The notes under the pieces were generated by a model, which saw nothing but the letters and a program-made list of their open reading frames with translations, was not told the DNA's origin and ran no database searches. A stretch of 64,000 nt of DNA from a phage. Shown here one piece after another: positions 1-64,000 of the stretch. The stretch is from sequence record MZ956763.1. One strand, 5' to 3'. The position numbers and the translations under genes are program-made. Within the stretch, counting starts at the first letter, position 1. The number at the start of each line of letters is the position of its first letter.

Positions 1-93
1 GGTAACTGTAGTGTACTTTATCACGTTGTAGACCCTGCAAAATGCAAATCTGCAATGGCAGTAACAAACGTAACTTTTGATTGAGAGAAAATT

Positions 94-549
94 ATGATTT
101 TTTGCAGCTTCCAAAAAAGAATTATTGAGATTCTATACAATAAGTTTGGGACAGATAACACATTTGACTCAAATGAAGCTATCGAAGCCCTACAAGAAGG
201 AAGTGATTACATCAAAAAACAGCCAATAGCCAACATCAGATACTACTTGACTCAGATGAGAAAGTGGGGTGTGCTCATCGTGGTAGGACAGATTAAGCAA
301 CAAGGGAGGATGCTCATCAACCAATTAAATAGAGGTTTTATTGAGAAGCACATTCAGCTAGACTATTTACTTAAAGAGCCACGAAATCAACGTGAAGAGC
401 AGCAAAAAGACTTAAGTGATGGTGTAGGTGTGTCTCCAGACATAAAATTCTTTATTGGTGAGTTGATGTTTGATACACTCCAAGATGCTGTTGAACACTG
501 CAAAAAGTATATTATCAAAGTAAAACGTGCAAAAATTATTTGGGAGTAA
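94..549 (+). CDS. hypothetical protein, tandem paralog family (copy A1)
   Basis: ORF 151 aa; paralogous to 971..1435; C-terminus ends ...EHCKKxxIxxKRxKxIWE as in the three following genes. Confidence 0.6.
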   Translation: MIFCSFQKRIIEILYNKFGTDNTFDSNEAIEALQEGSDYIKKQPIANIRYYLTQMRKWGVLIVVGQIKQQGRMLINQLNRGFIEKHIQLDYLLKEPRNQREEQQKDLSDGVGVSPDIKFFIGELMFDTLQDAVEHCKKYIIKVKRAKIIWE

Positions 550-553
550 TAAC

Positions 554-949
554 ATGTTTGAGCTTCTGAAGGTTCTGTATATAAATTTTGGCTATGATAA
601 AACATTTTCTGGCTCACAGCTAACTAAGGTTTTTAATAAATATCTACCACATGCTTCAATCAGGGATAAAGCTAATTGGTCTCACAGATTACGTAAAAGT
701 GGGTATATTAGCGTTGTTGGAGCGACAGGCTTTAATAATGAGTATCTTATGAGAATCAATGAAAGCAAAGCTAAAAAGGTGCTTTTAAATTGTAATAACC
801 ATCAACAAAAGGATGAAGAGGTTAGTGTAGGTGAAGTAGGGTACTTCATAGGTGACATACACTTTACCAGTATGGAGGCAGCAGTTGAGCATTGTAAGAG
901 AACGGTTATCCAAACAAAAAGAAAGCGTATTGTTTGGGAAGAAGTTTAA
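554..949 (+). CDS. hypothetical protein, tandem paralog family (copy B1)
   Basis: ORF; start moved to ATG at 554 (MFELLKVLY..) behind GGGAG RBS; paralogous to 1440..1820. Confidence 0.55.
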   Translation: MFELLKVLYINFGYDKTFSGSQLTKVFNKYLPHASIRDKANWSHRLRKSGYISVVGATGFNNEYLMRINESKAKKVLLNCNNHQQKDEEVSVGEVGYFIGDIHFTSMEAAVEHCKRTVIQTKRKRIVWEEV

Positions 950-970
950 ACATTTGATTAGGAATACACT

Positions 971-1435
971 ATGATTTTTTGCAATTTACAGAAGCACGTA
1001 ATAGAGATTTTATACAAAACCTTCGGGACAGAAAACACTTTTGACTCTAATGAAGCAATTGACGCATTAAGAGAGAATAGCCTCTTTATACGAGGCCAGT
1101 CAATCAGTAATACCCGTGGGTATCTAACAATGTTAAGACAGTCTGGTGTACTACTGACTGTAGGGCAGGTAAAAAGCAAAGGTAGACTAAGTATTAATCA
1201 ATTAAATCGAGCCTTTATGGAGAAGCATATACAACTGTCAAGGATGCTAGATAATACGCGTGAAGAGTTGGGGAGTTCACAAAAAGCAAGTTCATCTGAT
1301 GTTAAAGATGTGGATGTACAACCTGATGTAAGATACTTTATTGCTGATGTTATGTTTAAAACACTCGATGAAGCTATTGAGCACTGCAAAAAGCACCTTA
1401 TTAAAGTTAAACATGCAAAAGTTATTTGGGAGTGA
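971..1435 (+). CDS. hypothetical protein, tandem paralog family (copy A2)
   Basis: ORF 154 aa, N-terminus MIFCNLQKHVIEILYKTFGTENTFDSNEAI nearly identical to copy A1. Confidence 0.6.
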   Translation: MIFCNLQKHVIEILYKTFGTENTFDSNEAIDALRENSLFIRGQSISNTRGYLTMLRQSGVLLTVGQVKSKGRLSINQLNRAFMEKHIQLSRMLDNTREELGSSQKASSSDVKDVDVQPDVRYFIADVMFKTLDEAIEHCKKHLIKVKHAKVIWE

Positions 1436-1439
1436 TGCT

Positions 1440-1820
1440 ATGATTGAACTGTTAAAAGTCCTATATAATGAGTTTGGTTATGATAAAACTTTTACTTGTT
1501 CACAGATACGTAGTATCCATGATAAGGAATTTCCAAATGTATCCAAGACAAACAAGTCAACTCGGTTCAATCGTCTTCGCCAGAGAGGTTACATTAAAAT
1601 AGTTGGATACAAGAATAACTCTTTCGAGTATGTAATGCAGATTAACAGAGAAGTTTCAAGTAAAATACTTGAAGAGCCAACAGCCGAAGAACAAAAGATA
1701 CAAGATGGTGAAGTTCGCTTCTTTGTGGAGAAGGAAAGTTTTGGGTCAATAGATGAAGCTATCGAATATTGTAAAAAGAACATTATCCAGATAAAGCGTA
1801 GAAAGGTTATTTGGGAATAA
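1440..1820 (+). CDS. hypothetical protein, tandem paralog family (copy B2)
   Basis: start at ATG 1440 (MIELLKVLYNEFGYDKTF) right after stop of previous gene; paralog of 554..949. Confidence 0.55.
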   Translation: MIELLKVLYNEFGYDKTFTCSQIRSIHDKEFPNVSKTNKSTRFNRLRQRGYIKIVGYKNNSFEYVMQINREVSSKILEEPTAEEQKIQDGEVRFFVEKESFGSIDEAIEYCKKNIIQIKRRKVIWE

Positions 1821-1837
1821 AGAGAGAGAGAGAAACT

Positions 1838-2719
1838 ATGAAAACATCTATCCGTGTTACAGTTCATTCACCGACTAAAGGGACTCACGAAGAAGAGTTT
1901 AACATTATCCAATTCCCTTCTGGTGAGATTGGTGGACACTTTTCACAAGAGCTTGTTGATTTCACTGCTTATGCAGCATCATCTATCAACAATGTAATCA
2001 TGATTGTGAAAGGTTATGATAAGGACACATTGTTTGCTGTGGCACTCGCTAAAGAAGCAATTGATGATTTAATTCCTCATGATTATGCCTTAAAGACTGT
2101 CATCTTTTACTACTTACCAAATGCACGATATGACCGTCACATGTTTAAAGGTGATGCAGCAGCTTTGAAGGTTTTTGCTAAACAGGTTAATGCAATGGGG
2201 TTTGGTGCAGTCTGTGCAGTTGACCCTCACAGCTATGTACCAGATAACCTGTTTAACTGCTTCCAAAGTATTCCTCAAAATGAAATTGCAGTCCACTATG
2301 CAAATGACCCACTGGTTGATTACTTAGTAGCCCCAGATGCAGGTGCTGCTAAGAAGATTGCAGAGACTGCTAAAGAGGTGGATAAACCATATATCACAAT
2401 GTCTAAGGTGCGCAACCTTAAGACTGGCGAAATTACTGGTATGCGAATCCTTGATGATGTTGATTTGACAGATAAAACCGTCATGATTCTGGACGATATC
2501 TGTGATGGCGGTCGAACATTCATAGAAGCAGCTAAACATCTTCGTGAAGCAGGTGCAAAACGTGTGGAACTCTATGTAACACATGGTATCTTTTCTAAAG
2601 GTGTTGAAAACCTTCTTGACAATGGTATTGACCACATCTACACTACAAACTCTTTAGGGGAAGCTAAAGACCGTGGTTTAACACATTATGGTCAAGTTAC
2701 TGTAGCAAACCTTGATTAA
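1838..2719 (+). CDS. ribose-phosphate pyrophosphokinase (PRPP synthetase)-like protein
   Basis: type-I PRTase/PRPP-binding motif VMILDDICDGGRT; size ~290 aa; hairpin terminator downstream. Confidence 0.7.
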   Translation: MKTSIRVTVHSPTKGTHEEEFNIIQFPSGEIGGHFSQELVDFTAYAASSINNVIMIVKGYDKDTLFAVALAKEAIDDLIPHDYALKTVIFYYLPNARYDRHMFKGDAAALKVFAKQVNAMGFGAVCAVDPHSYVPDNLFNCFQSIPQNEIAVHYANDPLVDYLVAPDAGAAKKIAETAKEVDKPYITMSKVRNLKTGEITGMRILDDVDLTDKTVMILDDICDGGRTFIEAAKHLREAGAKRVELYVTHGIFSKGVENLLDNGIDHIYTTNSLGEAKDRGLTHYGQVTVANLD

Positions 2720-2765
2720 AACTTTATAGGGGGCTTTTAAGCCCCATTTTGAGAGAGATTAAAAG

Positions 2766-4547
2766 ATGACTAAATCACTTTATGCAGTACCAGCAGGTTT
2801 AAACGCAGATGCTTACAAATCTGGTCATGTTTACCAGTACCCTAGTGCAACAGATTACTTGATGTTTAACCTGACACCACGTAGTGATAAATGGTTTAAC
2901 AGCCCTTTAGCAATTGATGGTGTAGTAGCTTTTGGTATTCAACGTTTTGTTAAAGATTACTTGATAGACCACTGGAACGCCACCTTCTTTGAACGTGACA
3001 AAAAAGAAGCAATTGACGAAATCTTAGAAGTCATGAACGGTGTTCTGGGTAAAGATGCTATTGGTCGAGAACATTGGGAAGCACTTCACGACTTAGGTTA
3101 TCTACCAGTTGAGGTATACGCTGTAGAAGAAGGTACAGTTGTCCCTATGCGTGTTCCAATGATTGTATTCCAGAACACTGTTTCAGGTTTCCATTGGGTA
3201 GCGGGATATCTGGAAGATGCTTTCTCTGCTGAGATTTGGAAGGCTTGTACCATTGCAACTATTGCATTGCACTACAAACGTATCTGTAAGAAGTGGTCTG
3301 ACCTTACTTGTGACAATGACTTGCATTTACCTTATCAGTGCCATGACTTCGCTATGCGTGGTATGTCCGGCTTTACCGATGACGCATTTAACGCTGTAGG
3401 TCACTTAACCAGCTTTAAAGGGACTGATAGCTTCCCTGCTGTGTATACAGCTAAACGCATCTATGGGCAGTCCTATCCAATTTCAGATATTGGTGGCTCT
3501 GTACCAGCCACTGAACACTCTGTCATGTGTGCAAACATTGCTTGGGAAGGTGGGGATGAGTTGATTGAAGAAGAAAGACGCTTTAAAGGTGAGTTACAAA
3601 CCTTCCGTCGTTTCTTAACAGAAACTTACCCAACTGGTATTGTAAGTATTGTTTCAGATACTTATAATTTCTGGAGAACTGTATCAGTGATACTACCAGA
3701 ACTCCGTAAAGAGATTATGGAACGTGATGGCAAACTGGTAATTCGTCCTGACTCTGGAGACCCTGTACATATTGTCACAGGTTATAAAGCAATACATTTA
3801 GAGTGTGCTAAAAAGGCTTATTACGAACACCTAAGCAAGCTGGAAGCCAGCGACACAATGTTGAATGCTGTTCTGAACATGAAGCTTGAAAACATTAGCT
3901 ATGGTATTGCTGGGTGGCTACTGTCAGAAGGCTACGAAATGGTTGTTGACAGAGAAGACTTTGAAGTTGCTGATACAGTGATGTTGAAAAACGCTTATAT
4001 GGTTGGTTCTGCAAACGTTGTAACACGTCCTGTAGCAGAGATTGATGGAGCTATCAAGACACTGTATCACATCTTTGGAGGAACTATCAACTCTAAAGGT
4101 TTTAAAGTACTGGATGAGCACATTGGCCTTATTTATGGTGACTCTATCACGTTGGAACGTGCAAACGAAATCCTGAAGCGTTTGTATGAAATGGGTTTTG
4201 CAAGCTCTAACGTAGTGTTTGGTGTAGGTTCTTACACTTACCAGTACATGACTCGTGACACCTTTGCATTTGCTGTCAAAGCAACTCTTGCAAGCATTGG
4301 TGGTAAAGAGATTATGCTTGCAAAAGACCCTAAAACAGATAGTGGTGTTAAGAAATCTGCCTTTGGTGGTGTAGCACCTATGTGGGATGGTGATAAGCTG
4401 AAAGCTGTAGATGGCTATGGATTCCAGAGTTTTGCAGATGTACTTGACCACCCAGCTTGTGCCTTACGTTTAGTCTTTAGTGACTCTGAGCAGTTCGGTT
4501 ACACGACTCTTGGTGATATTCGAAATAATATTGACAAGCAGCTTTAA
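2766..4547 (+). CDS. nicotinamide phosphoribosyltransferase (NAMPT)-like protein
   Basis: 593 aa; N-terminal ADAYKSGHVYQYP resembles NAMPT TDSYKVTHYKQYP; adjacent to PRPP-synthetase-like gene. Confidence 0.75.
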   Translation: MTKSLYAVPAGLNADAYKSGHVYQYPSATDYLMFNLTPRSDKWFNSPLAIDGVVAFGIQRFVKDYLIDHWNATFFERDKKEAIDEILEVMNGVLGKDAIGREHWEALHDLGYLPVEVYAVEEGTVVPMRVPMIVFQNTVSGFHWVAGYLEDAFSAEIWKACTIATIALHYKRICKKWSDLTCDNDLHLPYQCHDFAMRGMSGFTDDAFNAVGHLTSFKGTDSFPAVYTAKRIYGQSYPISDIGGSVPATEHSVMCANIAWEGGDELIEEERRFKGELQTFRRFLTETYPTGIVSIVSDTYNFWRTVSVILPELRKEIMERDGKLVIRPDSGDPVHIVTGYKAIHLECAKKAYYEHLSKLEASDTMLNAVLNMKLENISYGIAGWLLSEGYEMVVDREDFEVADTVMLKNAYMVGSANVVTRPVAEIDGAIKTLYHIFGGTINSKGFKVLDEHIGLIYGDSITLERANEILKRLYEMGFASSNVVFGVGSYTYQYMTRDTFAFAVKATLASIGGKEIMLAKDPKTDSGVKKSAFGGVAPMWDGDKLKAVDGYGFQSFADVLDHPACALRLVFSDSEQFGYTTLGDIRNNIDKQL

Positions 4548-4564
4548 AAGTATATGATAAGAGG

Positions 4565-4586
4565 CTCCTACGGGAGCCTTTTTTAA
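4565..4586 (+). terminator. intrinsic terminator
   Basis: GGCTCC-TACG-GGAGCC hairpin followed by TTTTTT. Confidence 0.7.
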
Positions 4587-4601
4587 TTTCTGGAGAATGC
4601 T

Positions 4602-4946
4602 ATGGACAACCTTTCCATATGGTTTAACAAGAAACCTGTGCAACCGAAATACTTACAAGTTGCCTATACAGACATCCTTGAAGTTCTCGGTAAAGAAAAG
4701 TTTGAAAAGTTTTGTGAAGGTATCTACAATCACCACTGCCAATTTGCTACAAAAGAGGGTATGTTTGTCATAGAACAGTTCTTTGGCAGAGACCAAGATG
4801 ACTATGAAGAGATTAGCTTTGTAATGAAATACATGATAGAGTATATTGAAAATCGTGGATTCGAAGTTAATCCTGAATTTTATGAACATGAGGGTGTACC
4901 TTTAGCAAAAGGTTTCGATGGCATACTCGTTAACTGGACTTGGTGA
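4602..4946 (+). CDS. hypothetical protein
   Basis: ORF 114 aa. Confidence 0.5.
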   Translation: MDNLSIWFNKKPVQPKYLQVAYTDILEVLGKEKFEKFCEGIYNHHCQFATKEGMFVIEQFFGRDQDDYEEISFVMKYMIEYIENRGFEVNPEFYEHEGVPLAKGFDGILVNWTW

Positions 4947-5287
4947 AAATTATGAAAATCAAAGAGATGAACATCAACATTGTCTTAGAAGAACGTTGGG
5001 AGAACATTAAGAGAACTGAGGACGGTCATAAGTTCCTCAACAAAATCTTAGTAGCAGCTAAAGAAGAACTGACTGGGAAGATTGCAGCAGCAATCACAAT
5101 AAAGGTGTGTGTAAAAGGTCTTCCAGACAATCACCAATTTGCACTTGACGAGTTTAAAGAGAGCTTCTACAATCCAAACAAACAGATGCTTGAAAGTAAC
5201 TTTGCAGTGTCTACAAGTATCGTCCATGACAGAAGCTTTATCCTTTACAAGAATATGAGAGGTGAGCCATGCAAGCATATTGGATAG
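4940..5287 (+). CDS. hypothetical protein
   Basis: ORF 115 aa, overlapping stop/start with neighbour. Confidence 0.5.
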   Translation: MVKIMKIKEMNINIVLEERWENIKRTEDGHKFLNKILVAAKEELTGKIAAAITIKVCVKGLPDNHQFALDEFKESFYNPNKQMLESNFAVSTSIVHDRSFILYKNMRGEPCKHIG

Positions 5288-5448
5288 AAATTTTACTGTC
5301 ACTTGGTAGTGTAGCAGTATTTGTATACCTTCTTTGCAAGTACTATGCAGAGCACAAAAAATGTGACTTCTGTGATGGAGAAGGGTACACAAGAGCAGGT
5401 TGTTGCCCTATGTGTGGTGGTTCTGGTAAAATGTTTAATAAGTAATTT
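5269..5448 (+). CDS. small membrane-anchored zinc-finger protein (59 aa, below ORF-track cutoff)
   Basis: hand translation MQAYWIEILLSLGSVAVFVYLLCKYYAEHKKCDFCDGEGYTRAGCCPMCGGSGKMFNK; GAGG RBS; N-terminal hydrophobic helix, two CxxCxGxG-like motifs. Confidence 0.4.
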
Positions 5449-5473
5449 AACAGTAAACTAAGAGGAAAGTATT

Positions 5474-7840
5474 ATGCGCATGGTAAACGACCACGCAGAA
5501 GTGATTAAGAGTTCAACTTCTTTAGAGACGTCTCAAGCACAGATTACAATGACACCTGAAATGTTCAGCCTTTTGAGTTCAGGTGTATACACATTCAAAG
5601 AAAGGGCAGTGATTCGTGAACTGTCATGTAACGCAGTAGATGCTCAAAAAGAAGCTGGAAAAGAGAACATCCCATTCCATGTGCATTTACCTACTCGTTT
5701 TGAGCCTTACTTTGAAGTTCGTGATTTTGGAACTGGTTTAACCCATGACAAAGTAATGAGTTTGTATCTGAACTACGGGGCTTCTACGAAGAATGACTCT
5801 AATGATTACATTGGTGCAATGGGTATCGGCTCAAAATCCCCATTTGCAATTGCTCAGTCATTCACAGTATCTAGCTATGTTGATGGTGTTGCTAATAAGT
5901 ACTCTGTTTACCTTGAGAATGGTATCCCTCAAGTAACTAAGCTTACTACCAACCAAACAAATGAACCCAATGGTTTAGCTGTACGTGTAGCAGTTGCTGA
6001 CCATCGTATTTCAAAGTTCTTTGAAGAGGCTGGTCACGTATACTCATACTTTGCTGTAAAACCAGAAAGTAACATTGTATATGATGATGTATTAGCAGAT
6101 ATGAATGTCATTGCCCGTGAAGAGGGTGTTTATGATGCTATGATTCATAAGCAAAGCTGGCGTTCTAGTGGCAACAGGACAGAGTTTAATGTGGTGATGG
6201 GTAATATTGCCTACCCAGTGAACATGGAAGCATTACTTGGTGATGATTTCTTCAAAGTCTTGCCAGAGTTTTTCCGTAGGAGCGTAGACCTTGTAAACAT
6301 CTACATGCCTATTGGTTCAGTGGCTATTGCAGCTTCTCGTGAAGCATTGCAGATGAATGACACGACAAAAAATGTTATCATTGAGGCTACTAAAAAGATA
6401 ACTGAAGCCATTACAAAGGATGTTATCAAGAAAGTTAATAGCCAACCTACACTCATGGATGCTGCACAGGCTTATGCTGAGTTACGTTTGAACTCACGAG
6501 AGATGTTTAATGCTGTGTGTCCAAAGCTAGAGTGGGGAGGCGTTAAGCTTGATTCTCTGGAAGAAGAATTACTAAATATTCGTCGTGGAATTATCTACGC
6601 AGAAGACGGCTCAGTCATTTATGAACGTGACGGTAAAGGTAATATTAAGGTTGATAGGAACGGGAACAATATCCCTAAAGTAGATTATCTTTATGACCCA
6701 GTTGCTTATGTCAAGTTCAACTCTTTAGAGAGTAAGATTCGTGCAACATCGCTTTCCTACACTCAAGAGGCAAGTATGTTCAATATCTTTGGCGCAATGC
6801 GTAAAAGCCAAATTGAACAGTTTTTGTTTGTTATCAATGACCGTCGCAATAAAAATGGTACTGAGAAGACTGTAGGACGCAATCAAATCTTGCGTGGTGC
6901 ATGTCGAGACTATGCCAGTGAGTCAAATCTGTTTCACAGATACAACGGTATTGTCTTTGTATTCTCTACTGAGAAAGAGTTAGACGACTTAATCAATCTG
7001 CACAAACTTGATAAAAGCTTGTTAAAGATTGTGAAGATGTCTGATAAGGAACACCATTATCAGCGTAAAGAAGCTGTAAGAGGTGTTGTAAAACTCTGGA
7101 AAGCTGTTCCAGCAGAAGGTGTAGCTTCATACACAGAGGTGTCAGAAGACTTAGACACAATTGAAGAGCCTCAACTTTATATCAAGGCAGTAGGTGATAC
7201 TGTTGATGGTGAATGTTTTTGCTCATCTCCAGATGATGTAGCTAAGTCAGTTGCCAATGTCATTGGAAAGACAGTCTATGTTTTCCGAAAAGCAAATTGG
7301 AAAAAGATACCAGAAGACTGGATTGAAGTAGATGAGAAGCTCTTGAACGACAGCTTAACTGATGTTCACTGGATTAACCATAACAGATATATGACACGTA
7401 TCTACATGAATGGTGTCCTTGACCTCACAAGCAGTTGGATTATTGCCAGAAACTTTACGTTCAATAACAAGAAGATTTCTCGTGGCTATTGCTATTCACG
7501 AGACACAAACAAAACTATCTTCTTAGAAGGTAATGAAGATGCTGTTGATGCAATGTTTGGTAAAATCCAATACGTTGCTGCACCGTTTGCATACACTTAC
7601 ACTATTAGCGTGTTGCAAGATTTGAAAAGTTGTCTTGATAATGATACAAAGCTTTACAAGAAAATTAAGAAAGCTGGTGACCGCATGGTCATTAAGGTGA
7701 CAAACTACCTTTCAAAAAGAAAACAAGAAAACTTCTTGCTTTCTCATTTAGATTGGAATAAAGTGTCACCCATCGAAGTGAGTAAGTTCTTAGGCTTTGA
7801 TGTGAAGTGTGTTCCAGAAGGGACTACAATTTACGATTAA
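5474..7840 (+). CDS. rIIA: rIIA-like protein with N-terminal GHKL (HATPase_c) ATPase domain
   Basis: 788 aa; Bergerat-fold motifs ELSCNAVDA (ExxxNxxDA), DFGTG, GAMGIGSKS near N-terminus; size/architecture like T4 rIIA. Confidence 0.5.
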   Translation: MRMVNDHAEVIKSSTSLETSQAQITMTPEMFSLLSSGVYTFKERAVIRELSCNAVDAQKEAGKENIPFHVHLPTRFEPYFEVRDFGTGLTHDKVMSLYLNYGASTKNDSNDYIGAMGIGSKSPFAIAQSFTVSSYVDGVANKYSVYLENGIPQVTKLTTNQTNEPNGLAVRVAVADHRISKFFEEAGHVYSYFAVKPESNIVYDDVLADMNVIAREEGVYDAMIHKQSWRSSGNRTEFNVVMGNIAYPVNMEALLGDDFFKVLPEFFRRSVDLVNIYMPIGSVAIAASREALQMNDTTKNVIIEATKKITEAITKDVIKKVNSQPTLMDAAQAYAELRLNSREMFNAVCPKLEWGGVKLDSLEEELLNIRRGIIYAEDGSVIYERDGKGNIKVDRNGNNIPKVDYLYDPVAYVKFNSLESKIRATSLSYTQEASMFNIFGAMRKSQIEQFLFVINDRRNKNGTEKTVGRNQILRGACRDYASESNLFHRYNGIVFVFSTEKELDDLINLHKLDKSLLKIVKMSDKEHHYQRKEAVRGVVKLWKAVPAEGVASYTEVSEDLDTIEEPQLYIKAVGDTVDGECFCSSPDDVAKSVANVIGKTVYVFRKANWKKIPEDWIEVDEKLLNDSLTDVHWINHNRYMTRIYMNGVLDLTSSWIIARNFTFNNKKISRGYCYSRDTNKTIFLEGNEDAVDAMFGKIQYVAAPFAYTYTISVLQDLKSCLDNDTKLYKKIKKAGDRMVIKVTNYLSKRKQENFLLSHLDWNKVSPIEVSKFLGFDVKCVPEGTTIYD

Positions 7841-7850
7841 AGTGTTTGAC

Positions 7851-7870
7851 AAGGGGCTTCAAAGCCCCTT
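7851..7870 (+). terminator. hairpin (terminator-like, no clear U-tract)
   Basis: AAGGGGCTTCAAAGCCCCTT palindrome right after stop. Confidence 0.4.
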
Positions 7871-7919
7871 AGAATAGCCTTACAAAATGATTTATTAACT
7901 AACAAGAGAGAGTAATAAG

Positions 7920-9029
7920 ATGACTACTAAAACTAAAGCACAGATTGACGCAGAAATTTACGAACTGGTTAAAGAAGGTAAGCTGACTAAAACAGCTATT
8001 GCACAGAAGTTCAATACTTCAACCCGTTCAGTTGGTCGTGCTGTAGAGCGTCACGAAGCAACCTTAAAAGGGAAGAAGAAGGTGACTTCTAAGCCAGCTA
8101 AGAAGACTTTGAAGCAAGTTGCTAAATCAGTTAAAAAGAAAGCTGACAAACCAGTTGAAAAGGCCGTTAAAGACGCTGTACAGAAAGCTCCAGTAAATAA
8201 ACTGCATGAAGCTATGCAGAAAGATGACAAGATTGAGTACATGATTACTGGTGACTCTGTAATTATGACTTACGGTTCAGAATCTGAAATTGTTGAGTCT
8301 ACTCATCCGAACTATCAAGAGATTGTAGTTCATGTTGTGAAAGGTGAGTTCAAGAAAGCATTTGAACTGATGAACATTCGTAAGTCTATCGAAAACTTCA
8401 CTCAGGGTGCTATCACAATCAAAGGTGACAAGCTCTTCTACGGTGCTGTTGAGATGCGTTCTACTCTGGTTGACCGTATTCTTCATATGATGAAAACTGG
8501 TGATAAAGGTTTTGAACGACTTGTAATGTTCTTCGAAAAACTGATGGAAAACCCATCTAAAGATTCTGTAGAACAACTTTGGGGATTTGTATCACACCTT
8601 GATGTTGAAATTGATGAAGAAGGCTACATCATTGGTTGGAAGAAAGTCTCTACTCGTGAAGGCAAGCTGGTTGACTCTCACACCTACAAAGTGCCTAATG
8701 ATTTGGGTAACATTGTAGAGATGCCACGTTGGATGGTTGATAACAACCGTAACGTAACTTGCTCTCAAGGTCTTCATGTTGGTGCTTGGGATTATGTTCG
8801 TTGCTTCTCAGGTGATACCATCCTGAAGGTTCGTGTCCATCCACGAGATGTTGTATCTGTTCCGACTGATTACAACGATATGAAGATGCGCTCCTCTCGT
8901 TATGAAGTTGCAGCAATCGTTGATAATCAACGTAAAGTGCTGAAAGCATGGGATGGTAAGACTGAAGCTTTGCATGTCATCGTTGGCACTGCTGGTGAAC
9001 TCATCTCTCAACGTAAACGTGAAATCTAA
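7920..9029 (+). CDS. hypothetical protein (possible rIIB-like, by position after rIIA-like gene)
   Basis: ORF 369 aa; lysine-rich N-terminal region; position only. Confidence 0.4.
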   Translation: MTTKTKAQIDAEIYELVKEGKLTKTAIAQKFNTSTRSVGRAVERHEATLKGKKKVTSKPAKKTLKQVAKSVKKKADKPVEKAVKDAVQKAPVNKLHEAMQKDDKIEYMITGDSVIMTYGSESEIVESTHPNYQEIVVHVVKGEFKKAFELMNIRKSIENFTQGAITIKGDKLFYGAVEMRSTLVDRILHMMKTGDKGFERLVMFFEKLMENPSKDSVEQLWGFVSHLDVEIDEEGYIIGWKKVSTREGKLVDSHTYKVPNDLGNIVEMPRWMVDNNRNVTCSQGLHVGAWDYVRCFSGDTILKVRVHPRDVVSVPTDYNDMKMRSSRYEVAAIVDNQRKVLKAWDGKTEALHVIVGTAGELISQRKREI

Positions 9030-9045
9030 TAAGTAATTTCTTAAA

Positions 9046-9070
9046 AGGCTGCTTCGGCGGCCTTTTTTAT
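9046..9070 (+). terminator. intrinsic terminator
   Basis: GGCTGCTTCGGCGGCC hairpin + TTTTTTAT. Confidence 0.65.
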
Positions 9071-9098
9071 TTGTATTTTGTGCAGAGTGCTGTATAAT
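9071..9098 (+). promoter_or_regulatory. sigma70-like promoter TTGTAT-16-TATAAT
   Basis: perfect -10 TATAAT at 9093-9098, upstream of 9130 gene. Confidence 0.5.
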
Positions 9099-9129
9099 TG
9101 TTGACACGATAAACTAAACAGGAGAACCA

Positions 9130-9678
9130 ATGAAGAAATTGATTCTAGGATTGTGCTTAATGTTTACAGCACATTTATCTTATGCAGTTGACTGCCCAGA
9201 GCTATCAATTAGCCAAAAAGTTAACATGTTAAAAGCTTACCAGTATGGTGAGAACAACATGGGGAAAGGCTGGGGTATTACTCTAGCAGCTATAGCCTTA
9301 CAAGAGTCAGAGTTAGGTCTGAAGGTAGAGAATAAAAAGACACATGATTATGGTATTTTCCAGAATCACTTGAAGACTGTTGTAAAGCGTAACAAAATTA
9401 GTCCTAATGTGGCTAAAAAGAAACTCTTAAAAGACTTTGACTATGCTGCGAAGGAAACCCACAAAGAGCTTGAGTTTTGGACTAAGGTGCATGGTCACCC
9501 GAAGTCAAAGAAGACTTTACAAAAAGTTTTAGCATCATATAATGCTGGGTATTCGTACAGAATCCCTAAAGCTAAGAAATATTCTCAAGATGTCTATAAC
9601 AACATGAAAGTTATTGCTCAATGTGAATTTGCAACAAACATTTCTAAGGTAAACCATGAAAAAATTAAGAAAGTTTGA
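9130..9678 (+). CDS. secreted soluble lytic transglycosylase (SLT)-domain protein
   Basis: signal peptide MKKLILGLCLMFTAHLSYA; ...QESELGL...YGIFQ and AYNAG-like (SYNAGY) motifs typical of SLT family. Confidence 0.5.
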   Translation: MKKLILGLCLMFTAHLSYAVDCPELSISQKVNMLKAYQYGENNMGKGWGITLAAIALQESELGLKVENKKTHDYGIFQNHLKTVVKRNKISPNVAKKKLLKDFDYAAKETHKELEFWTKVHGHPKSKKTLQKVLASYNAGYSYRIPKAKKYSQDVYNNMKVIAQCEFATNISKVNHEKIKKV

Positions 9679-10351
9679 CGAAGTGCTGTGTCATGCTTAT
9701 GACTTACATCCCCATGAATTAGGTATTGATTCTGACATATGGACTCCAGAGCAGTGTAGAGACTTTGAAGATACTGCAAGAGAGGTTGTATGCTCACTTG
9801 AAGAGTTCCACACACCGGAGCCAATTGTGAATGTTATCGATAAAGAGACTGGGAAAGCCATAGGTGTAAGACGTGATAGTCTAGTCATAGTCAATAAAGA
9901 CCTTGTAGAGAAAGGAAATCTTATCCTAGCAGATATTGATGGTGTTCTAACATATTTTAATCACGAAGCTTACTCAGCAGAGTTGACTGATGGGTCATTT
10001 TCACAGTACACCAACTTACTTGATGCTGTAAGAGCAAAACCAACATATGTTTTCCACATCATTGATGCAATTGCAAATCATGCAGCCGTTGGGTTCTTGA
10101 CAGCAAGAGGTGAGACTCAGAGAATACCTACTGAGATGTTTTTAAGACACAATATAGAACATGATTACTTGCTTTTTATGCGTGGCTTTGGAACAAATTC
10201 TCTAAGTGCAGAAAGTTTAAAGGTTAGGATGATTCAGTCTTGCATTCTTCCTTATTTTAATATAGTATGTTTTATAGAAGATACAGAGAAGAATGTTCAG
10301 AAGGTAAACAGAATCCTTCCACACATCAAAACCATGTTAGTTAAACATTGA
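9656..10351 (+). CDS. hypothetical protein, possible HAD-like hydrolase
   Basis: 231 aa; LILADIDGVLTYF resembles HAD motif I (DxDG[TV]). Confidence 0.4.
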   Translation: MKKLRKFDEVLCHAYDLHPHELGIDSDIWTPEQCRDFEDTAREVVCSLEEFHTPEPIVNVIDKETGKAIGVRRDSLVIVNKDLVEKGNLILADIDGVLTYFNHEAYSAELTDGSFSQYTNLLDAVRAKPTYVFHIIDAIANHAAVGFLTARGETQRIPTEMFLRHNIEHDYLLFMRGFGTNSLSAESLKVRMIQSCILPYFNIVCFIEDTEKNVQKVNRILPHIKTMLVKH

Positions 10352-10361
10352 GAGAAAACTT

Positions 10362-10826
10362 ATGAACAATATCATTACGGTAGCACTGGACGTTACGGCA
10401 AACAAATCTGAAGTGGTTCGTAACATTATCAAGAACAACTTCGAGGGTAAAATCTTTCGTGCTGTCAACGTAAAAGCAGACGGTAACGTTCGAGAGTATC
10501 GTGCTCTTTTGAATGTTAAGAAACACGTAAAAGGTTCTGGCTCAACGACAGCACACAAAGAAAACCTGATGACTATCTATGATATGGGTATGGCTTCAGA
10601 ATTAGGTGCTGAAGGTATTGTTAAAGAAGGTGCTCCGTATCGCTCTTTCAATCTGGAAACTGCTCTCATGCTTTCCTTTACAAGTGGTTCTAAAACAACC
10701 ACTTATCTCTTTACTGATGCTGCAACGGTATCTGCTATTAAGGATAGCACTGTCAAAGCTGGCGTAGTTGCTGCTGCAAAAGCTTCTTCGATGGCTGCGA
10801 ATATCCTTGCTAAAGTCCTCGGTTAA
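10362..10826 (+). CDS. hypothetical protein
   Basis: ORF 154 aa followed by terminator. Confidence 0.5.
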   Translation: MNNIITVALDVTANKSEVVRNIIKNNFEGKIFRAVNVKADGNVREYRALLNVKKHVKGSGSTTAHKENLMTIYDMGMASELGAEGIVKEGAPYRSFNLETALMLSFTSGSKTTTYLFTDAATVSAIKDSTVKAGVVAAAKASSMAANILAKVLG

Positions 10827-10837
10827 GGTTAAGATAC

Positions 10838-10860
10838 AGGCTCCTTCGGGAGCCTTTTTC
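10838..10860 (+). terminator. intrinsic terminator
   Basis: AGGCTCC-TTCG-GGAGCCT + TTTTT. Confidence 0.7.
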
Positions 10861-10878
10861 ATTTCAGGAGATTGTTAA

Positions 10879-11226
10879 ATGACATTTAAAGAGTTCTGTC
10901 AAGCTACTTTCATAATTGTTTTCTTAGTTGGGGCAGGTGTCTGGGGAGGATACTCTTACAGAGACTACCAAGTTGCTGAAACTGAGCTAAACAATCAAAA
11001 GCTCATAAGTGTTGCTAAAGATGCTTATCAGGAAGGATTAGTCACACTGAGCACCAATTACAAAAATGATTTGAAAGATGTGCTTGCTAAGAATAAGCAT
11101 ACAAAAGAGGTACTAACATATGAAAAAACTAAGCCAGAGTTTTATAATGTTTGTGTTACTGATAACTATGTCAGGGTGTTCAACGAACAAAGTGAACAGT
11201 ACATTCAAAAACTCCCAAGTAAGTGA
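10879..11226 (+). CDS. membrane protein, possible i-spanin (Rz-like)
   Basis: N-terminal TM helix FIIVFLVGAGVWGGY then charged helical region; overlaps downstream lipoprotein gene. Confidence 0.35.
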   Translation: MTFKEFCQATFIIVFLVGAGVWGGYSYRDYQVAETELNNQKLISVAKDAYQEGLVTLSTNYKNDLKDVLAKNKHTKEVLTYEKTKPEFYNVCVTDNYVRVFNEQSEQYIQKLPSK

Positions 11227-11389
11227 GAGTGATAAGTACACTCAAGAAGAGACAAGATTCATTGTCAAAGGTAATACTGGCAGTGATGTGGCAGCAGCCC
11301 TTGAGTTTTATCGTGATGGTTTTTACCAGTGCACAATAAAAGCTAATAACCTTATTGATATGATTTTATTAGGAAACAAACAGCAATGA
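11120..11389 (+). CDS. lipoprotein, possible o-spanin (Rz1-like) or surface-exclusion lipoprotein
   Basis: lipobox LITMSGC after signal peptide; overlaps 3' end of 10879..11226 in another frame. Confidence 0.35.
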   Translation: MKKLSQSFIMFVLLITMSGCSTNKVNSTFKNSQVSESDKYTQEETRFIVKGNTGSDVAAALEFYRDGFYQCTIKANNLIDMILLGNKQQ

Positions 11390-11655
11390 CAGATAATGAA
11401 GACACTTTCTATGTAGAAGGGTACTTACTGCTACCACGACCAAAAGAAACTTATATGCGGTTTGATTTCTCACCAACCATTATGGATAATGTGATGTGTC
11501 ATATCTTTATGCAAGGTGTCACAGCACAGCTTAAGCATGTTGGTAAAGAGTGCAAAATAAAGGTTGACACTCATCCAGAAATCAAAGAGAATCACTACAC
11601 GTGGTTCTTACCAGACTCTAAAGAAATCTTAGCAGTTCTTAAAACGAGGAAGTAA
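11386..11655 (+). CDS. hypothetical protein
   Basis: ORF 89 aa. Confidence 0.45.
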   Translation: MTDNEDTFYVEGYLLLPRPKETYMRFDFSPTIMDNVMCHIFMQGVTAQLKHVGKECKIKVDTHPEIKENHYTWFLPDSKEILAVLKTRK

Positions 11656-11657
11656 CT

Positions 11658-11984
11658 ATGCAGATTAATGGAAGAGACTTTGTAGCCGTTTACTACGAGA
11701 AAGATAAAGAAGTTGGCGTAGCACAAGTATCTTATGGCAATGGTAAGTGGCTATATGGAACAATTGCAGTAGTCGGAACAAGGAGCGATACAAAAACTTT
11801 CAAAGATTGTGTTGACCTTCTTGAAGAATCCATACAGAATCATTGGTGTCTGATATGGATGACTGATAACGAAGTGATGGAGCGTTTCAAAAAGATTGAT
11901 ATCAACATTGACAGTATTGAGCATGTTGATTTATATGAGCTAACTGAGAAGGTAAACTATGAAAGTAATACTAGCCAGAGATAA
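11658..11984 (+). CDS. hypothetical protein
   Basis: ORF 108 aa. Confidence 0.45.
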   Translation: MQINGRDFVAVYYEKDKEVGVAQVSYGNGKWLYGTIAVVGTRSDTKTFKDCVDLLEESIQNHWCLIWMTDNEVMERFKKIDINIDSIEHVDLYELTEKVNYESNTSQR

Positions 11985-12186
11985 AAAGACACGAAAGCTT
12001 ATCAGGTCAGCAGTGTTCATTGGACGAAACGAGGTCATCCCATTTACAGCAAATGATGTGATAGCTTACAGGGAGAACTTAGTATTCACTGACTGCTTAC
12101 GTGGCTTCATCTCTGAACCATTGGAAGATTTTAAAAGTCGTTGTGGTAAAGGTATCATCATTCAAGAGGCAATTATTCATGGCTGA
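11959..12186 (+). CDS. hypothetical protein
   Basis: ORF 75 aa. Confidence 0.35.
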   Translation: MKVILARDKKTRKLIRSAVFIGRNEVIPFTANDVIAYRENLVFTDCLRGFISEPLEDFKSRCGKGIIIQEAIIHG

Positions 12187-12379
12187 TTTCTGCAAGAAGT
12201 GTGCAATAGAACATTTTGGTGTTGATACAGGGGACTTGAAAGGTCTCTTCACCAAAGAAGAGTTTGAATCTGGTTCAGCTATGCCAGTTATCTGTGAAGG
12301 TTGTGGTGCAGGTTATGTAGACCATGAGGGTAACCGTGTAAAACCATCCGAAGACATGCAACGTTGGGAGTATTATTAG
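12179..12379 (+). CDS. small Cys-rich (zinc-ribbon-like) protein
   Basis: start at internal ATG (MADFCKKCAIEHFG...CEGCGAGY); CxxC...CxxC. Confidence 0.4.
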   Translation: MADFCKKCAIEHFGVDTGDLKGLFTKEEFESGSAMPVICEGCGAGYVDHEGNRVKPSEDMQRWEYY

Positions 12380-12380
12380 T

Positions 12381-13166
12381 ATGGGTATTGTAAAAATTAT
12401 TAACGGTGATATCTTTTCAGCATTTGATAAAGGTAAGTTTGACATCATCGGTCAGGGTTGCAACTGTATGAATTTAATGGGTGCAGGTATCGCTGACAAG
12501 ATTTCTAAACTTTACCCAAAAGCATATGAGACCGATACAGAAGTTTATCTATATGCAGGTGGCATTCGTCACAAACCCTGTGAAAATTTACTGGGTAATT
12601 TCTCTGTAGCACGTTTAAAACAAGGTCGTATAGCTAACCTTTACACCCAACTTCATACTGGTAAAGATGCCCGATACAGTGCTTTAGAGTCATCTTTGAA
12701 GCAACTTAACAGATACTGTGAAGTCAATCAGTTGAAGAAAGTTGGTCTGCCTATGATTGGTGCAGGTATCGGTGGACTTGACCCTCAAGCTGTCACAGTT
12801 ATCATTAATCAGGTGATGAAGGGTGTAGATGTATATCTGTATGTCTACGAGACAGAGATGTACAACGAGTTACACTCAGGTTGGAAGAACTACTGTGAAC
12901 CAGAATACTTTGCAGGTGTAGCAGTGTTCACAGATAACGCAGTTACCCTCTTCAGACGAAGAAAAGGTAAGATACATCAAAGTAACCCTCCGGTTGAAAA
13001 GATGTCTCTAAGTAACGCTCTAGTTACCCACCTGTCGAAGAGCAATCACAGGATTGCAGTAACATTTGGCAGTGATGCAGATGCTTACATCTATGCAAGA
13101 ACTGATGAGGATATCGAGACGATTTTCTCTTCACCAGAAGTTACCTTCTTAGACGCAAAGAACTAA
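12381..13166 (+). CDS. Macro-domain (ADP-ribose binding/processing) protein
   Basis: N-terminus IINGDIFSAFDKGKFDIIGQGCNCMNLMGAGIADKI matches macrodomain GDIT...DAIVNAAN..GGG pattern; second Gly-rich loop GLPMIGAGIGGLDP. Confidence 0.65.
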   Translation: MGIVKIINGDIFSAFDKGKFDIIGQGCNCMNLMGAGIADKISKLYPKAYETDTEVYLYAGGIRHKPCENLLGNFSVARLKQGRIANLYTQLHTGKDARYSALESSLKQLNRYCEVNQLKKVGLPMIGAGIGGLDPQAVTVIINQVMKGVDVYLYVYETEMYNELHSGWKNYCEPEYFAGVAVFTDNAVTLFRRRKGKIHQSNPPVEKMSLSNALVTHLSKSNHRIAVTFGSDADAYIYARTDEDIETIFSSPEVTFLDAKN

Positions 13167-13240
13167 GAAACTCTGTAAAATATTCACAATAGACTAAGCC
13201 TTTCTTATCTGGTAAATTTTTCAGGTAAGGAGGGCTTTTT

Positions 13241-13419
13241 TATTTCAGAATTGTGCAGGTAGAGTTCTGTAGAGAAATCTGTAGAGAAAATTTTGAACTC
13301 CAAAGGGAAAATTCATTTTCAAGTTGTGCAGGTAATCTCCAAAGAGCTTTTTCATTTTCAAAACGTGCAGAGAAAAATCAGGTCGGGCAAGAAAAATCAT
13401 TTTAGAATTGTGCAGGTAG
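13241..13419. repeat. four direct repeats of ~22 nt (cATTTTCArNTTGTGCAGGTA) in non-coding region
   Basis: copies at ~13241, 13311, 13351, 13393; plus tandem 12-mer TCTGTAGAGAAA x2 at 13266-13290. Confidence 0.7.
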
Positions 13420-13594
13420 GTGGGTGTAGGTGGGGATGTCGCCATTTCTCACAAGGCTACCACATCCGAAAAGAAAAGTCAACAGAAAAATTTGTAGCGG
13501 ATTGAAAAATAATTCTTGATTTGTGTTCTGTTTTGTGGTATTCGCGCGCACCCGTTTCATTACATTTTTGCCAAAAATATTTTTAAAATTTTTC

Positions 13595-13623
13595 TTGACT
13601 ATTCGAACGGGGTTATCTAGTAT
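13595..13623 (+). promoter_or_regulatory. sigma70-like promoter TTGACT-17-TAGTAT with downstream leader hairpin
   Basis: consensus-like hexamers; followed by CAACGGGGCGACAAGCCC hairpin and TAGGAG RBS. Confidence 0.5.
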
Positions 13624-13675
13624 TTGCATCAACGGGGCGACAAGCCCGATAGCCTTAAACTAGGAGAATCTAAAA

Positions 13676-13882
13676 ATGCTATACGGTCGTGAATTGATGG
13701 TTACAACTAACGTTAACACAAATGTAAAACGTTTTTACATGCAAATTTGTGGCGTATGGTCTAGAATATCAGAGGCTGACTATTGCAACTATGTAGAAAC
13801 GGCAATCAACTCTGATTGCTACCTTACAAGGAATACAAGAAAGCACATAAGACAGACAGCAGTTTACTACTACGATATCTAA
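13676..13882 (+). CDS. hypothetical protein (early)
   Basis: ORF 68 aa behind conserved RBS cassette. Confidence 0.4.
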   Translation: MLYGRELMVTTNVNTNVKRFYMQICGVWSRISEADYCNYVETAINSDCYLTRNTRKHIRQTAVYYYDI

Positions 13883-13884
13883 TA

Positions 13885-13970
13885 AAGTACTTTACAAGGG
13901 GCTTAAAAGTTGATATCTTAAGCCCCAGATAAAGAGCTTTATCAACAACCTTAAACTAGGAGATTCAAAA
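13885..13970 (+). repeat. reiterated intergenic module (hairpin GGGGCTTA..TAAGCCCC + CCTTAAACTAGGAGATTCAAAAATG)
   Basis: near-identical copies at 14352, 14700, 15767, 16562. Confidence 0.8.
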
Positions 13971-14351
13971 ATGGCATATCGTGCACCTAAATTCATCAAT
14001 AAAGACAATTTCCGCAATGCACTGGAAAAATCACTTGATGAGAATTTTACAGGTCGGGTTATTGTTGTACACGCATTCAATTTTAAGTATGATATTAACG
14101 GGAATAAAATCAACCATTACACGGCAACCATGTTAGATGGTGCGCTTTCAAGTGAAAAAGCCGTACTGAATGCACTTGCTGGACGTGGTAAAAACCTGAT
14201 AAAATGCAATAAGAGACGTTATCAGGGCGGCGCATATGGTTACGATGATGCTGTTTATCATCTTGAGAATATGGGCTATTCAGTGGAAAAAGCTGGAGCG
14301 CCGCAAATCATTGGTAGCGATGGTTATGTAACAATTTTCAAAATTAAATAA
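13971..14351 (+). CDS. hypothetical protein (early)
   Basis: ORF 126 aa. Confidence 0.5.
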   Translation: MAYRAPKFINKDNFRNALEKSLDENFTGRVIVVHAFNFKYDINGNKINHYTATMLDGALSSEKAVLNALAGRGKNLIKCNKRRYQGGAYGYDDAVYHLENMGYSVEKAGAPQIIGSDGYVTIFKIK

Positions 14352-14441
14352 TAAAGTACTTTACAGGGGGCTTATAGTTCGATAAAGTAAGCCCCAGATA
14401 AAGAGCTTTACCACTAAATCCTAAATTGGAGAATCTGAAAA
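14352..14441 (+). repeat. reiterated intergenic module (hairpin + RBS)
   Basis: GGGGGCTTATAGTTCGATAAAGTAAGCCCC hairpin, then conserved AGATAAAGAGCTTTACCACTAAATCCTAAA..GGAG. Confidence 0.8.
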
Positions 14442-14699
14442 ATGGCTATTATCAAAAACGTTGTAGTTCCTGCAAAAACTCGTGATGACGCTCGCGTTAT
14501 GGCTAAAAAGTTATGTGGGAGAGTGGTTGACAACGGGAAACAATCTGCTGTAAGATGGGGTGTAAAGGTTGATAAACATTTAACCTTAAAACGTAGTTCA
14601 AACAACCTTTTTAAAGGTGTAAAATCACTCGGTAAAGTGAACGTTTTTACCAAAAAAGGTTATAAAATGCACTTATCATTAACTGGCAATTTAATCTGA
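14442..14699 (+). CDS. hypothetical protein (early)
   Basis: ORF 85 aa. Confidence 0.45.
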   Translation: MAIIKNVVVPAKTRDDARVMAKKLCGRVVDNGKQSAVRWGVKVDKHLTLKRSSNNLFKGVKSLGKVNVFTKKGYKMHLSLTGNLI

Positions 14700-14787
14700 T
14701 AAAGTACTTTACAAGGGGCTTAAAAGTTGATATCTTAAGCCCCAGATAAAGAGCTTTACCACTAAATCCTAAACTGGAGATTCAAAA
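14700..14787 (+). repeat. reiterated intergenic module (hairpin + RBS)
   Basis: same module as 13885. Confidence 0.8.
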
Positions 14788-15084
14788 ATGAAATTATCAA
14801 ATAAAGTTAGGGAAAACCTTAGCAAATTACTCAATAAAATTGATTTTATCGAGACATCAAGAAATAGTCATGATGTTATGGAATGGTTACACGGCAAAAT
14901 AAAAGGCCGTCGTGTGGTGATTTGCTTATGGAATAGTTGCAGGGAGTATAAAAAACCTGTATTACAAGTTAATATATACGATAATACTTTTAAAAGCCCT
15001 GTAAAGTCTAAAAGCGATTTATTAGAATCTTATGAGATATCTGTAAATGGTAAAGTATCACGTAAAGAGGTAACACCATGCTAA
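14788..15084 (+). CDS. hypothetical protein (early)
   Basis: ORF 98 aa. Confidence 0.45.
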   Translation: MKLSNKVRENLSKLLNKIDFIETSRNSHDVMEWLHGKIKGRRVVICLWNSCREYKKPVLQVNIYDNTFKSPVKSKSDLLESYEISVNGKVSRKEVTPC

Positions 15085-15410
15085 TGACTGGCATCACCGC
15101 AATCATAGCCATTATAGCACTTTATAAGGCATATAAAGCCTATAATCTGGCAAGTAAGGCAATCACGCAGCAGGTTAGCAATAGCCTTGTAGAGAGCTTT
15201 CTAGGGCGCCTCAGTGATGAGCAAATAAAGCGGCTAGAGATGAGCTTCAGATATAAAGCGAAAACCTATCAGATAAGTGACATCTTCAAAGATGATTTTC
15301 AGCTTGTCGATGATTATAATGCTCTGATAAATGCTTTAAATATCAGTGACTTAAAAGACTACTACGCTGTAATTGTTCAAGAACTGAGCAAACGAAAACA
15401 AAATGCTTGA
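15078..15410 (+). CDS. hypothetical membrane protein (early)
   Basis: ORF 110 aa, N-terminal hydrophobic helix. Confidence 0.45.
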   Translation: MLMTGITAIIAIIALYKAYKAYNLASKAITQQVSNSLVESFLGRLSDEQIKRLEMSFRYKAKTYQISDIFKDDFQLVDDYNALINALNISDLKDYYAVIVQELSKRKQNA

Positions 15411-15434
15411 CACTGGTTTTTAGATAGATTAAAT
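15406..15434 (+). promoter_or_regulatory. sigma70-like promoter TTGACA-17-TAAATT
   Basis: followed by conserved leader CATCAACGGGGGGCGATAACCCC hairpin and RBS. Confidence 0.55.
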
Positions 15435-15494
15435 TACACATCAACGGGGGGCGATAACCCCACTACATAAAGCCCTTAAACTAGGAGATTCAAA

Positions 15495-15767
15495 ATGTAT
15501 ACTACTAACAACGGTCGCACCTTAAACGTAACCCTACGCCACTATGTAAACGGGGTGATGCACTTCGAGGATTTACGGGCTGAACAGCATATTTTGGATT
15601 GGCAACTTGCAGGACTCCAAAAAACTGCTACAGGATACGGGAAAAAGATTTCAACTAGTTGGAAAGTATACTACGAGGGACGTTTGCGCAGAATTTATCA
15701 AGATGTGTACAGTAATAGCGCATCAAGTTACATCATGGTAAAAGGTAAAAAACTGCATTTAGTATAA
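15495..15767 (+). CDS. hypothetical protein (early)
   Basis: ORF 90 aa. Confidence 0.45.
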   Translation: MYTTNNGRTLNVTLRHYVNGVMHFEDLRAEQHILDWQLAGLQKTATGYGKKISTSWKVYYEGRLRRIYQDVYSNSASSYIMVKGKKLHLV

Positions 15768-15852
15768 AGTACTTTACAAGGGGCTTATAGTTCGATAAAG
15801 TAAACCCCAGATAAAGAGCTTTACCACTAAATCCTAAATTGGAGATTCAAAA
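15767..15852 (+). repeat. reiterated intergenic module (hairpin + RBS)
   Basis: same module as 14352. Confidence 0.8.
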
Positions 15853-16257
15853 ATGGCTATTAATAACCGTGAATTATCAATCTTAAAAGCACGTTTGACC
15901 GTCAACCGGATTAATGTTATTACATCATCAGCCCCAGACGAAACACTGCAAAACATTATTGGGAAGATTCAAAGTGTTATCTTAGACGTTGAAAGCGTAA
16001 AAAACTCACTGGCTGACGTTGCAGCAGGTATCACGCTAGACGGTGCACAATATGAAATGACCGACATGTTAGGCAAATCTAAGGTAATTAATAGGGAGTT
16101 AGATTTGAAAATGTTTCGTTTTGCTGTTAAAGTGTGGCTATCTGTCGAGTATGACGCAAATTTTGCAATCGCTGACTTTTTTGCAACATGGTTGCAACGT
16201 AATTTAACAAATCACGATTTTCGTGATATCTGCGATGTAATTTACGCAGAACTATAA
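15853..16257 (+). CDS. hypothetical protein (early)
   Basis: ORF 134 aa. Confidence 0.5.
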   Translation: MAINNRELSILKARLTVNRINVITSSAPDETLQNIIGKIQSVILDVESVKNSLADVAAGITLDGAQYEMTDMLGKSKVINRELDLKMFRFAVKVWLSVEYDANFAIADFFATWLQRNLTNHDFRDICDVIYAEL

Positions 16258-16265
16258 AATTTCTC

Positions 16266-16294
16266 TTGATTTTGTTTTTTAAAGCAAGTAAATT
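16266..16294 (+). promoter_or_regulatory. sigma70-like promoter TTGATT-17-TAAATT
   Basis: followed by conserved leader ACTAATCAACGGGAGG... hairpin. Confidence 0.55.
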
Positions 16295-16357
16295 ACTAAT
16301 CAACGGGAGGTCATCACCTACCCACTACATAAAACCCTTAAACTAGGAGATTCTAAA

Positions 16358-16561
16358 ATGGCTATTATTAACGGTTTAAACATTGAGACTACTCACATCA
16401 AAGATATCAAAGTCGGTGATATAGTCCTTTTTCACGGCGTAGAAAAAACCGTCACGGCGAAAGATATCAAGGAGGATTCATTCATGGGCCGAACCCTCTT
16501 CGGTGATTCCTATTGCTTAGGTTACCTTGCAGTTTTAAAAGTTGTCAAAAATAATCGTTAA
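16358..16561 (+). CDS. hypothetical protein (early)
   Basis: ORF 67 aa. Confidence 0.4.
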   Translation: MAIINGLNIETTHIKDIKVGDIVLFHGVEKTVTAKDIKEDSFMGRTLFGDSYCLGYLAVLKVVKNNR

Positions 16562-16648
16562 AGTACTTTACAAGGGGCTTATAGTTCGATAAAGTAAGCC
16601 CCAGATAAAGAGCTTTACCACTCAATCCTTAAACTAGGAGATTCAAAA
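16562..16648 (+). repeat. reiterated intergenic module (hairpin + RBS)
   Basis: same module as 14352. Confidence 0.8.
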
Positions 16649-17191
16649 ATGAAATGCTTTCACGGTACTACTCAAGAAAACTTCATCAACCTGATTAATA
16701 ACGGTGATAAGCCATCAGGTGCATGGAATTGTTCGGATATGGACGGCAATTTTTACGTGTATCCAGAGAATAAAATCTATGGCGACGATGAGGAAGAGAT
16801 AACATCTGAAGGCATCCAGCAAGCGTTAGGCAATGCCACTATCACGGCAGCTTTCCAGATGAAAACCCAAAATATTGTTATCTTAGAACTTGATATCCCA
16901 GAGGATGACCTGAATGATGATTATTCTTGCGATAATATGTCTGGCGTAGCAAGTTTTACAGAATACTTCGATTTGAATTGGATTAAAAAGGTTTACGTAA
17001 CTGAGTTTAATGCGATGTTTTCGCCTTTTTGTCTTCCTTCATTGGATAACCCAAATTTAAACTATCTTGACGAGTCTCTGGAACTTCTTGCTAAAAGTGT
17101 TCAACAGTCGGACAGTATTCAGGTTTTTTGTGACATCATGGATACACTAACGGGAAACATCGCAGAAGAGGATTTAAAGAGCTTTTTTTAA
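16649..17191 (+). CDS. hypothetical protein with PARP/ART-like HG[ST]..N..I..G N-terminal motif
   Basis: MKCFHGTTQENFINLINNG resembles H-Y-E class ADP-ribosyltransferase motif (cf. PARP LLWHGSRTTNFAGILSQG); tentative. Confidence 0.4.
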   Translation: MKCFHGTTQENFINLINNGDKPSGAWNCSDMDGNFYVYPENKIYGDDEEEITSEGIQQALGNATITAAFQMKTQNIVILELDIPEDDLNDDYSCDNMSGVASFTEYFDLNWIKKVYVTEFNAMFSPFCLPSLDNPNLNYLDESLELLAKSVQQSDSIQVFCDIMDTLTGNIAEEDLKSFF

Positions 17192-17232
17192 AAACCTATG
17201 CAATCACCTTATAAACACTAATCAGCCCCTTA

Positions 17233-17253
17233 CAGGGGCTTTTAAGGGGCTTA
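17233..17253 (+). terminator. intrinsic terminator
   Basis: AGCCCCT-TAC-AGGGGCT + TTTT. Confidence 0.6.
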
Positions 17254-17257
17254 AATC

Positions 17258-17491
17258 ATGCTTATAACCGTTTATCTTATCCTTTCTATTTGTAATGGCC
17301 ATTCATGTGATTTTAAAGGGCTTGAGGAGTTCACAGGAAGTAAAGAAAATGCTGTTCAGGTCTGTCAGATAGCAAGGCAAGACTACCCCGCCAGTGATGA
17401 CATACAATGTTATTTTAAGACAGAAGATGAAGATGGTATCTATTTCGATAGTGTAGACGGTCAATATGAAATAATTATAGAAAAAGACTAG
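17258..17491 (+). CDS. hypothetical small protein with N-terminal hydrophobic segment
   Basis: ORF 77 aa. Confidence 0.4.
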   Translation: MLITVYLILSICNGHSCDFKGLEEFTGSKENAVQVCQIARQDYPASDDIQCYFKTEDEDGIYFDSVDGQYEIIIEKD

Positions 17492-17517
17492 ACAAGCCTG
17501 ATAAAAATCTGTAAATT
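17489..17517 (+). promoter_or_regulatory. promoter TAGACA-17-TAAATT with conserved leader hairpin GGGAGGGATGACCTCCC
   Basis: same cassette as 18050, 18646, 18975. Confidence 0.5.
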
Positions 17518-17579
17518 GTCAATCAACGGGAGGGATGACCTCCCAACTAAACAAAGTCCTTAAACTAGGAGATTCAAAA

Positions 17580-17921
17580 ATGGCTTATGTAACCGTAATT
17601 ACCAATAAAGAAGATTCATCTTGGTCAACTCAAGTAAGTGACAAGATGTCACCTATGCAGTGCCTAAAATACTTTGAGCAATGGAACAAAGGTGAGGAAA
17701 CAAGCCCCTTTCAAGTAATGCAGATTATTCATACAGACAACGAAGGGAATAAAACTGTTTTGAATAGTGAGTACTATGCAACCAGATTAGAAACGAGAAG
17801 TAAAGCAATGAAGCTCTTACGTGAATCCGGTTATTCTCATATTGCCGCGCTAATCTGGGATGACCTCCTAAAAAGTCAGCGTATCAGCTATGTAAAACCT
17901 GAAAAAATATTCATCAGTTAA
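17580..17921 (+). CDS. hypothetical protein (early)
   Basis: start placed at ATG after conserved RBS (MAYVTVITNK...); ORF-track N-terminal extension is translated leader. Confidence 0.45.
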   Translation: MAYVTVITNKEDSSWSTQVSDKMSPMQCLKYFEQWNKGEETSPFQVMQIIHTDNEGNKTVLNSEYYATRLETRSKAMKLLRESGYSHIAALIWDDLLKSQRISYVKPEKIFIS

Positions 17922-18049
17922 TCAATAACTTACAAAAAACTTTTAAAAAAATGTTGACAATCCCTCTTGACATTGGTAACTTTGTTCGAGGGGGCTTATC
18001 TAAAAGGGATTCACTTAAAAGATTCTTTATAGATAAGCTCAAAAATTGC

Positions 18050-18078
18050 TTGCAATCAGCTATCAAAACAAGTAAATT
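18050..18078 (+). promoter_or_regulatory. promoter TTGCAA-17-TAAATT with conserved leader hairpin
   Basis: leader CAACGGGAGGGATAACCTCCCC, then TAAACTAGGAGATTCAAAAATG. Confidence 0.55.
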
Positions 18079-18140
18079 ACTAATCAACGGGAGGGATAAC
18101 CTCCCCACTAAGTAAAGTCCTTAAACTAGGAGATTCAAAA

Positions 18141-18671
18141 ATGAACAAGTTCAAAGCTATCAACTTCATTCGTTCAAATAGTGTTATGTCTAAGCCTGTT
18201 AAAGACACCTATGAATTTCGTTGTAATGGTGTACACTTTGCAACCATCACTAAATCAGAAAACGGGGCTTATTACATTCATCGTCGTAATGTTGCAACCG
18301 TTGTAGTCTCTCACTTTATGCAAGCCGTTGCGGAACTCCTCCCGATGTTTTTAGGGCTTTACTTAGATGAGTGTAAAAACGTTCACAATCACGTTAAAAA
18401 CCTTTTAAACAGTTATAAAATGGCTTATGAACGTTCTATCAAGTCCTTAAACAAGTTCTATAAAGCCCCTGTAAATACTGTTTCAATGGCCTACGCTGCA
18501 AATGGTGAAAGAGTAAGCCTATCCGATGTGGAAGATATCGAGCTTTACGACCATCGTCCTAACGGTTACTCTCAGACCCTCGGTGAAGGTTTATCATTCA
18601 ATATCAAGAACTTAGAAAAAACTTTAAAAGATATTGAAAAAGATATTGACGAGACAATCAAAAATCTGTAA
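18141..18671 (+). CDS. hypothetical protein (early)
   Basis: ORF 176 aa. Confidence 0.5.
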   Translation: MNKFKAINFIRSNSVMSKPVKDTYEFRCNGVHFATITKSENGAYYIHRRNVATVVVSHFMQAVAELLPMFLGLYLDECKNVHNHVKNLLNSYKMAYERSIKSLNKFYKAPVNTVSMAYAANGERVSLSDVEDIELYDHRPNGYSQTLGEGLSFNIKNLEKTLKDIEKDIDETIKNL

Positions 18672-18674
18672 ATT
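18646..18674 (+). promoter_or_regulatory. promoter TTGACG-17-TAAATT with conserved leader hairpin
   Basis: overlaps 3' end of previous gene; leader GGGAGGGATGACCTCCC. Confidence 0.55.
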
Positions 18675-18736
18675 ACTAATCAACGGGAGGGATGACCTCC
18701 CTACTAAATAAAGTCCTTAAACTAGGAGTTATCAAG

Positions 18737-19000
18737 ATGGAAAACGTAGAATTAACCACACTTTTACAAATTGCAACCGACAAAGAAAACGTAGCATTAA
18801 TTCACCGCATCGAAAGTGATTTGTTCAATGGTGAAATCATCAAAGAGTCTTACGAAGTTGTCGGATTCAAAGATGGTAAAACGTTTGGATTCTTTGACCT
18901 CGAAAAAGGCAACGCTATTACAAAATATGATGTTNTATCTTGTGAGATTCTTACAAAATACAACGAAAAAAGGCTTGCAACATACGCNAACATGCAGTAA
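18737..19000 (+). CDS. hypothetical protein (early; contains ambiguous bases)
   Basis: start at ATG after GGAG (MENVELTT..); two N in sequence. Confidence 0.4.
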   Translation: MENVELTTLLQIATDKENVALIHRIESDLFNGEIIKESYEVVGFKDGKTFGFFDLEKGNAITKYDVXSCEILTKYNEKRLATYXNMQ

Positions 19001-19003
19001 ATT
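18975..19003 (+). promoter_or_regulatory. promoter TTGCAA-17-TAAATT with conserved leader hairpin
   Basis: -10 overlaps stop codon of previous gene. Confidence 0.5.
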
Positions 19004-19065
19004 ACTAATCAACGGGAGGGATGACCTCCNTACTAAATAAAACCNTTAAACTAGGAGATTCAAAA

Positions 19066-19314
19066 ATGGCAACTATCCGCGCAACCGTTAACNAATTNNG
19101 CTTCTACTCTCTGGATGTTAAATTTGACCTTGTGGGCACTGATAACGCCTTTGAAATGGTGAAAGGTCTTATCAGTCAGACCATCAAAGACTATAATCCT
19201 TCTGATGAGTTCTGGAAAGAAACAAAACAGGAAGTTCTTAAAGATGGTTATTCTTTTCACTATTGGGGTGAAAAAATTGTCTCTCTGTACTACGATAAAG
19301 AAGGCACTAACTAA
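19066..19314 (+). CDS. hypothetical protein (early; contains ambiguous bases)
   Basis: start at ATG after conserved RBS (MATIRATV..). Confidence 0.4.
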   Translation: MATIRATVNXXXFYSLDVKFDLVGTDNAFEMVKGLISQTIKDYNPSDEFWKETKQEVLKDGYSFHYWGEKIVSLYYDKEGTN

Positions 19315-19352
19315 ACGCCGCAGCGGGGCTAAATAGCCCCAGATACCTTTAC

Positions 19353-19377
19353 AGCCCCTCTGAATAGGGGCTTTTTT
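19353..19377 (+). terminator. intrinsic terminator (second of two tandem hairpins)
   Basis: GGGGCTAAATAGCCCC then AGCCCCTCTGAATAGGGGCT + TTTTTT. Confidence 0.7.
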
Positions 19378-19379
19378 AC

Positions 19380-21010
19380 GTCTTATACAATCCTTATACA
19401 AACCCTTTCCCTTTCCTTCCTAGAATCTTACTAGACCTTAAAAGCAATAACTCTATAGTCTACTCTATAGCCTTTTATCAAATCAACTTAAATATAAGCC
19501 CATAACCCGAAAGGGAAGGGCAACCATTTAAACGCTCTATAAAGCCCTATAACAACCTTATTAACCCAACTTAAGGGATTGCATTATCTCACCCTTAAAA
19601 GCCCTTTATAAAGCTTCCTAGAGCCTTAAAAGAATCTTATAAGGGTGTAAGCTTTATTATCTCGTTAGCTATCTTGTGAATAACTAAAAAGGGCTATGAG
19701 ATAGATTCTATCGAATCCTATTGTTAGTGTCTTAAAAGTATGTTATAGGGGCTATGAAGTAGCTTAAAAGTTGCTTAAAAGTTACGTAAAAGAGGTTATA
19801 AAGTTACGTAAATGCTAGCCCCCTTAACATTTTCTTAACAATTTCTTAACAATCCCTACATAGTTATGCTTTTAAGGCACTTGTTAGCAACTTGTTAGCC
19901 CCTTGTTAAATCTCTGTTAAGACCACGTAAAAGCCTTGTAAGAGTCTTTGACATAGCCTTAAAAGCTCCTGTAAAGCCCTATAAAGAGCTATCCATACAG
20001 TTGAGGGGTAGATACTAGGAAGAGACTTAAAAGGGCTTATAAGGGGCTATAGAGAGCTTTTAAGAGATATGTTTAGAGATTCACTAAGAGGAAAGGGAAT
20101 GATAAGAAAAGAGATAGTGACCATGTTAATAGCTTGTTAAAAAGATTAAACACTTGTTAGGAACTTGTTAATTATCTTTACAAAATAACCCTTAAAAATT
20201 AACTTGTTAGCTCTTGTTAGTCATCTGTTAAGATTCTGTAAAGCCTATTCAGTACTTGTTAGAAAACTGTTACAACCTTGTTAGTTCTGTTAAGAATATG
20301 TTAAGACCTCTGAAGAGATGTTAAAGAGATGTAGCAACTGTTAAGAGATTGTTAATGATATTTTAAAATTTTGCAAAGGGGGTGTTAAGGGGCTGTTAAG
20401 GGCTACCAAGCAGATATACATCCTAATCAGATATTTTTGAGTTCCTTCAAAGACCCTAAAAAATGACTTGATAGTCCTATTTTATAAAAATTTTAAAATT
20501 CTGAATAATTACCTATACAGTCTTCTAAAAATACAGGCATAAACAGGCTTATAAGATACCTTGTTAGTACCGTGTTAGACCTTGTGAGATAAGGTCTGTA
20601 AAGATATTCCTGTTAAGTTTGCTAAAACAGTCTATATAGAGGCTTAGTAATACCTAGTGAACATCTATAGAGGGTATCATAGGTAACCTAGAGATTAAGA
20701 GGTGTATAGGAGCTTCTAAGAGGGTATAGAGAGGTGGTTAAGGTGATTGTATAGGTTGTTAAGAAGGCTTGTTAGGAGAGTGTTTAGAAGGCTTGTTAGA
20801 GGGCTAGTTAGAAGGGTTATACAGAGGGGCTATTAAGACCACTAGATAGTTACTAAGATACTATATAGTACTATATAACTATATAGAGAGTAAGATTAAG
20901 AAGGTTGTTAAGAAGGATAGATATTTTATTCACATATGATGGTGACCCAGAGGTTGGGACAACCGATAAAATTTTATAAAAATTAAAAAGCCCCCAATTA
21001 AGGAGGCTCT
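19380..21010. repeat. 1.6 kb ORF-free region densely packed with short reiterated motifs (YTGTTAR, CTTAAAAG, CTTATAAG, TATAG)
   Basis: no ORF >60 aa; about 30 copies of CTTGTTAG/CTGTTAAG-like words, many CTTAAAAG/TATAAAG words; lies between convergent gene blocks. Confidence 0.8.
20985..21009 (-). terminator. probable intrinsic terminator for leftward block
   Basis: minus-strand hairpin (AGCCTCC/GGGGGCT) followed by T-run. Confidence 0.45.
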
Positions 21011-21019
21011 TAAGATATT

Positions 21020-21613
21020 TTAAATCAGTGTTTCCAGAACTGTTTTTAATGATGACTTGGTTGTCTGATAAAAATGAGTAAATCCATTGTTGTTATCAAA
21101 TACCTGCATCATGATATCATCTCCCTTGATTGGGTACACTCGGATATCATAGTGGAAACCGTTAAAGACACAAGAACCACTACAGAATGCTCTAAAATCA
21201 TCCACTGAGATATACTCTTCATGACCTGTGATTTTTATACAAACACCTTTACTCGGCCTCTTAGGGTTGATATCTTCCATCACAGACATATTCTGCCCAC
21301 CAAGAGATACCATAGTGACCACTTTACGGTTCTTCTGTTTAAAGTACATTTTAACTTTCTGTAAAGTGTCTTCATAGAACGGATAAGACTTCTCTACAAA
21401 GATTCCTTCTAATGGCTCTTTACCGTTTACAATACCTCTGGTATGACGTACTGAGAAGATAAGTTGCTCTAGTATGTCAAGGCTTTCTTCGGAGAGTGCT
21501 TCCCGAATATCATTCCAGTCAAGTACTAGGTAGTTACCTTCAACTTCTTTTAAGTTATCTTTTTCCATATCTATCACGCCATTATCGTAAAACTTGGTAA
21601 GCTGGAACTGCAA
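21020..21613 (-). CDS. hypothetical protein
   Basis: ORF 197 aa. Confidence 0.5.
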   Translation of the reverse strand: MQFQLTKFYDNGVIDMEKDNLKEVEGNYLVLDWNDIREALSEESLDILEQLIFSVRHTRGIVNGKEPLEGIFVEKSYPFYEDTLQKVKMYFKQKNRKVVTMVSLGGQNMSVMEDINPKRPSKGVCIKITGHEEYISVDDFRAFCSGSCVFNGFHYDIRVYPIKGDDIMMQVFDNNNGFTHFYQTTKSSLKTVLETLI

Positions 21614-22046
21614 ACTTGTTGCCGTTGTTCTTAATGAGGTCTTCTTCTGTTACTAAGAATGTAATCCCACACAAGTGTGTGTAGTGGCTATCATACTCAA
21701 ATATTTTAAGTAAGTATTTACCATCGTGATAAACAGACTCTACTACACCTTTTGCAACAATCTTTCCAGTCTTGAAATCTTTAAGAGGGTATGTATTACC
21801 GACTCTAGGGACTGTTTTCATCTCAGGCTCTTTTAGCTTATCACCAGCTTCTACATCACCTAGCAAGTGAGAACTTTCAAACGCTACATATTGCATATAG
21901 GCTTCTGAGCATTCCCAGATAAAGCAATGTACAAGAACCTTAGCAGCATGTCTTGAACAATTCAACTTATCACAAATCTCTTTGTACATTTCATCTTTAA
22001 TTGAGTTGTCAAGCATTGCTTTTTGGACTACTTCTTTAATTTTCAT
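21582..22046 (-). CDS. hypothetical protein
   Basis: ORF 154 aa. Confidence 0.5.
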   Translation of the reverse strand: MKIKEVVQKAMLDNSIKDEMYKEICDKLNCSRHAAKVLVHCFIWECSEAYMQYVAFESSHLLGDVEAGDKLKEPEMKTVPRVGNTYPLKDFKTGKIVAKGVVESVYHDGKYLLKIFEYDSHYTHLCGITFLVTEEDLIKNNGNKFAVPAYQVLR

Positions 22047-22098
22047 TTCGCTACCTTCTAAGTTTCTACAAAGGGGCTATCAAGTAACCCCTAAGCTA

Positions 22099-22323
22099 TT
22101 ACTCAGACTTTTCAGTCTTCTTATCGGATTTCTTACTAGTCTTCTTCTCAGCTTTCTGCTCAGGTTCCTTCTCAGAAGTTGCCTTGATAACCATATCAAG
22201 AAGCTCTGATAAGTCACTCTTCAGCAAAGTAACAGGCTGCTCGTTGTAGAAGTTTTTGTCAAGATAAACTTTAAACTCTTCTATAGAAGGAAATCCAAAA
22301 ATTGGTACAGGTGTCTTAATCAT
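22099..22323 (-). CDS. hypothetical protein (Lys/Glu-rich C-terminus)
   Basis: ORF 74 aa. Confidence 0.4.
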   Translation of the reverse strand: MIKTPVPIFGFPSIEEFKVYLDKNFYNEQPVTLLKSDLSELLDMVIKATSEKEPEQKAEKKTSKKSDKKTEKSE

Positions 22324-22399
22324 TACTTAGTTTCTCCATAGGCATCTTTTAAGATTGCCTTGTTAATCATTTCAGCGATTGCAAAACGAACACATATAG

Positions 22400-22933
22400 C
22401 TATAATTGTAGGTTGCATTCTTTACTTACCTCTTCAAGTTTAACCTCAGAATCCTTAAGTCGTTTCTTATGAACTCTGAACCTTATTAGTGAGATGATGA
22501 TACCAGCTAAAGGAACAGCATACAAGTACCAGATATCATGTACCTTTGCAGTAATCTGTGTAATGGTCAAATCTTGAGCTATGCAGCTTATTGCTGATAC
22601 TGCCAGTAACATTGCTAAGAAGAACGCCAGTACCATAACAATACTTAGGCAACCTCTGGCATGGTGTTCATGCTTAATGCACTTATTCTTTTCGTCAACA
22701 ACTCTGTTGTAGTCATTTGCAAAGTCTCTGTAGAAAGCTTTCAGGTATTCTTGAGTGTAGCCTTCAAAGCAACCTGTACCATACCAATAATCACCACCAA
22801 AATGTGCTATGATACCAGTCTCTCCATTTGGTTTCGTCACTCTTAAAGAAGTATGATGGCAAGTATCCTGAAAATCTATCTTGTATCTTTCTTCGTAAAT
22901 CATTTTCAAACCCCTCTCAATCGTTTGTTCCAC
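22400..22933 (-). CDS. hypothetical membrane protein
   Basis: 177 aa, two predicted TM helices (VMVLAFFLAMLLAVSAI; VPLAGIIISLI). Confidence 0.5.
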   Translation of the reverse strand: MEQTIERGLKMIYEERYKIDFQDTCHHTSLRVTKPNGETGIIAHFGGDYWYGTGCFEGYTQEYLKAFYRDFANDYNRVVDEKNKCIKHEHHARGCLSIVMVLAFFLAMLLAVSAISCIAQDLTITQITAKVHDIWYLYAVPLAGIIISLIRFRVHKKRLKDSEVKLEEVSKECNLQL

Positions 22934-23201
22934 TCAAGGTCAACAAGTCTTTGCAGGACTTTCCCTCTAGGTGTTACGCCTTTTAAATCTGCATCATAGC
23001 AACGGTAAAAGTCACCTTCAGCGTGTTTACCATAGCATTTTCTGATATTCTGGCTTCTACGATACTGTTCTAACAGGGAAAGTTTGTAGTAATCTTCAAC
23101 TGTAGTTAACTTTTTCATTCTTTTACCATGTCTCTTATCTAGAAACTAAAAAGGGAACTACCTCTCGATAGCTCCCATCATAGTCAATATTGTATACTCG
23201 G

Positions 23202-23783
23202 TCAAGAGTATTTTTTAGGCAGTAATGCACTGCGTTTGTTACTCTCTTCACTCAATAGTGCAATGAAGTCATCACTTTTACCTTTCCACGGGCTGAATGA
23301 AGGGATATGTTCACGGATAGCCTCAATCACTGTTTTAAGTGCTGTGTTCTTCATCCACCAATCAGAATCTGCTGATGCTACCACGTAGTATCCACCGTCA
23401 TCAGTTAAAATTGGCTCTGAAATACATGGTGAAATCAAAGTGGTGATAATTGAACCATTGTTCATGTAGTATGTACGCTTCATAACCTTTTCAAGAAGCT
23501 TGTGAAGGTCACCAAACAGTGTTACAAGTTCTTTGTGGTCGATGTCTTTTTCTAGGCTTGCTCGGTACTTCAATAGTGCAGCATCAACCTCTCTGTCATT
23601 AAACTTGAAATATTGAACTTCATCAACAAGGCAAACACTGATGTTGTTAACATTCATAGTCAGCTTGCAAACTTTTGCAGGAGAGTTGATGCTTGGTTGA
23701 AAAAGTGCAACACATCCTTCAATATTTCCAAAGTGTTGTACAAGTGTAACTTGTGGAATGATATCCTGTTGCTCTTCGGACAT
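23202..23783 (-). CDS. hypothetical protein
   Basis: ORF 193 aa. Confidence 0.5.
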   Translation of the reverse strand: MSEEQQDIIPQVTLVQHFGNIEGCVALFQPSINSPAKVCKLTMNVNNISVCLVDEVQYFKFNDREVDAALLKYRASLEKDIDHKELVTLFGDLHKLLEKVMKRTYYMNNGSIITTLISPCISEPILTDDGGYYVVASADSDWWMKNTALKTVIEAIREHIPSFSPWKGKSDDFIALLSEESNKRSALLPKKYS

Positions 23784-24127
23784 TACAGTTTCCTCATTAA
23801 ATACTTTTTAAGTTGTGTGTTAGGTTTCTCAAAAACTTCTATAGAAGATATCTTAACAGACTCACCACGCATACCTGTATGTTTGAATATGTAGTACTCT
23901 AACATCCCTATATACTTTGCTGGTAAGTCATGCTTGACATATACCGTCACAGAATCTTCAAATTCAACAACCTTTGTACCATCTTTGTAGTTAAACTCTT
24001 TAGGATGGTTGTAGTTATCTATGTCATACATTAAAAAGAGTCTTTTACGTTGTAAGTCAAGCTTATTTGTTAAAGACTCTTTGATATCTGAGAAGTTTTT
24101 GTAAACTGTGACATGGAGCTTACTCAT
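23783..24127 (-). CDS. hypothetical protein
   Basis: ORF 114 aa. Confidence 0.5.
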   Translation of the reverse strand: MSKLHVTVYKNFSDIKESLTNKLDLQRKRLFLMYDIDNYNHPKEFNYKDGTKVVEFEDSVTVYVKHDLPAKYIGMLEYYIFKHTGMRGESVKISSIEVFEKPNTQLKKYLMRKL

Positions 24128-24413
24128 CGTTAAACTCTCTGACGAAGAAATAGTTGACTTTGTTATTGCCTACCATAAGGTCAAAGCAGGTATTCTCAAA
24201 AGGTTTGTTGTAGGCATCATATGAAACATATGGGTCAGCTACTTGCTTAGTGCTTAACTTCTTACTTGATGGGTTTAAGAGGCCACCATATAGTTTCTTG
24301 ATAGCCTCTTCTACAACAGACCAGATAATTTCGTCAGTAATTTCTTCGTACAGGTCAAGTTCACGCTCTAGTGAGAAGTCACAAATAGGGAAAACAACCT
24401 GTACTTTACTCAT
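24120..24413 (-). CDS. hypothetical protein
   Basis: ORF 97 aa. Confidence 0.5.
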   Translation of the reverse strand: MSKVQVVFPICDFSLERELDLYEEITDEIIWSVVEEAIKKLYGGLLNPSSKKLSTKQVADPYVSYDAYNKPFENTCFDLMVGNNKVNYFFVREFNDE

Positions 24414-24808
24414 TAACGAATAACCTGTGATACTTGAATTGCTTCAGTTACAGACAAATCACCAACTTTCTCTTCTTTGATAAAAGTGAAGGTGATTTCA
24501 ACAGGCTCTTGCTCTTCTTGCTCAACTGGAATGCCATTAAGCTCATCAAAGATTGACTGAGTTGTCCAGTCTTCTCCACCATCTGGATAGTGGATTGCAT
24601 AAAGAGGAAACTCTAAATTATACCAAGCAAAAACAGGGCAACCATCGGCATCATCTCGGCATCTGTGGAGATATGTGTTTGTACCTTCAAAATGCAAATG
24701 CAGATTGCCATTCTTCTCAAATAGAAGAGCATCTTGCAGGTCTAGCTCCTCATTTTCGCTGTAACGACTAACATCAACTTTAACGTGGATATGACTGTTA
24801 TTATTCAT
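24413..24808 (-). CDS. hypothetical protein
   Basis: ORF 131 aa. Confidence 0.5.
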   Translation of the reverse strand: MNNNSHIHVKVDVSRYSENEELDLQDALLFEKNGNLHLHFEGTNTYLHRCRDDADGCPVFAWYNLEFPLYAIHYPDGGEDWTTQSIFDELNGIPVEQEEQEPVEITFTFIKEEKVGDLSVTEAIQVSQVIR

Positions 24809-25199
24809 AAAAACCTCTCTCTGCTTGTTCGATTTTTGCTCTTAAAGCTTCGCAATGTTGTAAATGGTAGTTAGCTTCTTGTTCATGTGTTGCTAACTGC
24901 CTTTCAAGAACAGTTTTATAATAACCTGCAAGTTGCTCTTTTGTCAATGGGTGCTCTGAAATAATATCAAGTCCACTTTCACCAAGAGGGTTGAATTGTC
25001 CATGTTCGTTGACATTGTAAGTCTCAAACTTGAACAGACCATTGTTCACAGACTCAATAGGTGACAGTTCAACAAGCTCTACAGTAAATCGTGTATACAC
25101 CTTATCACCTCTTGAAACTACATTGTTTCCAACAATGCGTACAAGCGAGCCATTACGAGTGTACTTAAAAGTTCCAAAGTCACTAGCCCAAAGTTTCAT
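24801..25199 (-). CDS. hypothetical protein
   Basis: ORF 132 aa. Confidence 0.5.
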   Translation of the reverse strand: MKLWASDFGTFKYTRNGSLVRIVGNNVVSRGDKVYTRFTVELVELSPIESVNNGLFKFETYNVNEHGQFNPLGESGLDIISEHPLTKEQLAGYYKTVLERQLATHEQEANYHLQHCEALRAKIEQAERGFYE

Positions 25200-25214
25200 A
25201 GTTTTCTCCTTAGA

Positions 25215-25240
25215 AAATAAAAAAGGCTCCCGAAGGAGCC
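25215..25240 (-). terminator. intrinsic terminator (minus strand)
   Basis: GGCTCC-TTCG-GGAGCC hairpin with T-run on minus strand, downstream of endolysin gene. Confidence 0.6.
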
Positions 25241-25250
25241 TATGAAGATA

Positions 25251-25715
25251 TTACTTTGGATATACACTGTCAAGATAAATGTCAGCTTCCATTCTACGTC
25301 TGTTTTTCAGACCGTTTGAAGTGACCTTCTTACCTTTGACTGTAACCTTGTTCCACCATTGCATAGCTTCTGCACAACCTGCCTTATTACCATCGTTGTG
25401 GCGCTTGATAAATGTAGAGTCCTGCATAGCTGTGATGCCAATGTTGTATGTTTCACTTACAAGTGCATCAAACTCGTTCTGAGAAGTTGGAACCTTGACG
25501 GATTTATTCACTGCTGCAACGAACTTTTCAACATCTGCGAGAAGATACTGTTCAGCTTGTTCAGCCGTGATTCTCATACCCATCTTAACAGGTTTACCAG
25601 CAATACGGATTGTCCCATACCCAATTGTAGGGATTCCGGCAGAATCTTCGTAAGCCTCTAGCTTAAGACCTTCAAAGAACTTAATAGCTTCTAAGCCTTT
25701 TCTTGAGAGTTGCAT
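25251..25715 (-). CDS. endolysin, T4-type lysozyme (GH24)
   Basis: FFEGLKLEAYEDSAGIPTIGYG carries the Glu/Asp/Thr catalytic triad spacing of T4 lysozyme family. Confidence 0.85.
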   Translation of the reverse strand: MQLSRKGLEAIKFFEGLKLEAYEDSAGIPTIGYGTIRIAGKPVKMGMRITAEQAEQYLLADVEKFVAAVNKSVKVPTSQNEFDALVSETYNIGITAMQDSTFIKRHNDGNKAGCAEAMQWWNKVTVKGKKVTSNGLKNRRRMEADIYLDSVYPK

Positions 25716-27100
25716 TATGCCTCCCCTGCTGGGTTAACTGTAACTGTTGCCGCATTAGATGTTACAGAGCCACCTGCACCAGTCACTACACAAGTGTAGC
25801 TTCCTGAATCAGCAGTGGTTGCACCTTCTTTGGTGTAAGTTGCAGCAGTTGCATCGAGGATGTCTTCCTCACCTTTCTTCCACTGGTAACCTGTCGCACC
25901 TGTTGCCGCAACATTCAGCGTTAAGGTCTCACCTTCAGTGATTTCTTGATTGGTTGGCTGTTGAGTGATTACTGGAAGTGCATTCACAGTAACCGTTGCT
26001 GCGTTAGATGTGACTGTTGTACCACCAGCACCAGTAACTACACAGGTGTAGGAACCAGCATCGGCAGGAACTGCGTTAGCTTTCGTGTAAGTCGCACCAG
26101 TTGCGCTAGGGATGTTCACATTGTCCTTTTTCCACTGGAAACCTTCCGCACCTGTCGCCTCAACACTCAGTGTCAAAGAGTTGCCCTCATTAACTACCTG
26201 ATTGGTTGGCTGCTTGGTAATAACTGGCAAAGCATTTACCGTGACAGTTGCAGGGCTAGAAGTAACAGAACCACCTGCACCTGTTACAACGCAAGTATAT
26301 GAACCTGCATCTGCTGGAAGCGCACCAGACTTGCTATAGGTAGCGTTTGTAGCTGAAGGAATGTCAGAGCCATCTTTCTTCCATTGGTAACCTGTTGCAC
26401 CTGTTGCAGTCACTTCCAAGTTGATGTTCCCACCCTCATTAACGGTCTGACCAGAAGGCTGCTGTGTAATCACAGGCAGTGCGTTGACAGTAACTGTTGC
26501 CGCATCTGAGGTAACACTTGTTCCAGCCTCTCCAGATACAACACAAGTGTATGAACCTGCATCAGAAGGTAATACAGACTGTTTTGTGTAGGTTGCAGAG
26601 GTGGCACTAGTGATATCCTCACCACCCTTTTTCCATTGATATCCAGTGGCATTCGTTGCAACAACACTTAGGGTAAGCGTACCACCTTCATTTACTGTTT
26701 GATTGGTTGGCTGCTGAGTGATTGCTGGTGGCTTGATAGCATCCTTCAACTTAGCATTCAACATTGAGAATGGTTTAACTCTTGCCAGCCATTCACAATA
26801 AACTGTATCAACATCTTTACCATTGATAATTGCATATTGTAAGTCCATGAAGAAGTCAGAAGTTCTCATTTGAGCACCAATGCTGTAAAGCAACTCATCA
26901 CTAAATGGAACTTTGTAGTCTGGTTTGTAGTCAAACTCCTCAACTTCTGCAATATCAGCTTCAGGCCAATACGAACTATAGGTAAGCGGTAAAATAGCCT
27001 CTTGATATGTTCTAAAATCATATCTCTTACCAGCTTTTACGTTTGCAATGAAGCCCTTCACAAACTCTTTGAAGTCTGGGTAAGTCTTTGCTTTAATCAT
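25715..27100 (-). CDS. protein with N-terminal domain plus tandem Ig-like (I-set-like) repeats
   Basis: repeated ~95-aa units NALPVITQQPTNQ..GATGYQWKK..ATYTK..ADAGSYTCVVTGAGG..TS.AATVTV; N-terminal ~120 aa paralogous to 27097..27468. Confidence 0.7.
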   Translation of the reverse strand: MIKAKTYPDFKEFVKGFIANVKAGKRYDFRTYQEAILPLTYSSYWPEADIAEVEEFDYKPDYKVPFSDELLYSIGAQMRTSDFFMDLQYAIINGKDVDTVYCEWLARVKPFSMLNAKLKDAIKPPAITQQPTNQTVNEGGTLTLSVVATNATGYQWKKGGEDITSATSATYTKQSVLPSDAGSYTCVVSGEAGTSVTSDAATVTVNALPVITQQPSGQTVNEGGNINLEVTATGATGYQWKKDGSDIPSATNATYSKSGALPADAGSYTCVVTGAGGSVTSSPATVTVNALPVITKQPTNQVVNEGNSLTLSVEATGAEGFQWKKDNVNIPSATGATYTKANAVPADAGSYTCVVTGAGGTTVTSNAATVTVNALPVITQQPTNQEITEGETLTLNVAATGATGYQWKKGEEDILDATAATYTKEGATTADSGSYTCVVTGAGGSVTSNAATVTVNPAGEA

Positions 27101-27468
27101 TTCTTTTTAGCCTCTAAATGTGCGTTTAGTCTAAAATAACCTTTGTGATGCGGAGATACGTCACCAACAACAATACCTTTCACCTTATAACCTTTACCAA
27201 TTACATACTGGATATCCATAAGAAATCTTCCAAGACCAACAATATGGAACATTGGATATAATAGATTCTCAGAGTCTGGAATATTGATTTCAGGTTTGTA
27301 GGTGCGTTGTTCGCTTGTTGGTGTAATATCTTCTTCAGGCCATTTGCTGAGTCTCCATGTCAAAGGTGTTGGTATAACATCATTAAGGCTGTACCTTTCA
27401 CCATTTTGCACGGAATTGATATAGGATTGTAGGAAGCAATAAAAGTCTTTTGCACTCTTAGCTTTCAT
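27097..27468 (-). CDS. hypothetical protein, paralog of N-terminal domain of Ig-repeat protein
   Basis: 123 aa, shared motifs with N-terminus of 25715..27100. Confidence 0.5.
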   Translation of the reverse strand: MKAKSAKDFYCFLQSYINSVQNGERYSLNDVIPTPLTWRLSKWPEEDITPTSEQRTYKPEINIPDSENLLYPMFHIVGLGRFLMDIQYVIGKGYKVKGIVVGDVSPHHKGYFRLNAHLEAKKK

Positions 27469-27515
27469 TAAATATCCTTATAAATAGTTAAAGGGGCATC
27501 AGCCCCTATTCACAC

Positions 27516-28106
27516 TTAAGCTTTGGTCTTAAGTAGGTTCTTAAGTTTTTTAAGATTCATACTCTCATCAAACTTAAAACCAAATCCATTGACATAATCA
27601 ATGAACTCGGATTTCTTACTGAGTGACAATGCGTAACTCATATCAAAGTTCTTACTCGTTTCTGCGTCTGGACTAGAGTTCACATCAAATGAAATTTCTG
27701 TAGGCTCTTGCTTACTTTTCCTCATATTATCAACCAACAAACATGTATAGTTTGCTGGATAGAAGTTTACACTGCCATCAACGTAGCTGTACTTATTATT
27801 ATGGATAAGGTTGGAAAATACCTTAAGGAATGTTTCTGAGTCGTGGCAAACAAGTTTGAATTGGCTGCTCTCTCCAAGCGCAACTAATGAGTACGGACTT
27901 TCACTATCAAAGTTATAATTTGGATTTGATGCCGTCACTGTTACACGCATCAAGTTATTAGCAATAGTCTTCTGTTTAAAAGAATTTTGAACATAGTGAA
28001 GACCTCTATCACATTGATTGACTAGCTCTTTAAGTAGGTCATTTGCATATGGTGAATTAATTGATACAGAGCCATCACTATTGTAATTAAAACTTACTGT
28101 TAACAT
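27516..28106 (-). CDS. hypothetical protein
   Basis: ORF 196 aa. Confidence 0.5.
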   Translation of the reverse strand: MLTVSFNYNSDGSVSINSPYANDLLKELVNQCDRGLHYVQNSFKQKTIANNLMRVTVTASNPNYNFDSESPYSLVALGESSQFKLVCHDSETFLKVFSNLIHNNKYSYVDGSVNFYPANYTCLLVDNMRKSKQEPTEISFDVNSSPDAETSKNFDMSYALSLSKKSEFIDYVNGFGFKFDESMNLKKLKNLLKTKA

Positions 28107-28333
28107 TTTTCAGTTCTCCTGCGATTTATAATTTTGCTGCAATAGAGAAACGAAGTAAACTCACTGGAAGAAACCATTAAGTGTTGTTCACTAGATTGAG
28201 CCATTGCCCTGAAATACATTCCAGTCAAAGCATCATAGTGACTATTCTTTCCAATTGAGGTTATATAGCCATGACTCTTTGCAGTTTGATATAAATCTAT
28301 AATATCTGCGATTTCTAATTGGGAACTACACAT
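28100..28333 (-). CDS. hypothetical protein
   Basis: ORF 77 aa. Confidence 0.4.
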   Translation of the reverse strand: MCSSQLEIADIIDLYQTAKSHGYITSIGKNSHYDALTGMYFRAMAQSSEQHLMVSSSEFTSFLYCSKIINRRRTEKC

Positions 28334-28725
28334 AGATAATCCTCTTGTCTTCTGTAATTTTGAAAGAACAGGTACAGACCAATTTCAGAGGATGAATAGT
28401 AGATTAACTCTACCCTTTTTGATTCCTTACAGTGATTGGTATTCTTACCTTTCTTCGGTTTATTTGATTTTCTCATTAAGTCTCCTTTGTAGAACAAGGC
28501 AGACCTACAGCTTTAAGTAAGATGGTACAGTAATCCATACAACAAGTCAAGAACTATTGCAAGTTAAAAAAGTTGTTGACAAAGTACTTGACAAGGTGTA
28601 GGCTTATAAATACTTAGAAGATAACTTAAAAGGTTCCTCTAAAAAGGCTATTTAAACAGATATCTTTCTGGATATCTATCTTTTATCTTAAAAGCCTTTT
28701 AAGAGGTCTTATAAGAGGCACACCA

Positions 28726-29097
28726 ATGAAAAACAGAACAAACAAAGGCCAGTTTAAAAAAGGCCAGTCTGGAAACCCATCTGGAAGACCCAAAGGCTCT
28801 CGTAACAAAAGTTCACTCGTAAAAGCTCAACTGACCATTGATAATTCTGCTGAGTTTGCTGCAAAGTTGTTTGAGGCGATTGTTACAAGGGACGCTGCTA
28901 AGCTTGCAGAGTTCGGGTTAAACACAGATGACGTAACCATCAAGAGTATGATTGAGGTCGGTAAAACTATCTTTACTCACTCAGCAGGTGAGATGAAAGC
29001 ACTTGCAGCAGACACTAAGAAGACTCCTGATAATGGTGGTCAACAACAGACAGATAACAAACCAACGTTCTCTGCTGTAGCGACTCTCAAAAAATAA
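28726..29097 (+). CDS. hypothetical protein with N-terminal GNPSGRPKG basic motif
   Basis: ORF 123 aa. Confidence 0.5.
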   Translation: MKNRTNKGQFKKGQSGNPSGRPKGSRNKSSLVKAQLTIDNSAEFAAKLFEAIVTRDAAKLAEFGLNTDDVTIKSMIEVGKTIFTHSAGEMKALAADTKKTPDNGGQQQTDNKPTFSAVATLKK

Positions 29098-29178
29098 TTT
29101 TAAAAGGTGTTGACAGACTCTACAAAGTTACTCTAAAGTCTGTCACATCAAACAACAAATGAGAGAAGAGAGTAAAAT

Positions 29179-30594
29179 ATGAGCGAGTTATTTAAACATG
29201 CGCACCTTCATGCAGGTCGAACTGAAAATGGTGCTGTAAACCATACTTCATCAATGTCTGCTCTGGTAGACTTCTACAAAGCTGCTGGTTCAAGCCGTAG
29301 CAATGTAGAAATCTTACCAGACCTGTTCTACAAAGCTTTGCATGAGGATGTTGATGTTGCAGTTCGTATTTTACTGCATATGCGAGATGTACGAGAAGGT
29401 ATGGGTGAGCGTAAAGCCTTCAGGACTGTTTTGCTTCAAGCAATTGAAGATAAAGTTTTAGAGTCTACACAGGTTCTTCGCATTATGGATAAGATTGCAG
29501 AACTTGGTCGTTTTGATGACTTCAAAATCTTCGTAGGTACTCGCTTCGAGACAGATGCCTTCAAACATTTAGAAGCAGCATTACTAGACCCTGCAACAGC
29601 AGGTTTGGCAGCTAAGTGGTTGCCACGAGTCAAACCACGTCACAAACAGTTTGTAAAACGTTTCTGCAAGTTTGCCAACTTGAGTGAGAAAGAGTACCGC
29701 ACACTGTTGTCTGCACTATCTGATACAGTTGAGCAAAAAATCTCTGCTAATGAGTTTGGCAAGATTGACTACAGCAAGATTCCTTCACTTGCTGCTGCAC
29801 GTTACCAAAAACTGTTTAACCGTAAAGATGGAGAACGCTACAAAGCTTACATTGAGTCTTTATCAAAAGGTGAGACTAAGATTAACGCTGGTGCTGTTTA
29901 CCCATACGATGTGATTAAATCTGTCAAGCATGGTAATGCAGATGTTGCTAATGAGCAGTGGAAAGCACTACCAAACTGGATGGCAGAAGGTGAAAACATC
30001 TTGTGTATGACTGATGTTTCAAGCTCAATGTCTTGGGTGAATTTTGGCTCCATTACTGCTCTGGATATTGGTGTATCACTTGCATTGTATGTGGCAGAAC
30101 GCAATACAGGTTGCTTTAAGAATGAGTTGATGGTTTATTCAACAAACCCTCACTTCATCGAACTTAGTGGTGATTTACGAAACCGCCATCGTCAGGTGAT
30201 GCGACATGTTGAATATGGTTCAACTAACTTACAAGCAGCTTTTGACCGTATTCTTGAGACAGGTAAAAGAAACAACTTGACTCAGAAAGATATGCCAAGT
30301 AAGCTTATCATCTTCTCCGATATGGAGTTCAATCAGGTTGATGGAGCTAACGGTCGTACAAACTTTGAAGCAATTCAGAGTAAGTACAAGAAAGCTGGAT
30401 ACGAAATGCCACAACTGGTATTCTGGTACTTAGCAAACCGTAATGGTACTTGCGAAGTGTCTGTTAAGGATAACGGTGTAGCAATGGTATCTGGTTTCTC
30501 TCCAGCCACTTTAAAAGCTCTGCTTGGTGGTGAGAAGTTTGACCCAATCAGCGTAATGCTCAAAGCAGTAATGATTGACCGCTATATCTGGTAA
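29179..30594 (+). CDS. vWA-domain protein, candidate Ro60/TROVE-like (Rsr-like) RNA-binding protein
   Basis: 471 aa; MIDAS-like DxSxS (MTDVSSSMS) with downstream T and D (IIFSDMEF); ~270-aa helical N-terminal region; placed immediately upstream of tRNA/structured-RNA cluster. Confidence 0.5.
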   Translation: MSELFKHAHLHAGRTENGAVNHTSSMSALVDFYKAAGSSRSNVEILPDLFYKALHEDVDVAVRILLHMRDVREGMGERKAFRTVLLQAIEDKVLESTQVLRIMDKIAELGRFDDFKIFVGTRFETDAFKHLEAALLDPATAGLAAKWLPRVKPRHKQFVKRFCKFANLSEKEYRTLLSALSDTVEQKISANEFGKIDYSKIPSLAAARYQKLFNRKDGERYKAYIESLSKGETKINAGAVYPYDVIKSVKHGNADVANEQWKALPNWMAEGENILCMTDVSSSMSWVNFGSITALDIGVSLALYVAERNTGCFKNELMVYSTNPHFIELSGDLRNRHRQVMRHVEYGSTNLQAAFDRILETGKRNNLTQKDMPSKLIIFSDMEFNQVDGANGRTNFEAIQSKYKKAGYEMPQLVFWYLANRNGTCEVSVKDNGVAMVSGFSPATLKALLGGEKFDPISVMLKAVMIDRYIW

Positions 30595-30613
30595 AAAGTT
30601 TTAAAAAGGGTAT

Positions 30614-30642
30614 TGACAATGTGTTTGATACCCTTTAATATG
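30614..30642 (+). promoter_or_regulatory. sigma70-like promoter TTGACA-17-TAATAT upstream of tRNA cluster
   Basis: near-consensus hexamers with 17-nt spacer. Confidence 0.6.
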
Positions 30643-30759
30643 TTCTACATAGAAACGAAACGAGAGCTTTTCTAAGATACTGAAAAATATTTTAAAAAAG
30701 TTCTTGACAATCACTAAAAAATAATGTTAAAGTGGTTACATAGAGTTTGAAAAGTTTAT

Positions 30760-30836
30760 CTCTGTTTAGCTCAGCTTGGTAGAGCGTTCCGTTTGGGGCG
30801 GTAAGGCCGGAGGTTCAAGTCCTCCAACAGAGACCA
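30760..30836 (+). tRNA. tRNA-Pro (anticodon TGG)
   Basis: acceptor CTCTGTT/AACAGAG, T-arm GGAGG-TTCAAGT-CCTCC, anticodon loop TTTGGGG, CCA encoded. Confidence 0.8.
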
Positions 30837-30843
30837 AATTAAT

Positions 30844-30921
30844 GTTCCAGTAGACAAAATGGTAAAGTCACCACTCTTTCAAAGTGGATATCTGAGGGTT
30901 CAAATCCCTTCTGGAACGCCA
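30844..30921 (+). tRNA. tRNA-Glu (anticodon TTC)
   Basis: acceptor GTTCCAG/CTGGAAC, anticodon arm CCACT-CTTTCAA-AGTGG, T-loop TTCAAAT. Confidence 0.8.
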
Positions 30922-30926
30922 GTTTT

Positions 30927-31003
30927 GACAGAAGACCAATTACAGCAAACTTAATCTTATTCATCTGAAGGTAAATCGGACAAAGAAGAGATTTGGTCTG
31001 GTC
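30927..31003 (+). ncRNA. structured element A (conserved ACAGAAGACC...GGTCTGG terminal stem)
   Basis: 5' GACAGAAGACCAATTACAGCAA, 3' ATTTGGTCTGGTC; family members at 31095, 31576, 31663. Confidence 0.45.
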
Positions 31004-31013
31004 ATTAAGAATT

Positions 31014-31089
31014 GCGGGTATAGAGAAAGGGCGTCTCACATGTCTCATTAGCATGGTATCGGCAGGTTCGACTCCTGCACCCGCCTCCA
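31014..31089 (+). tRNA. tRNA-Met (anticodon CAT)
   Basis: D-stem GAGA/TCTC, anticodon arm CATGT-CTCATTA-GCATG, T-arm GCAGG-TTCGACT-CCTGC; acceptor pairing imperfect by eye. Confidence 0.65.
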
Positions 31090-31094
31090 AATTT

Positions 31095-31160
31095 ACAGAA
31101 GACCGTTTACAGCAATATTTATTAAATTTTTAGCGGAAAAATTGAAAGATACGGTCTGGT
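31095..31160 (+). ncRNA. structured element B (ACAGAAGACCG...CGGTCTGG stem)
   Basis: same terminal stem motif and TTACAGCAA box as element A. Confidence 0.45.
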
Positions 31161-31172
31161 AATACTAAACAT

Positions 31173-31249
31173 GGTTAGGAAGCACATAAGGTATGTGCGG
31201 TCGCCTGTTAAGCGAATGGCACAGGGTTCGAATCCCTGACTAACCGCCA
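31173..31249 (+). tRNA. tRNA-Asn (anticodon GTT)
   Basis: acceptor GGTTAGG/ACTAACC, D-stem GCAC/GTGC, loop CTGTTAA, T-arm CAGGG-TTCGAAT-CCCTG. Confidence 0.8.
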
Positions 31250-31318
31250 AATTTAGGAGAGAAGCGATTGCTCACCGATTTGTAAGGTGCAAGTCCTTAG
31301 CCTGAATAGAAATTAAAT

Positions 31319-31405
31319 GTGTCGTTATCCCGTAGATGGTAGCGGTGGGGACTGTAAATCCCTTGTCATTGAGACTCGGTAGGTTCGACTCCTACACGGC
31401 ACACC
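31319..31405 (+). tRNA. tRNA-Tyr (anticodon GTA), class II
   Basis: acceptor GTGTCGT/ACGGCAC, anticodon arm GGGGA-CTGTAAA-TCCCT, long variable arm, T-loop TTCGACT. Confidence 0.75.
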
Positions 31406-31411
31406 AATAAA

Positions 31412-31489
31412 GGCTATGTAGTTTAATAGGGTTAAAATACTCCCCTGTCACGGGAGATGATGTGAGTTCAAGTCTCATCGTAGCCGCCA
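31412..31489 (+). tRNA. tRNA-Asp (anticodon GTC)
   Basis: acceptor GGCTATG/CGTAGCC, anticodon arm CTCCC-CTGTCAC-GGGAG, T-loop TTCAAGT. Confidence 0.8.
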
Positions 31490-31575
31490 AATTATAATAA
31501 GTATTTCAAAATGATGTTTTGAGAGGGCTATTTAGCCCCTCCCTTAAAGAGTTCTTACGAGTATTCTTTAAAGGA

Positions 31576-31651
31576 GCAGAAGACCAAATACAGCAAGTTA
31601 CTTAAAATTTCAAGCCAATTTAATTTTGAAAAATTTAAAACTTGGTCTGGC
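31576..31651 (+). ncRNA. structured element C (GCAGAAGACCAAATACAGCAA...TTGGTCTGG)
   Basis: same terminal stem motif family. Confidence 0.45.
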
Positions 31652-31662
31652 TCAACAAATTT

Positions 31663-31794
31663 ACAGAAGACCGTTTACAGCAAAACTTAAACAATCTATT
31701 TCTCGGTAAAGAAAAGGAGAAGGTTCGATTCCTTCACTCGGCAGATGTCGAGTTGGTGTAATGGTAGCACTTAAGATGGTAAACAACGGTCTGG
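31663..31794 (+). ncRNA. structured element D with internal permuted tRNA-like domain (candidate YrlA-like Y RNA)
   Basis: terminal stem ACAGAAGACCGTTT/AAACAACGGTCTGG; internal order T-arm (GAAGG-TTCGATT-CCTTC), acceptor 3' strand ACTCGGC, loop AGAT, acceptor 5' strand GTCGAGT, D-arm GTGTAATGGTAGCAC. Confidence 0.5.
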
Positions 31795-31938
31795 TAATTA
31801 TCTTTGTAGATAAGTTATTAAGCTTACCTGTGAGTATGCGACCACAAAGGGTGAAAGGGTAAATTCTAGATTTAAACCCAAAAAGGCACATCGCTACAGA
31901 CCTTAAGCAAGTCTGGGTAGCTTATCTACAAAGATAAT
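31795..31938 (+). repeat. 19-bp perfect inverted repeat flanking a 106-nt segment
   Basis: AATTATCTTTGTAGATAAG at 31795-31813 and exact reverse complement CTTATCTACAAAGATAATT at 31920-31938. Confidence 0.85.
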
Positions 31939-31943
31939 TTAAT

Positions 31944-32019
31944 GGAAGTGTAGCAGAATGGTGATGCGGCAGACTTTTAATCTGACAGGCGATGGGTTCG
32001 AATCCCTCCACTTCTACCA
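31944..32019 (+). tRNA. tRNA-Lys (anticodon TTT)
   Basis: acceptor GGAAGTG/CACTTCT, anticodon arm GCAGA-CTTTTAA-TCTGA, T-loop TTCGAAT; T-stem weak by eye. Confidence 0.65.
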
Positions 32020-32023
32020 AAAT

Positions 32024-32100
32024 GGTTCAGTCGCAGATAAGGTAATGCAAGGGTTTCATAAGCCCTATGAATGTGGGTTCGATTCCCATCTGAACCTCCA
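32024..32100 (+). tRNA. tRNA with CAT anticodon (Met, fMet or Ile-lysidine)
   Basis: acceptor GGTTCAG/CTGAACC, anticodon arm AGGGT-TTCATAA-GCCCT, T-arm GTGGG-TTCGATT-CCCAT. Confidence 0.7.
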
Positions 32101-32102
32101 AT

Positions 32103-32177
32103 TGTGGGTTAGCATAAATGGTAATGCAAACGGCTGATAACCGTTAGAAGAGGGTTCGATACCCTCACCTACAACCA
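32103..32177 (+). tRNA. tRNA-Ile (anticodon GAT)
   Basis: acceptor TGTGGGT/ACCTACA, D-stem GCAT/ATGC, anticodon arm AACGG-CTGATAA-CCGTT, T-loop TTCGATA. Confidence 0.8.
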
Positions 32178-32192
32178 ATTTCAATAGAGTTG

Positions 32193-32221
32193 TTGACATT
32201 GAGATGTGACTACTTTATAGT
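32193..32221 (+). promoter_or_regulatory. sigma70-like promoter TTGACA-17-TATAGT inside tRNA cluster
   Basis: consensus -35, good -10; followed by ~290 nt without tRNA. Confidence 0.55.
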
Positions 32222-32514
32222 AACTAAAATACTTCACAATATGTATAATTCAAACACCAATACATGAGCGTTAGACGTAACACAATGTGGGGAAATTTGT
32301 TGTACATATTCTGAATAGTTTTCGTTGCGTAGCGTCTATTTTGCAAATTTAAAATAAATGCAAACGACAATGTTTTTCTGGCAGTAGCTTGATAGGCTAA
32401 ACACCAGTGAGGTCTTCCAATCCCTCATCAAAGAATTTGGCGTACTCGCCCACGGTATGATTAATAAGGTGGGCATCTTTAAGGGCTTTCTAAGAGAGTC
32501 TTTAAAGATAATTA

Positions 32515-32596
32515 CGGGGCGTATCTCAGCGGTCTTCTAAACCGCCGTTAACCGAGTAAGTGGAGTATGCGGGTTCGAGTCCTGCCGCCTCGACCA
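32515..32596 (+). tRNA. atypical tRNA-like gene, possible tRNA-Arg (anticodon TCT)
   Basis: acceptor CGGGGCG/CGCCTCG + A + CCA, T-arm GCGGG-TTCGAGT-CCTGC, arm GCGGT-CTTCTAA-ACCGC; no canonical D-arm found by eye, 23-nt segment before T-arm. Confidence 0.45.
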
Positions 32597-32738
32597 ATTT
32601 AGTTAGCAGATTACTTAGACGACCTAAGCGGGTCTTCCTGTAGGGAGGTGGTCTGTATCTCATGTTTTCCAGAACATGTAAATAATCTGAGAAGGGGCTT
32701 TACAGTGTTGAGATAATACGGTAAGCTTCGAATTATAG

Positions 32739-32822
32739 TGTGGGACGATGTTAAGACTCTAAGGCATGAGCAACGGCCTCCAAAACCGTTTCAAAGGGGT
32801 TCAACTCCTCCGTCCCATGCCA
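32739..32822 (+). tRNA. atypical tRNA, possible tRNA-Trp (anticodon CCA)
   Basis: acceptor GTGGGAC/GTCCCAT + G + CCA, anticodon arm ACGGC-CTCCAAA-ACCGT, T-loop TTCAACT; D-region ~8 nt longer than canonical. Confidence 0.5.
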
Positions 32823-32835
32823 AAGTCTTATTAGG

Positions 32836-32923
32836 GGTAGGTAGCGGCTAATGGCAGCCAAACAGTCTTGAAAACTGTTGCCACTGTAGAGATACGGTGA
32901 GGGTTCGACTCCTTTACTTACCG
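32836..32923 (+). tRNA. tRNA-Ser (anticodon TGA), class II
   Basis: acceptor GGTAGGT/ACTTACC, anticodon arm ACAGT-CTTGAAA-ACTGT, 20-nt variable arm, T-arm GAGGG-TTCGACT-CCTTT. Confidence 0.7.
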
Positions 32924-33180
32924 CCTAATAAGATTTAAAGCCAAGCTTCATTCGGATGTCGCTTTGGTATCCCGCGTGTATTGTCGTACACACTGATAAA
33001 ACACCTAGTAGGTGTCACGGAGAAGAGATAATATCAAGCTCTCCAAAGGTTCTAGTCACCGGATTAAACAAGACTATGCAAAGACCTTTTTAGGTCTTTT
33101 TAGAGGGCTTCTAAGGTTATTACAGCTTGTTGTGGAACCTTGTTGCTTAGGTTCTTAGAAGTTCTCTAAAAAGATTTAAT

Positions 33181-33258
33181 GGGAGATTGACGGTAATTGG
33201 TAAACCTACCATCCTTAGAAGTTGGTGTTTGAGGGTTCGAATCCCTTGTCTCCTACCA
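33181..33258 (+). tRNA. tRNA with TAG anticodon (Leu by anticodon) but short variable arm
   Basis: acceptor GGGAGAT/GTCTCCT + A + CCA, anticodon arm CCATC-CTTAGAA-GTTGG, T-arm GAGGG-TTCGAAT-CCCTT, variable ~5 nt. Confidence 0.55.
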
Positions 33259-33265
33259 AATTAAT

Positions 33266-33341
33266 GCAGGTGTAGCAAAATGGTTATGCGGCTGACTCTT
33301 AATCAGTAAGACGATGGGTTCAATTCCCTCCACCTGTACCA
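33266..33341 (+). tRNA. tRNA-Lys (anticodon CTT)
   Basis: paralog of 31944 tRNA; acceptor GCAGGTG/CACCTGT, anticodon arm GCTGA-CTCTTAA-TCAGT. Confidence 0.65.
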
Positions 33342-33347
33342 GACATT

Positions 33348-33423
33348 GGGGTCATAGTTTATATGGTTAAAATTCGAGTTTTGCAAACTTGGGAACTGAG
33401 TTCAATTCTCAGTGACTCCACCA
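33348..33423 (+). tRNA. tRNA-Ala (anticodon TGC)
   Basis: acceptor GGGGTCA/TGACTCC, anticodon arm CGAGT-TTTGCAA-ACTTG, T-arm CTGAG-TTCAATT-CTCAG. Confidence 0.8.
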
Positions 33424-33429
33424 ATTAGT

Positions 33430-33504
33430 GCATCCATAGTTTAAACGGGAAAATTACAGTCTTCCAAACTGAGGTTGAGGGTTCGATTCCCTCTGGATGC
33501 TCCA
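33430..33504 (+). tRNA. tRNA-Gly (anticodon TCC)
   Basis: acceptor GCATCCA/TGGATGC, anticodon loop CTTCCAA, T-arm GAGGG-TTCGATT-CCCTC. Confidence 0.8.
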
Positions 33505-33511
33505 AATTAAT

Positions 33512-33587
33512 GCTCCTATCGTATAATAGGCTATTACGGTTGCCTTGTAAGCAACTTATCAGGGTTCGAATCCTTGTGGGAGCACCA
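33512..33587 (+). tRNA. tRNA-Thr (anticodon TGT)
   Basis: acceptor GCTCCTA/TGGGAGC, anticodon arm GTTGC-CTTGTAA-GCAAC, T-loop TTCGAAT. Confidence 0.8.
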
Positions 33588-33590
33588 ATT

Positions 33591-33677
33591 CAGAGGTCAA
33601 GTGAAAGACCGCTGGTGTCAACTGAAGACCGTAACAAATTCCACGGAGTTGAGTTAGCGGCACAACTTCAGACCTCT
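33591..33677 (+). ncRNA. structured element E (CAGAGGTC...GACCTCT stem, internal AAGACCG boxes)
   Basis: inverted repeat AGAGGTC/GACCTCT enclosing ~70 nt containing two copies of the GAAGACCG box. Confidence 0.35.
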
Positions 33678-33681
33678 TTCA

Positions 33682-33757
33682 CACTCGCTTAGTTTATATG
33701 GTAAAACACCACCCTTACAAGATGAAGAAAAAGGTTCAAGTCCTTTAGTGAGTACCA
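33682..33757 (+). tRNA. tRNA-like gene, possibly tRNA-Val (TAC) or pseudogene
   Basis: acceptor ACTCGCT/AGTGAGT + A + CCA, D-stem GTTT/AAAC, T-arm AAAGG-TTCAAGT-CCTTT; anticodon-region CCACC-CTTACAA-GATGA does not pair. Confidence 0.4.
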
Positions 33758-33758
33758 T

Positions 33759-33836
33759 GTTCCAGTATCCCAATTGGCAGAGGATGCAAGCTCAAACCTT
33801 GTATTAGTGACGGTTCGAATCCGTCTTGGAACACCA
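33759..33836 (+). tRNA. tRNA with CAA anticodon (Leu by anticodon) but short variable arm
   Basis: acceptor GTTCCAG/TTGGAAC + A + CCA, anticodon arm GCAAG-CTCAAAC-CTTGT, T-arm GACGG-TTCGAAT-CCGTC, variable 6 nt. Confidence 0.6.
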
Positions 33837-33855
33837 ATTTTAAGAGGCTATTTAG

Positions 33856-34413
33856 ATGAGATATTTGAAGTATGCTTCATGGATTTTCCTAGCTTTACTA
33901 GAGCCATTTGCAGCAACCCTATCAGTCATCTTAGCACCTTTCGTAGTTCCATTCTACAGTGAGAAGAAAGGACACCTACCTTTTGGATTCAGATGGATGG
34001 AGACCTATGACAACCCAATTGATGGTGATGAAGGTCACGTTAAAAGATGGGCTAAGATTAGAAAGATTGGTAAGCTGGGTGTCTACATGCAGAGAGTTGG
34101 ATGGCTCTGGAGAAACAAAGCTTATAACTTCTCTTACCATGTATTAGGAAGAGATGTAAAAGATGTTACTAAGTGGAAAGGTAATATCAACGTAAGTTCT
34201 GACCCTGAAGATAATCAGACAGGTTATCTCCTAATGTGGAACAACAATGCTTGGGGATTATTCGCTTTTATTCCGTCAATTAAAATCTTTGGTAAACAGT
34301 TTTACTGGAGAATTTATGTTGGATGGAAACTAAAAAGTGTTGTCCCAGAAGAAAGAGCATTCTCAAGGGAAAGAGTTATGTTGGCATTCTTTATTCATCC
34401 ACTGAGAAAGTAA
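33856..34413 (+). CDS. hypothetical membrane-associated protein encoded inside tRNA cluster
   Basis: ORF 185 aa, hydrophobic N-terminus (WIFLALLEPFAATLSVILAPFVVPF), Trp/Lys-rich. Confidence 0.45.
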   Translation: MRYLKYASWIFLALLEPFAATLSVILAPFVVPFYSEKKGHLPFGFRWMETYDNPIDGDEGHVKRWAKIRKIGKLGVYMQRVGWLWRNKAYNFSYHVLGRDVKDVTKWKGNINVSSDPEDNQTGYLLMWNNNAWGLFAFIPSIKIFGKQFYWRIYVGWKLKSVVPEERAFSRERVMLAFFIHPLRK

Positions 34414-34421
34414 AGATTTAA

Positions 34422-34497
34422 AGGGGATTAGTTTACAAGGTTAAAACCTCGGTCTTTGAAATCGAAGAAGTTGGTTCAATTCCAACATCCCCAGCCA
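34422..34497 (+). tRNA. tRNA-Gln (anticodon TTG)
   Basis: D-stem GTTT/AAAC, anticodon arm TCGGT-CTTTGAA-ATCGA, T-arm GTTGG-TTCAATT-CCAAC, 3' ATCCCCA-G-CCA. Confidence 0.7.
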
Positions 34498-34499
34498 AT

Positions 34500-34579
34500 G
34501 CTCCATTACTCCAATTGGCAGAGAGGCCAGACTTAAAATCTGTGTTATGTATCGGTTCGAATCCGATATGGAGTACCAA
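34500..34579 (+). tRNA. tRNA with TAA anticodon (Leu by anticodon) but short variable arm
   Basis: acceptor GCTCCAT/ATGGAGT + A + CCA, anticodon arm CCAGA-CTTAAAA-TCTGT, T-arm ATCGG-TTCGAAT-CCGAT. Confidence 0.6.
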
Positions 34580-34584
34580 TTTTA

Positions 34585-34660
34585 GCGGTATAGCATAATT
34601 GGCAATGCAACAGTCTCTGAAGCTGTCCTATTAAGGTTCAAATCCTTATACCGCTGCCAC
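34585..34660 (+). tRNA. tRNA-Gln (anticodon CTG)
   Basis: acceptor AGCGGTA/TACCGCT, D-stem GCAT/ATGC, anticodon arm ACAGT-CTCTGAA-GCTGT, T-arm TAAGG-TTCAAAT-CCTTA. Confidence 0.7.
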
Positions 34661-34691
34661 TTCTAAGGGTTCTTACGAGAGTCCTTAAATG

Positions 34692-34767
34692 TGGCCTTAT
34701 CATAAATGGTAATGACCCATGCTGTGAACATGGTCTATACGGGTTCAAATCCCGTAGGTCACCCCAA
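34692..34767 (+). tRNA. tRNA-His (anticodon GTG)
   Basis: acceptor GTGGCCT/AGGTCAC, D-stem TCAT/ATGA, anticodon arm CCATG-CTGTGAA-CATGG, T-arm ACGGG-TTCAAAT-CCCGT. Confidence 0.8.
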
Positions 34768-34772
34768 TTTAT

Positions 34773-34849
34773 AGTCCAAGTAGCTTATATGGTTAAAGCG
34801 CGTGTCTGAAAAACATGAGAAGAGGGTTCAAATCCCACTGGACTACCAA
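34773..34849 (+). tRNA. tRNA-Phe (anticodon GAA)
   Basis: acceptor TAGTCCA/TGGACTA, anticodon arm CGTGT-CTGAAAA-ACATG, T-loop TTCAAAT; 3' CCA not fully encoded. Confidence 0.7.
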
Positions 34850-34864
34850 TTTCAAAGGTGCTTA

Positions 34865-35599
34865 ATGAAAGAGATGACAGAACAAGGTAAGGAGATTTTT
34901 AATCTCTTAAAAACCGGTAAAGGGTTTTCTAACCCACTTATTACTGGTGCAGCAGTTCTCGGTGGAACCGTAGCTGCCTCTACATCACTTGTAAGCTCTA
35001 TTAGCTCTGTAACAGACCCTACAATGAATGAGAAACTTGTTGCTGCTGGACTTACAACAGTCCTTCTAAACAGCTTTACAACAAGCCTGACAAGCACTAC
35101 AGCAACTACTAAGACCCTAACAGACTATGGTCAAAAGTCTATTGATGAGTTTTCATCACGTATGCAGGTAGCAAAGGGATACTCCAATGTTATGGGTGCA
35201 GCAGGAGAACAAGTTGGTTGTACACCGTTCAGTGGTATTATGGGTGTTGCTACAGAATATGGTCAAAAAGCTATTGATACGATTAACAGTACACTAGAGA
35301 GTGTTAACGATGTATTAAGTGACTTACAAGACGCTATTGACAAGGGTCTTGATACTGTTTCTGATTTAGCTAACCAAGCTGTCAGTAAGATTAATGAAGG
35401 TATCTCAAAGATTACAGCTTATGCAGATGAAGTTGTGCAGATGATTGAAGAAGAAGCTGCCCTTATTGCAGAGTACCTTAAAACGAATATCAATGGGTTC
35501 TTAGCAGGTATCTTACCAGACTGGTTTGATGATGCTTGTAAAACTGGTGTGATTGACACTATTGCAACACCAGAAATGAAGAACGCATTACAGAAATAA
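34865..35599 (+). CDS. hypothetical Ser/Thr/Ala-rich protein (between tRNA-Phe and tRNA-Ser)
   Basis: start moved to ATG 34865 (MKEMTEQG..) because ORF-track start lies inside tRNA-Phe; 244 aa. Confidence 0.5.
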   Translation: MKEMTEQGKEIFNLLKTGKGFSNPLITGAAVLGGTVAASTSLVSSISSVTDPTMNEKLVAAGLTTVLLNSFTTSLTSTTATTKTLTDYGQKSIDEFSSRMQVAKGYSNVMGAAGEQVGCTPFSGIMGVATEYGQKAIDTINSTLESVNDVLSDLQDAIDKGLDTVSDLANQAVSKINEGISKITAYADEVVQMIEEEAALIAEYLKTNINGFLAGILPDWFDDACKTGVIDTIATPEMKNALQK

Positions 35600-35600
35600 T

Positions 35601-35693
35601 GGAAGATTAACCCTAAAAGGTAAGGGAGCAGTTTGCTAAACTGCCAGTAGCTGAGAAATCGGTGTACCAGTTCAAGTCTGGTATCTTCCTCCA
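35601..35693 (+). tRNA. tRNA-Ser (anticodon GCT), class II
   Basis: acceptor GGAAGAT/ATCTTCC + T + CCA, anticodon arm GCAGT-TTGCTAA-ACTGC, 21-nt variable arm, T-arm ACCAG-TTCAAGT-CTGGT. Confidence 0.8.
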
Positions 35694-35697
35694 ATTT

Positions 35698-35773
35698 GAA
35701 TCCGTGACAGAAATGGCTATGTGCCTGTCTGCAAAACAGGTTTATAAGGGTTCGAGTCCCTTCGGATTCTCCA
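35698..35773 (+). tRNA. tRNA-Cys (anticodon GCA)
   Basis: acceptor GAATCCG/CGGATTC + T + CCA, anticodon arm CCTGT-CTGCAAA-ACAGG, T-arm AAGGG-TTCGAGT-CCCTT. Confidence 0.8.
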
Positions 35774-35810
35774 AGTTATTTTACTCTCTCTCAATTAAAA
35801 TAATAATAAT

Positions 35811-35870
35811 GCCCTGCTATAAGTATTCTTCCTTTCGCTACCGAAGAGTATTTTTAGACAGGGCTTTTTT
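35811..35870 (+). terminator. intrinsic terminator closing the tRNA cluster
   Basis: long hairpin GCCCTG...CAGGGC followed by TTTTTT. Confidence 0.65.
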
Positions 35871-35995
35871 ACAGAGTTATACTTTATAAGAAGACTTATA
35901 CAGTATGTCTCTGACGTACATTGTGGTTTCTCCTTGACGGTCTCTGTGCCGTCTTTTTTAAGGAGAAACAAAATTAATTATTTGGAGAAAACATA

Positions 35996-36196
35996 ATGAG
36001 CGAGACCGTTTATAAAGAACTTTATGAAGCTAATAAAAAGCTAGAATTTATGCAGAATACTATCATGGCAATTGCAGACAGATTGTCTGTAGCAACAGGT
36101 ATTGATATTAAAGAAGCATCTATGGATGCACTTCTTGATGCTGTTGATGCAAAGTTCGAAGTTAAGAAAGAAGAGACTGCGACAGACTCTGAATAA
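35996..36196 (+). CDS. hypothetical small protein
   Basis: ORF 66 aa upstream of terminase. Confidence 0.4.
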   Translation: MSETVYKELYEANKKLEFMQNTIMAIADRLSVATGIDIKEASMDALLDAVDAKFEVKKEETATDSE

Positions 36197-36217
36197 TTCT
36201 ATTTGCGGAGGCGCTTA

Positions 36218-37819
36218 ATGGACTTAAATGCTGTTAAGCAGAAGCGAGTGGAAGATGTTAGGAAAGTCCTAGCTGGAGAGTTGGGGCTTTCTGATGAAGT
36301 AAAAGAAATTATCAAATCATTCGGTAAAGACCCCTCTAAATTCCTTCCAACTCAAATTCTGACTTTATTAAGATACACACCAGACCAAGTTCGCCTTATC
36401 TTTAAATTGATGACTGATAAGAACTATGTAGCCCCTCAGCCGGGTTCTCAAGAGGTCTTTTTAAACACTAATGCTGACTTGGTTCTCTATGGTGGTGCTG
36501 CTGGTGCTGGTAAGACTGCTGCATTGTTAATGGACTCTTTAAGATTTATTGAAGACCCTAACTATAATGCTGTGTATTTCCGTCGAAATACAACACAGCT
36601 ACAAGGTGGTTTATGGCCTGCTGCAAAGAAACTATTTGGTAAGTTTGGTGGGGTCCCTCACGAGCAGAAAATGACTATCACATTCCCTTCTGGGGCAACT
36701 ATCAAGTTTACCTACCTAGAACTTGAAAAGCACGCTGAAGGTCATCAGGGTATTGAATACTCAGCTATTTACTTTGACGAAGGTACACACTTCTCCGCTT
36801 CACAGATTTCATACCTACAAACACGTCTACGTTCTGGTGCTGAAGGTGATTCATACATGAAAATTTCCATGAACCCAGACAGAGACCACTTTATTTACGA
36901 TTGGGTAGAACCATTCTTAGATGAAGAAGGTTACCCAGACCCTGAAAAGTGTGGTCGTATTCGTTGGTATGTAATGAATGATGGTGTGATGGTTTCTGAT
37001 TGGGAGAGAGACAAGATTCTTGAAATGTTCCCTCTTGAGATTCCTCAAACATATACATTCATCTCTGGTACGATTGATGATAACCCAATTCTTGACTTCT
37101 TAGAACCAAAGTATCGCGGTAAGTTGGAAAACAACACTCCTGTAAACGTTGCAAGACTTCGTTTCGGTAACTGGAAGGCTCGTGCAGAAGGTTCAAACTA
37201 TTGGCAAAGACAATGGTGTGAAATTGTTGATTCACTCCCAGAAGATGTATTCGATGTCAGAGCATGGGACTTAGCAGCAACTTTACCATCTGAGGTTAAC
37301 CCTAATCCAGACTGGACAGCGGGTGTTAAGATGGGTAAATCTAAAAAAGACGGTTGCTATTATATCATTGATGTAGTAAGATTTAGAGATAGACCCTCTG
37401 GAGTCGAAACACAAATTAATTTGACTGCTGAAAGTGACGGTAAGCGAACTGGTATTTTTATCCCTCAAGACCCAGGCGCTGCTGGTAAATCCTACGCAAC
37501 ATCCCTCATCAGGAAACTTGCCGAGAAAGGCTATCGTGCAAGAGCTAAACCAACAAATAAAGATAAAGTTACCCGATTTGCGGGGTTTTCTGCTGCTTCT
37601 GAAGCTGGACTTGTAAAAGTTTTGAGAGGTAGTTGGAACGAAGCTTATTTCCAAGAGCTTGAAGGCTTTTGTGGTGATGGCAAAACTAAAGATGACCAAG
37701 TGGATGCTACCAGTGATGCTTTCAACAGTCTTAACGAAGTTAAATTATTCAAGCCACCATCAATGGGTGCTCACACAGACTTAGTGAGAGGAAACCCATA
37801 TGAGGGGCTTAGACGTTGA
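36218..37819 (+). CDS. terminase large subunit
   Basis: Walker A LYGGAAGAGKTAAL; size ~530 aa; followed by portal-sized gene. Confidence 0.8.
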   Translation: MDLNAVKQKRVEDVRKVLAGELGLSDEVKEIIKSFGKDPSKFLPTQILTLLRYTPDQVRLIFKLMTDKNYVAPQPGSQEVFLNTNADLVLYGGAAGAGKTAALLMDSLRFIEDPNYNAVYFRRNTTQLQGGLWPAAKKLFGKFGGVPHEQKMTITFPSGATIKFTYLELEKHAEGHQGIEYSAIYFDEGTHFSASQISYLQTRLRSGAEGDSYMKISMNPDRDHFIYDWVEPFLDEEGYPDPEKCGRIRWYVMNDGVMVSDWERDKILEMFPLEIPQTYTFISGTIDDNPILDFLEPKYRGKLENNTPVNVARLRFGNWKARAEGSNYWQRQWCEIVDSLPEDVFDVRAWDLAATLPSEVNPNPDWTAGVKMGKSKKDGCYYIIDVVRFRDRPSGVETQINLTAESDGKRTGIFIPQDPGAAGKSYATSLIRKLAEKGYRARAKPTNKDKVTRFAGFSAASEAGLVKVLRGSWNEAYFQELEGFCGDGKTKDDQVDATSDAFNSLNEVKLFKPPSMGAHTDLVRGNPYEGLRR

Positions 37820-37835
37820 TAGCTAGGTGAGAAGA

Positions 37836-39302
37836 ATGGCAGATATTACAGAAACACAAGAAAGCTTACCACCATTTAGAATGGGTGAAGTAGGTTCTTT
37901 GGGTCTGAAGGTTAAGAATGGAAGAATCTATGAAGAACCTCGTCAGGCACTAAGGTTCCCTGAAAGTATTAAAACTTTCCAATTAATGATGCGTGACCCT
38001 GCTGTAGCAGCATCTGTAAATATTATTAAGATGTTTGTCAGAAAAGTCAACTGGAGATTCGTACCTCCAAAGGGAAAAGAGCAAGACCCTAAAATGCTTG
38101 AAAGAGCAGACTTCTTTAATTCTTTAATGGATGACATGGAGCATGATTGGGCAGATTTTATTAACTCTGTAATGTCATTCTGCACTTATGGGTTCTGTGT
38201 TAACGAGAAAGTTTATAAGAAGCGTCAGGGTAAAAAAGGAAAGTACCAGTCAAAATTTGATGATGGTCTAATTGGATGGGCTAAATTACCAATCAGAAAC
38301 CAATCAACACTTGATAAGTGGTATTTTGACGAAGACTTTAGAAAAGTTACTGGTGTTAGACAGAATCTGAGAAATGTTTCACATATTGCTGGAGCAATTA
38401 ATCTTGGAGAAAGACCACTAACAAGAAAACTTCCACGAGCTAAATTCATGCTGTTTAAGTATGATGATGAGTATGGAAACCCAGAAGGTCGTTCACCATT
38501 ACTTAATGCCTATGTACCGTGGAAGTATAAAGTTCAGATTGAAGAGTACGAAGCTGTTGGTGTTTCAAGAGACTTGGTAGGCATGCCAAAAATTGGTTTA
38601 CCACCAGATTATCTGGATGAAAATGCAGAACCTGAAAAGAAAGCTTTCGTACAATACTGCAAAACTGTTGTTAACGATATGATTGCTAATGATAGAGCAG
38701 GTTTAATCTGGCCTAGATATATCGACCCAGATACTAAAGAGGATATTTTCGAGTTCTCATTAGTTTCTAGACAGGGTGCTAAAGCATATGATACAGGTTC
38801 TATCATTGACAGATATTCCAAGCAAATTATGATGGCATTTATGTCAGATGTTCTTGCTATGGGTCAGTCAAAATATGGTTCGTTCTCTCTTGCAGATTCT
38901 AAGACAAGCCTATTAGCAATGTCAGTAGATATTCTGCTGAAGCAAATTAAGAACGTAATTAACCGTGATTTAGTTGCACAGACTTACGCTCTTAATATGT
39001 GGGATGATGAAGAACATGTACAAATCACATATGATGATATCGAAACTCCAGACCTTGAAGCAATTGGTTCTTATATTCAGAAGACTGTTGCAGTAGGTGC
39101 TTTGGAAGTTGACAAAGAGCTATCTAACAAACTTAGAGAGCATATTGGTCTTCCTCCTGCTGATGAGTCTCAGCCAGTATCTGAAAAGCTTTCTCCAAAT
39201 AGCCAAAGCCGTTCAGGAGATGGTTATAAGACCGCTGGGGAAGGTACTGCAAAGACACCTTCAGCGAAAGACCCAAGCACAGCAAATAAGGCAAATAAAT
39301 AA
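37836..39302 (+). CDS. portal protein (by position and size)
   Basis: ~490 aa immediately downstream of terminase; acidic/Pro-rich C-terminus. Confidence 0.55.
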   Translation: MADITETQESLPPFRMGEVGSLGLKVKNGRIYEEPRQALRFPESIKTFQLMMRDPAVAASVNIIKMFVRKVNWRFVPPKGKEQDPKMLERADFFNSLMDDMEHDWADFINSVMSFCTYGFCVNEKVYKKRQGKKGKYQSKFDDGLIGWAKLPIRNQSTLDKWYFDEDFRKVTGVRQNLRNVSHIAGAINLGERPLTRKLPRAKFMLFKYDDEYGNPEGRSPLLNAYVPWKYKVQIEEYEAVGVSRDLVGMPKIGLPPDYLDENAEPEKKAFVQYCKTVVNDMIANDRAGLIWPRYIDPDTKEDIFEFSLVSRQGAKAYDTGSIIDRYSKQIMMAFMSDVLAMGQSKYGSFSLADSKTSLLAMSVDILLKQIKNVINRDLVAQTYALNMWDDEEHVQITYDDIETPDLEAIGSYIQKTVAVGALEVDKELSNKLREHIGLPPADESQPVSEKLSPNSQSRSGDGYKTAGEGTAKTPSAKDPSTANKANK

Positions 39303-39802
39303 TGGCTGAAGTTATCTCTATTTCAAATGCTACACGAGTGCATTCGTATAGGGGTGTCCTTATCATTACTGACAAGTTATCTGTAGAGGCTGGCTCAAGG
39401 GTCAGCCTTTCAGGTTATGTTAGTGATGGTGGAATCTCTGACGTTTTCACTATTTGCAGGTTACTTGATGCACCAATGAGTGGAAAACCGTTTATTTCAG
39501 GAAATTGTAGTGAAATTGTTAAAATTCCATTTGACAGTTCATGCCTTTTGGGTGTAAAGTTATATAACTGCGAGAATAAACGTATCAATGTTAATAGCAT
39601 TGAAGCCGCTTTCATTACCCTCGATACTGCATTTCAATCTCCAATGACAGTTAATAAAGAAACAAACAGACTTGAATACATTTTTTCACAAAATGATTAC
39701 AAAGTACTTGTCAAAGGCAAAGTATATGATATGATTGTAAATGTGGTAGATGAATCTGGTAACCATTCAACAGTCCTTAAACAAAAAGTAAGGTTTAATT
39801 AA
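39302..39802 (+). CDS. hypothetical protein
   Basis: ORF 166 aa. Confidence 0.45.
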   Translation: MAEVISISNATRVHSYRGVLIITDKLSVEAGSRVSLSGYVSDGGISDVFTICRLLDAPMSGKPFISGNCSEIVKIPFDSSCLLGVKLYNCENKRINVNSIEAAFITLDTAFQSPMTVNKETNRLEYIFSQNDYKVLVKGKVYDMIVNVVDESGNHSTVLKQKVRFN

Positions 39803-40134
39803 TGGGAACATTAACTATTGATGGTAAGAATAAAATCCTCGCCACGCTAACCCCAACGACTATTATTTTACACAATGTAGACCCAACGGCAGACCCTACA
39901 GCAAATAAGGTTACTCAGCCAGTGGCTATTTATTTTTCTGAACCGGATAATGGCTTAATTGCCTCAGAAGACACAGTTAATATTACTGTTCCAGCTTCTG
40001 CAACGGTCTCACACTATAGCTTGTGGGATGCTAACGATAAATGCGTGGCAACTGGTGCTCTTAGCAAACCTCAATTCTTTGCTGAAGAAGGTATCTATGT
40101 TATCTCTTCAGTCTCTGTAGATTTAAACAAATAG
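39802..40134 (+). CDS. hypothetical protein
   Basis: ORF 110 aa. Confidence 0.45.
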   Translation: MGTLTIDGKNKILATLTPTTIILHNVDPTADPTANKVTQPVAIYFSEPDNGLIASEDTVNITVPASATVSHYSLWDANDKCVATGALSKPQFFAEEGIYVISSVSVDLNK

Positions 40135-40145
40135 GGTGAGTAAAA

Positions 40146-41492
40146 ATGAGTTCGAATATCTTCAGACTTGCTGATAGATTATTCAACCAACCTTTACTAG
40201 CCACTGAATCATTAGCTCACTCAGCAGCAACTTATGTGAATAACAGATTGCTGGGTGATGTCCAAGCAGCAGTAAACTTTGATAAACCCAAAGGTGAAGC
40301 AAGAAGTCTTTTAAAAGTAAAAGATGACATTGCTATTATCCCTATCATGGGTGGTTTAACCCATCGTATGACATTCATTGATGCAATGTGTACAGGTGGA
40401 TTAAGCTCTTATGAAGGTTTGCGTAGAGGCTTTGACGAAGCTTTAGCAGATGAGTCAATCAAGACTATTGTTCTGCACATTGATTCTGGTGGTGGTGAAG
40501 CTTCAGGTTGCTTTGAATTAGCACGTCACATTATGGCTTCAAGAGGCCAAAAGAAAATTATTGCTTATGTAGATGAGTTCGCTTGTTCCGCTGCATACGC
40601 TCTTGCATCTTCTGCTGAAGAAATTATTGCATCACCAGATGCAGATGTTGGTTCTATTGGTGTAATTATGGTTCATCAGGAATTAACTAAAGCATTTGAA
40701 AAGAATGGCGTAACAATTAACGTCATCAAAGCTGGTGAGTTTAAAGGTATGGGTTCACCATTCCAAGCACTTTCAGAAGAAAGCAAAGAAAGACTTCAAA
40801 AGAGAATTAATGATACCTACGCAACCTTTACAGGTTTTGTAGCCGAATCTCGTAATCTCTCTGAAGAAGCTGTAAAGAATACTGAGGCGAATGTTTATTC
40901 TGCTCAGGAAGCTCTTGAACTTGGTTTAATTAACTCAATCATGTCTCAAGATGATTTCTTAAATTACTTACAAGGTTCTGAAGAGGCTCCTGTAAGTTTA
41001 AACGTTAACAATTCAGGTGAAGAAATGACTGAACAAGAAAAGCAAGAACTAGAAGCTTTGCGTCTTCAGGTTGCTCAAATGAAAGCTAAAGAACAGGAAG
41101 CTGCTTTGTCAGATTTGACTAATAAGATTTCTGCTTCTGCTGAAGCTTTTGGGTTTGATGCAAAAGAAGCTGCAACGGCTATTTTAGGTGCTGGTCTTGA
41201 TAACCCTCTGAGTGTTCTGTTTATGAATGCTATGGAAGGTGCTAACCAGAAACTTAATGAAACTATCGCGTCCCATGCTTCTGCAATGGAAGAAAAAGAA
41301 TCAGAAATTACCAAGCTGAAAGAAACTGCTGGTGCTGTTCTTGAACATTCCAACGCTATGGAAGAAGTGGGTAATGACGGCGAAGCTGATTTGGTTGAAG
41401 AAGAAAAAGAACCAGCTAAGAATGCTTCCGAAGACACCGCTGAACAACGCAAACTGGCTCTCCAGAATGCTCTAAAATCTCTTATCAAATAA
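40146..41492 (+). CDS. prohead protease (S49/ClpP-like) fused to coiled-coil scaffold-like C-terminus
   Basis: IAIIPIMGGL...IVLHIDSGGGEASG...AYVDEFACSAAYALAS pattern of S49 peptidases; C-terminal E/K/A-rich helical region. Confidence 0.7.
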   Translation: MSSNIFRLADRLFNQPLLATESLAHSAATYVNNRLLGDVQAAVNFDKPKGEARSLLKVKDDIAIIPIMGGLTHRMTFIDAMCTGGLSSYEGLRRGFDEALADESIKTIVLHIDSGGGEASGCFELARHIMASRGQKKIIAYVDEFACSAAYALASSAEEIIASPDADVGSIGVIMVHQELTKAFEKNGVTINVIKAGEFKGMGSPFQALSEESKERLQKRINDTYATFTGFVAESRNLSEEAVKNTEANVYSAQEALELGLINSIMSQDDFLNYLQGSEEAPVSLNVNNSGEEMTEQEKQELEALRLQVAQMKAKEQEAALSDLTNKISASAEAFGFDAKEAATAILGAGLDNPLSVLFMNAMEGANQKLNETIASHASAMEEKESEITKLKETAGAVLEHSNAMEEVGNDGEADLVEEEKEPAKNASEDTAEQRKLALQNALKSLIK

Positions 41493-41503
41493 GGAACACA
41501 ATA

Positions 41504-41881
41504 ATGGCATATCAAGGTTTTACTAAGTTAGGTAAAAGAGAACCTCTGAATGATATCATTCTTTGGGAACAGGTTACCCCAACAGGCCACTCTCGTAAAG
41601 AGTATACTCCACAGGCATCTACAGAATATCGTGTAGGTGAAGTTCTGAAAGCTGATGGTACTAAGGTTACAGCAGGGCAAGAAGCTCAGGCTGATTCAGT
41701 ATGTATCGTTAACTTTTATGCAGACCTGCAACTGTCTTACCACGGTCAGTTGAAAGTTGTTGGTATTTACCGTGACGCAGAACTAAAAGACCTGCTTACT
41801 CTTGAATCAGGTGTTGATGCTGCCGCAGTCAAGACAGCTCTGGCTGCTAAAGGTATTGATTTCGTACCAACTGGCCTGTAA
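41504..41881 (+). CDS. hypothetical head protein (possible decoration protein)
   Basis: 125 aa between protease and capsid genes; position only. Confidence 0.35.
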   Translation: MAYQGFTKLGKREPLNDIILWEQVTPTGHSRKEYTPQASTEYRVGEVLKADGTKVTAGQEAQADSVCIVNFYADLQLSYHGQLKVVGIYRDAELKDLLTLESGVDAAAVKTALAAKGIDFVPTGL

Positions 41882-41914
41882 TAACAATAATAAGACATTC
41901 TGGAGAATTTTATA

Positions 41915-43021
41915 ATGTTGACTAATTCTGAAAAAAGCAGATTTTTCCTTGCTGACCTGACTGGTGAAGTCCAGTCTATCCCAAATACTTATGGGTATAT
42001 TTCCAACTTAGGTCTGTTCCGTTCAGCACCAATCACCCAAACTACTTTCCTTATGGACTTGACTGATTGGGACGTTAGCTTGCTTGATGCGGTAGACCGT
42101 GATAGCCGTAAAGCAGAGACTAGCGCACCTGAGCGTGTTCGTCAAATCAGCTTCCCAATGATGTATTTCAAAGAAGTTGAAAGCATCACTCCTGATGAAA
42201 TTCAGGGTGTACGTCAGCCAGGCACTGCAAACGAACTGACTACTGAAGCCGTAGTACGTGCTAAGAAGCTGATGAAGATTCGTACCAAGTTCGATATTAC
42301 TCGTGAGTTCCTGTTCATGCAAGCTCTGAAGGGTAAAGTTGTTGATGCTCGTGGTACTCTGTATGCTGACCTGTACAAGCAGTTCGACGTTGAGAAGAAG
42401 ACTATTTACTTCGACCTTGACAACCCTAATGCTGACATCGACGCTTCTATTGAAGAACTGCGTATGCACATGGAAGACGAAGCTAAGACTGGCACTGTAA
42501 TCAACGGTGAAGAAATTCACGTAGTTGTTGACCGTGTATTCTTCAGCAAACTGACTAAGCATCCTAAGATTCGTGACGCTTATCTTGCACAGCAGACTCC
42601 ACTGGCTTGGCAGCAGATTACTGGTTCTCTGAGAACTGGTGGTACTGACGGCGTTCAGGCTCATATGAACACTTTCTACTACGGTGGTGTTAAGTTTGTC
42701 CAGTACAACGGTAAGTTCAAAGACAAGCGTGGTAAGGTTCACACTCTGGTGAGCATTGATAGTGTAGCAGACACTGTTGGTGTTGGTCATGCTTTCCCTA
42801 ACGTATCTATGCTTGGTGAAGCTAACAACATCTTCGAAGTTGCATATGGTCCATGTCCTAAGATGGGTTACGCAAATACACTTGGTCAGGAACTGTACGT
42901 ATTCGAATACGAAAAAGACCGTGACGAAGGTATTGACTTCGAAGCTCACTCTTACATGCTGCCATACTGCACCCGTCCTCAGTTGCTGGTAGATGTTCGC
43001 GCTGACGCTCAAGGTGGCTAA
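41915..43021 (+). CDS. major capsid protein (by position)
   Basis: 368 aa after protease/scaffold; strong RBS; opposite-strand 329-aa ORF is a shadow. Confidence 0.6.
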   Translation: MLTNSEKSRFFLADLTGEVQSIPNTYGYISNLGLFRSAPITQTTFLMDLTDWDVSLLDAVDRDSRKAETSAPERVRQISFPMMYFKEVESITPDEIQGVRQPGTANELTTEAVVRAKKLMKIRTKFDITREFLFMQALKGKVVDARGTLYADLYKQFDVEKKTIYFDLDNPNADIDASIEELRMHMEDEAKTGTVINGEEIHVVVDRVFFSKLTKHPKIRDAYLAQQTPLAWQQITGSLRTGGTDGVQAHMNTFYYGGVKFVQYNGKFKDKRGKVHTLVSIDSVADTVGVGHAFPNVSMLGEANNIFEVAYGPCPKMGYANTLGQELYVFEYEKDRDEGIDFEAHSYMLPYCTRPQLLVDVRADAQGG

Positions 43022-43041
43022 TAAACTTAGGAGGGTTATGA

Positions 43042-43491
43042 ATGTGTTATACAGGCGACCCAGCCAATAACCCTCTTGATAGAGTAAGAATCCTCTGCAC
43101 AGACACTAATAATGATGAAATTCTTATTGAGCAGTCTGTGCTAGAGTGGTTCTATCTAGAATCTGGAAAGGATGAAAAGAAAGCAGCCATCAAAGCTCTT
43201 AAATATTTACTCTTTCAAGTAGCCAAGATGGGAGATGAGAAGGTTGGTGGTGTTTATTTACGTAACTCTTCCAGATTCAAATCTCTGAAAGCTGTTTATG
43301 ACGACCTTGTTAAAAGCTCTGTTTCAGGACTACCCTATGCAGGTGGTATTAATCAGTGCGATATTGACATGCGTCGTCAAAATCCTTGCTCTGTCAAGAA
43401 ATACACAGAATATGGTGATGCTGCCAGATACGAAGGTAGAGATTACTGCAACCGTGTTAATGGCGTATTTATTATCGAGCGAGATGAATAA
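43042..43491 (+). CDS. hypothetical head/neck protein
   Basis: ORF 149 aa. Confidence 0.45.
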   Translation: MCYTGDPANNPLDRVRILCTDTNNDEILIEQSVLEWFYLESGKDEKKAAIKALKYLLFQVAKMGDEKVGGVYLRNSSRFKSLKAVYDDLVKSSVSGLPYAGGINQCDIDMRRQNPCSVKKYTEYGDAARYEGRDYCNRVNGVFIIERDE

Positions 43492-43973
43492 TGGTTAAAA
43501 GGGTTATTCACCCCGCTAGAGCAAAATTAGTCGGGGCTATGAAGAACTTGCAAACGGCTAATGCTCAAGTTGGGTATTTTCAAGAACAAGGTCAACATAG
43601 CTCTGGTTTTTCTTATCCTGCTTTAATGTATTTACAAGAAGTTATTGGGGTTCCTTCAGCTTCTGGTAAAGTATATCGTAGGTTGTTTGAAATCACGATG
43701 ATGCTAAACAAACAGGCCTTGTTAGAGCAGACTAAGAAGAATCTATATAAGCAACTTAGCAGTCTCAACACAGACCCTTCAGATACCTTAGAAGCATTTG
43801 CAAAGAATGCTCAAAAGGCAATTAAAAGAGGTTTTGGTAATTCTGCTATCCTCCCTCCTAACGCACCTTCCACAGTCAAGAAAAAAGGCTTTAACGCACC
43901 TCTTGTTGAGACAGGTGACTTAAGAGATAACCTTGCTTATAAAATTTCTACTAAGAAGGGTATTAAGAAATGA
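43491..43973 (+). CDS. hypothetical head/neck protein
   Basis: ORF 160 aa. Confidence 0.45.
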   Translation: MVKRVIHPARAKLVGAMKNLQTANAQVGYFQEQGQHSSGFSYPALMYLQEVIGVPSASGKVYRRLFEITMMLNKQALLEQTKKNLYKQLSSLNTDPSDTLEAFAKNAQKAIKRGFGNSAILPPNAPSTVKKKGFNAPLVETGDLRDNLAYKISTKKGIKK

Positions 43974-44371
43974 GACTCTTAAACAGACACAGCTTTGTAG
44001 TAAAGCGTAAAGTCTCTGAAGACGGTTATTATAATGATGATGGTGATTGGGTAGCTTCACAAGATATTGTAGAGGTTAACTGCAAAGGTAATATCCAGCC
44101 ATATATCAAAGGTTCTGTAAAGAATGGTACACAGATTGCTTTACCGGAAGGTATCAGGCTTACCGATACAAGAATCCTGTATACCACATATAAACTTAGA
44201 ACTTCAGATGATGTAGAGTGGAATGAGTCTGATATTGTTATGATTGATGGTCATGAGTATGAAGTATTTATGACTATGGATTGGTCACAGCAATTAGCCC
44301 ATACATCCCATTATGAATATATCATTATTAGAAGGGATAAAATGAATGCAGTTAGAAACAGCAGAACTTGA
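43970..44371 (+). CDS. hypothetical head/neck protein
   Basis: ORF 133 aa, overlapping stop/start. Confidence 0.45.
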   Translation: MRLLNRHSFVVKRKVSEDGYYNDDGDWVASQDIVEVNCKGNIQPYIKGSVKNGTQIALPEGIRLTDTRILYTTYKLRTSDDVEWNESDIVMIDGHEYEVFMTMDWSQQLAHTSHYEYIIIRRDKMNAVRNSRT

Positions 44372-44945
44372 AAAAGGTCTAGTTAGAACCTTAGTGGATG
44401 TTATTGGTCACAGATTAGCTCGTGATAAAAATAATAGACCAAACGTAATTAGAGCTTACCCTTCTGATAACTCAAATGACAAAGGTTTAAAACCTGACCA
44501 GCCATTTATCACCGTATATTGTCAAGATGCTGCAACACCTTATGGTTGGGTTCTTGATAAGTTTGTTGAGGATGATGTAGTTTGCTACAGAATTGCTTTT
44601 CAGATTCCTGTATTGATTACGGTAAATGGTAAAGGTGCTCACAGTATTATGCTTGAGCTTAAACAACGATTAGAGATGAGTTCAGTCAGAGATTTAATCC
44701 TTGAAGAAACAGGAGCTACAGTACTAGACACTGGAGCTATCCCGAATGACTATACTTATCTCAATACAGATTTCGAAAATTCTGCACCTCTTGTTGTAAC
44801 TCTTGTAAAAAACTCAGTCCTGAAGGATGAACGTGGAAGTATTATTGAGCGTGTCATTGTTGATGGTGAGTTGGTTTATGAAGAAGGACAAGAGCCACCA
44901 GAATATACTATCCATCTAGATGTAGACTCCAAAGGGGTAAAATAA
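44346..44945 (+). CDS. hypothetical neck/tail protein
   Basis: ORF 199 aa. Confidence 0.45.
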   Translation: MQLETAELEKGLVRTLVDVIGHRLARDKNNRPNVIRAYPSDNSNDKGLKPDQPFITVYCQDAATPYGWVLDKFVEDDVVCYRIAFQIPVLITVNGKGAHSIMLELKQRLEMSSVRDLILEETGATVLDTGAIPNDYTYLNTDFENSAPLVVTLVKNSVLKDERGSIIERVIVDGELVYEEGQEPPEYTIHLDVDSKGVK

Positions 44946-46298
44946 ATGTGGAATCCAATTGTTAATGTAGATATTACATTGAACACCGCAGGAACTACAA
45001 GAGAAGGTTTTGGTTTGCCACTATTCTTAGCTTCAACAGATAATTTTGAAGAAAGAGTGCGTGGTTACACTTCCTTAACTGAAGTTGCTGAAGATTTCGA
45101 TGAGAATACTGCTGCATATAAGGCTGCTAAACAACTTTGGAGTCAGACTCCTAAAGTAACTCAGCTTTATATTGGTAGACGTGCTATGCAGTACACTGTA
45201 TCAATTCCTAATGCCGTTGCTGAAAGTACAGACTACTCAATTACTGTAGCTGTTGGTGGTGGAATCTCTCAACCATTCCAGTATACAGCACAAGATTCAG
45301 ACACTGCTGAGGTAGTGTTGCAACAGTTTAAAACACAGATTGAAGCTGACCCAACAATCAAAGATAAGGTTTCTGTGAACGTAACTGGTAGTGCTGGTTC
45401 TGCCACAATGATTATTACCAAAGCTGGTGATAATGACTTTGTGAAAGTAACAACCACAGCGCAGACCGTATATATTGCAAGTACAACTGCCGATACAGCA
45501 GCAACTGCTCTGGCAGCTATCGAAGCTTATTCTACCGACTGGTATTTCATTGCAGCAGAAGACAGAACTCAACAGTTTGTCTTAGCAATGGCTTCTGAGA
45601 TTCAGGCTCGCAAGAAAATCTTCTTTACAGCTAACTCCGATGTAACAGCCCTGCAAGGTACAGAATTAGCTAGTGCAAATGATGTTCCAGCACAGCTTGC
45701 TAAGAATATGTACACTCGTACAGTTTGCTTGTGGCATCACGCAGCAGCAGAAGATTACCCAGAGATGGCATACATTGCTTATGGTGCCCCATATGATGCA
45801 GGTTCAATTGCTTGGGGTAATGCTCAGCTAACTGGTGTAGCAGCTTCTCTACAACCATCTAATCAGAGACCTCTGACAAGTATTCAGAAGTCTGCTTTAG
45901 ATGTACGTCACTGTAACTTTATCGACCTTGATGGTGGTGTTCCAGTGGTTCGTAGAGGGATTACTTCTGGTGGGGAATGGATTGATATCGTCCGTGGTGT
46001 TGACTGGTTAGAATCAGACCTGAAAACTTCTCTAAGAGACTTGCTAATTAACCAGAAGGGTGGTAAGATTACTTATGATGATACTGGTATTACCCGTATT
46101 CGTCAAGTCATTGAAACCTCTCTGCAAAGAGCAGTCAACAGAAACTTCCTGTCATCTTACACAGTTAATGTTCCTAAAGCCTCTCAAGTTGCTTTGGCAG
46201 ACAAGAAAGCACGTATCCTGAAAGACGTTACCTTCGCAGGTATCTTAGCAGGGGCTATCTTGGATGTTGACTTGAAAGGTACAGTGGCTTACGAATAA
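44946..46298 (+). CDS. tail sheath protein (by position and size)
   Basis: 450 aa immediately before small tube-sized gene and strong terminator. Confidence 0.5.
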   Translation: MWNPIVNVDITLNTAGTTREGFGLPLFLASTDNFEERVRGYTSLTEVAEDFDENTAAYKAAKQLWSQTPKVTQLYIGRRAMQYTVSIPNAVAESTDYSITVAVGGGISQPFQYTAQDSDTAEVVLQQFKTQIEADPTIKDKVSVNVTGSAGSATMIITKAGDNDFVKVTTTAQTVYIASTTADTAATALAAIEAYSTDWYFIAAEDRTQQFVLAMASEIQARKKIFFTANSDVTALQGTELASANDVPAQLAKNMYTRTVCLWHHAAAEDYPEMAYIAYGAPYDAGSIAWGNAQLTGVAASLQPSNQRPLTSIQKSALDVRHCNFIDLDGGVPVVRRGITSGGEWIDIVRGVDWLESDLKTSLRDLLINQKGGKITYDDTGITRIRQVIETSLQRAVNRNFLSSYTVNVPKASQVALADKKARILKDVTFAGILAGAILDVDLKGTVAYE

Positions 46299-46313
46299 TA
46301 GAGGTAAATTGGA

Positions 46314-46760
46314 ATGGCTATGTATCAGCAATATTCCCCTAAAGACGTTGTATGTAGCTGGAACGGCATTGCTATTGAAGGCTTTGCTCCAGACTCATTC
46401 TTGCGTCTACAGAGAACATCACCACTTGTGACACCAGTTGTTGGTGCAGGTGGTCAGGTTGCTCTGACAAGAAATGCAGATAAGACAGGTACTATTGAGA
46501 TTGAGCTAATGCAGACTTCTCTCTCTAACCAGATGCTTTCTGCAATTCAAGCTAAACAAGACAATATGGAACTTGAAGAAGATATCTCTTCTAACTTCGT
46601 AATCTACGACCCATCAGGCTCTGTTCTGGCAACTGGTATTAATGCTTGGTTGCAGGAATTGCCACAGATTGAACTTGGTCGTGACCAGAACTCTAAAACT
46701 TGGATTTTTGGTTGTGAGAAGCTAGACTACACTTCTACAATTCCAGCGTCAAGTGTTTAA
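46314..46760 (+). CDS. tail tube protein (by position)
   Basis: 148 aa after sheath candidate; followed by terminator. Confidence 0.45.
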   Translation: MAMYQQYSPKDVVCSWNGIAIEGFAPDSFLRLQRTSPLVTPVVGAGGQVALTRNADKTGTIEIELMQTSLSNQMLSAIQAKQDNMELEEDISSNFVIYDPSGSVLATGINAWLQELPQIELGRDQNSKTWIFGCEKLDYTSTIPASSV

Positions 46761-46772
46761 TAAATCCTATAA

Positions 46773-46805
46773 GGGGGAGACTTTAAAAGGTCTTCCCCTT
46801 TTTTG
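46773..46805 (+). terminator. intrinsic terminator
   Basis: GGGGGAGAC-TTTAAAA-GGTCTTCCCC + TTTTTT. Confidence 0.65.
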
Positions 46806-46833
46806 TTTCTTTTAAAAGTATTAAGGAATCACA

Positions 46834-47232
46834 ATGAAAACAGAATCTAGAGTAATTAATGGTAAGAAAGTAAATATCATTCTGCTTGGGGCAAGAGACG
46901 GTATTAAGATGTCTATGAAGTTGGGTAAAATTGTTGTTCCAACATTTGCACAGATGCTATCAAGTCTTACGGATAAAGATAAGAAAGAAGCTCCAAGGGT
47001 TCCATTTAAAGAACTTGTTGAAGCTTGTTTTGACAGAATTGAAGAAATTAACCTAGAAGAAATGGCTACCCTGCTATTTCAAGGGGCAACTGTTGATGAC
47101 TTCCCACTCAATATTGATACATACTTCCAAGCAAACTACGGGGAATTTATTGATTACTTAGCATTTGCGCTGGAGGCAAACTTCGGAAGTTTTTTCGAAG
47201 CAAGCATTTTCAAAAGCCTAACTTCTCAGTAA
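46834..47232 (+). CDS. tail assembly chaperone candidate
   Basis: 132 aa directly upstream of tape measure. Confidence 0.4.
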   Translation: MKTESRVINGKKVNIILLGARDGIKMSMKLGKIVVPTFAQMLSSLTDKDKKEAPRVPFKELVEACFDRIEEINLEEMATLLFQGATVDDFPLNIDTYFQANYGEFIDYLAFALEANFGSFFEASIFKSLTSQ

Positions 47233-47234
47233 AC

Positions 47235-47473
47235 ATGGGTAACACTCTACAGACACCACTGACTGATGCTGCTGTAGAGGCAACCTATGAAGAAGCAGAC
47301 GAGATGAAATTTGTGCTTGCTATTTATGGTATGGAAGGGTGTAAAGAAACACTTGACCAACTCTTTGCTATGACATTCTCTGATTTATTATCATTGAGAC
47401 AATTTCTTGAAATTCAGAGGTCGTATAAAGAGGAAATTGCTTACAACGAACTTAGAAGAGCAGGAAAAATGTA

Positions 47474-47474
<1 letters not shown>
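47235..47474 (+). CDS. tail assembly chaperone candidate
   Basis: 79 aa directly upstream of tape measure. Confidence 0.35.
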
Positions 47475-55472
<7,998 letters not shown>

Positions 55473-55474
55473 TA

Positions 55475-56623
55475 ATGGCAGTAGGTGAAATTCAAATTAG
55501 TGCCTTGCCTCAAGCAGCCTTACCAATTGACCTTAGTGATATCTTCCATCTTAAGCAGGGTATTGAGGATAAGAGATGTACTCTTGAGCAATTACTTGCT
55601 CCACACTCAAGCCTAAGAAATAACCCTCATGGTGTTACTAAAACACAAATTGGTTTAGATAATGTTATTAATGCTCTTCAGTTAGTTGCTGCAAATAACT
55701 TATCAGATATTGTTAATGTAGCTGAGGCAAGAGCAAATCTACAGATTATGTCTTCAGAAGAGGTCAATAGCCTTATTCAACAGCATATTAATGACAAGAG
55801 CAACCCACACAATACAACTAAGGCACAGGTTGGTTTAAGTAATGTTCAGAACTGGACAACATCTAATCTGTATAACGAAGATGCAGATAAGTATGCTACA
55901 GCAAGAGCAGTAAATAACTTGTACAAGGCTGTTCAGGCTTCTTATCCAGTAGGTACTATCCATCTTTCTATGAATCCTGAAAACCCTTCTACATATTTAA
56001 TTTGTGGAGGTACTTGGGAGTTAGTTTCAAAAGGTAGAGCACTTGTAGGTTATGATAGTGCTTCTAGACCAGTTGGTTCAACGTTTGGTTCACAAACTAC
56101 TGCACTGACAGTTAACAACATTCCTGCACATACCCACTCAGTGTACGTCACTGGTGGTGGTCATACTCATGGTGCAACGGCCTCTATCAGTGCTTTTGAC
56201 TATGGCACTAAAGGGACTACAACGTTTGACTATGGAACCAAGACTGTATCTACTTATGACTATGGCAACAGAACAACAAGTGCTGCTGGCTTAACACAAA
56301 CAACATTCATTAACCGTGGCTATGCTGATGGTGGCTGGAGAGGTTTATCGGTTGAGGGGGCAAGCTATGACCCAAGAGCTACGCTGACAACAGCTAACAA
56401 CCACACTCACTCTGTAGCAATTGGTGCGCATAATCATACGGTTGGTATTGGTGCTCACAGCCATACTGTTGCAATTGGTTCTCACAACCACTCAGCAACA
56501 GTAACAGTAACCGGAGCAGGTGAGCATTCTCACTCTGGCACAACTGGTACAACTGGTTCTGGTCAAGCATTTAGTGTTGAACAACCATCTTTCGTATTGT
56601 ATGTATGGCAGAGAACAGCTTAA
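55475..56623 (+). CDS. tail fibre protein with C-terminal His-x-His repeats
   Basis: [41 protein letters not shown] repeats; Gly/Thr-rich. Confidence 0.55.
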
Positions 56624-56632
56624 TTTCTTTAC

Positions 56633-56653
56633 AGGGGCTATAAAGCCCCTTTT
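56633..56653 (+). terminator. intrinsic terminator
   Basis: AGGGGCT-ATAA-AGCCCCT + TTTT. Confidence 0.55.
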
Positions 56654-56669
56654 AAGAGGAAAATTTATA

Positions 56670-59033
56670 ATGGCAGATTACAAGTTGAGTGAATTAAACT
56701 CAATCGACACAATCCGTTCAGACGACCTTCTTCATGTCAGGGTTAAAAAGAGACCTGAAATGTTAGGTGATGAAGACCGTCGAATGACCTATCAAGACTT
56801 CTTAGCGTCTTTTAAACTTGAGAGATTTGTTCAGATTGCTGGCAGCACTATGACTGGTGACTTAGGTATTGTTAAGTTACTTCACGGTGGTAAGACAGTC
56901 TTTGACCCAACAGGTTCTTCTGAGATTAATATTGGGGATGTTTTAAAGGCTTTTAAAATCAACGCAAATGGTCTTAAACTGACTATTGCAGATGCTTCAA
57001 GGTCTGCAACCGTTTACCATACTCTGAATAAGCCAAGTCCTAATGAACTTGGGATGAGAACTGATGAAGAGAATGATGCAAGATATGCAAGATTAGCTGT
57101 AAATAACACCTTTAGGGTCACTCAGACTATTGTTGCTGACAATGTAGGGTTAACTCTTAAGAATTTGACACAAAATCAACCTTTGTATATCCGTGGCATG
57201 GACACTGCGAATGTACCTAGGTGGTGGTTAGGTGTAGGTGGCGTAGGCTCTACTGATGTAGCCTTAAACAACAGCTTCTCTGGGACACAAATTATCCTTT
57301 CGAGGTCAGTGATTACGGCTAACAAGAATCTCCAAATCACTGGTCAAGTTCAACCTTCAGATTTCTCTAACTTAGATGCTAGGTACTTCACTCAGACAGC
57401 AGCTAATCAGAGATTTGCACAGTTAACTGGTGATAACACATTCAGTGGTGTGAACACATTTAACCAAACTTTATCAATTCTGGCGAATAGTGGAGCCTTA
57501 AGGTTAAAAAATACTGTAGCAGATTCTGCGCTATACATTAAAGCTGAAGCTAATAATGGCTCTGGTAAGTGGTATGTAGGTAATGGTGATAGCACGCCAT
57601 CTGTATTAATCCACAACTATGTGTATGGCTCTAGTCTTAGACTTGATAATGGTTATATTGAAGTTAACAAGCAACTTAAAGTTGTTGGTCAAGTTCAACC
57701 TTCAGATTGGACTAACATCGACTCTAGATACATTCCAGCAGCTACTTTGAGCAATCTTGCTAAGCTAAGTGATGTAAACACTTTCAGGTCTGCGCAAGTT
57801 ATCAACCAGAATGGCTCACTGTTACGGCTAAAGAACACCACACAAGATAATGAGCTATACATTGCTGGTCATAATGCTGATAATGCGAGAAGATGGTACA
57901 TTGGTAGCGGGGAAAGAGACAACCCAACAAGACTTATTATCCACAACGACAGAACTTTAACTACGATTTATATGCAAGATGATTTCTTGCTGAATAAAAC
58001 TGTTAAAATTACTGGTCAAGTTCAACCATCTGATTGGTCTAACTTAGATGCTAGATACTTCACTCAGGCAGCAGCTAATCAGAGATTTATGTATGCAGGT
58101 TCTACAGGAGAAGCTACAGAGCAGAATGCAGATGGTGTGGCATGGAACGCTAAAACAGGCTTATATAATGTAACCTCAACAAATGCTGATTACACAGCAC
58201 TTGTGTTTCAAATGTATCAGGGACAGGGAGTGTCCTCTTCTACTGCCTGTGCGCAATTAAAGTTCCAGTATAAGAACGGTGGGATGTGGTACAGAACATC
58301 TGTAGATAGTAAAGGCTTTGAAGCTAAGTGGTCTAAGATTTACACAGAAGCACAGAAGCCAACACCTTCAGAGCTTGGTGCATACACTAAAACAGAAACT
58401 GACCAGAAGATTGCACAGGCAGTAAGTGACTCTACAGACCTTAATAAAATCTATCCAGTGGGTATTGTGACATGGTTTAACAGTAATGTTGACCCTAATA
58501 CAGCACTGCCTGGTCTAACTTGGACGTACCTCAATAATGGTGTTGGTAGAACTATCAGAATTGCAGCAGCAAACGGTTCAGATGTTGCTACAACTGGTGG
58601 TTCAGACTCTGTGACGTTAGCTGTTGGGAACTTACCTTCACACACTCACAGTTTTTCTGCTACCACTTCATCTTTTGATTACGGTACAAAAAACACTAAC
58701 ACGACTGGTGCTCACACTCACTCTGTAAGTGGCTCTACTTCATCTGCTGGTAACCACAACCACTCTATTTCGTGGATTGGTCAGAACTCACAGCACTATT
58801 CTGGTGGTGGTGGTGCATACGTTGGTTCAGGGCCGGGTTACACTGATGCTAACGGTGCTCACACCCACTCTGTAAGTGGTACTGCTGCTTCTGCTGGTAA
58901 CCACGCTCACTCAGTTGGTATTGGTGCTCACAGCCACACAGTAAGTGGTAACACTGGTGGTACAGGTTCTGGTTCAGCATTTAGTGTTACTAACCAGTTC
59001 TACAAGCTAATGGCTTGGGTGAGAACTGCTTAA
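56670..59033 (+). CDS. long tail fibre protein with internal repeats and C-terminal His-x-His repeats
   Basis: start at ATG 56670 (MADYKLSEL); triple repeat ITGQVQPSD(F/W)(S/T)N(L/I)D(A/S)RY; C-terminal [34 protein letters not shown]. Confidence 0.6.
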
Positions 59034-59112
59034 TCCCTTGTTGACTGATTGTTAAGATGGTGTTAATATTCTTTATGGGTATTCTCACCATCTTGGCTGA
59101 TGAGGTGATTAA

Positions 59113-59310
59113 ATGCCTACAATCCTAGCAATTCTTCTAAAAAATCTAGGTAGCTTCTTCTGGAAACTCGTTTTATCCCTTCTAAGTGAATACATGATTG
59201 AGAAAGTGTTCTTTAGGCTTGCAAGATATCTTGCGAGTAAGACAGACACACCTATTGATGATGAGTTCGTAGATAACTTAGAAAAAGCTTTTAAGGGGGA
59301 GAATAAATGA
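59113..59310 (+). CDS. small membrane protein (holin-like candidate)
   Basis: 65 aa, hydrophobic N-terminal half. Confidence 0.35.
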   Translation: MPTILAILLKNLGSFFWKLVLSLLSEYMIEKVFFRLARYLASKTDTPIDDEFVDNLEKAFKGENK

Positions 59311-59678
59311 AGTGGCTAGAGGAAGCTTTTAAAAATAATATTGGTGCAATTGTAGTTGGTATTTTTAGTGTTATTGGGATGTATACCACCATGCAAGTTT
59401 CGGATGGTAAGCAAGAAGTGTCTATCACAACAAAGTTACAGCAGTTAGATAATTATTCCAAAAGTAATTATTCAGCTATTCGTGATTTACAGTCTGATAT
59501 GAGGCTGCTTCAGCTAGGGATGGAGAACCAGAAAGTCCAGTTAGAGAATGTTAAGGGAGAGAACGCAAAACTTACTAAGACTCTTGATAAATTCTCTGAT
59601 AGTGTGAACAATCTGGCTCAATCAGTATCAGCCCTCCAAGCTATTACTGAAAAGAACACAAAGAATACTGAAAAGTAA
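59307..59678 (+). CDS. membrane-anchored coiled-coil protein
   Basis: 123 aa, N-terminal TM helix (IGAIVVGIFSVIGMY) then helical Q/L/N-rich region. Confidence 0.4.
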   Translation: MKWLEEAFKNNIGAIVVGIFSVIGMYTTMQVSDGKQEVSITTKLQQLDNYSKSNYSAIRDLQSDMRLLQLGMENQKVQLENVKGENAKLTKTLDKFSDSVNNLAQSVSALQAITEKNTKNTEK

Positions 59679-59683
59679 AGTTT

Positions 59684-59710
59684 AAGGCTCCTTTTTACGG
59701 GAGCCTTTTT
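59684..59710. terminator. bidirectional intrinsic terminator between convergent genes
   Basis: GGCTCC-TTTTTAC-GGGAGCC hairpin flanked by A-run upstream and T-run downstream. Confidence 0.65.
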
Positions 59711-59714
59711 TGTT

Positions 59715-60614
59715 TTATTTACCTACTGATAAAGGTGCTTCAATCTTTCCTGCATGTTGGTAGTTACTAATTCCACCAATAAAGTCACTTGCAGTAAGAT
59801 GTTTCAGGTCACTTAAAGTATTAAGTTGTAGACCAATCTCAAAAGTTGGTGCATGGAACTCTTCATTGTTCATCATTTCATAAACCTGCTTCATATGATT
59901 CTGATAAATCTGAGTATCCCCAAAGACACCTATCAAGTATCGTGGAGTGTATCCAGTCATCTTGCAAAGAACTTCTAAGATGAAGCCGTAAGACGCAATG
60001 TTAAATGGAAGTCCTAAAAAGGTGTCTACAGAACGCTGATACCATTGCAAATCTACTTCACCTTCATTAGTGATATAAATCTGAAACAGAACATGGCAAG
60101 GTGCTAAAGCCATCGAGTTTGCTGCAATATCTGCTGCATTCCAAGCATTAACAAGCATGTAGCGGTCTGTGATATCACCCTTCATCTTTGCTACTAAGGT
60201 CTCTAACTGGTCTACAACACAACCATTATGACCTTCAAAGTCTCTCCACTGAACTCCGTAGATTCTTCCACCTGCATCCTCTAACCAATCCTGTTCAGAA
60301 GAATAATTAGAGCTTAACCAGCGTTTAAAATCATCTGACCAGATAGTCCAACGTTCTCCATCATTTTCACCCCAAGTGCGGTAACGGAGTTCACCCAGCT
60401 TATTCTCACCATTCAGGAACCATAAAGCTTCCCCAATAACTTGCCGTGTAAACACCTGTTTAGATGTTAAGAGCGGGAAACCAGTTCGCATATCAAAACG
60501 AAACTGAGGTGGAGCAAATGCAGAGATAACATCTCCAGTTCGTGTAGTACGCAGTTCACCAACTGACAAAACATGGTTTAGGATATTTTTGTAACTCGAA
60601 TCTGCTTGTGACAT
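59715..60614 (-). CDS. thyA: thymidylate synthase
   Basis: RTGTG-like RTTRTGD, active-site ALAPCH, YQRS, FLGLPFNIASY motifs match ThyA family. Confidence 0.92.
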   Translation of the reverse strand: MSQADSSYKNILNHVLSVGELRTTRTGDVISAFAPPQFRFDMRTGFPLLTSKQVFTRQVIGEALWFLNGENKLGELRYRTWGENDGERWTIWSDDFKRWLSSNYSSEQDWLEDAGGRIYGVQWRDFEGHNGCVVDQLETLVAKMKGDITDRYMLVNAWNAADIAANSMALAPCHVLFQIYITNEGEVDLQWYQRSVDTFLGLPFNIASYGFILEVLCKMTGYTPRYLIGVFGDTQIYQNHMKQVYEMMNNEEFHAPTFEIGLQLNTLSDLKHLTASDFIGGISNYQHAGKIEAPLSVGK

Positions 60615-60615
60615 A

Positions 60616-61161
60616 TCAAAATTGTCCTTTTACTTGTGGAACATAAATTTCAAAAGTTGCTTTACCATCCTCTGATGGTTTTGACTGTACCTTTGTAAAT
60701 ACACGGTTATCATACAACTTCTCAAAGAAGTTTTCAAAAGGTAAATGCACAGTGGCCTCTTCAGTAACTTTATGGAAAACTGTATGGAACACTACATCAG
60801 CATACGGTAAAGCGTCGACAAGGACACCTGCACCACCAATTACAAAGACATCTTCATCAATAGAGCTATCAAGATACTTCAAAAATGCTCCAAATGACTC
60901 TTTACTGGCTTTAGCATACATTACATCATCTTTGCCAAAGTCTATGCCTAAGTATGGTACAGAATTTGTTAAGATGAGGTTTGCACGTTCTGGTAAAGGT
61001 TTACTACCCAGAGTCTTGAAAGTCTCATTCCCCATGACTACTAAGTTATTTTTAGTGAGTCTCTTAAACTCTTGCATGTCCTGTTTATGTCGAGGCCACG
61101 GCATACCAGTTGGAGTACCAAACTCACCATTTTCACCACTTGCAAAAATTAGTTTAATCAT
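60616..61161 (-). CDS. folA: dihydrofolate reductase
   Basis: GMPWP, VVMGNETFKTLG, PLPER(A)NLILT, VIGGAGV motifs of DHFR; adjacent to thyA. Confidence 0.85.
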   Translation of the reverse strand: MIKLIFASGENGEFGTPTGMPWPRHKQDMQEFKRLTKNNLVVMGNETFKTLGSKPLPERANLILTNSVPYLGIDFGKDDVMYAKASKESFGAFLKYLDSSIDEDVFVIGGAGVLVDALPYADVVFHTVFHKVTEEATVHLPFENFFEKLYDNRVFTKVQSKPSEDGKATFEIYVPQVKGQF

Positions 61162-61418
61162 TTTATAAACCCTCTCTTAATGAACCAGTTGATAATATTC
61201 TTCACAGCTTTATTGCTATGGTAGATTAAGTGTGGTGTAGGTTGGTATGAACCATAAGCCCAGAATGATAGATGCTCACCACAACCAACACATGTAGTAC
61301 TTTCTTCAGCTATATGACCATTAACAATCACATGAACTTCACCTTGCAAGTCTGTACACCCACAATGTGGACAACGTATAGGTGTTCCATCAGACTCATA
61401 GCAGTGTTCAATTTTCAT
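61158..61418 (-). CDS. hypothetical Cys-rich (zinc-ribbon-like) protein
   Basis: 86 aa; CPHCGC...CVGCGEH. Confidence 0.45.
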   Translation of the reverse strand: MKIEHCYESDGTPIRCPHCGCTDLQGEVHVIVNGHIAEESTTCVGCGEHLSFWAYGSYQPTPHLIYHSNKAVKNIINWFIKRGFIK

Positions 61419-61934
61419 CTATTTAACCTCAAAAACTGGTTCAAGAACCAATATAAAGTCTACACAGTCATCTTCTTCATCCAGAATACCATCAAAGTTC
61501 TTAGGAACGAAGTCGAAGAGGCTCATAACAAAACAGTCAGAAGTAACCCTTATAGTGCCTCCCATATTCTCTACAGTTAATACTGTACGACTCTCTTTTA
61601 CCTCCCTCAGAAGATTACTCACAAAGTCATCTAAGAAGTACTTCATCAGTGACTTAAAACCTTTAGGGTAATCTGTACCAGAGTATGTTTCAATCTGAGG
61701 AACAAGCTTAACATTTATACTAGTCTTTGTTAAGAATGTATTAGAGAACATACTATCAGGTAACTTGCAAACAGTCTTTCCAGTACCTTCATGTTCAATC
61801 TCAACAAAACCAGCTTCGTCGCCACATGTAACTATTTTAAAAGATGCTTCATTCTCATACTGTGAAGCCATAAACTTTTTAAGCATCACTTTAAGGAAGT
61901 CTGCATGAGCATCTTGTAAGAAGATATCAATCAT
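61419..61934 (-). CDS. hypothetical protein
   Basis: ORF 171 aa. Confidence 0.45.
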   Translation of the reverse strand: MIDIFLQDAHADFLKVMLKKFMASQYENEASFKIVTCGDEAGFVEIEHEGTGKTVCKLPDSMFSNTFLTKTSINVKLVPQIETYSGTDYPKGFKSLMKYFLDDFVSNLLREVKESRTVLTVENMGGTIRVTSDCFVMSLFDFVPKNFDGILDEEDDCVDFILVLEPVFEVK

Positions 61935-61947
61935 AGTTAATCACCTA

Positions 61948-62307
61948 TTATGGGAACAGACACTTAATGTCATCGTTTTTGAAAACGAAACTTGTGTAGT
62001 TGTGACCATCAACATCCAACCAAACAGCCTGAACATCTACACCATCAAGATTGTGGTAAAGCTCTTGGATAAAATGGTCTTTTACAATTTTATTACTTGT
62101 TGTCTCCAGTTTAATGTTTGAGATTGCTGAACCTACAGCCATATAACCCATGACACGTTTCTTCTCAGTATGCTTAATCTTACCATCTTTGTAAGCCATA
62201 ATGAGGTTGGAAAGAATCTTAGCACCATAATGTTCTTCAAGGTGAGTAGGTACACCATAAAAGCCTAATGCGAAGTTTTCAGAGTGTATAATGTTTTCAC
62301 GTTTCAT
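61948..62307 (-). CDS. hypothetical protein
   Basis: ORF 119 aa. Confidence 0.45.
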   Translation of the reverse strand: MKRENIIHSENFALGFYGVPTHLEEHYGAKILSNLIMAYKDGKIKHTEKKRVMGYMAVGSAISNIKLETTSNKIVKDHFIQELYHNLDGVDVQAVWLDVDGHNYTSFVFKNDDIKCLFP

Positions 62308-62308
62308 A

Positions 62309-62638
62309 TTAATCTGCCAACCTTAAATTAAAATTAACACCAAATTTTTCGCATACTTCCAACATATACTCAAGGGAAACATTACCAGTGAGGTGGATTA
62401 TGTTGGATACACGAGCTTGAGAGATACCACAAATTTTAGCGACTTGCTCTTGAGAAAGACCTCTGGATTTAATCTCTCTCTTAAAACGATGTGCAACGAA
62501 GTCTCTCATTTCGTCTACATCCATTGGACAAACATAACTCTCCATTTCAGCCTCTCTATCAGCCTCCCAATCATCTTGTGGTGCATAAGGGTCAAAAACC
62601 TCATTCATCTTTCTTCTTCCGTTTGCGTGAAGTGTCAA
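62309..62638 (-). CDS. putative HTH DNA-binding protein
   Basis: LSQEQVAKICGISQARVSNI resembles XRE-type helix-turn-helix. Confidence 0.45.
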   Translation of the reverse strand: MTLHANGRRKMNEVFDPYAPQDDWEADREAEMESYVCPMDVDEMRDFVAHRFKREIKSRGLSQEQVAKICGISQARVSNIIHLTGNVSLEYMLEVCEKFGVNFNLRLAD

Positions 62639-62813
62639 TCAATGAATCTATGTTTGTAGCCCTAACCTTTTCACGTTCATCGTTAAGATAATCATCAAGA
62701 GCCTTTTCAATCTGTGAATCATCTTGACAGATAACTGTAAAGACTGTAAAGCCATCTGTATCATCAATTATCTTACCATAACCGCTTCTGGGATGTAACT
62801 TTTTAAGAGCCAT
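62601..62813 (-). CDS. hypothetical protein
   Basis: ORF 70 aa. Confidence 0.35.
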   Translation of the reverse strand: MALKKLHPRSGYGKIIDDTDGFTVFTVICQDDSQIEKALDDYLNDEREKVRATNIDSLIDTSRKRKKKDE

Positions 62814-62814
62814 A

Positions 62815-63198
62815 TCAAATACCTGTGCAGCTTCTGTTTTCTAAGAAATACTCAACACCATACATAGCTTTTTGCATCAAATCTTCTTTAAACTGGATAC
62901 GATGATTGAGCATAGCCTGTACATCAATATCATCAGGGTGCTTTTCTTTAATATTTGCAGATTGCAGGAAATACTCTGCAAGAACACGATACTGATAGTC
63001 AGTCACCTTATCAGTCATCTCTGTTAAAGACTCTTCAGAGATTGGTTTAAGTAACTCACCATTAGCTAGAGCAACACCTTTAACAATCTGACAAGTGTCT
63101 TCTGGAACACCTGATAAGTCCACATTTGGGAGTTCTGTTGCATTGACTGGTAAATTCATTGCCATAACCATTGCAGCAGCTAATAAAATCTTTTTCAT
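62815..63198 (-). CDS. hypothetical secreted protein
   Basis: signal peptide MKKILLAAAMVMAMNLPVNA. Confidence 0.45.
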   Translation of the reverse strand: MKKILLAAAMVMAMNLPVNATELPNVDLSGVPEDTCQIVKGVALANGELLKPISEESLTEMTDKVTDYQYRVLAEYFLQSANIKEKHPDDIDVQAMLNHRIQFKEDLMQKAMYGVEYFLENRSCTGI

Positions 63199-63470
63199 AA
63201 TGACCTCAAAGTTATATTAAATTTTGTATTACGTTGAGTATAAAAATAAGCTATAACACCTGACTTGTCAACAGATTTTATAGCTTATTTGGCAGATTTT
63301 TTATAAGGCTACTGCCATCCTTCCATACCTTACACTACAAGACCCAACAGCACCGAGCTACACACTACCTCACTTAAAAACCCTCTTAGAAGACTCTTAA
63401 GTGATGCTGGTGAGTACCCGTTGGTCTATGCTGCTCAGTATACTCACCAGATTTTCTATGTCAACAACTT

Positions 63471-63911
63471 TTATTCATAATCTCGTATAACTAGCCCAAC
63501 AGGGAACTGTAAAGACCCCTTACGAGTCATCTTCTGGAACTGAACCGTTAAAGGTTTCCCGATAAACTCTTCAGGATGCTCAGCAAGATACTGTTTCTTC
63601 TCATGAGTAGTCTTCCATGAGACATCTACAAAGACGTTAGGAAGAGTCTCTACAACGAACTTACCATGACCACGTTTATCGGTCTTGACACCAGTCACTT
63701 TAAACTCTTCAGTGTGCATCTTCTTGTGCTTAATCAAGAAGTATGAACGGTGACAACACTCATAGAAGGAGTCTTCAGAGATTGAACGGTACATTGCACC
63801 TTCAAACTTAGCTTCAACCCACTTATCATGAGCTTCATCAAACTCTTCCCAAGAATTTACACGACGAGACTTAACAGGGACAACTTTACAGCCATCTCTA
63901 AAGTCATTCAA
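63471..63911 (-). CDS. hypothetical protein
   Basis: ORF 146 aa. Confidence 0.45.
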   Translation of the reverse strand: MNDFRDGCKVVPVKSRRVNSWEEFDEAHDKWVEAKFEGAMYRSISEDSFYECCHRSYFLIKHKKMHTEEFKVTGVKTDKRGHGKFVVETLPNVFVDVSWKTTHEKKQYLAEHPEEFIGKPLTVQFQKMTRKGSLQFPVGLVIRDYE

Positions 63912-64000
63912 TGGTGAAGTCTCAATGATATCTCTACGCTCAGGCCACGTCTTAGTACTGTCACAGATATCATACCAGTAAAACTTGAGTAGGTGTCTGT

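What the first reader, a model, noticed from the sequence alone, without database searches (positions are those of the whole stretch)
25715..27468. Ig-repeat protein and a repeat-less paralog directly upstream of the endolysin
25715..27100 has an N-terminal ~120-aa domain followed by four to five tandem ~95-aa Ig-like units with conserved W and C positions (GYQWKK ... SYTCVV); at DNA level the repeats are ~290-bp tandem copies. 27097..27468 is a paralog of just the N-terminal domain. Ig-like domains in phages usually decorate virions and bind carbohydrates; here the gene sits in a leftward non-structural block next to the lysozyme.
Basis: seen in the sequence. Interest (0 to 1): 0.45.

Follow-up and report, generated by a model that had tools for sequence, protein, structure and literature searches.

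The report
Phage head-decoration protein and anchor-only paralog
The Ig-repeat gene is the already published Hoc-like head-decoration protein of Felix O1-type phages (a 93%-identical protein has been seen on the capsid by cryo-EM), and the only undescribed part is the small gene in front of it, a conserved, late-expressed copy of the capsid-anchor domain alone, whose job is unknown.

Summary
ORF 25715..27100(-) encodes 461 aa: an N-terminal ~124-aa domain plus four (not five) I-set Ig units of 83-84 aa (249-252 bp, not ~95 aa/290 bp). ORF 27097..27468(-) is a true paralog of the N-terminal domain.

The window is a Felixounavirus. The 461-aa protein is ~93% identical to PDB 9NCF chain S (Bas63 'Hex-Dec') and homologous to 9C2D chain S (Sf14 gp20). 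[quoted passage not shown] The Ig string projects outward. Its position outside the structural module and its 1-4 Ig copy-number variation are both published, so the main gene is already known. The database label 'tail protein' is wrong.

The 123-aa paralog is not mentioned in those papers or in the PhageMaP text. It is translationally coupled to Hex-Dec (ATGA overlap) and under purifying selection (dN/dS 0.07-0.20). The order paralog-HexDec-endolysin holds in Felixounavirus, Mooglevirus and a divergent metagenomic phage. Its Felix O1 counterpart is transcribed late but absent from virion proteomes. It is basic and lacks both capsid-contact arginines. Its function is open; I favour a non-virion role in head or Hex-Dec assembly.

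The parts
27097..27468 (-). Stand-alone paralog of the capsid-binding domain (123 aa, PHROG 4463, no Pfam or NCBIfam family). Counterparts: Felix O1 gp37, wV8 gp42, Sf14 gp21, bas63_0125.
   Evidence: ORF. phrog_4463 E=1.3e-79. 37% identity to the Hex-Dec N-terminus, E=7e-17. PDB hits only 9ncf_S and 9c2d_S. dN/dS 0.07-0.20. Full length in 233 of 253 phage records.
27097..27100 (-). ATGA overlap: paralog stop codon and Hex-Dec start codon share 4 bases (translational coupling).
   Evidence: Sequence AAGAAATGATTAAAG. The same overlap is annotated in wV8, Sf14 and Bas63; in the metagenomic contig L007 the junction shares 1 base.
26729..27100 (-). Hex-Dec capsid-binding domain (CapBD, aa 1-124), with Arg79 and Arg107 that contact capsid Asp221 in Sf14.
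   Evidence: Aligns residue for residue with 9ncf_S and 9c2d_S. R79 and R107 are present; across the Hex-Dec alignment R79 is invariant and R107 is >=90% conserved. Contacts are described in PMC11821841.
26477..26728 (-). Ig unit 1 (aa 125-208).
   Evidence: 94-96% identical to Ig1 of wV8 and Bas63.
26228..26476 (-). Ig unit 2 (aa 209-291).
25976..26227 (-). Ig unit 3 (aa 292-375), the variable cassette: absent from wV8 and only 67% identical to Bas63 Ig3.
   Evidence: alignment to 9ncf_S.
25727..25975 (-). Ig unit 4 (aa 376-458), the terminal unit retained in every wV8/REP9/HK3-type form compared.
   Evidence: 89-93% identical to the last unit of Bas63, wV8 and REP9, and 87% to the single unit of HK3.
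25251..25715 (-). Endolysin (T4-type lysozyme, 154 aa). Its ATG overlaps the Hex-Dec stop codon by one base (TAATG).
   Evidence: Pfam Phage_lysozyme E=6.6e-41; junction sequence.
27490..27506 (-). GC-rich hairpin (GGGGC-TGAT-GCCCC + TTT) just upstream of the paralog's ribosome-binding site. Annotated as a rho-independent terminator in wV8. It bounds the three-gene unit at its 5' side.
   Evidence: Sequence; wV8 annotation. My simple scan did not flag it because the T-run is short.
25224..25241 (-). Terminator hairpin AGGCTCCTTCGGGAGCCT + T-run after the endolysin: the 3' end of the unit.
   Evidence: wV8 annotation.
41915..43021 (+). Major capsid protein, the binding partner of Hex-Dec. Asp221 is conserved.
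   Evidence: ~99% identical to 9ncf_A (E=3.4e-247), with D at position 221.

Best explanation
SHOWN, by near-identity to solved structures: 25715..27100(-) encodes the Felixounavirus hexamer-centre head-decoration protein (Bas63 Hex-Dec/gp124, Sf14 gp20, Felix O1 gp36). Its N-terminal ~120-aa CapBD inserts as a monomer into the acidic centre of a capsid hexamer. Arg79 and Arg107 form salt bridges with Asp221 of three capsid subunits. Only the 60 pentamer-proximal hexamers of the T=9 head are occupied; the 20 hexamers on the true three-fold axes are not.

INFERRED: the four acidic I-set Ig domains (pI 4.3) form a flexible string projecting from the head. By analogy with T4 Hoc, this string gives weak, conditionally useful adhesion to surfaces. 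In-register recombination between the ~250-bp units sets its length anywhere from 1 to 4 units.

SHOWN: 27097..27468(-) is an ancient duplicate of the CapBD alone. It is translated from the same late message through an ATGA overlap and kept under purifying selection.

INFERRED, about 40% likely: the paralog still acts on the head or the Hex-Dec loading step inside the infected cell. For example, it could transiently engage hexamer centres or the Hex-Dec anchor. It is not retained in the finished virion, because its conserved C-terminal lobe has been rebuilt, is basic, and lacks both contact arginines.
For: Identity of the Ig protein:
- 461 aa versus 9NCF chain S: E=1.6e-270, aligned over residues 1-459; 9C2D chain S: E=1.8e-204.
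- The capsid protein in the same window is ~99% identical to 9ncf_A, with D221 present. R79 and R107 are present.
- The published location, stoichiometry and contacts are in PMC12609058 and PMC11821841.
- Felix O1 gp36 gave 14 peptides and 44% coverage in CsCl-purified virions.
- Ig fold.

Conditional benefit: Bas63 g124 is dispensable on three E. coli strains and more essential on S17-1 (PhageMaP preprint).

Copy number: locus spans fall into steps of 2000, 1748, 1499 and 1247 bp in a 60-record sample, giving 4, 19, 20 and 11 records with 4, 3, 2 and 1 units. wV8 = Ig1+Ig2+Ig4.

Paralog:
- Homology.
- The paralog clade and the CapBD clade each have 100% NJ bootstrap support, with mirrored topology.
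- The same gene order holds in wV8, Sf14, Bas63 and the metagenomic contig L007, where the paralogs are only ~45-48% identical.
- dN/dS is 0.07-0.20.
- Felix O1 ORFs 36 and 37 are both maximally expressed at 60 min, together with the portal, sheath and fibre genes.
- 41 positions are conserved within each family but differ between them, including R79->G; R107 aligns with H/Q.
- The paralog has pI 9.1, with +5 net charge in its C-terminal half; the CapBD has pI 5.2.
Against: For the Ig protein, essentially none. However, nothing shows what the Ig domains bind, and the adhesion role is by analogy.

For the paralog's proposed role there is no direct evidence of any interaction:
- It is absent from the Felix O1 virion protein list, where nothing numbered 37-48 was found although proteins of 9.7-13 kDa were detected.
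- It is absent from Sf14 Table 1.
- Both cryo-EM studies report no density on the remaining hexamers.
- About 19 Felixounavirus isolates, such as REP9 and Z31, have lost it. REP9 keeps only a decayed remnant with a ~220-bp internal deletion yet has an intact Hex-Dec. The paralog is therefore not required for Hex-Dec or for plaque formation.
- Kolesnikvirus has a CapBD-Big_2 protein next to its endolysin and no paralog.
- My AlphaFold2 model of the paralog is poor (pLDDT 58).
Confidence: 0.8

Rival explanations
1. The paralog is itself a virion protein: an Ig-less cap that occupies the 20 true three-fold hexamers, or procapsid hexamers, which Hex-Dec cannot bind. The two paralogs would then divide the quasi-equivalent hexamers between them.
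For: It has the same fold family as a hexamer-centre plug. Its rebuilt, basic C-terminal lobe could suit the acidic Asp-lined hexamer centre, whose Asp221 geometry differs at three-fold hexamers according to PMC11821841. It is expressed late and coupled to Hex-Dec. A monomer sitting on a three-fold axis would be smeared by icosahedral averaging.
Against: Both cryo-EM papers report no density at those hexamers. A 14-kDa plug on the axis should still leave central density after averaging (my inference). It was not detected in the Felix O1 virion proteome, although smaller and rarer proteins were, and it is not listed for Sf14. Isolates that have lost it are viable.
Confidence: 0.1
2. The paralog has been neofunctionalised away from the capsid. 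It keeps the fold but now binds something else, such as a nucleic acid, a host envelope or defence component, or a lysis-related partner. It sits in the operon only by descent.
For: Both capsid-contact arginines are lost, and 41 family-specific substitutions are concentrated in the lobes that are most conserved. Charge is reversed: pI 9.1 against 5.2. It evolves faster than the CapBD: 45% against 59% identity over the same divergence. It is absent from virions. It is dispensable in some lineages.
Against: The strict coupling and gene order have persisted since before the Felixounavirus/Mooglevirus split. Late timing matches the structural genes rather than the endolysin, which peaks at 25 min. 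There is no hit to any defence, DNA-binding or lysis family.
Confidence: 0.3
3. The upstream ORF is a decaying leftover of a duplication with no function.
For: It has been lost or pseudogenised in a minority clade. No function is known for it.
Against: It is 122-124 aa without frameshifts in 233 of 253 phage records. dN/dS is 0.07-0.20. It is retained at ~45-48% identity in a distant metagenomic lineage in the same position. It is transcribed late in Felix O1.
Confidence: 0.03
4. The Ig protein is a tail protein, as most GenBank, RefSeq and PHROG annotations say.
For: phrog_3995 is labelled 'tail protein', E=3.9e-241. Many records carry the 'tail protein' label. Ig domains also occur on tail tube proteins.
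Against: Homologs were modelled into capsid hexamer-centre density in two independent cryo-EM studies. The Bas63 paper states explicitly that the tail annotation is wrong.
Confidence: 0.02

Closest known systems
Bas63 (Escherichia phage JohannRWettstein) Hex-Dec, gp124, PDB 9NCF chain S
   Same: Both have an N-terminal CapBD plus four I-set Ig domains, and lengths of 460 and 461 aa at ~93% identity. Both have the same neighbours: paralog bas63_0125 upstream and the endolysin downstream. The capsid proteins are ~99% identical.
   Different: The third Ig unit is a different cassette, 67% identical, whereas units 1, 2 and 4 are 92-96% identical. The Bas63 paper says only Bas63 among 18 ICTV species has four units. 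This window and at least seven GenBank isolates also have four.
Shigella phage Sf14 (Mooglevirus) gp20, PDB 9C2D/9C3A chain S
   Same: The CapBD is 85-88% identical and keeps R79 and R107. Gene order is gp21 (paralog), gp20, gp19 (endolysin). It was detected in virions and occupies only pentamer-proximal hexamers.
   Different: It has three Ig units, which are only ~55-68% identical to those here.
[quoted passage not shown]
   Same: Works alike: a monomer at hexamer centres, a string of Ig-like domains projecting outward, dispensable, with a variable Ig number among relatives (PMC12609058 and PMC11821841). PHROG 'Hoc-like' families match the Ig region.
   Different: In Hoc the capsid-binding domain is C-terminal; here it is N-terminal. 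The CapBD here is larger, pseudo-two-fold and topologically distinct, with minimal sequence similarity. The PHROG Hoc-like hits cover only aa ~290-459, the Ig part. I have seen no anchor-only paralog described for Hoc in the papers read.
Kolesnikvirus (Erwinia phage phiEa21-4/phiEa104) gp038 and other distant CapBD proteins (P0100-P0104)
   Same: They carry a homologous CapBD (profile E=3e-10 to 2e-4) at the N-terminus of a short protein. In phiEa104 it also lies just upstream of the endolysin.
   Different: The displayed module differs: one Big_2 domain (P0100, P0101), a Big-like domain (P0103), one I-set domain (P0102), or a Lys/Ser-rich tail (P0104). There is no stand-alone paralog in phiEa104.
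T5 pb10 head decoration protein (PDB 5LXK, 8ZVI)
   Same: [quoted passage not shown] Its Ig domain gives a sequence hit (E~1e-11).
   Different: It has a single Ig domain. Only the Ig region matches, at query aa 217-373.

Membership tests
Ounavirinae Hex-Dec / Sf14 gp20 hexamer-centre decoration protein (applied to 25715..27100) | N-terminal ~120-aa capsid-binding domain homologous to the solved CapBD | tested here: met
   phmmer against PDB: 9ncf_S E=1.6e-270 over residues 1-459; 9c2d_S E=1.8e-204.
Ounavirinae Hex-Dec / Sf14 gp20 hexamer-centre decoration protein (applied to 25715..27100) | One to four C-terminal Ig-like domains | tested here: met
   Four Ig_3/I-set stretches. AlphaFold2 pLDDT 91-96 in this region. 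Foldseek top hits are Robo, titin and Sidekick Ig arrays.
Ounavirinae Hex-Dec / Sf14 gp20 hexamer-centre decoration protein (applied to 25715..27100) | Contact residues Arg79 and Arg107, and capsid protein Asp221 | tested here: met
   R79 and R107 are present; R79 is invariant and R107 >=90% conserved in the Hex-Dec alignment. The capsid protein at 41915..43021 has D221. Contacts are defined in PMC11821841.
Ounavirinae Hex-Dec / Sf14 gp20 hexamer-centre decoration protein (applied to 25715..27100) | Gene lies immediately upstream of the endolysin, outside the structural module | tested here: met
Ounavirinae Hex-Dec / Sf14 gp20 hexamer-centre decoration protein (applied to 25715..27100) | Physically bound at the 60 pentamer-proximal hexamers of this phage's own T=9 capsid | not testable with these tools
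   Shown only for Bas63 and Sf14. Inferred here from 93% (Hex-Dec) and ~99% (capsid protein) identity.
T4 Hoc family | Homologous capsid-binding domain at the C-terminus after the Ig domains | tested here: not met
   The anchor is N-terminal. PHROG Hoc-like matches cover only the Ig region, e.g. phrog_2973 at aa 290-459. No Pfam family covers aa 1-123. The Bas63 paper reports a distinct topology and reversed order. It works like Hoc but is not a Hoc homolog in its anchor.
Phage tail protein (the database label) | Component of the tail | tested here: not met
   The nearest solved homologs are chains of icosahedral capsid reconstructions. The annotation is stated to be wrong in PMC12609058.
Hex-Dec CapBD fold family (applied to the paralog 27097..27468) | Sequence and fold homology to the CapBD over its full length | tested here: met
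   BLASTP E=7e-17. PDB hits only 9ncf_S and 9c2d_S. 34 shared conserved positions. The secondary-structure order matches (H, H, H, E, E). The top Foldseek hits are 9c2d_S and 9ncf_S, but TM is only 0.46-0.49 from a low-confidence model.
Functional capsid decoration protein (applied to the paralog 27097..27468) | Conserved capsid-contact arginines (R79, R107) | tested here: not met
   R79 aligns with an invariant Gly, and R107 with His/Gln, in all 20 paralogs aligned.
Functional capsid decoration protein (applied to the paralog 27097..27468) | Present in purified virions | tested here: inconclusive
   Literature only. Felix O1 gp37 is not among the virion proteins found by MS. Sf14 gp21 is not in Table 1. 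It is not modelled in Bas63. The raw spectra and VpaE1 Table S2 could not be examined.
Carbohydrate- or mucin-binding Ig decoration (Hoc 'adherence to mucus' model) | Ig domains bind glycans | not testable with these tools
   There are no binding data for this family. The only functional hint is that Bas63 g124 is more essential on E. coli S17-1.

The most novel reading that the evidence does not exclude
The anchor-only paralog is a second hexamer-centre binder, tuned to the hexamer conformation that Hex-Dec cannot bind. That conformation could be the 20 true three-fold hexamers or hexamers of the unexpanded procapsid. Under this reading a duplicated anchor pair 'reads' quasi-equivalent capsomer states and sets the 60-of-80 decoration pattern. 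The paralog would have been missed because it is labile, sub-stoichiometric or averaged out.
Probability: 0.1. Interest if true: 0.55.

Novelty: already known. Interest (0 to 1): 0.27.

Why it matters
- Annotation: this gene and its relatives are still labelled 'tail protein' in most of the ~230 related genomes. It is a head-decoration protein with solved structures.
- Engineering: a ~120-aa N-terminal anchor that loads 60 copies per head, and naturally carries one to four Ig units, a Big_2 domain or a simple tail, is an evident display scaffold.
- Biology: the one open point is the anchor-only paralog. It is conserved, late and translationally coupled, yet unmentioned in the two structural papers and in the text of the gene-essentiality preprint. 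It is a cheap, well-defined handle on why only the pentamer-proximal hexamers are decorated, or on how a decoration anchor is re-used for another job. Neither would change how phage heads are understood in general.

Tried and rejected
- Tandem Repeats Finder on 24000..29000 found no ~250-bp array. The units are too diverged (63-70% DNA identity), so I delimited them from the protein motifs instead.
- I looked for a shared late-promoter-like motif using the sequence between the upstream hairpin and the paralog (TATTTATAAGG, 1 mismatch). It gave 4 hits against 1.9 expected, which is not significant. The sigma-70 scan found fewer sites than shuffles and none placed to drive the unit. Promoter not identified.
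- AlphaFold2 on the paralog with a 30-sequence alignment gave pLDDT 58, with residues 34-77 below 50. I use it only for the order of secondary-structure elements and the top two fold hits.
- The search for homologous proteins with the CapBD returned almost only <=215-aa, one-Ig forms. This looks like a candidate-collection bias, because 293-, 377- and 460-aa forms clearly exist. I took the copy-number distribution from DNA spans instead.
- Virion proteomics for the paralog: VpaE1 Table S2 is not in the held supplement. The wV8 paper covers only the tail fibre. Doore et al. 2018 is not held. PhageMaP supplements are not held, and its text never mentions g125. STGO-35-1 turned out to be an unrelated siphovirus.
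- NCBIfam gave nothing useful for either protein.
- I considered that REP9-type phages carry a paralog/Hex-Dec fusion. I rejected this: their Hex-Dec CapBD is 97% identical to the normal one, and a decayed paralog remnant lies upstream.
Full report
WHAT IS THERE

On the minus strand, ORF 27097..27468 (123 aa) ends in an ATGA overlap with the start of ORF 25715..27100 (461 aa). The stop codon of that ORF overlaps by one base (TAATG) the start of a T4-type lysozyme, 25251..25715. A GC-rich hairpin lies just before the first gene's ribosome-binding site, at 27490..27506. It is annotated as a terminator in phage wV8. A clear terminator follows the lysozyme at 25224..25241. The three genes therefore look like one unit.

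The 461-aa protein has an N-terminal ~124-aa domain with no Pfam match, followed by four Ig units (Ig_3 E=2e-43, I-set 1.8e-33). The units are aa 125-208, 209-291, 292-375 and 376-458. They are 69-73% identical in protein and 63-70% in DNA, against 51% for shuffled DNA. Tandem Repeats Finder misses them. A full-length AlphaFold2 model is confident (mean pLDDT 89; Ig region 91-96). Its best PDB fold matches are Robo, titin and Sidekick Ig arrays.

WHAT IT IS

The window is a Felix O1-like myophage. The region is 96.7% identical in DNA to Salmonella phages DaR-2019b and vB_Si_DR094, and about 230 Felixounavirus records match it. Against the PDB, the 461-aa protein matches 9NCF chain S ('immunoglobulin-like domain protein', 460 aa) at E=1.6e-270 over its whole length. 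It matches 9C2D/9C3A chain S at E=1.8e-204. These are the icosahedral capsid reconstructions of phage Bas63 (PMC12609058) and Shigella phage Sf14 (PMC11821841).

Both papers describe the protein (Hex-Dec in Bas63, gp20 in Sf14) as a Hoc-like decoration protein:
- The N-terminal ~118-aa capsid-binding domain (CapBD) sits as a monomer in the centre of a hexamer of the T=9 head.
- Only the pentamer-proximal (facet-edge) hexamers are occupied, one per asymmetric unit, hence 60 per head. The hexamers on the true three-fold axes are empty.
- The Ig domains are flexible and unresolved.
- In Sf14, Arg79 and Arg107 of gp20 form salt bridges with Asp221 of three capsid subunits.

The window protein keeps R79 and R107. 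The window's capsid protein (41915..43021, ~99% identical to 9ncf_A) keeps D221. Virion presence has independent support. Sf14 gp20 was found by mass spectrometry. Felix O1 gp36, called a 'tail protein' of 31.6 kDa, gave 14 peptides and 44% coverage from CsCl-banded phage.

The Felix O1 genome paper remarks on gene 36 lying far from the morphogenesis genes. The Bas63 paper says the gene is more than 10 kb outside the structural module and that the usual 'tail protein' annotation is wrong. The main gene is therefore already known.

COPY-NUMBER VARIATION

In a 60-record spread sample of related phages, the locus span falls into steps of 2000, 1748, 1499 and 1247 bp. This gives 4, 19, 20 and 11 records with four, three, two and one Ig unit. 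Annotated lengths agree: 377 aa in wV8, 293-294 aa in REP9 and VpaE1, and 210 aa in HK3. The Bas63 paper already reports one to four units. Two small additions follow.

First, four-unit forms are not unique to Bas63. The window and at least seven isolates have them: DaR-2019a, DaR-2019b, vB_Si_DR094, MET-P1-301, AN17P8, pinkbiff and ZX4221.

Second, unit-by-unit comparison shows that the losses are internal rather than C-terminal. wV8 is Ig1+Ig2+Ig4, and the single unit of HK3 is Ig4-like (87%). The window's Ig3 is only 67% identical to Bas63's Ig3, while Ig1, Ig2 and Ig4 are 92-96% identical. This is what in-register recombination among ~250-bp repeats would produce (inference).

FUNCTION OF THE Ig STRING

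Nothing here or in the papers shows what the Ig domains bind. The string is strongly acidic (pI 4.3), as the Bas63 authors note for Hex-Dec and Hoc. In a genome-wide knockout screen of Bas63, g124 was dispensable on DH10B, BW25113 and MG1655 but more essential on S17-1. That fits a conditionally useful adhesion role. 'Binds carbohydrate' remains an analogy to T4 Hoc.

THE PARALOG

The 123-aa ORF belongs to PHROG 4463 (function unknown) and has no Pfam or NCBIfam hit. It is homologous to the CapBD over its full length:
- BLASTP gives 37% identity, E=7e-17.
- Its only PDB hits are the two Hex-Dec chains.
- 34 positions are conserved in both families, mostly hydrophobic core plus a WPExDI motif.
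- The order of predicted helices and strands is the same.
- 9c2d_S and 9ncf_S are the top fold hits even for a poor model.

The terms 'paralog', gp21 and gp125/g125 do not occur in the main texts searched: the two structural papers for 'paralog' and gp21, and the knockout-screen preprint for gp125/g125. Within the library I could search, the paralogy is undescribed.

It is a real, selected gene. It is full-length (122-124 aa) in 233 of 253 phage records. dN/dS is 0.07 against wV8 and 0.19 against Sf14. The gene order paralog, Hex-Dec, endolysin with an overlapping stop/start junction recurs in wV8, Sf14 (gp21-gp20-gp19), Bas63 (0125-0124-0123) and an 87-kb metagenomic contig. In that contig the paralog is only ~45-48% identical and the CapBD 59% identical to those here. 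In a neighbour-joining tree the paralogs and the CapBDs form two clades, each with 100% bootstrap support and mirrored branching. This indicates a single old duplication followed by co-inheritance.

An exhaustive profile search of 1.84 billion representative proteins finds only 12 representatives. The family is therefore narrow. Elsewhere the anchor carries other cargo: Big_2 in Kolesnikvirus, a Big-like or single I-set domain, or a Lys/Ser-rich tail. Kolesnikvirus has the anchor-Big_2 gene next to its endolysin but no paralog.

In Felix O1, RT-PCR placed ORFs 36 and 37 together in the latest class (60 min) with the portal, sheath and fibre genes. The lysin (35) peaked at 25 min.

WHAT THE PARALOG PROBABLY DOES NOT DO

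It does not look like a stable virion component:
- Felix O1 virion proteomics detected nothing numbered 37-48, although it found proteins of 9.7-13 kDa.
- Sf14's table of virion proteins lists gp20 but not gp21.
- Both reconstructions report no density on the undecorated hexamers.

It has also diverged where it matters. R79 aligns with an invariant Gly and R107 with His/Gln. Forty-one positions are fixed differently in the two families. The protein is basic (pI 9.1, with +5 net charge in the C-terminal half), whereas the CapBD is acidic (pI 5.2).

It is dispensable in at least one clade. About 19 records lack it. REP9 retains a decayed remnant with a ~220-bp internal deletion in front of an intact two-Ig Hex-Dec. 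Conversely, phage ST11 has an intact paralog and a fragmented Hex-Dec.

MOST LIKELY MECHANISM

What is shown: the Ig protein is the hexamer-centre decoration protein, and the paralog is a conserved, late, translationally coupled, anchor-only duplicate.

What is inferred: I judge it about 40% likely that the paralog still works on the head or on Hex-Dec loading inside the cell, transiently and without being packaged. The remainder is unassigned. None of these could be tested with single-chain structure prediction and sequence tools. The decisive tests are listed separately.

VERDICT

The main gene is already known, with solved structures and a published description of its position and copy-number variation. 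The paralog is a modest, apparently unreported lead. Interest is low to moderate.

Noticed in passing
window 25251..25715 (-): The endolysin's Bas63 counterpart (g123) is reported in the PhageMaP preprint as becoming more non-essential in several defence strains. It was tested there as a trigger of the Ec67 retron. The decoration operon therefore also carries a defence-sensed gene.
   Followed up: no
window 30760..35773 (+): ARAGORN finds an array of 24 tRNA genes. Rfam additionally calls a weak tRNA-like element at 32515..32593 (31.7 bits) that ARAGORN does not list.
   Followed up: partly
window 29179..30594 (+): A 471-aa protein with DUF2828 + DUF7788 (phrog_850 'RNA-binding protein', E=9e-184) is transcribed divergently from the decoration/lysis block and lies immediately upstream of the tRNA array. 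Any RNA partner was not examined.
   Followed up: no
window 27516..28106 (-): A conserved 196-aa protein of unknown function (phrog_4034, E=4e-115; no Pfam or NCBIfam family) always precedes the paralog/Hex-Dec unit. A similarly sized gene occupies the same slot in Kolesnikvirus phiEa104 (gp039).
   Followed up: no
L003 (Escherichia phage REP9) 2806..2997; L004 (Shigella phage Z31); L002 (Salmonella phage ST11) 3369..4250: These are natural knock-outs. REP9 has a decayed paralog remnant and an intact two-Ig Hex-Dec. Z31 lacks the paralog and has a split Hex-Dec. ST11 has an intact paralog and a Hex-Dec broken into three ORFs. They are ready-made material for testing both genes, if the breaks are not sequencing errors.
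   Followed up: partly
window 25976..26227 (-): The third Ig unit is a different cassette from the third unit of Bas63 (67% identity, against 92-96% for the other three units). At least two independent four-unit architectures therefore exist.
   Followed up: partly
L007 4001..5726 (metagenomic contig ERZ28599557 scaffold_93, 87 kb): A divergent, unclassified Ounavirinae-like phage carries the same trio of paralog, CapBD + two Ig, and lysozyme (P0098/P0099). No phage record in the collection is more than 49% identical to its paralog.
   Followed up: partly
window 24413..24808 (-): The 131-aa ORF two genes downstream of the endolysin corresponds to a gene labelled 'D-alanyl-D-alanine carboxypeptidase' in several related records. 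I did not check whether that label is justified.
   Followed up: no

What the first reader, a model, noticed from the sequence alone, without database searches (positions are those of the whole stretch)
28334..28725. CTTATAAG / CTTAAAAG words recur in gene-upstream regions, suggesting a phage-specific promoter or regulator site
The divergent intergenic region before 28726 contains CTTATAAATAC, CTTAAAAGG, CTCTAAAAAGG, CTTAAAAGCC, TTTTAAGAGG and CTTATAAGAGG; similar words sit upstream of the terminase (35880-35910), within tRNA-cluster spacers (32480-32510, 33110-33180) and are massively amplified in the 19.4-21.0 kb region. This resembles how phage middle/late promoters are defined by a short phage-specific box.
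Basis: inference. Interest (0 to 1): 0.45.

Follow-up and report, generated by a model that had tools for sequence, protein, structure and literature searches.

The report
Genome-end word array, not promoter
The recurring CTTAAAAG-like words in this Felix O1-type phage are real and non-random. They mainly build a 1.6-kb array of 11-base units around the physical end of the genome, plus a cluster in front of the probable small-terminase gene, and they do not behave like a phage-specific promoter box.

Summary
The window is a Felixounavirus (Felix O1-like myovirus). CTTAWAAG occurs 38 times against 9 expected and is about 10-fold denser in intergenic than in coding DNA.

The promoter reading does not hold.
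1. The "massively amplified" stretch (19.38-20.96 kb) lies between two convergent terminators. It contains the genome's direct terminal repeat, mapped to 19818-20407 from two relatives whose records carry identical ends. It consists of about 11-bp phased, strand-polar words, like the short-repeat arrays beside the T7 terminal repeat.
2. The tRNA-spacer and terminase-upstream clusters are inverted repeats that fold as stable hairpins, with a few wobble or compensatory changes in relatives.
3. Isolated intergenic hits sit in terminator or cassette hairpins.
4. Late structural genes carry the word only at chance level.

The cluster at 28603-28718 is conserved across the subfamily. It starts at the -10 of a conserved tandem-TTGACA promoter and precedes a DUF5681 gene. 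I infer that gene to be the missing small terminase: it sits directly upstream of TerL in four unrelated phage contigs, and its invariant core is an HMGA-type AT-hook.

Best reading: these are phased A/T-core protein-binding words, most likely read by that terminase subunit. This is inferred and untested.

The parts
19353..19378 (+). Intrinsic terminator that ends the rightward early gene block (AGCCCCTCTGAATAGGGGCT followed by a T run).
   Evidence: sequence
19380..19817 (+). Left flank of the terminus array. It holds phased words, mostly of the CTTAAAAG / CTATAAAG / CGTAAAAG type, and in virion DNA it would lie just inside the right-hand terminal repeat.
19818..20407 (+). Direct terminal repeat (DTR, 590 bp), present once in this collapsed assembly. 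It is filled with phased words: TTAACA x3, TTGTTAG x4, CTTAAAAG, and many [ACT]TGTTA[AG]. At 19928-19944 it holds a 16/17 copy of the leader module TAAAAGCCTTTTAAGAG.
   Evidence: The Citrobacter phage HP1 570-bp annotated repeat is identical at both record ends and maps here. In ECP2307 the first 592 nt equal the last 592 nt and map here. Further record ends fall here.
20408..20960 (+). Right flank of the terminus array. It holds CTATAGAG / CTATATAG and TTGTTAG / TTGTTAAG words at 11-13 bp spacing. The boundary motif GATATTTTAAAATTTTGCAAAGG...GGGCTACC|AAGCAG is conserved in distant relatives.
20986..21011 (-). Intrinsic terminator that ends the leftward gene block 28333->21020.
28576..28604 (+). 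Rightward sigma-70-like promoter. Tandem TTGACA boxes lie at 28576-28581 and 28588-28593, and a TAGGCT -10 lies at 28599-28604, 17 bp after the first box. Both boxes are invariant from Felix O1 to Hafnia phage SarahDanielle.
   Evidence: Predicted as P41 in the Felix O1 paper and annotated as a promoter in AYO145A.
28603..28657 (+). Five direct words 9-14 bp apart: CTTATAAA, CTTAGAAG, CTTAAAAG, CTCTAAAAAG, CTATTTAAAC. ACTTAAAAG (28624-28632) is invariant in all six aligned phages.
28658..28677 (+). Small perfect hairpin or palindrome, AGATATCT-TTCT-GGATATCT, at the tip of the leader stem-loop.
28686..28718 (+). Three words: CTTAAAAG, CTTTTAAG and CTTATAAG. The first two form a perfect 19-bp palindrome, TCTTAAAAG-C-CTTTTAAGA (28686-28704). 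The last overlaps the Shine-Dalgarno sequence AAGAGG (28713-28718).
28625..28715 (+). Long imperfect inverted repeat, read as a leader RNA stem-loop of 33 pairs. The first word group pairs with the second.
   Evidence: dG -28.4, z -3.2. The fold is kept in 7 Felix, Susp- and Mooglevirus sequences, with 1 compensatory pair and one pair broken in a single sequence.
28726..29097 (+). DUF5681 protein of 123 aa, the probable small terminase. Its N-terminal arm carries the invariant sequence G-NP-x-GRPKGSRNK, an extended AT-hook, followed by two long helices.
   Evidence: Pfam E 2.3e-14. The best PDB profile hit is the HMG-I(Y) AT-hook peptide 2EZD. Synteny with TerL is shown.
32473..32509 (+). Hairpin ATCTTTAAGGGCTTTC-TAA-GAGAGTCTTTAAAGAT, directly 5' of the tRNA-like element at 32515-32593 (annotated tRNA-Arg in relatives).
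   Evidence: z -4.1, 0 of 200 shuffles. Mordin changes C-G to U.G and G.U to G-C. SUSP2 has a different hairpin at the same place.
33085..33183 (+). Long hairpin whose arms carry TTTTTAGAGGGCTTCTAAGG / CTTAGAAGTTCTCTAAAAAG. It lies directly 5' of tRNA-Leu(tag) at 33181.
   Evidence: dG -40.8, z -4.6, 0 of 200 shuffles
35872..35913 (+). Hairpin CAGAGTTATACTTTATAAG-AAGA-CTTATACAGTATGTCTCTG, lying between two terminator-like hairpins upstream of the 66-aa ORF and TerL.
   Evidence: z -3.8. In Mordin TATAAG/CTTATA becomes TATGGG/CCTATA, which keeps the pairing and destroys the word.
36203..37819 (+). Large terminase gene (TerL), 7.1 kb downstream of the DUF5681 gene.
   Evidence: Annotated as terminase in the best-matching phage records.

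Best explanation
The CTT(A/T)nAAG-type words are not a promoter box. They are short units with an A/T core and G/C flanks, set about one helical turn (11 bp) apart, and they act as phased protein-binding sites on DNA.

The main array of roughly 140 units over 1.6 kb fills and flanks the 590-bp direct terminal repeat. It is therefore the concatemer-junction and packaging region of the genome, analogous to the short-repeat arrays beside the T7 terminal repeat. A second, small array of eight words starts at the -10 of the conserved sigma-70-type promoter of the first gene of the rightward tRNA/packaging/structural block.

That gene encodes a DUF5681 protein. I infer it to be the group's unrecognised small terminase, with an N-terminal AT-hook arm suited to reading A/T cores through the minor groove. 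The proposed mechanism is that an oligomer of this protein binds successive words on one face of the helix at the terminus and marks it for TerL cutting and packaging. Binding to the copy of the same words at its own promoter or leader would then tune its own synthesis.

The word-bearing clusters in the tRNA spacers and before TerL are a separate matter. They are A/U-rich arms of RNA hairpins, most likely processing or stability elements, and isolated hits are parts of terminators.

Shown here: the enrichment, the phasing, the strand polarity, the location of the terminal repeat, the conservation, the hairpin stability, the DUF5681-TerL synteny elsewhere, and the AT-hook sequence. Inferred: that DUF5681 is TerS in this phage, that it binds these words, and that it regulates itself.
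For: Terminus:
- The HP1 DTR (570 bp, identical copies) and the ECP2307 terminal redundancy (592 bp) both map to 19818-20407.
- A 608-bp DTR was measured experimentally in the sister phage UAB_Phi87 (PMC4837284).
- Many GenBank records start or end at these two coordinates.
- The array lies between convergent terminators.

Phasing and polarity:
- Autocorrelation is 0.39 at lag 11, with harmonics at 21-22 and 32, against about 0.22-0.25 at lags 4-7 of the same stretch and about 0.25-0.29 in coding controls.
- TGTTA occurs 30 times against 4 on the other strand, CTTGTTA 13 against 0, and CTTAAAA 9 against 2.

Selection on the words:
- Word positions are 87% conserved against 79% for spacer positions in five relatives (p 8e-9). 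In HP1 the figures are 84% against 68%.

Same architecture elsewhere:
- Distant Ounavirinae have it with partly different words: TGTAAAG in SarahDanielle and TGTTAAC/CTTAACA in Wc4-1.
- T7 has CCTAAAG/CTTAAAG/CATAAAG words at 10-14 bp inside and next to its terminal repeat.

The terS-upstream cluster:
- It is 98-99% conserved within the genus, 90% in Suspvirus and 85% in Mooglevirus.
- ACTTAAAAG is invariant. It lies in a stem in Felix-type phages but in a loop in SarahDanielle.
- phiEa104 and a marine relative carry direct 11-bp word repeats at the same place. In phiEa104 these do not fold; the marine repeats, (CATTTAATAAA)x4 plus CTTAATAAG, were not folded.
- The leader module TAAAAGCCTTTTAAGAG recurs 16/17 inside the DTR.

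The protein:
- It matches DUF5681.
- The GRP core and its flanks are invariant in 32 homologues.
- The best PDB match of the profile is the HMGA AT-hook PRGRPKGSKNKG.
- The DUF5681 gene directly precedes and overlaps TerL in four unrelated contigs.
- It lies 2 kb upstream of TerL plus a Mu-type portal in a marine relative.
- No small terminase has been identified in Felix O1 or UAB_Phi87.
Against: - There are no binding, packaging or transcript data for any of this.
- The commonest array word (TGTTAR) is absent from the terS leader, so a single reader protein for all words is not guaranteed.
- AT-hooks have low sequence specificity.
- The AT-hook match has E = 0.25, because the match is short.
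- The AF2 model is only moderately confident (pLDDT 69), and Foldseek finds no significant TerS match. TerS of G20c and P74-26 appear only at E > 1.
- In this phage the ORF directly upstream of TerL is a different 66-aa protein (35996-36196), which is a positional rival for TerS.
- The leader words also form a stable hairpin with one compensatory pair, so an RNA-level role could explain their conservation on its own.
Confidence: 0.5

Rival explanations
1. RNA-level explanation. The words matter only as A/U-rich arms of hairpins in the long rightward transcript. These would be leader and spacer stem-loops that guide RNase III, RNase E or RNase P processing, protect 5' ends or mask the ribosome-binding site. 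The terminus array is then an unrelated feature that happens to use similar words.
For: - All four gene-proximal clusters fold far better than shuffles, with z from -3.2 to -4.6.
- Two of them abut tRNA 5' ends.
- The leader stem keeps its pairing in 7 sequences, with one U-A/C-G/U-G pair and one pair broken in a single sequence.
- In Mordin, hairpin 32473-32509 changes C-G to U.G and G.U to G-C. Hairpin 35872-35913 changes A-U to G-C while destroying the word.
- SUSP2 has a different hairpin at the same tRNA-Arg position.
- The last leader word overlaps the Shine-Dalgarno sequence.
Against: - It does not explain the 1.6-kb strand-polar array of direct repeats.
- ACTTAAAAG is invariant although it is paired in Felix-type phages and looped in SarahDanielle.
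- phiEa104 and the marine relative have direct, phased words before the same gene. The phiEa104 stretch gave z +1.0; the marine stretch was not folded.
- Covariation is thin, at 1-2 events per hairpin.
- There is no Rfam match.
Confidence: 0.25
2. The words are the recognition box of a phage-specific middle or late promoter, read by a modified host RNA polymerase as with the T4 late TATAAATA or MotA boxes.
For: - The words resemble -10 hexamers (TATAAG, TATAAA).
- They are 10-fold enriched in intergenic DNA.
- The 28.6-kb region heads the block that contains the packaging and structural genes.
- How Felix O1 times its transcription is stated to be unknown.
Against: - The largest array sits between convergent terminators at the genome end.
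- The structural module has hits only at chance level.
- There is no fixed distance or order relative to promoters or start codons across relatives.
- The word before TerL is lost in Mordin while its pairing is kept.
- T4-type TATAAATA occurs only twice, below the chance expectation of 4.3.
- No phage sigma or RNA-polymerase modifier has been reported for Felix O1.
- Strong TTGACA-type host promoters are present throughout the block.
Confidence: 0.08
3. Host-factor or DNA-shape explanation. The phased words make curved DNA, or bind a host protein such as a nucleoid protein or RNA polymerase, at the first DNA to enter the cell. They would control genome entry, end protection, replication initiation or silencing, and the phage terminase would not be involved.
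For: - The 11-bp phasing of A/T cores is the classic signature of bent DNA.
- The array is at the physical ends.
- T7, an unrelated phage of the same hosts, has very similar words at its ends, which could point to a shared host partner.
- TTGACA boxes occur inside the arrays of Felix and SarahDanielle.
Against: - The dominant word changes between genera that infect related hosts: TGTTAR, TGTAAAG and TTAACA. This fits a co-evolving phage protein better than a fixed host factor.
- The same words recur in front of the probable terS gene in every relative examined.
- No match to a specific host-factor consensus was established here.
Confidence: 0.12

Closest known systems
Short-repeat arrays (SRL/SRR) beside the terminal repeat of phage T7 (Dunn & Studier 1983, recalled from my own knowledge; sequence checked)
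   Same: Both have a direct terminal repeat of a few hundred bp at most. In both, 7-8-bp words with a TAAAG-like core lie inside the repeat and immediately beside it, all in one orientation and spaced about 10-14 bp apart. The T7 words are CCTAAAG, CTTAAAG and CATAAAG, and T7 even has CCTTGTTGTTAGCC. The function is still not firmly assigned in either phage.
   Different: T7 is an unrelated podovirus. Its arrays hold about a dozen units each over roughly 170 bp. Here there are roughly 140 units over 1.6 kb, with several word families in blocks and a tighter 11-bp period. The similarity is one of style, not homology.
Small-terminase recognition sites (lambda cosB R sites, SPP1 pacL/pacR boxes, P22 and Sf6 pac), from my own knowledge
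   Same: They are repeated short sites, often phased with the helix and associated with bent DNA. An oligomeric TerS binds them next to the cut site. In pac phages the site lies in or near terS itself, which echoes the word cluster at the terS gene here.
   Different: The known sites have 3-10 repeats, not about 140. Known TerS proteins bind through helix-turn-helix or related folds, not an AT-hook arm. Here terS lies 8 kb from the terminus and 7 kb from TerL. Binding is untested.
   Same: Both are short A/T-rich words enriched in intergenic DNA of a virulent phage that uses the host RNA polymerase.
   Different: The words here have no fixed position relative to starts, are absent from the late-gene module, and have their biggest cluster at a transcription-free genome end. 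No phage sigma or activator is known, and TATAAATA itself is under-represented.
HMGA (HMG-I/Y) AT-hook, PDB 2EZD/2EZE
   Same: The invariant core of the DUF5681 protein, P-x-GRPKGS-R-NK, matches the second HMGA AT-hook PRGRPKGSKNKG at 10 of 12 residues. That peptide binds the minor groove of short A/T runs.
   Different: HMGA is a eukaryotic chromatin protein with three hooks and no folded domain. DUF5681 has one hook followed by two long helices and occurs in phages. The match is too short to be statistically significant (E 0.25).
RNase III / processing hairpins of phage polycistronic transcripts (T7 early region; phage tRNA-cluster precursors), from my own knowledge
   Same: These are long imperfect stem-loops between genes or tRNAs within one long transcript, and some overlap ribosome-binding sites.
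   Different: No cleavage data exist here, there is no Rfam family, and the stems here share a common word vocabulary with a DNA array at the genome end.

Membership tests
Phage-specific middle/late promoter box | The motif lies upstream of many middle or late genes or operons. | tested here: not met
   The 36-59.7 kb structural block has 4 hits, against about 3.4 expected by chance. The contexts are coding sequence or terminator hairpins.
Phage-specific middle/late promoter box | The motif has a fixed distance and orientation relative to the transcription start or other promoter elements. | tested here: not met
   In Felix, Susp- and Mooglevirus the words begin at the -10 of the TTGACA promoter and run downstream of it. 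In phiEa104 they lie upstream of the proximal promoter. In the clusters they occur in both orientations.
Phage-specific middle/late promoter box | The phage encodes a sigma factor or RNA-polymerase modifier that reads the box. | not tested
   The Felix O1 genome paper reports none. I did not screen all ORFs of the window.
Phage-specific middle/late promoter box | Transcripts initiate next to the box at middle or late times. | not testable with these tools
   No TSS or RNA-seq study of a Felix O1-like phage was found.
Direct-terminal-repeat genome end | The same sequence is present at both ends of linear virion DNA. | tested here: met
   In HP1 positions 1-570 equal 88766-89335. In ECP2307 the first 592 nt equal the last 592 nt. 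Both map to window 19818-20407. A 608-bp DTR was shown by Bal31 digestion and run-off sequencing in UAB_Phi87.
Direct-terminal-repeat genome end | The ends have been determined for this very phage. | not testable with these tools
   The window is an assembled sequence with the repeat collapsed, and no reads are available.
T7-type short-repeat arrays at the terminal repeat | Arrays of 7-8-bp words in one orientation, about 10-14 bp apart, abut both sides of the repeat. | tested here: met
   for the window; for T7
T7-type short-repeat arrays at the terminal repeat | Common descent with, or the same binding protein as, T7. | tested here: inconclusive
   The word cores are alike (xTAAAG), but the phages are unrelated and no binding protein is known for either.
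Small terminase subunit (TerS) | The gene lies directly upstream of the large terminase gene. | tested here: inconclusive
   This is met for DUF5681 genes in four unrelated contigs, L023/24, L025, L021/22 and L033. In this window the gene is 7.1 kb upstream of TerL, separated by a Ro60-like gene and the tRNA cluster. In a marine relative it is 2 kb upstream.
Small terminase subunit (TerS) | Small protein with an N-terminal DNA-binding part and a helical oligomerisation core; fold similar to solved TerS. | tested here: inconclusive
   The AF2 model has an arm at residues 1-27 and helices at 28-54 and 72-97, with pLDDT 69. The best Foldseek PDB hits all have E > 1. TerS of G20c and P74-26 rank 3, 5 and 7.
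Small terminase subunit (TerS) | The protein binds the packaging-recognition DNA and stimulates TerL. | not testable with these tools
   This needs biochemistry.
AT-hook DNA-binding motif | A G-R-P core flanked by basic residues. | tested here: met
   G20, R21 and P22 are invariant, and K12, G13, N17 and N27 are invariant in 32 homologues. The alignment to HMGA hook 2 is.
AT-hook DNA-binding motif | Minor-groove binding to A/T runs. | not testable with these tools
   This needs binding assays.
Structured RNA element (leader or processing hairpin) | Folding energy is well beyond that of shuffled sequence. | tested here: met
   z values are -3.2, -4.1, -4.6 and -3.8.
Structured RNA element (leader or processing hairpin) | Compensatory base changes are seen across relatives. 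| tested here: inconclusive
   There is one compensatory pair in the leader. There is one compensatory change plus wobble changes in two other hairpins. Variation is too low for statistics.
Structured RNA element (leader or processing hairpin) | Match to a curated RNA family. | tested here: not met
   Rfam finds only tRNAs at the gathering threshold and nothing relevant at E <= 1.

The most novel reading that the evidence does not exclude
DUF5681 is the long-missing small terminase of the Felix O1 group, and of many uncultured phages. It would be a new kind of TerS that reads DNA through an HMGA-like AT-hook arm. The 1.6-kb array of about 140 helically phased A/T words around the terminal repeat would be its loading platform. 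The same words at its own promoter would couple terS expression to free terminase levels. By extension, this would give a testable function for the unexplained short-repeat arrays at T7-type genome ends.
Probability: 0.3. Interest if true: 0.6.

Novelty: new variant of a known kind. Interest (0 to 1): 0.42.

Why it matters
Felix O1-like phages are widely used for Salmonella typing, biocontrol and therapy. Even so, their small terminase, their packaging signal and their transcription control are undefined.

Placing the terminal repeat inside a conserved array of phased words gives a concrete set of experiments on how these phages recognise and cut their genome. Naming an AT-hook DUF5681 protein as the likely small terminase adds to that set. 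The placement also helps when annotating and orienting the hundreds of deposited genomes, many of which are broken arbitrarily inside this array.

It also removes a tempting but unsupported "phage-specific promoter" annotation.

Tried and rejected
- **T4-type late promoter.** TATAAATA overlaps the first word at 28605, but it occurs only twice in the window against 4.3 expected. It is also not conserved in Suspvirus or SarahDanielle. Rejected.
- **Rfam.** Neither the gathering threshold nor E <= 1 gives anything at the word clusters except tRNAs and chance hits.
- **Sequence searches for the DUF5681 protein.** PDB sequence search with the single protein gave nothing. NCBIfam gave nothing. PHROGs gave only families of unknown function, for this protein and for distant members. 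Foldseek against the PDB gave nothing significant.
- **Literature.** I found no TSS or RNA-seq study of Felix O1-like phages, no paper naming a small terminase in Felixounavirus, and only one paper mentioning DUF5681, as a virion-associated hypothetical protein. Two searches were wasted on terms that were too broad.
- **A/T-versus-G/C Fourier periodicity scan.** The array ranks high but is not unique, since early-region windows score similarly, so I did not use it as evidence.
- **Co-variation of array words and leader words across genera.** Wc4-1 is suggestive, with TTAACA-type words in both places. SarahDanielle is not clean: TGTAAAG dominates its array but is absent from its leader. Inconclusive.
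- **Start of the UAB_Phi87 GenBank record as a guide to the ends.** The record starts inside the tRNA cluster and is 66 bp shorter than the published genome, so it was not usable.
Full report
**What the window is.** The window is 90-98% identical to Escherichia and Salmonella phages of the genus Felixounavirus, the Felix O1-like myoviruses. It carries 24 tRNA genes at 30.76-35.77 kb. It also holds a TerL/portal/structural block on the + strand from 36.2 kb, a leftward block from 28333 to 21020, and a rightward early block ending at 19314.

**Checking the observation.**
- CTTAWAAG gives 38 matches against 9.1 +/- 3.5 in shuffles, with 0 of 100 shuffles reaching 38.
- By unique position the density is 1.92 per kb in intergenic DNA, 0.18 per kb in coding DNA, and 8.2 per kb in the 19.38-20.96 kb stretch.
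- Shuffling the intergenic segments themselves leaves 11 observed against 1.4 expected (0 of 1000). Without the 28.6-kb region it is 7 against 1.2.

**The "massively amplified" region is the physical end of the genome.**
- The stretch 19380-20960 has no ORF of 60 aa or more. It lies between a + strand terminator (19353-19378) and a - strand terminator (21011-20986), that is, between the 3' ends of two convergent gene blocks. That is the wrong place for a promoter array.
- Many GenBank records of relatives begin or end inside it, at positions that map to about 19804-19820 or about 20406-20407.
- Citrobacter phage HP1 (Mooglevirus) has an annotated 570-bp repeat at both record ends. The two copies are identical and map to window 19818-20407.
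- In the Felixounavirus ECP2307 the first 592 nt of the record equal the last 592 nt, and they map to the same coordinates.
- The sister phage UAB_Phi87 was shown by Bal31 digestion and run-off sequencing to have a 608-bp direct terminal repeat (PMC4837284).
- The window is therefore a collapsed, circularly permuted assembly in which the 590-bp terminal repeat appears once. It is flanked by 438 bp on the left and about 550 bp on the right of the same kind of sequence.

**Anatomy of the array.**
- Base autocorrelation peaks at lag 11 (0.39, against about 0.22-0.25 at lags 4-7 of the same stretch and about 0.25-0.29 in coding controls), with harmonics at 21-22 and 32. TRF finds many local 10-12-bp arrays.
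- The words are strand-polar. TGTTA occurs 30 times against 4 on the other strand, CTTGTTA 13 against 0, and CTTAAAA 9 against 2.
- The words come in blocks. CTTAAAAG, CTATAAAG and CGTAAAAG dominate the left flank. TTAACA x3, TTGTTAG x4, CTTAAAAG-type words and many [ACT]TGTTA[AG] fill the repeat. CTATAGAG, CTATATAG and TTGTTAG dominate the right flank.
- Across five relatives, word positions are better conserved than the spacers between them: 87% against 79% (p 8e-9), and 84% against 68% in the most distant relative.
- Distant subfamily members have the same architecture at the same convergent junction, with partly different words. Hafnia phage SarahDanielle has about 2 kb dominated by TGTAAAG plus CTTAAAAG and CTATAAAG. 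Pectobacterium phage Wc4-1 has TGTTAAC and CTTAACA.
- The right boundary motif GATATTTTAARATTTTGCAAAGG...TAC|AAGCA is conserved in HP1 and SarahDanielle.

**The locus of the finding (28334-28725).**
- This 392-bp divergent intergenic region is as conserved as coding sequence. It is 95% identical or better in 211 of 254 records, 90% in Suspvirus (a 47%-GC genus) and 85-86% in Mooglevirus.
- In a six-phage alignment the following survive even in SarahDanielle: two tandem TTGACA boxes (28576-28581, 28588-28593), the word ACTTAAAAG (28624-28632), and the TCTTAnAnG / TTAAnA words before the start codon. SarahDanielle has a 26-nt insertion that adds more words.
- The first TTGACA has a TAnnnT hexamer 17 bp downstream in all six phages (TAGGCT at 28599-28604). 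This is the P41 promoter predicted for Felix O1 and annotated in AYO145A.
- Eight words follow, beginning at the -10 and spaced 9-14 bp apart, at 28603, 28613, 28625, 28637, 28648, 28687, 28696 and 28708.
- Two of them form a perfect 19-bp palindrome (28686-28704). The last overlaps the Shine-Dalgarno sequence AAGAGG at 28713-28718.
- The first and second word groups are complementary. As RNA, 28625-28715 folds into a 33-pair stem-loop (dG -28.4, z -3.2). Seven Felix, Susp- and Mooglevirus sequences keep this fold, with one compensatory pair and one pair broken in a single sequence.
- The words matter beyond pairing. ACTTAAAAG is in a stem in Felix-type phages but in a loop in SarahDanielle. 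In Erwinia phage phiEa104 three direct words, CTTAAAAG, TTTAAAG and CTGTAAAG, lie 11-12 bp apart upstream of the proximal promoter and do not fold (z +1.0). In a marine relative the same position carries (CATTTAATAAA)x4 plus CTTAATAAG words as direct 11-bp repeats.
- The leader module TAAAAGCCTTTTAAGAG has a 16/17 copy inside the terminal repeat at 19928-19944.

**The gene behind the words.**
- ORF 28726-29097 (123 aa) is a DUF5681 protein (Pfam E 2.3e-14). Every library I searched lists it without a function.
- In 32 homologues the invariant core is F-KKG-SGNP-x-GRPKGSRNK.
- The best PDB match of that profile is the second AT-hook of HMG-I(Y), PRGRPKGSKNKG, from the DNA complex 2EZD. It matches 10 of 12 residues, with E 0.25 because the match is so short.
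- The AF2 model has an extended arm at residues 1-27 and then two long helices (pLDDT 69). Foldseek finds nothing significant. Small terminases of G20c and P74-26 appear only among hits with E > 1.
- Genomic context elsewhere is more telling. In four unrelated phage or prophage contigs the DUF5681 gene lies directly upstream of, and overlaps, the large terminase gene. TerL was recognised by Pfam Terminase_6N/3/3C or by phrog_38 at E 5e-72 and 2e-99.
- In a marine relative with a Mu-type portal, the DUF5681-like gene lies 2 kb upstream of TerL.
- No small terminase has been identified for Felix O1 or UAB_Phi87, and no paper in the library names one for the genus.
- I therefore infer that gene 28726 is the small terminase, separated from TerL in this lineage by the Ro60-like gene and the tRNA cluster.
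- A caveat: the ORF directly upstream of TerL here is a different 66-aa acidic protein (35996-36196).

- 32473-32509 is a near-perfect hairpin (z -4.1) that ends 5 nt before a tRNA-like element, which relatives annotate as tRNA-Arg.
- 33085-33183 is a long hairpin (dG -40.8, z -4.6) that abuts tRNA-Leu.
- 35872-35913 is a hairpin (z -3.8) between two terminator-like hairpins.
- In Mordin the first of these shows C-G to U.G and G.U to G-C changes. The third changes TATAAG/CTTATA to TATGGG/CCTATA, which keeps the pairing but destroys the word. SUSP2 has a different hairpin at the tRNA-Arg position.
- These three clusters are best read as RNA stem-loops whose A/U-rich arms merely resemble the words.

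**Isolated intergenic hits.**
- The sites at 2734, 9040, 17239 and 56649 are the GGGGC...GCCCC stems and U-tracts of terminators.
- 13902 and 14719 lie in the hairpin of a repeated early-region cassette whose other copies lack the word.
- 18014 and 22346 lie in other hairpins.

**Testing the promoter idea.**
- A phage-specific box should sit at a fixed place before many middle or late genes.
- The structural block (36-59.7 kb) has 4 hits, about the chance number, and none is in a plausible promoter context.
- The position of the words relative to sigma-70-type promoters differs among relatives.
- T4-type TATAAATA is under-represented.
- Host-type TTGACA promoters are abundant in the rightward block.
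- No transcript-start data exist to settle the question. I put the promoter reading at under 10%.

**Most likely mechanism.**
- The words are units with an A/T core and G/C flanks, spaced one helical turn apart. That is the layout expected for an oligomeric protein that contacts one face of the DNA.
- The array marks the concatemer junction. The same words head the gene of a protein that is, by synteny, a small terminase and carries a minor-groove A/T-reading arm.
- I propose that this protein loads on the terminus array to direct TerL cutting at 19818 and 20407, and that it also binds its own promoter or leader.
- The terminus location, phasing, polarity, conservation, synteny and hook sequence are shown here. 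The binding and the regulation are inferred.
- The chief rival is that the leader words act only as an RNA stem. The two are not exclusive.

**Comparison with known systems.**
- The closest analogue is the pair of short-repeat arrays beside the T7 terminal repeat. The T7 left end shows CCTAAAG, CTTAAAG and CATAAAG words 10-14 bp apart, inside and just after the 160-bp repeat. The SRL/SRR naming and their unresolved function are from my own knowledge of Dunn & Studier 1983.
- TerS sites such as lambda cosB or SPP1 pacL/pacR are the functional analogue (my own knowledge).
- The differences here are the scale (about 140 units over 1.6 kb), the several word families arranged in blocks, and the candidate AT-hook reader.

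**Verdict.** The promoter interpretation is not supported, and the binding-site interpretation remains plausible. The terminal repeat itself is known for this genus. The phased-word array around it and the DUF5681 = small terminase inference are, as far as I could search, undescribed. I rate this a new variant of a known kind, of moderate interest.

Noticed in passing
window 30930-30948, 31097-31115, 31578-31596, 31665-31683 (with partners such as TTGGTCTGG about 55-65 nt downstream): Four copies of AGAAGACC-NNN-TACAGCAA lie in tRNA-cluster spacers, against 0.03 expected. In the three spacers where a GGTCTGG partner follows (30930, 31097, 31578) the module closes a stem-loop of about 70 nt. 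The fourth copy (31665) folded differently in the stretch tested. They lie just downstream of the Ro60/TROVE-like gene 29179-30594 and could be Y-RNA-like partners of that protein. Rfam finds no Y RNA family.
   Followed up: partly
window 13883-13970, 14352-14441, 14700-14787, 15768-15852, 16562-16648 (variants at 15411-15494, 16258-16357): A repeated intergenic cassette of about 85 bp lies between small early genes. It reads TAAAGTACTTTACA, then a GGGGCTTA...TAAGCCCC hairpin, then AGATAAAGAGCTTTACCACT...AGGAGATTCAAAAATG. It resembles the promoter/stem-loop (PeSL) cassettes of T4-type phages. It contains the 57-bp repeat noted in the Felix O1 paper.
   Followed up: partly
window 32515-32593: A tRNA-like element scores 31.7 bits against Rfam tRNA, just above threshold, and ARAGORN misses it. 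Mordin and SUSP2 annotate it as tRNA-Arg, so the window probably has 25 tRNA genes.
   Followed up: partly
window 28726-29097; loci L021-L025, L031-L033: DUF5681, a Pfam family of unknown function, sits directly upstream of the large terminase gene in four unrelated phage contigs and carries an HMGA-like AT-hook. It is probably an unrecognised class of small terminase.
   Followed up: yes
window 20355-20415; L012 about 5895-5955; L004 about 510-580: The sequence at the right boundary of the terminal repeat, GATATTTTAARATTTTGCAAAGG ... G(G/T)TAC(C/T)|AAGCA, is conserved from Felix-type phages to Mooglevirus and Hafnia phage SarahDanielle. It is a candidate terminase cut or recognition site.
   Followed up: partly
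window 28315-28497 (- strand): A 60-aa TTG-start ORF lies inside the conserved intergenic region. It is annotated in Felix O1 (ORF84) and SUSP2 (gp125) but not in Mordin or Sf19. Whether it is a real gene or whether the conservation is regulatory was not resolved.
   Followed up: no
GenBank records of relatives: Many deposited Felixounavirus genomes are opened at arbitrary points, and several break inside the terminus array. Some annotate spurious ORFs there, such as SARAHDANIELLE_77 and the 'unknown' ORFs of AF320576. The array evidently disturbs both assembly and annotation.
   Followed up: no
window 56417-56490: A 27-bp tandem repeat (2.7 copies, 76% matches) lies near the junction of ORFs 55475-56623 and 56520-59033, in the tail-fibre region. 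It corresponds to the repeats shared by Felix O1 gp76 and gp77.
   Followed up: no

What the first reader, a model, noticed from the sequence alone, without database searches (positions are those of the whole stretch)
29179..35870. Candidate phage Ro60-like (vWA/TROVE?) protein placed directly upstream of a tRNA array that carries Y-RNA-like structured elements
The 471-aa protein at 29179..30594 has a clear vWA MIDAS signature (DVSSSMS ... T ... IIFSDMEF) behind a ~270-aa helical N-terminal region, the overall layout of Ro60/Rsr proteins. Immediately downstream, the tRNA cluster contains at least four non-tRNA elements sharing a conserved terminal stem (ACAGAAGACC(G/A).. / ..GGTCTGG); one has a tRNA-mimicking core. 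In bacteria, Rsr genes are typically adjacent to Y RNAs, some of which (YrlA) mimic tRNA. If correct, this is a phage-encoded Ro60/Y-RNA ribonucleoprotein co-transcribed with tRNAs.
Basis: partly seen in the sequence, partly recalled or inferred. Interest (0 to 1): 0.88.

Follow-up and report, generated by a model that had tools for sequence, protein, structure and literature searches.

The report
Phage Ro60-like protein with partner RNAs
This Felix O1-type phage encodes a distant structural relative of the Ro60 RNA-binding protein, followed by four unannotated small structured RNAs hidden between its tRNA genes; the same RNA module sits beside this protein's gene in many unrelated phages and closely resembles the unexplained Class I RNAs of Dictyostelium.

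The parts
29110..29139 (+). sigma-70-like promoter candidate upstream of the Ro60-like gene (TTGACA-18-TAAAGT)
   Evidence: Consensus scan, 10 of 12 matches. The total number of sites in the region is not above the shuffle expectation, so this is only a candidate.
29179..30594 (+). Ro60-like RNA-binding protein gene: 471 aa, DUF2828 + DUF7788, helical repeat N-domain plus vWA domain with a complete MIDAS motif; ortholog of Bas63 gp130
30605..30636 (+). 12-bp hairpin just after the stop codon (weak terminator-like), overlapping a promoter-like site
30613..30733 (+). two TTGACA-type promoter-like sites (30613-30641 and 30704-30733) in front of the tRNA/RNA array
   Evidence: sequence
30926..31004 (+). 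E1, short module RNA: outer stem UGAC/GUCA, AGA bulge, inner stem AGACCAA/UUGGUCU, UUACAGCAA, variable interior
   Evidence: Rfam RF01414 19.7 bits at 30934-31000; conserved in Mooglevirus with a diverged interior
31093..31162 (+). E2, short module RNA: outer stem UUAC/GUAA, inner stem AGACCGU/ACGGUCU
   Evidence: RF01414 20.1 bits at 31101-31158; own CM R1 31.7 bits, E 2e-4; the outer stem covaries in L010 and L012 (UGC/GCA)
31574..31653 (+). E3, short module RNA: outer stem GAGC/GCUC, inner stem AGACCAA/UUGGUCU
31661..31797 (+). E4, long module RNA with a YrlA-like circularly permuted tRNA domain
   Evidence: Fold -36.4 kcal/mol, z -2.9. Module found. ARAGORN calls the permuted form a tRNA in 101 of 216 junction variants but does not call the native form. 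Homologous long elements elsewhere hit Rfam YrlA below threshold.
31686..31775 (+). tRNA-like core of E4: junction stem CUUA/UAAG, variable-arm hairpin, T arm 31719-31735, acceptor-like 7-bp hairpin 31736-31753, D arm 31756-31770
   Evidence: The acceptor-like hairpin covaries: window ACUCGGC/GUCGAGU, Sf19 ACACG/CGUGU, HP1 ACCCUUC/GAAGGGU.
30760..35773 (+). tRNA array (24 ARAGORN tRNAs) in which E1-E4 are embedded; genomic and probably transcriptional context

Best explanation
The 471-aa protein is a highly divergent member of the Ro60 structural superfamily, on the DUF2828/DUF7788 branch. E1-E4 are its cognate small non-coding RNAs, the functional analogues of Y RNAs. The RNAs are probably transcribed with the phage tRNAs from promoters just downstream of the gene and cut out of the precursor by the tRNA-processing machinery (inferred). 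Their shared terminal module is the most likely docking site for the protein, by analogy with the conserved Y-RNA stem bound by Ro60 (inferred). That module is a 7-bp stem whose second pair is an invariant G-C, followed by single-stranded UUACAGCAA, closed at the 3' end by CUG and in this phage extended by an outer 4-bp stem. The variable interiors, and the permuted tRNA domain of E4, would be the effector or decoy ends. They could recruit or occupy tRNA-binding or RNA-decay enzymes, as YrlA and Yrn1 do with PNPase (inferred). The ribonucleoprotein would act early in infection on RNA metabolism and counter-defence. The Bas63 ortholog gp130 is an experimentally shown inhibitor of the Ppl defence system (from the paper). 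Shown here: the fold of the protein; the existence, structure and covariation of the RNAs; and their strand-specific, reciprocal genomic linkage to the gene across very distant phages. Not shown: RNA accumulation, binding, and any biochemical activity.

For: RNA. There are four exact copies of the 19-nt motif, against 0 of 100 shuffles reaching four, and all share one fold. Yersinia phage P778 (protein 53% identical) has four homologous elements with compensatory stem changes. In 82 non-redundant loci, signature elements number 76 near the gene on the same strand, 1 near it on the opposite strand, and 0 far away on the opposite strand; 51 of 82 loci have at least one. Among candidates chosen by the 5' motif alone, 88 of 132 have their own 3' partner, against 5.0 expected; on the opposite strand the figure is 0 of 14. 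Six of the 7 stem pairs show changes on both sides, with 202 double-change cells against 54+-11 in shuffles. Many loci have the element directly beside the gene with no tRNA within 5 kb. No protein neighbour is conserved in more than 16 of 82 loci.

Reverse search. The 16-mer WGGTTCCTTACAGCAA in IMG/VR gives 60 structured sites. 41 of them have the gene on the same strand, 40 within 18-416 nt, and none on the opposite strand. Only 3 of 28 unstructured matches have the gene.

tRNA-like class. 13 of 35 long elements have a canonical T arm, against 1 of 57 short ones. Long elements give sub-threshold YrlA hits of 25-39 bits on the tRNA-like core.

Precedent. Thermus phage phiLo Ro60 binds two adjacent Y-like RNAs and PNPase (PMC12135203). 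YrlA RNAs lie within 4 kb and on the same strand as Ro60 in 254 bacteria and 22 phages (PMC4201824).
Against: There is no TROVE or VWA hit by sequence, and the profile-versus-PDB hit to Ro60 has only E 0.86. No Rfam Y_RNA or YrlA hit appears in the window at E<=10, and the GNCGAA/CGAA Ro-binding motif is absent. So docking to this protein rests on genomic linkage and analogy only. In PhageMaP, gp130 alone restored T7 plaquing on a Ppl strain, whether expressed from a plasmid or inserted in T7. The phage's own RNAs are therefore not needed for that activity. 31 of 82 loci, including Vibrio phage phi-Grn1 and most Clostridia-type loci, show no element under the strict descriptor. No expression data were available. 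The pair statistics were computed on elements selected for pairing; the non-circular test is.
Confidence: 0.68

Rival explanations
1. The elements are genuine structured RNAs but work independently of the Ro60-like protein. For example, they could be decoys or sponges for host tRNA-targeting defence nucleases, tRNA-modifying enzymes or another host RNA-binding protein. On this view they sit beside the gene only because both belong to the same early 'RNA module' of the phage.
For: gp130 alone counters Ppl in T7 without the RNAs. The tRNA-like domain of E4 could be recognised directly by tRNA enzymes. In Dictyostelium the similar Class I RNA DdR-21 is bound directly by an RRM protein, Rnp1A/CIBP. 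About half of the loci place both gene and elements in tRNA arrays.
Against: The elements track the gene, not the tRNA arrays. Many loci have an element 5-30 nt from the gene and no tRNA within 5 kb. The linkage is strand-specific and reciprocal over protein identities down to about 33%. No other conserved neighbour exists that could be the partner.
Confidence: 0.14
2. The module is a cis-acting signal rather than a trans-acting RNA. It could be a processing or stability element of the tRNA precursor or of the gene's mRNA, or an autoregulatory operator through which the protein controls its own or the array's expression.
For: In many loci a single element lies immediately upstream or downstream of the gene, 5-30 nt away. 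In the window each element directly follows a tRNA 3' end. The outer stems would bring the processing sites together.
Against: Up to 8 tandem copies occur per genome (L005). Elements lie either upstream or downstream of the gene. Interiors include elaborate conserved tRNA-like domains with covarying hairpins. A discrete ~60-nt unit with conserved ends is the design of a stable small RNA, as in Y RNAs and Class I RNAs.
Confidence: 0.08
3. The elements are selfish or decaying sequences: miniature repeats, degenerate or permuted tRNA pseudogenes, or terminators. They would have no dedicated function, and the Ro60 resemblance of the protein would be incidental to them.
For: Public annotations call some neighbouring features tRNA-OTHER or pseudo-tRNA. 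The array also holds other degenerate tRNA-like pieces (32515-32593 and 32742-32816).
Against: The stems keep pairing through about 200 double substitutions while the interiors diverge. UUACAGCAA is invariant across hosts from Mycobacterium to Campylobacter. There are 92 signature sites on the gene strand and 1 on the other. No T-run terminator signature is present.
Confidence: 0.04

Closest known systems
Bacterial Ro60 (Rsr) with YrlA/Yrn1 Y RNAs (Chen et al. 2014, PMC4201824; Rfam RF02553)
   Same: The protein is a helical-repeat plus vWA/MIDAS protein with the Ro60 fold. The small RNAs are encoded within about 1.2 kb on the same strand. Their 5' and 3' ends pair into a conserved terminal stem. 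There are several RNAs per genome, of which one (E4) carries a permuted tRNA-like domain with T arm, acceptor-like hairpin and D arm.
   Different: There is no TROVE Pfam match, and the N-domain is about 80 residues shorter. The RNA lacks the GNCGAA(N)G motif and has UUACAGCAA instead. The window gives no RF02553 hit at E<=10. Related long elements reach only 25-39 bits (gathering score 69) and match only in the tRNA-like core, not in the terminal stems.
Thermus phage phiLo phiRo60 with Yrl1/Yrl2 (PMC12135203; PDB 9l5y, 9kop)
   Different: phiRo60 is a canonical TROVE protein and its RNAs carry the CGAA motif. Here the protein is of DUF2828 type, the RNA module is different, and the RNAs are embedded in a tRNA array.
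Bas63 (JohannRWettstein) gp130, PhageMaP preprint 2024 (PMC11482910)
   Same: It is the ortholog: 97.9% identical, with the same position upstream of the tRNA array. The authors noted the structural similarity to Ro60 and showed that gp130 counters the Ppl defence system.
   Different: They only speculated that 'some tRNA genes are possibly Y RNAs'. The candidates found here are not the annotated tRNAs. They are four unannotated elements between the tRNAs, partly covered by spurious CDS bas63_0137/0138.
Dictyostelium Class I RNAs (Rfam RF01414; Kjellin et al. 2021, PMC7919456)
   Same: Both are about 60 nt and multi-copy. Both have a short terminal stem conserved in structure but not in sequence, with a conserved 5' G paired to a 3' C. 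Both have an A-rich 5' flank (AAG) and a 3' CUG(U). Both have an 11-nt motif CCUUACAGCAA directly after the 5' stem strand, of which UUACAGCAA is shared, and a variable interior. The Rfam model gave 13 hits, all coinciding with elements next to DUF2828 genes, at 19-31 bits.
   Different: All hits are below the gathering score of 41.5. Class I RNAs are eukaryotic, have their own DUSE promoters, and were reported as restricted to Dictyostelia. Their only proven direct binder is the RRM protein Rnp1A. Whether Dictyostelium has a DUF2828 protein could not be checked here.

Membership tests
Ro60 / TROVE protein family | Sequence match to the TROVE domain (Pfam PF05731) | tested here: not met
   hmmscan against Pfam at E<=1 gives only DUF2828 and DUF7788. 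A profile of 54 homologs against PDB sequences gives Ro60 1yvp at E 0.86, in the vWA part only.
Ro60 / TROVE protein family | Helical-repeat domain followed by a vWA domain, with overall Ro60 fold | tested here: met
Ro60 / TROVE protein family | MIDAS motif (DxSxS...T...D) in the vWA domain | tested here: met
   D279, S281, S283, T349 and D381 are invariant in 54 homologs.
Ro60 / TROVE protein family | Binds Y RNA on the outer surface and misfolded RNA in the cavity | not testable with these tools
   Needs RIP/EMSA or a structure.
DUF2828/DUF7788 family (PHROG 850) | Pfam PF11443 and PF25043 above the gathering score | tested here: met
   103.6 bits (cut-off 29) and 148.5 bits (cut-off 27.1). 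PHROG 850 E 9e-184 over the full length.
Bacterial Y RNA / YrlA (Rfam RF02553) | Covariance-model score at or above the gathering score (69 bits) | tested here: not met
   No hit in window 30590-33200 at E<=10. Positive control: the model is in the library and hits homologous long elements in other phages at 25-39 bits.
Bacterial Y RNA / YrlA (Rfam RF02553) | Encoded within 4 kb of the Ro60 gene on the same strand | tested here: met
   E1-E4 start 332-1067 nt downstream of the stop codon, on the same strand. The caveat is that the gene is Ro60-like only by structure.
Bacterial Y RNA / YrlA (Rfam RF02553) | GNCGAA(N0-1)G motif in the 5' strand of the terminal stem | tested here: not met
   No GNCGAA and not even CGAA in E1-E4.
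Bacterial Y RNA / YrlA (Rfam RF02553) | tRNA-like domain (T arm, acceptor-like stem-loop, D arm) joined to the terminal stem | tested here: met
   E4 only: fold; the permuted construct is called a tRNA by ARAGORN; the acceptor-like hairpin covaries.
Dictyostelium Class I RNA (Rfam RF01414) | Covariance-model score at or above the gathering score (41.5 bits) | tested here: not met
   Window E2 20.1 bits and E1 19.7 bits. The best relatives reach 30.7, 29.8, 29.6 and 28.9 bits.
Dictyostelium Class I RNA (Rfam RF01414) | Short 5'/3' terminal stem with a conserved 5' G, an adjacent 11-nt motif, a variable interior, a 3' CUGU, and a length of about 42-65 nt | tested here: inconclusive
   The stem with G-C (73 of 73), UUACAGCAA (9 of the 11 nt), the A-rich 5' flank and the 3' CUG are all present. 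Median stem-to-stem length is 63 nt. The window copies add an outer stem and end in CUGG.
Dictyostelium Class I RNA (Rfam RF01414) | Dictyostelid origin with a DUSE promoter | tested here: not met
   The sequence is a Felixounavirus, and the candidate promoters are of sigma-70 type.
tRNA | Recognised as a tRNA by ARAGORN or Rfam RF00005 | tested here: not met
   E1-E4 are not called, and native E4 is not called.

The most novel reading that the evidence does not exclude
The stem-UUACAGCAA RNAs could define a third, previously unrecognised branch of the Ro/Y-RNA world, in which DUF2828-type Ro-like proteins are paired with 'Class I-like' RNAs. This pairing would span tailed phages of Gram-negative, Gram-positive and actinobacterial hosts and reach into eukaryotes. 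On this reading the abundant Class I RNAs of Dictyostelium, regarded as unique to dictyostelids and of unknown mechanism, would be homologs or mimics of the phage RNAs and ligands of a DUF2828 protein. The uncharacterised DdR-21 pull-down protein DDB_G0281243 is one candidate. The module might have been acquired from phage, bacterial or giant-virus sources.
Probability: 0.3. Interest if true: 0.92.

Novelty: new variant of a known kind. Interest (0 to 1): 0.8.

Why it matters
DUF2828 'RNA-binding' or 'vWFA' proteins are found in at least 710 sequenced phages, including Felix O1-like, mycobacteriophage cluster L, Listeria A511-like, Campylobacter, Staphylococcus and Vibrio jumbo phages. One ortholog is a proven counter-defence factor. 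This work names concrete, testable RNA partners with a defined recognition module. That turns a vague 'Ro60-like' annotation into an experimentally tractable ribonucleoprotein. It also shows that RNA genes have been overlooked, or mis-annotated as CDS, inside well-studied therapeutic phage genomes. If the link to Dictyostelium Class I RNAs holds, it would give a 20-year-old orphan RNA class a candidate protein partner and an evolutionary origin.

Tried and rejected
1. Sequence-level tests for Ro60 membership failed: Pfam TROVE/VWA, phmmer and a profile against PDB sequences, and NCBIfam. Only structure comparison shows the relationship.

2. Rfam at gathering thresholds found nothing but tRNAs.

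3. MAFFT on full-length elements misaligned the 3' strands (A3). I therefore used a fixed-register trimmed alignment (A4).

4. My own covariance model R1, built from the trimmed modules, cannot bridge the long variable interiors. It found only E2 with default filters and noise with filters off, so I dropped it in favour of an explicit descriptor with strand, shuffle and position controls.

5. A loose first descriptor was too noisy to interpret.

6. I looked for a conserved protein neighbour such as an RNA ligase, RtcB or a nuclease. None is present in more than 16 of 82 loci.

7. I could not check whether Dictyostelium encodes a DUF2828 protein or what DDB_G0281243 is. The afdb50 library was unavailable. 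Avesson 2011 and Burroughs & Aravind 2016 are not held. A literature search for the gene id found nothing new. The Kjellin supplementary proteomes are truncated, and motif searches in them were negative or irrelevant. Searches for the Pfam and InterPro ids found only plant papers.

8. I considered and rejected terminators (no T-run signature) and coding ORFs (only short antisense ORFs overlapping tRNAs).


Full report
WHAT THE WINDOW IS. The stretch 29179-32200 is 95-97% identical to many Felix O1-like phages (Felixounavirus) of Salmonella and E. coli. 244 of 301 matching phage records cover at least 80% of it. The ORF at 29179-30594 is annotated in those records as 'hypothetical', 'vWFA protein', 'DUF2828 family protein' or 'RNA-binding protein'. 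None of the records I inspected annotates anything at the four elements. Some instead place short, evidently spurious CDS over them: bas63_0137/0138, Sf19_gp24 and HP1_22.

CHECK OF THE OBSERVATION. The 471-aa ORF is present. ARAGORN finds 24 tRNAs at 30760-35773, all on the + strand. The 19-nt pattern AGAAGACCRNNTACAGCAA occurs exactly four times in 64 kb, all on the + strand, at 30930, 31097, 31578 and 31665. None of 100 dinucleotide shuffles gives four matches even with three mismatches allowed. Each copy is followed 50-120 nt later by GGTCTGG. RNAfold gives all four the same terminal architecture:
- a 4-bp outer stem that differs between copies but stays paired (UGAC/GUCA, UUAC/GUAA, GAGC/GCUC, UUAC/GUAA);
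- a 3-nt AGA bulge opposite a single G;
- a 7-bp inner stem (AGACCRN/NYGGUCU);
- the single-stranded sequence UUACAGCAA.

E4 (31661-31797) contains, in this order, a 4-bp junction stem, a long hairpin in the place of a variable arm, a perfect T arm (GAAGG-UUCGAUU-CCUUC, 31719-31735), a 7-bp hairpin (ACUCGGC-AGAU-GUCGAGU) and a D arm (GUGU-AAUGGUA-GCAC). This is a tRNA that has been circularly permuted: its acceptor ends are closed by a loop and its anticodon loop is replaced by the terminal module. ARAGORN does not call native E4. It does call the re-permuted sequence a tRNA, with a 7-bp acceptor stem, D arm and T arm, in 101 of 216 junction variants. It also calls the corresponding constructs from Citrobacter phage HP1 and Mycobacterium phage MiniMac.

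The family is large. tblastn finds it in 710 phage records, from Escherichia and Salmonella to Vibrio, Campylobacter, Listeria, Staphylococcus, Enterococcus, Bacillus and Mycobacterium phages. In mycobacteriophages it is already annotated 'Ro-like RNA binding protein'. BFVD shows structural homologs in giant viruses: Pithovirus, CroV, Marseillevirus and Mimiviridae. Canonical TROVE phage proteins are more distant than these in that search.

WHAT WAS ALREADY KNOWN. The PhageMaP preprint (PMC11482910) reports three things about Bas63 gp130. It resembles Ro60 structurally, it lies upstream of the tRNAs, and it counters the Ppl defence system. The authors speculate that 'some tRNA genes are possibly Y RNAs'. 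Bas63 is phage JohannRWettstein, and bas63_0130 is the 97.9%-identical ortholog of the window ORF. That paper also shows that gp130 alone, from a plasmid or inserted into T7, restores plaquing on a Ppl strain. Chen et al. 2014 found YrlA RNAs next to TROVE-annotated genes in 254 bacteria and 22 phages. A 2025 paper shows that Thermus phage phiLo Ro60 binds two adjacent Y-like RNAs and host PNPase. In the library available to me I found no description of the four elements or of their conserved module.

COMPARATIVE EVIDENCE FOR THE RNAs. Mooglevirus phages Sf19 and HP1 keep all four elements with identical modules but diverged interiors. The acceptor-like hairpin of E4 changes by compensation: ACUCGGC/GUCGAGU becomes ACACG/CGUGU and ACCCUUC/GAAGGGU. 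Yersinia phage P778, whose protein is 53% identical, has four elements downstream of its gene. Their inner stems are GGACUGU/ACAGUCC, GGAUUC/GAAUCC and GGACUC/GAGUCC, followed by UUACAGCAA or AUUCAGCAA, and one of them carries a T arm. More distant phages also have the module:
- Aeromonas phage LAh_6 has eight copies upstream of the gene.
- Campylobacter phage F374 has two copies between tRNA-Tyr and the gene.
- Mycobacterium phage MiniMac has three copies downstream, the middle one with a complete permuted tRNA.

All copies obey one register: a 7-nt 5' strand at positions -10 to -4 relative to CAGCAA, a 3-nt linker (usually UUA), and a 7-nt 3' strand followed by G.

QUANTIFICATION. I fetched 80 IMG/VR loci encoding homologs, mostly 38-48% identical, and scanned 82 non-redundant sequences with that descriptor. 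'Signature' elements have a partner strand, G at -9, and G after the 3' strand. Their counts were 76 within 1.5 kb of the gene on its strand, 1 within 1.5 kb on the other strand, 3 and 0 inside the gene, and 13 and 0 farther away. 51 of 82 loci have at least one near the gene. As a non-circular test I selected candidates by the 5' sequence only ([AT]G[AG]N7CAGCAA). There are 132 on the gene strand against 14 on the other. 88 of the 132 have their own 3' partner plus G, against 5.0 expected after shuffling the downstream sequence, and 0 of the 14 do. On a gapless alignment of 73 distinct modules, 6 of the 7 pairs change on both sides. There are 202 double-change cells against 54+-11 in shuffles (0 of 500 reach the observed value), and slid controls pair at 30-41%. 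The second pair is G-C in all 73. The U at position -2 is conserved in 81 of 85 although the descriptor does not require it. The pairing percentage itself is inflated by selection, so one search is the fair test.

The elements follow the gene rather than tRNAs. About half of the loci have tRNA arrays next to the gene. Many others have an element 5-30 nt from the gene and no tRNA within 5 kb. No protein-coding neighbour is shared by more than 16 of 82 loci. In 80 bacterial or MAG contigs with homologs, the near-gene counts are 28 on the gene strand against 1 on the other. The reverse search also holds. The 16-mer WGGTTCCTTACAGCAA occurs 88 times in IMG/VR. Of the 60 occurrences that have a 3' partner, 41 have a DUF2828 homolog on the same strand in the DNA held, 40 of them within 18-416 nt, and none on the opposite strand. 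Several of the remaining 19 lie at the edge of the held DNA. Of the 28 occurrences without a partner, only 3 have the gene.

TWO SIZE CLASSES AND TWO RFAM ECHOES. Stem-to-stem lengths have a median of 63 nt. 35 elements are 95 nt or longer, and 13 of these have a canonical T-arm hairpin, against 1 of 57 short ones. Rfam contains YrlA (RF02553). It hits the long elements of other phages below threshold: MiniMac 37.7 bits, L031 39.2, and L083 38.9, 28.7 and 25.2, against a gathering score of 69. The alignments match in the T arm, acceptor hairpin and D arm but not in the terminal stems. The window's E4 does not reach E<=10.

The short elements repeatedly hit RF01414, the Dictyostelium Class I RNA family. 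There are 13 hits at 19-31 bits (gathering score 41.5). All are on the gene strand, every one coincides with a descriptor element, and none lies elsewhere in about 104 kb searched on both strands. The Rfam consensus is GaUcuC-CUUACAGCAA-(variable)-GagAuC-UG. Kjellin et al. 2021 describe Class I RNAs as follows:
- 42-65 nt long and multi-copy;
- starting AAG and ending CUGU;
- a 6-bp terminal stem conserved in structure rather than sequence, with an invariant 5' G pairing to the C of CUGU;
- an adjacent 11-nt motif and a variable interior;
- 'no evidence ... in any other organism'.

The phage consensus derived here is (A)A-[A/U]G[G/A]NNNN-NUU[A/U]CAGCAA...NNNN[C/U]C[U/A]-G(U). It matches each of these points, and some copies, such as AAAGGUUCCUUACAGCAA, carry the complete 11-nt motif. 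The DdR-21 pull-down recovered GuaB, NdkC, the RRM protein Rnp1A/CIBP (a direct binder) and DDB_G0281243, of unknown function. DUF2828 proteins exist in plants and in mimivirus-like giant viruses. I could not determine whether Dictyostelium has one, so this link stays a hypothesis.

HOW IT MOST LIKELY WORKS. Shown: a protein with the Ro60 fold, and a family of covarying small RNAs genetically coupled to its gene. Inferred from the Ro60/Y-RNA paradigm (Stein 2005; Chen 2013/2014; the phiLo study): the terminal stem plus UUACAGCAA docks on the protein, and the variable or tRNA-like ends engage other factors. In the window the RNAs are probably made as part of the tRNA precursor. A hairpin at 30605-30636 and TTGACA-type promoter-like sites at 30613 and 30704 lie between the stop codon and tRNA-Pro, no promoter-like site separates E1-E4 from the flanking tRNAs, and each element starts 4-5 nt after a tRNA 3' end. 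These promoter calls are consensus matches only. The one known biological output is inhibition of Ppl. The protein can do that without the phage RNAs, so the RNAs may tune, target or extend its activity rather than being obligatory for it. For that reason, and because binding is untested, I give the ribonucleoprotein model 0.68.

RIVALS. I considered three alternatives: RNAs acting independently of the protein as decoys (0.14), a cis-acting processing or regulatory signal (0.08), and functionless repeats or pseudo-tRNAs (0.04). The reasons for and against each are given in the Rival explanations section.

NOVELTY AND VERDICT. The protein's resemblance to Ro60 and its anti-defence role are published for the ortholog, and phage Ro60/Y-RNA pairs are known. 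What appears to be new is fourfold:
- the identification of the actual RNA partners as unannotated elements, not the tRNAs;
- their recognition module, which differs from canonical Y RNAs;
- the breadth of the gene-RNA linkage across phage diversity;
- the resemblance to Dictyostelium Class I RNAs.

I classify it as a new variant of a known kind, with high interest.

Noticed in passing
window 32515-32593: A tRNA-like sequence scores 31.7 bits with Rfam tRNA but is not called by ARAGORN. Its anticodon loop reads CUUCUAA (UCU, Arg) and it has an unusually long variable region of about 23 nt. Shigella phage Sf19 annotates tRNA-Arg(TCT) at the equivalent place.
   Followed up: partly
window 32742-32816: A weak tRNA-Sec-like hit (23 bits) has a good acceptor stem (GUGGGAC/GUCCCAU) and T arm. 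It may be another degenerate or unusual tRNA; public records label such pieces tRNA-OTHER or pseudo.
   Followed up: no
window 31796-31939: A 22-nt inverted repeat (95% complementary) encloses 100 nt directly after E4. Inside it lies a mini hairpin, CUACAGAC-CUUAAGCAA-GUCUGGGUAG (about 31895-31925), that looks like a collapsed copy of the module. It is not conserved in Mooglevirus.
   Followed up: partly
window 33090-33179, 32222-32326 and 32475-32509: Further long inverted repeats (arms of 26, 27 and 17 nt) lie in the non-tRNA gaps of the array. The first caused a spurious Rfam MIR473 hit. Their function is unknown.
   Followed up: no
window 34802-35599 and 33856-34413: Two conserved phage ORFs (DUF7217 and DUF7338) sit inside the tRNA array. 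The listed GTG start of the DUF7217 ORF overlaps tRNA-Phe (34773-34848), so the true start is probably the internal ATG about 20 codons downstream.
   Followed up: no
window 25715-27468 (- strand): A 461-aa protein has four tandem Ig-like repeats (...QWKK...GSYTCVV...). It is preceded by a 123-aa ORF whose sequence is paralogous to its N-terminal domain. It looks like a Hoc-like capsid decoration protein.
   Followed up: no
L088 3930-4204 (Bas63), L002 2650-2778 (Sf19), L003 3139-3267 (HP1): Public annotations place short hypothetical CDS (bas63_0137/0138, Sf19_gp24, HP1_22) over or next to the RNA elements. These are probably artefacts of calling genes in apparently empty gaps of the tRNA array.
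   Followed up: partly
L061 4734-4833: In one IMG/VR phage the module stem plus CAGCAA encloses a sequence that ARAGORN calls a normal, non-permuted tRNA-Thr (4753-4824). This is a different way of joining the module to a tRNA.
   Followed up: no
L031 10696-10922; L035 1257-1707; L039 10822-11176: Environmental phage contigs fetched for comparison contain a group I intron (Rfam 71.5 bits) and two ARAGORN-called tmRNAs.
   Followed up: no
L004 6487-7011 and L005 10070-10993: In Vibrio phage phi-Grn1 the gene is followed directly by a DUF458 RNase H-like protein, and no module was found nearby. In Aeromonas phage LAh_6 an RNA ligase 2 lies 3.7 kb downstream. These hint at an RNA repair or processing context but are not conserved across loci.
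   Followed up: partly
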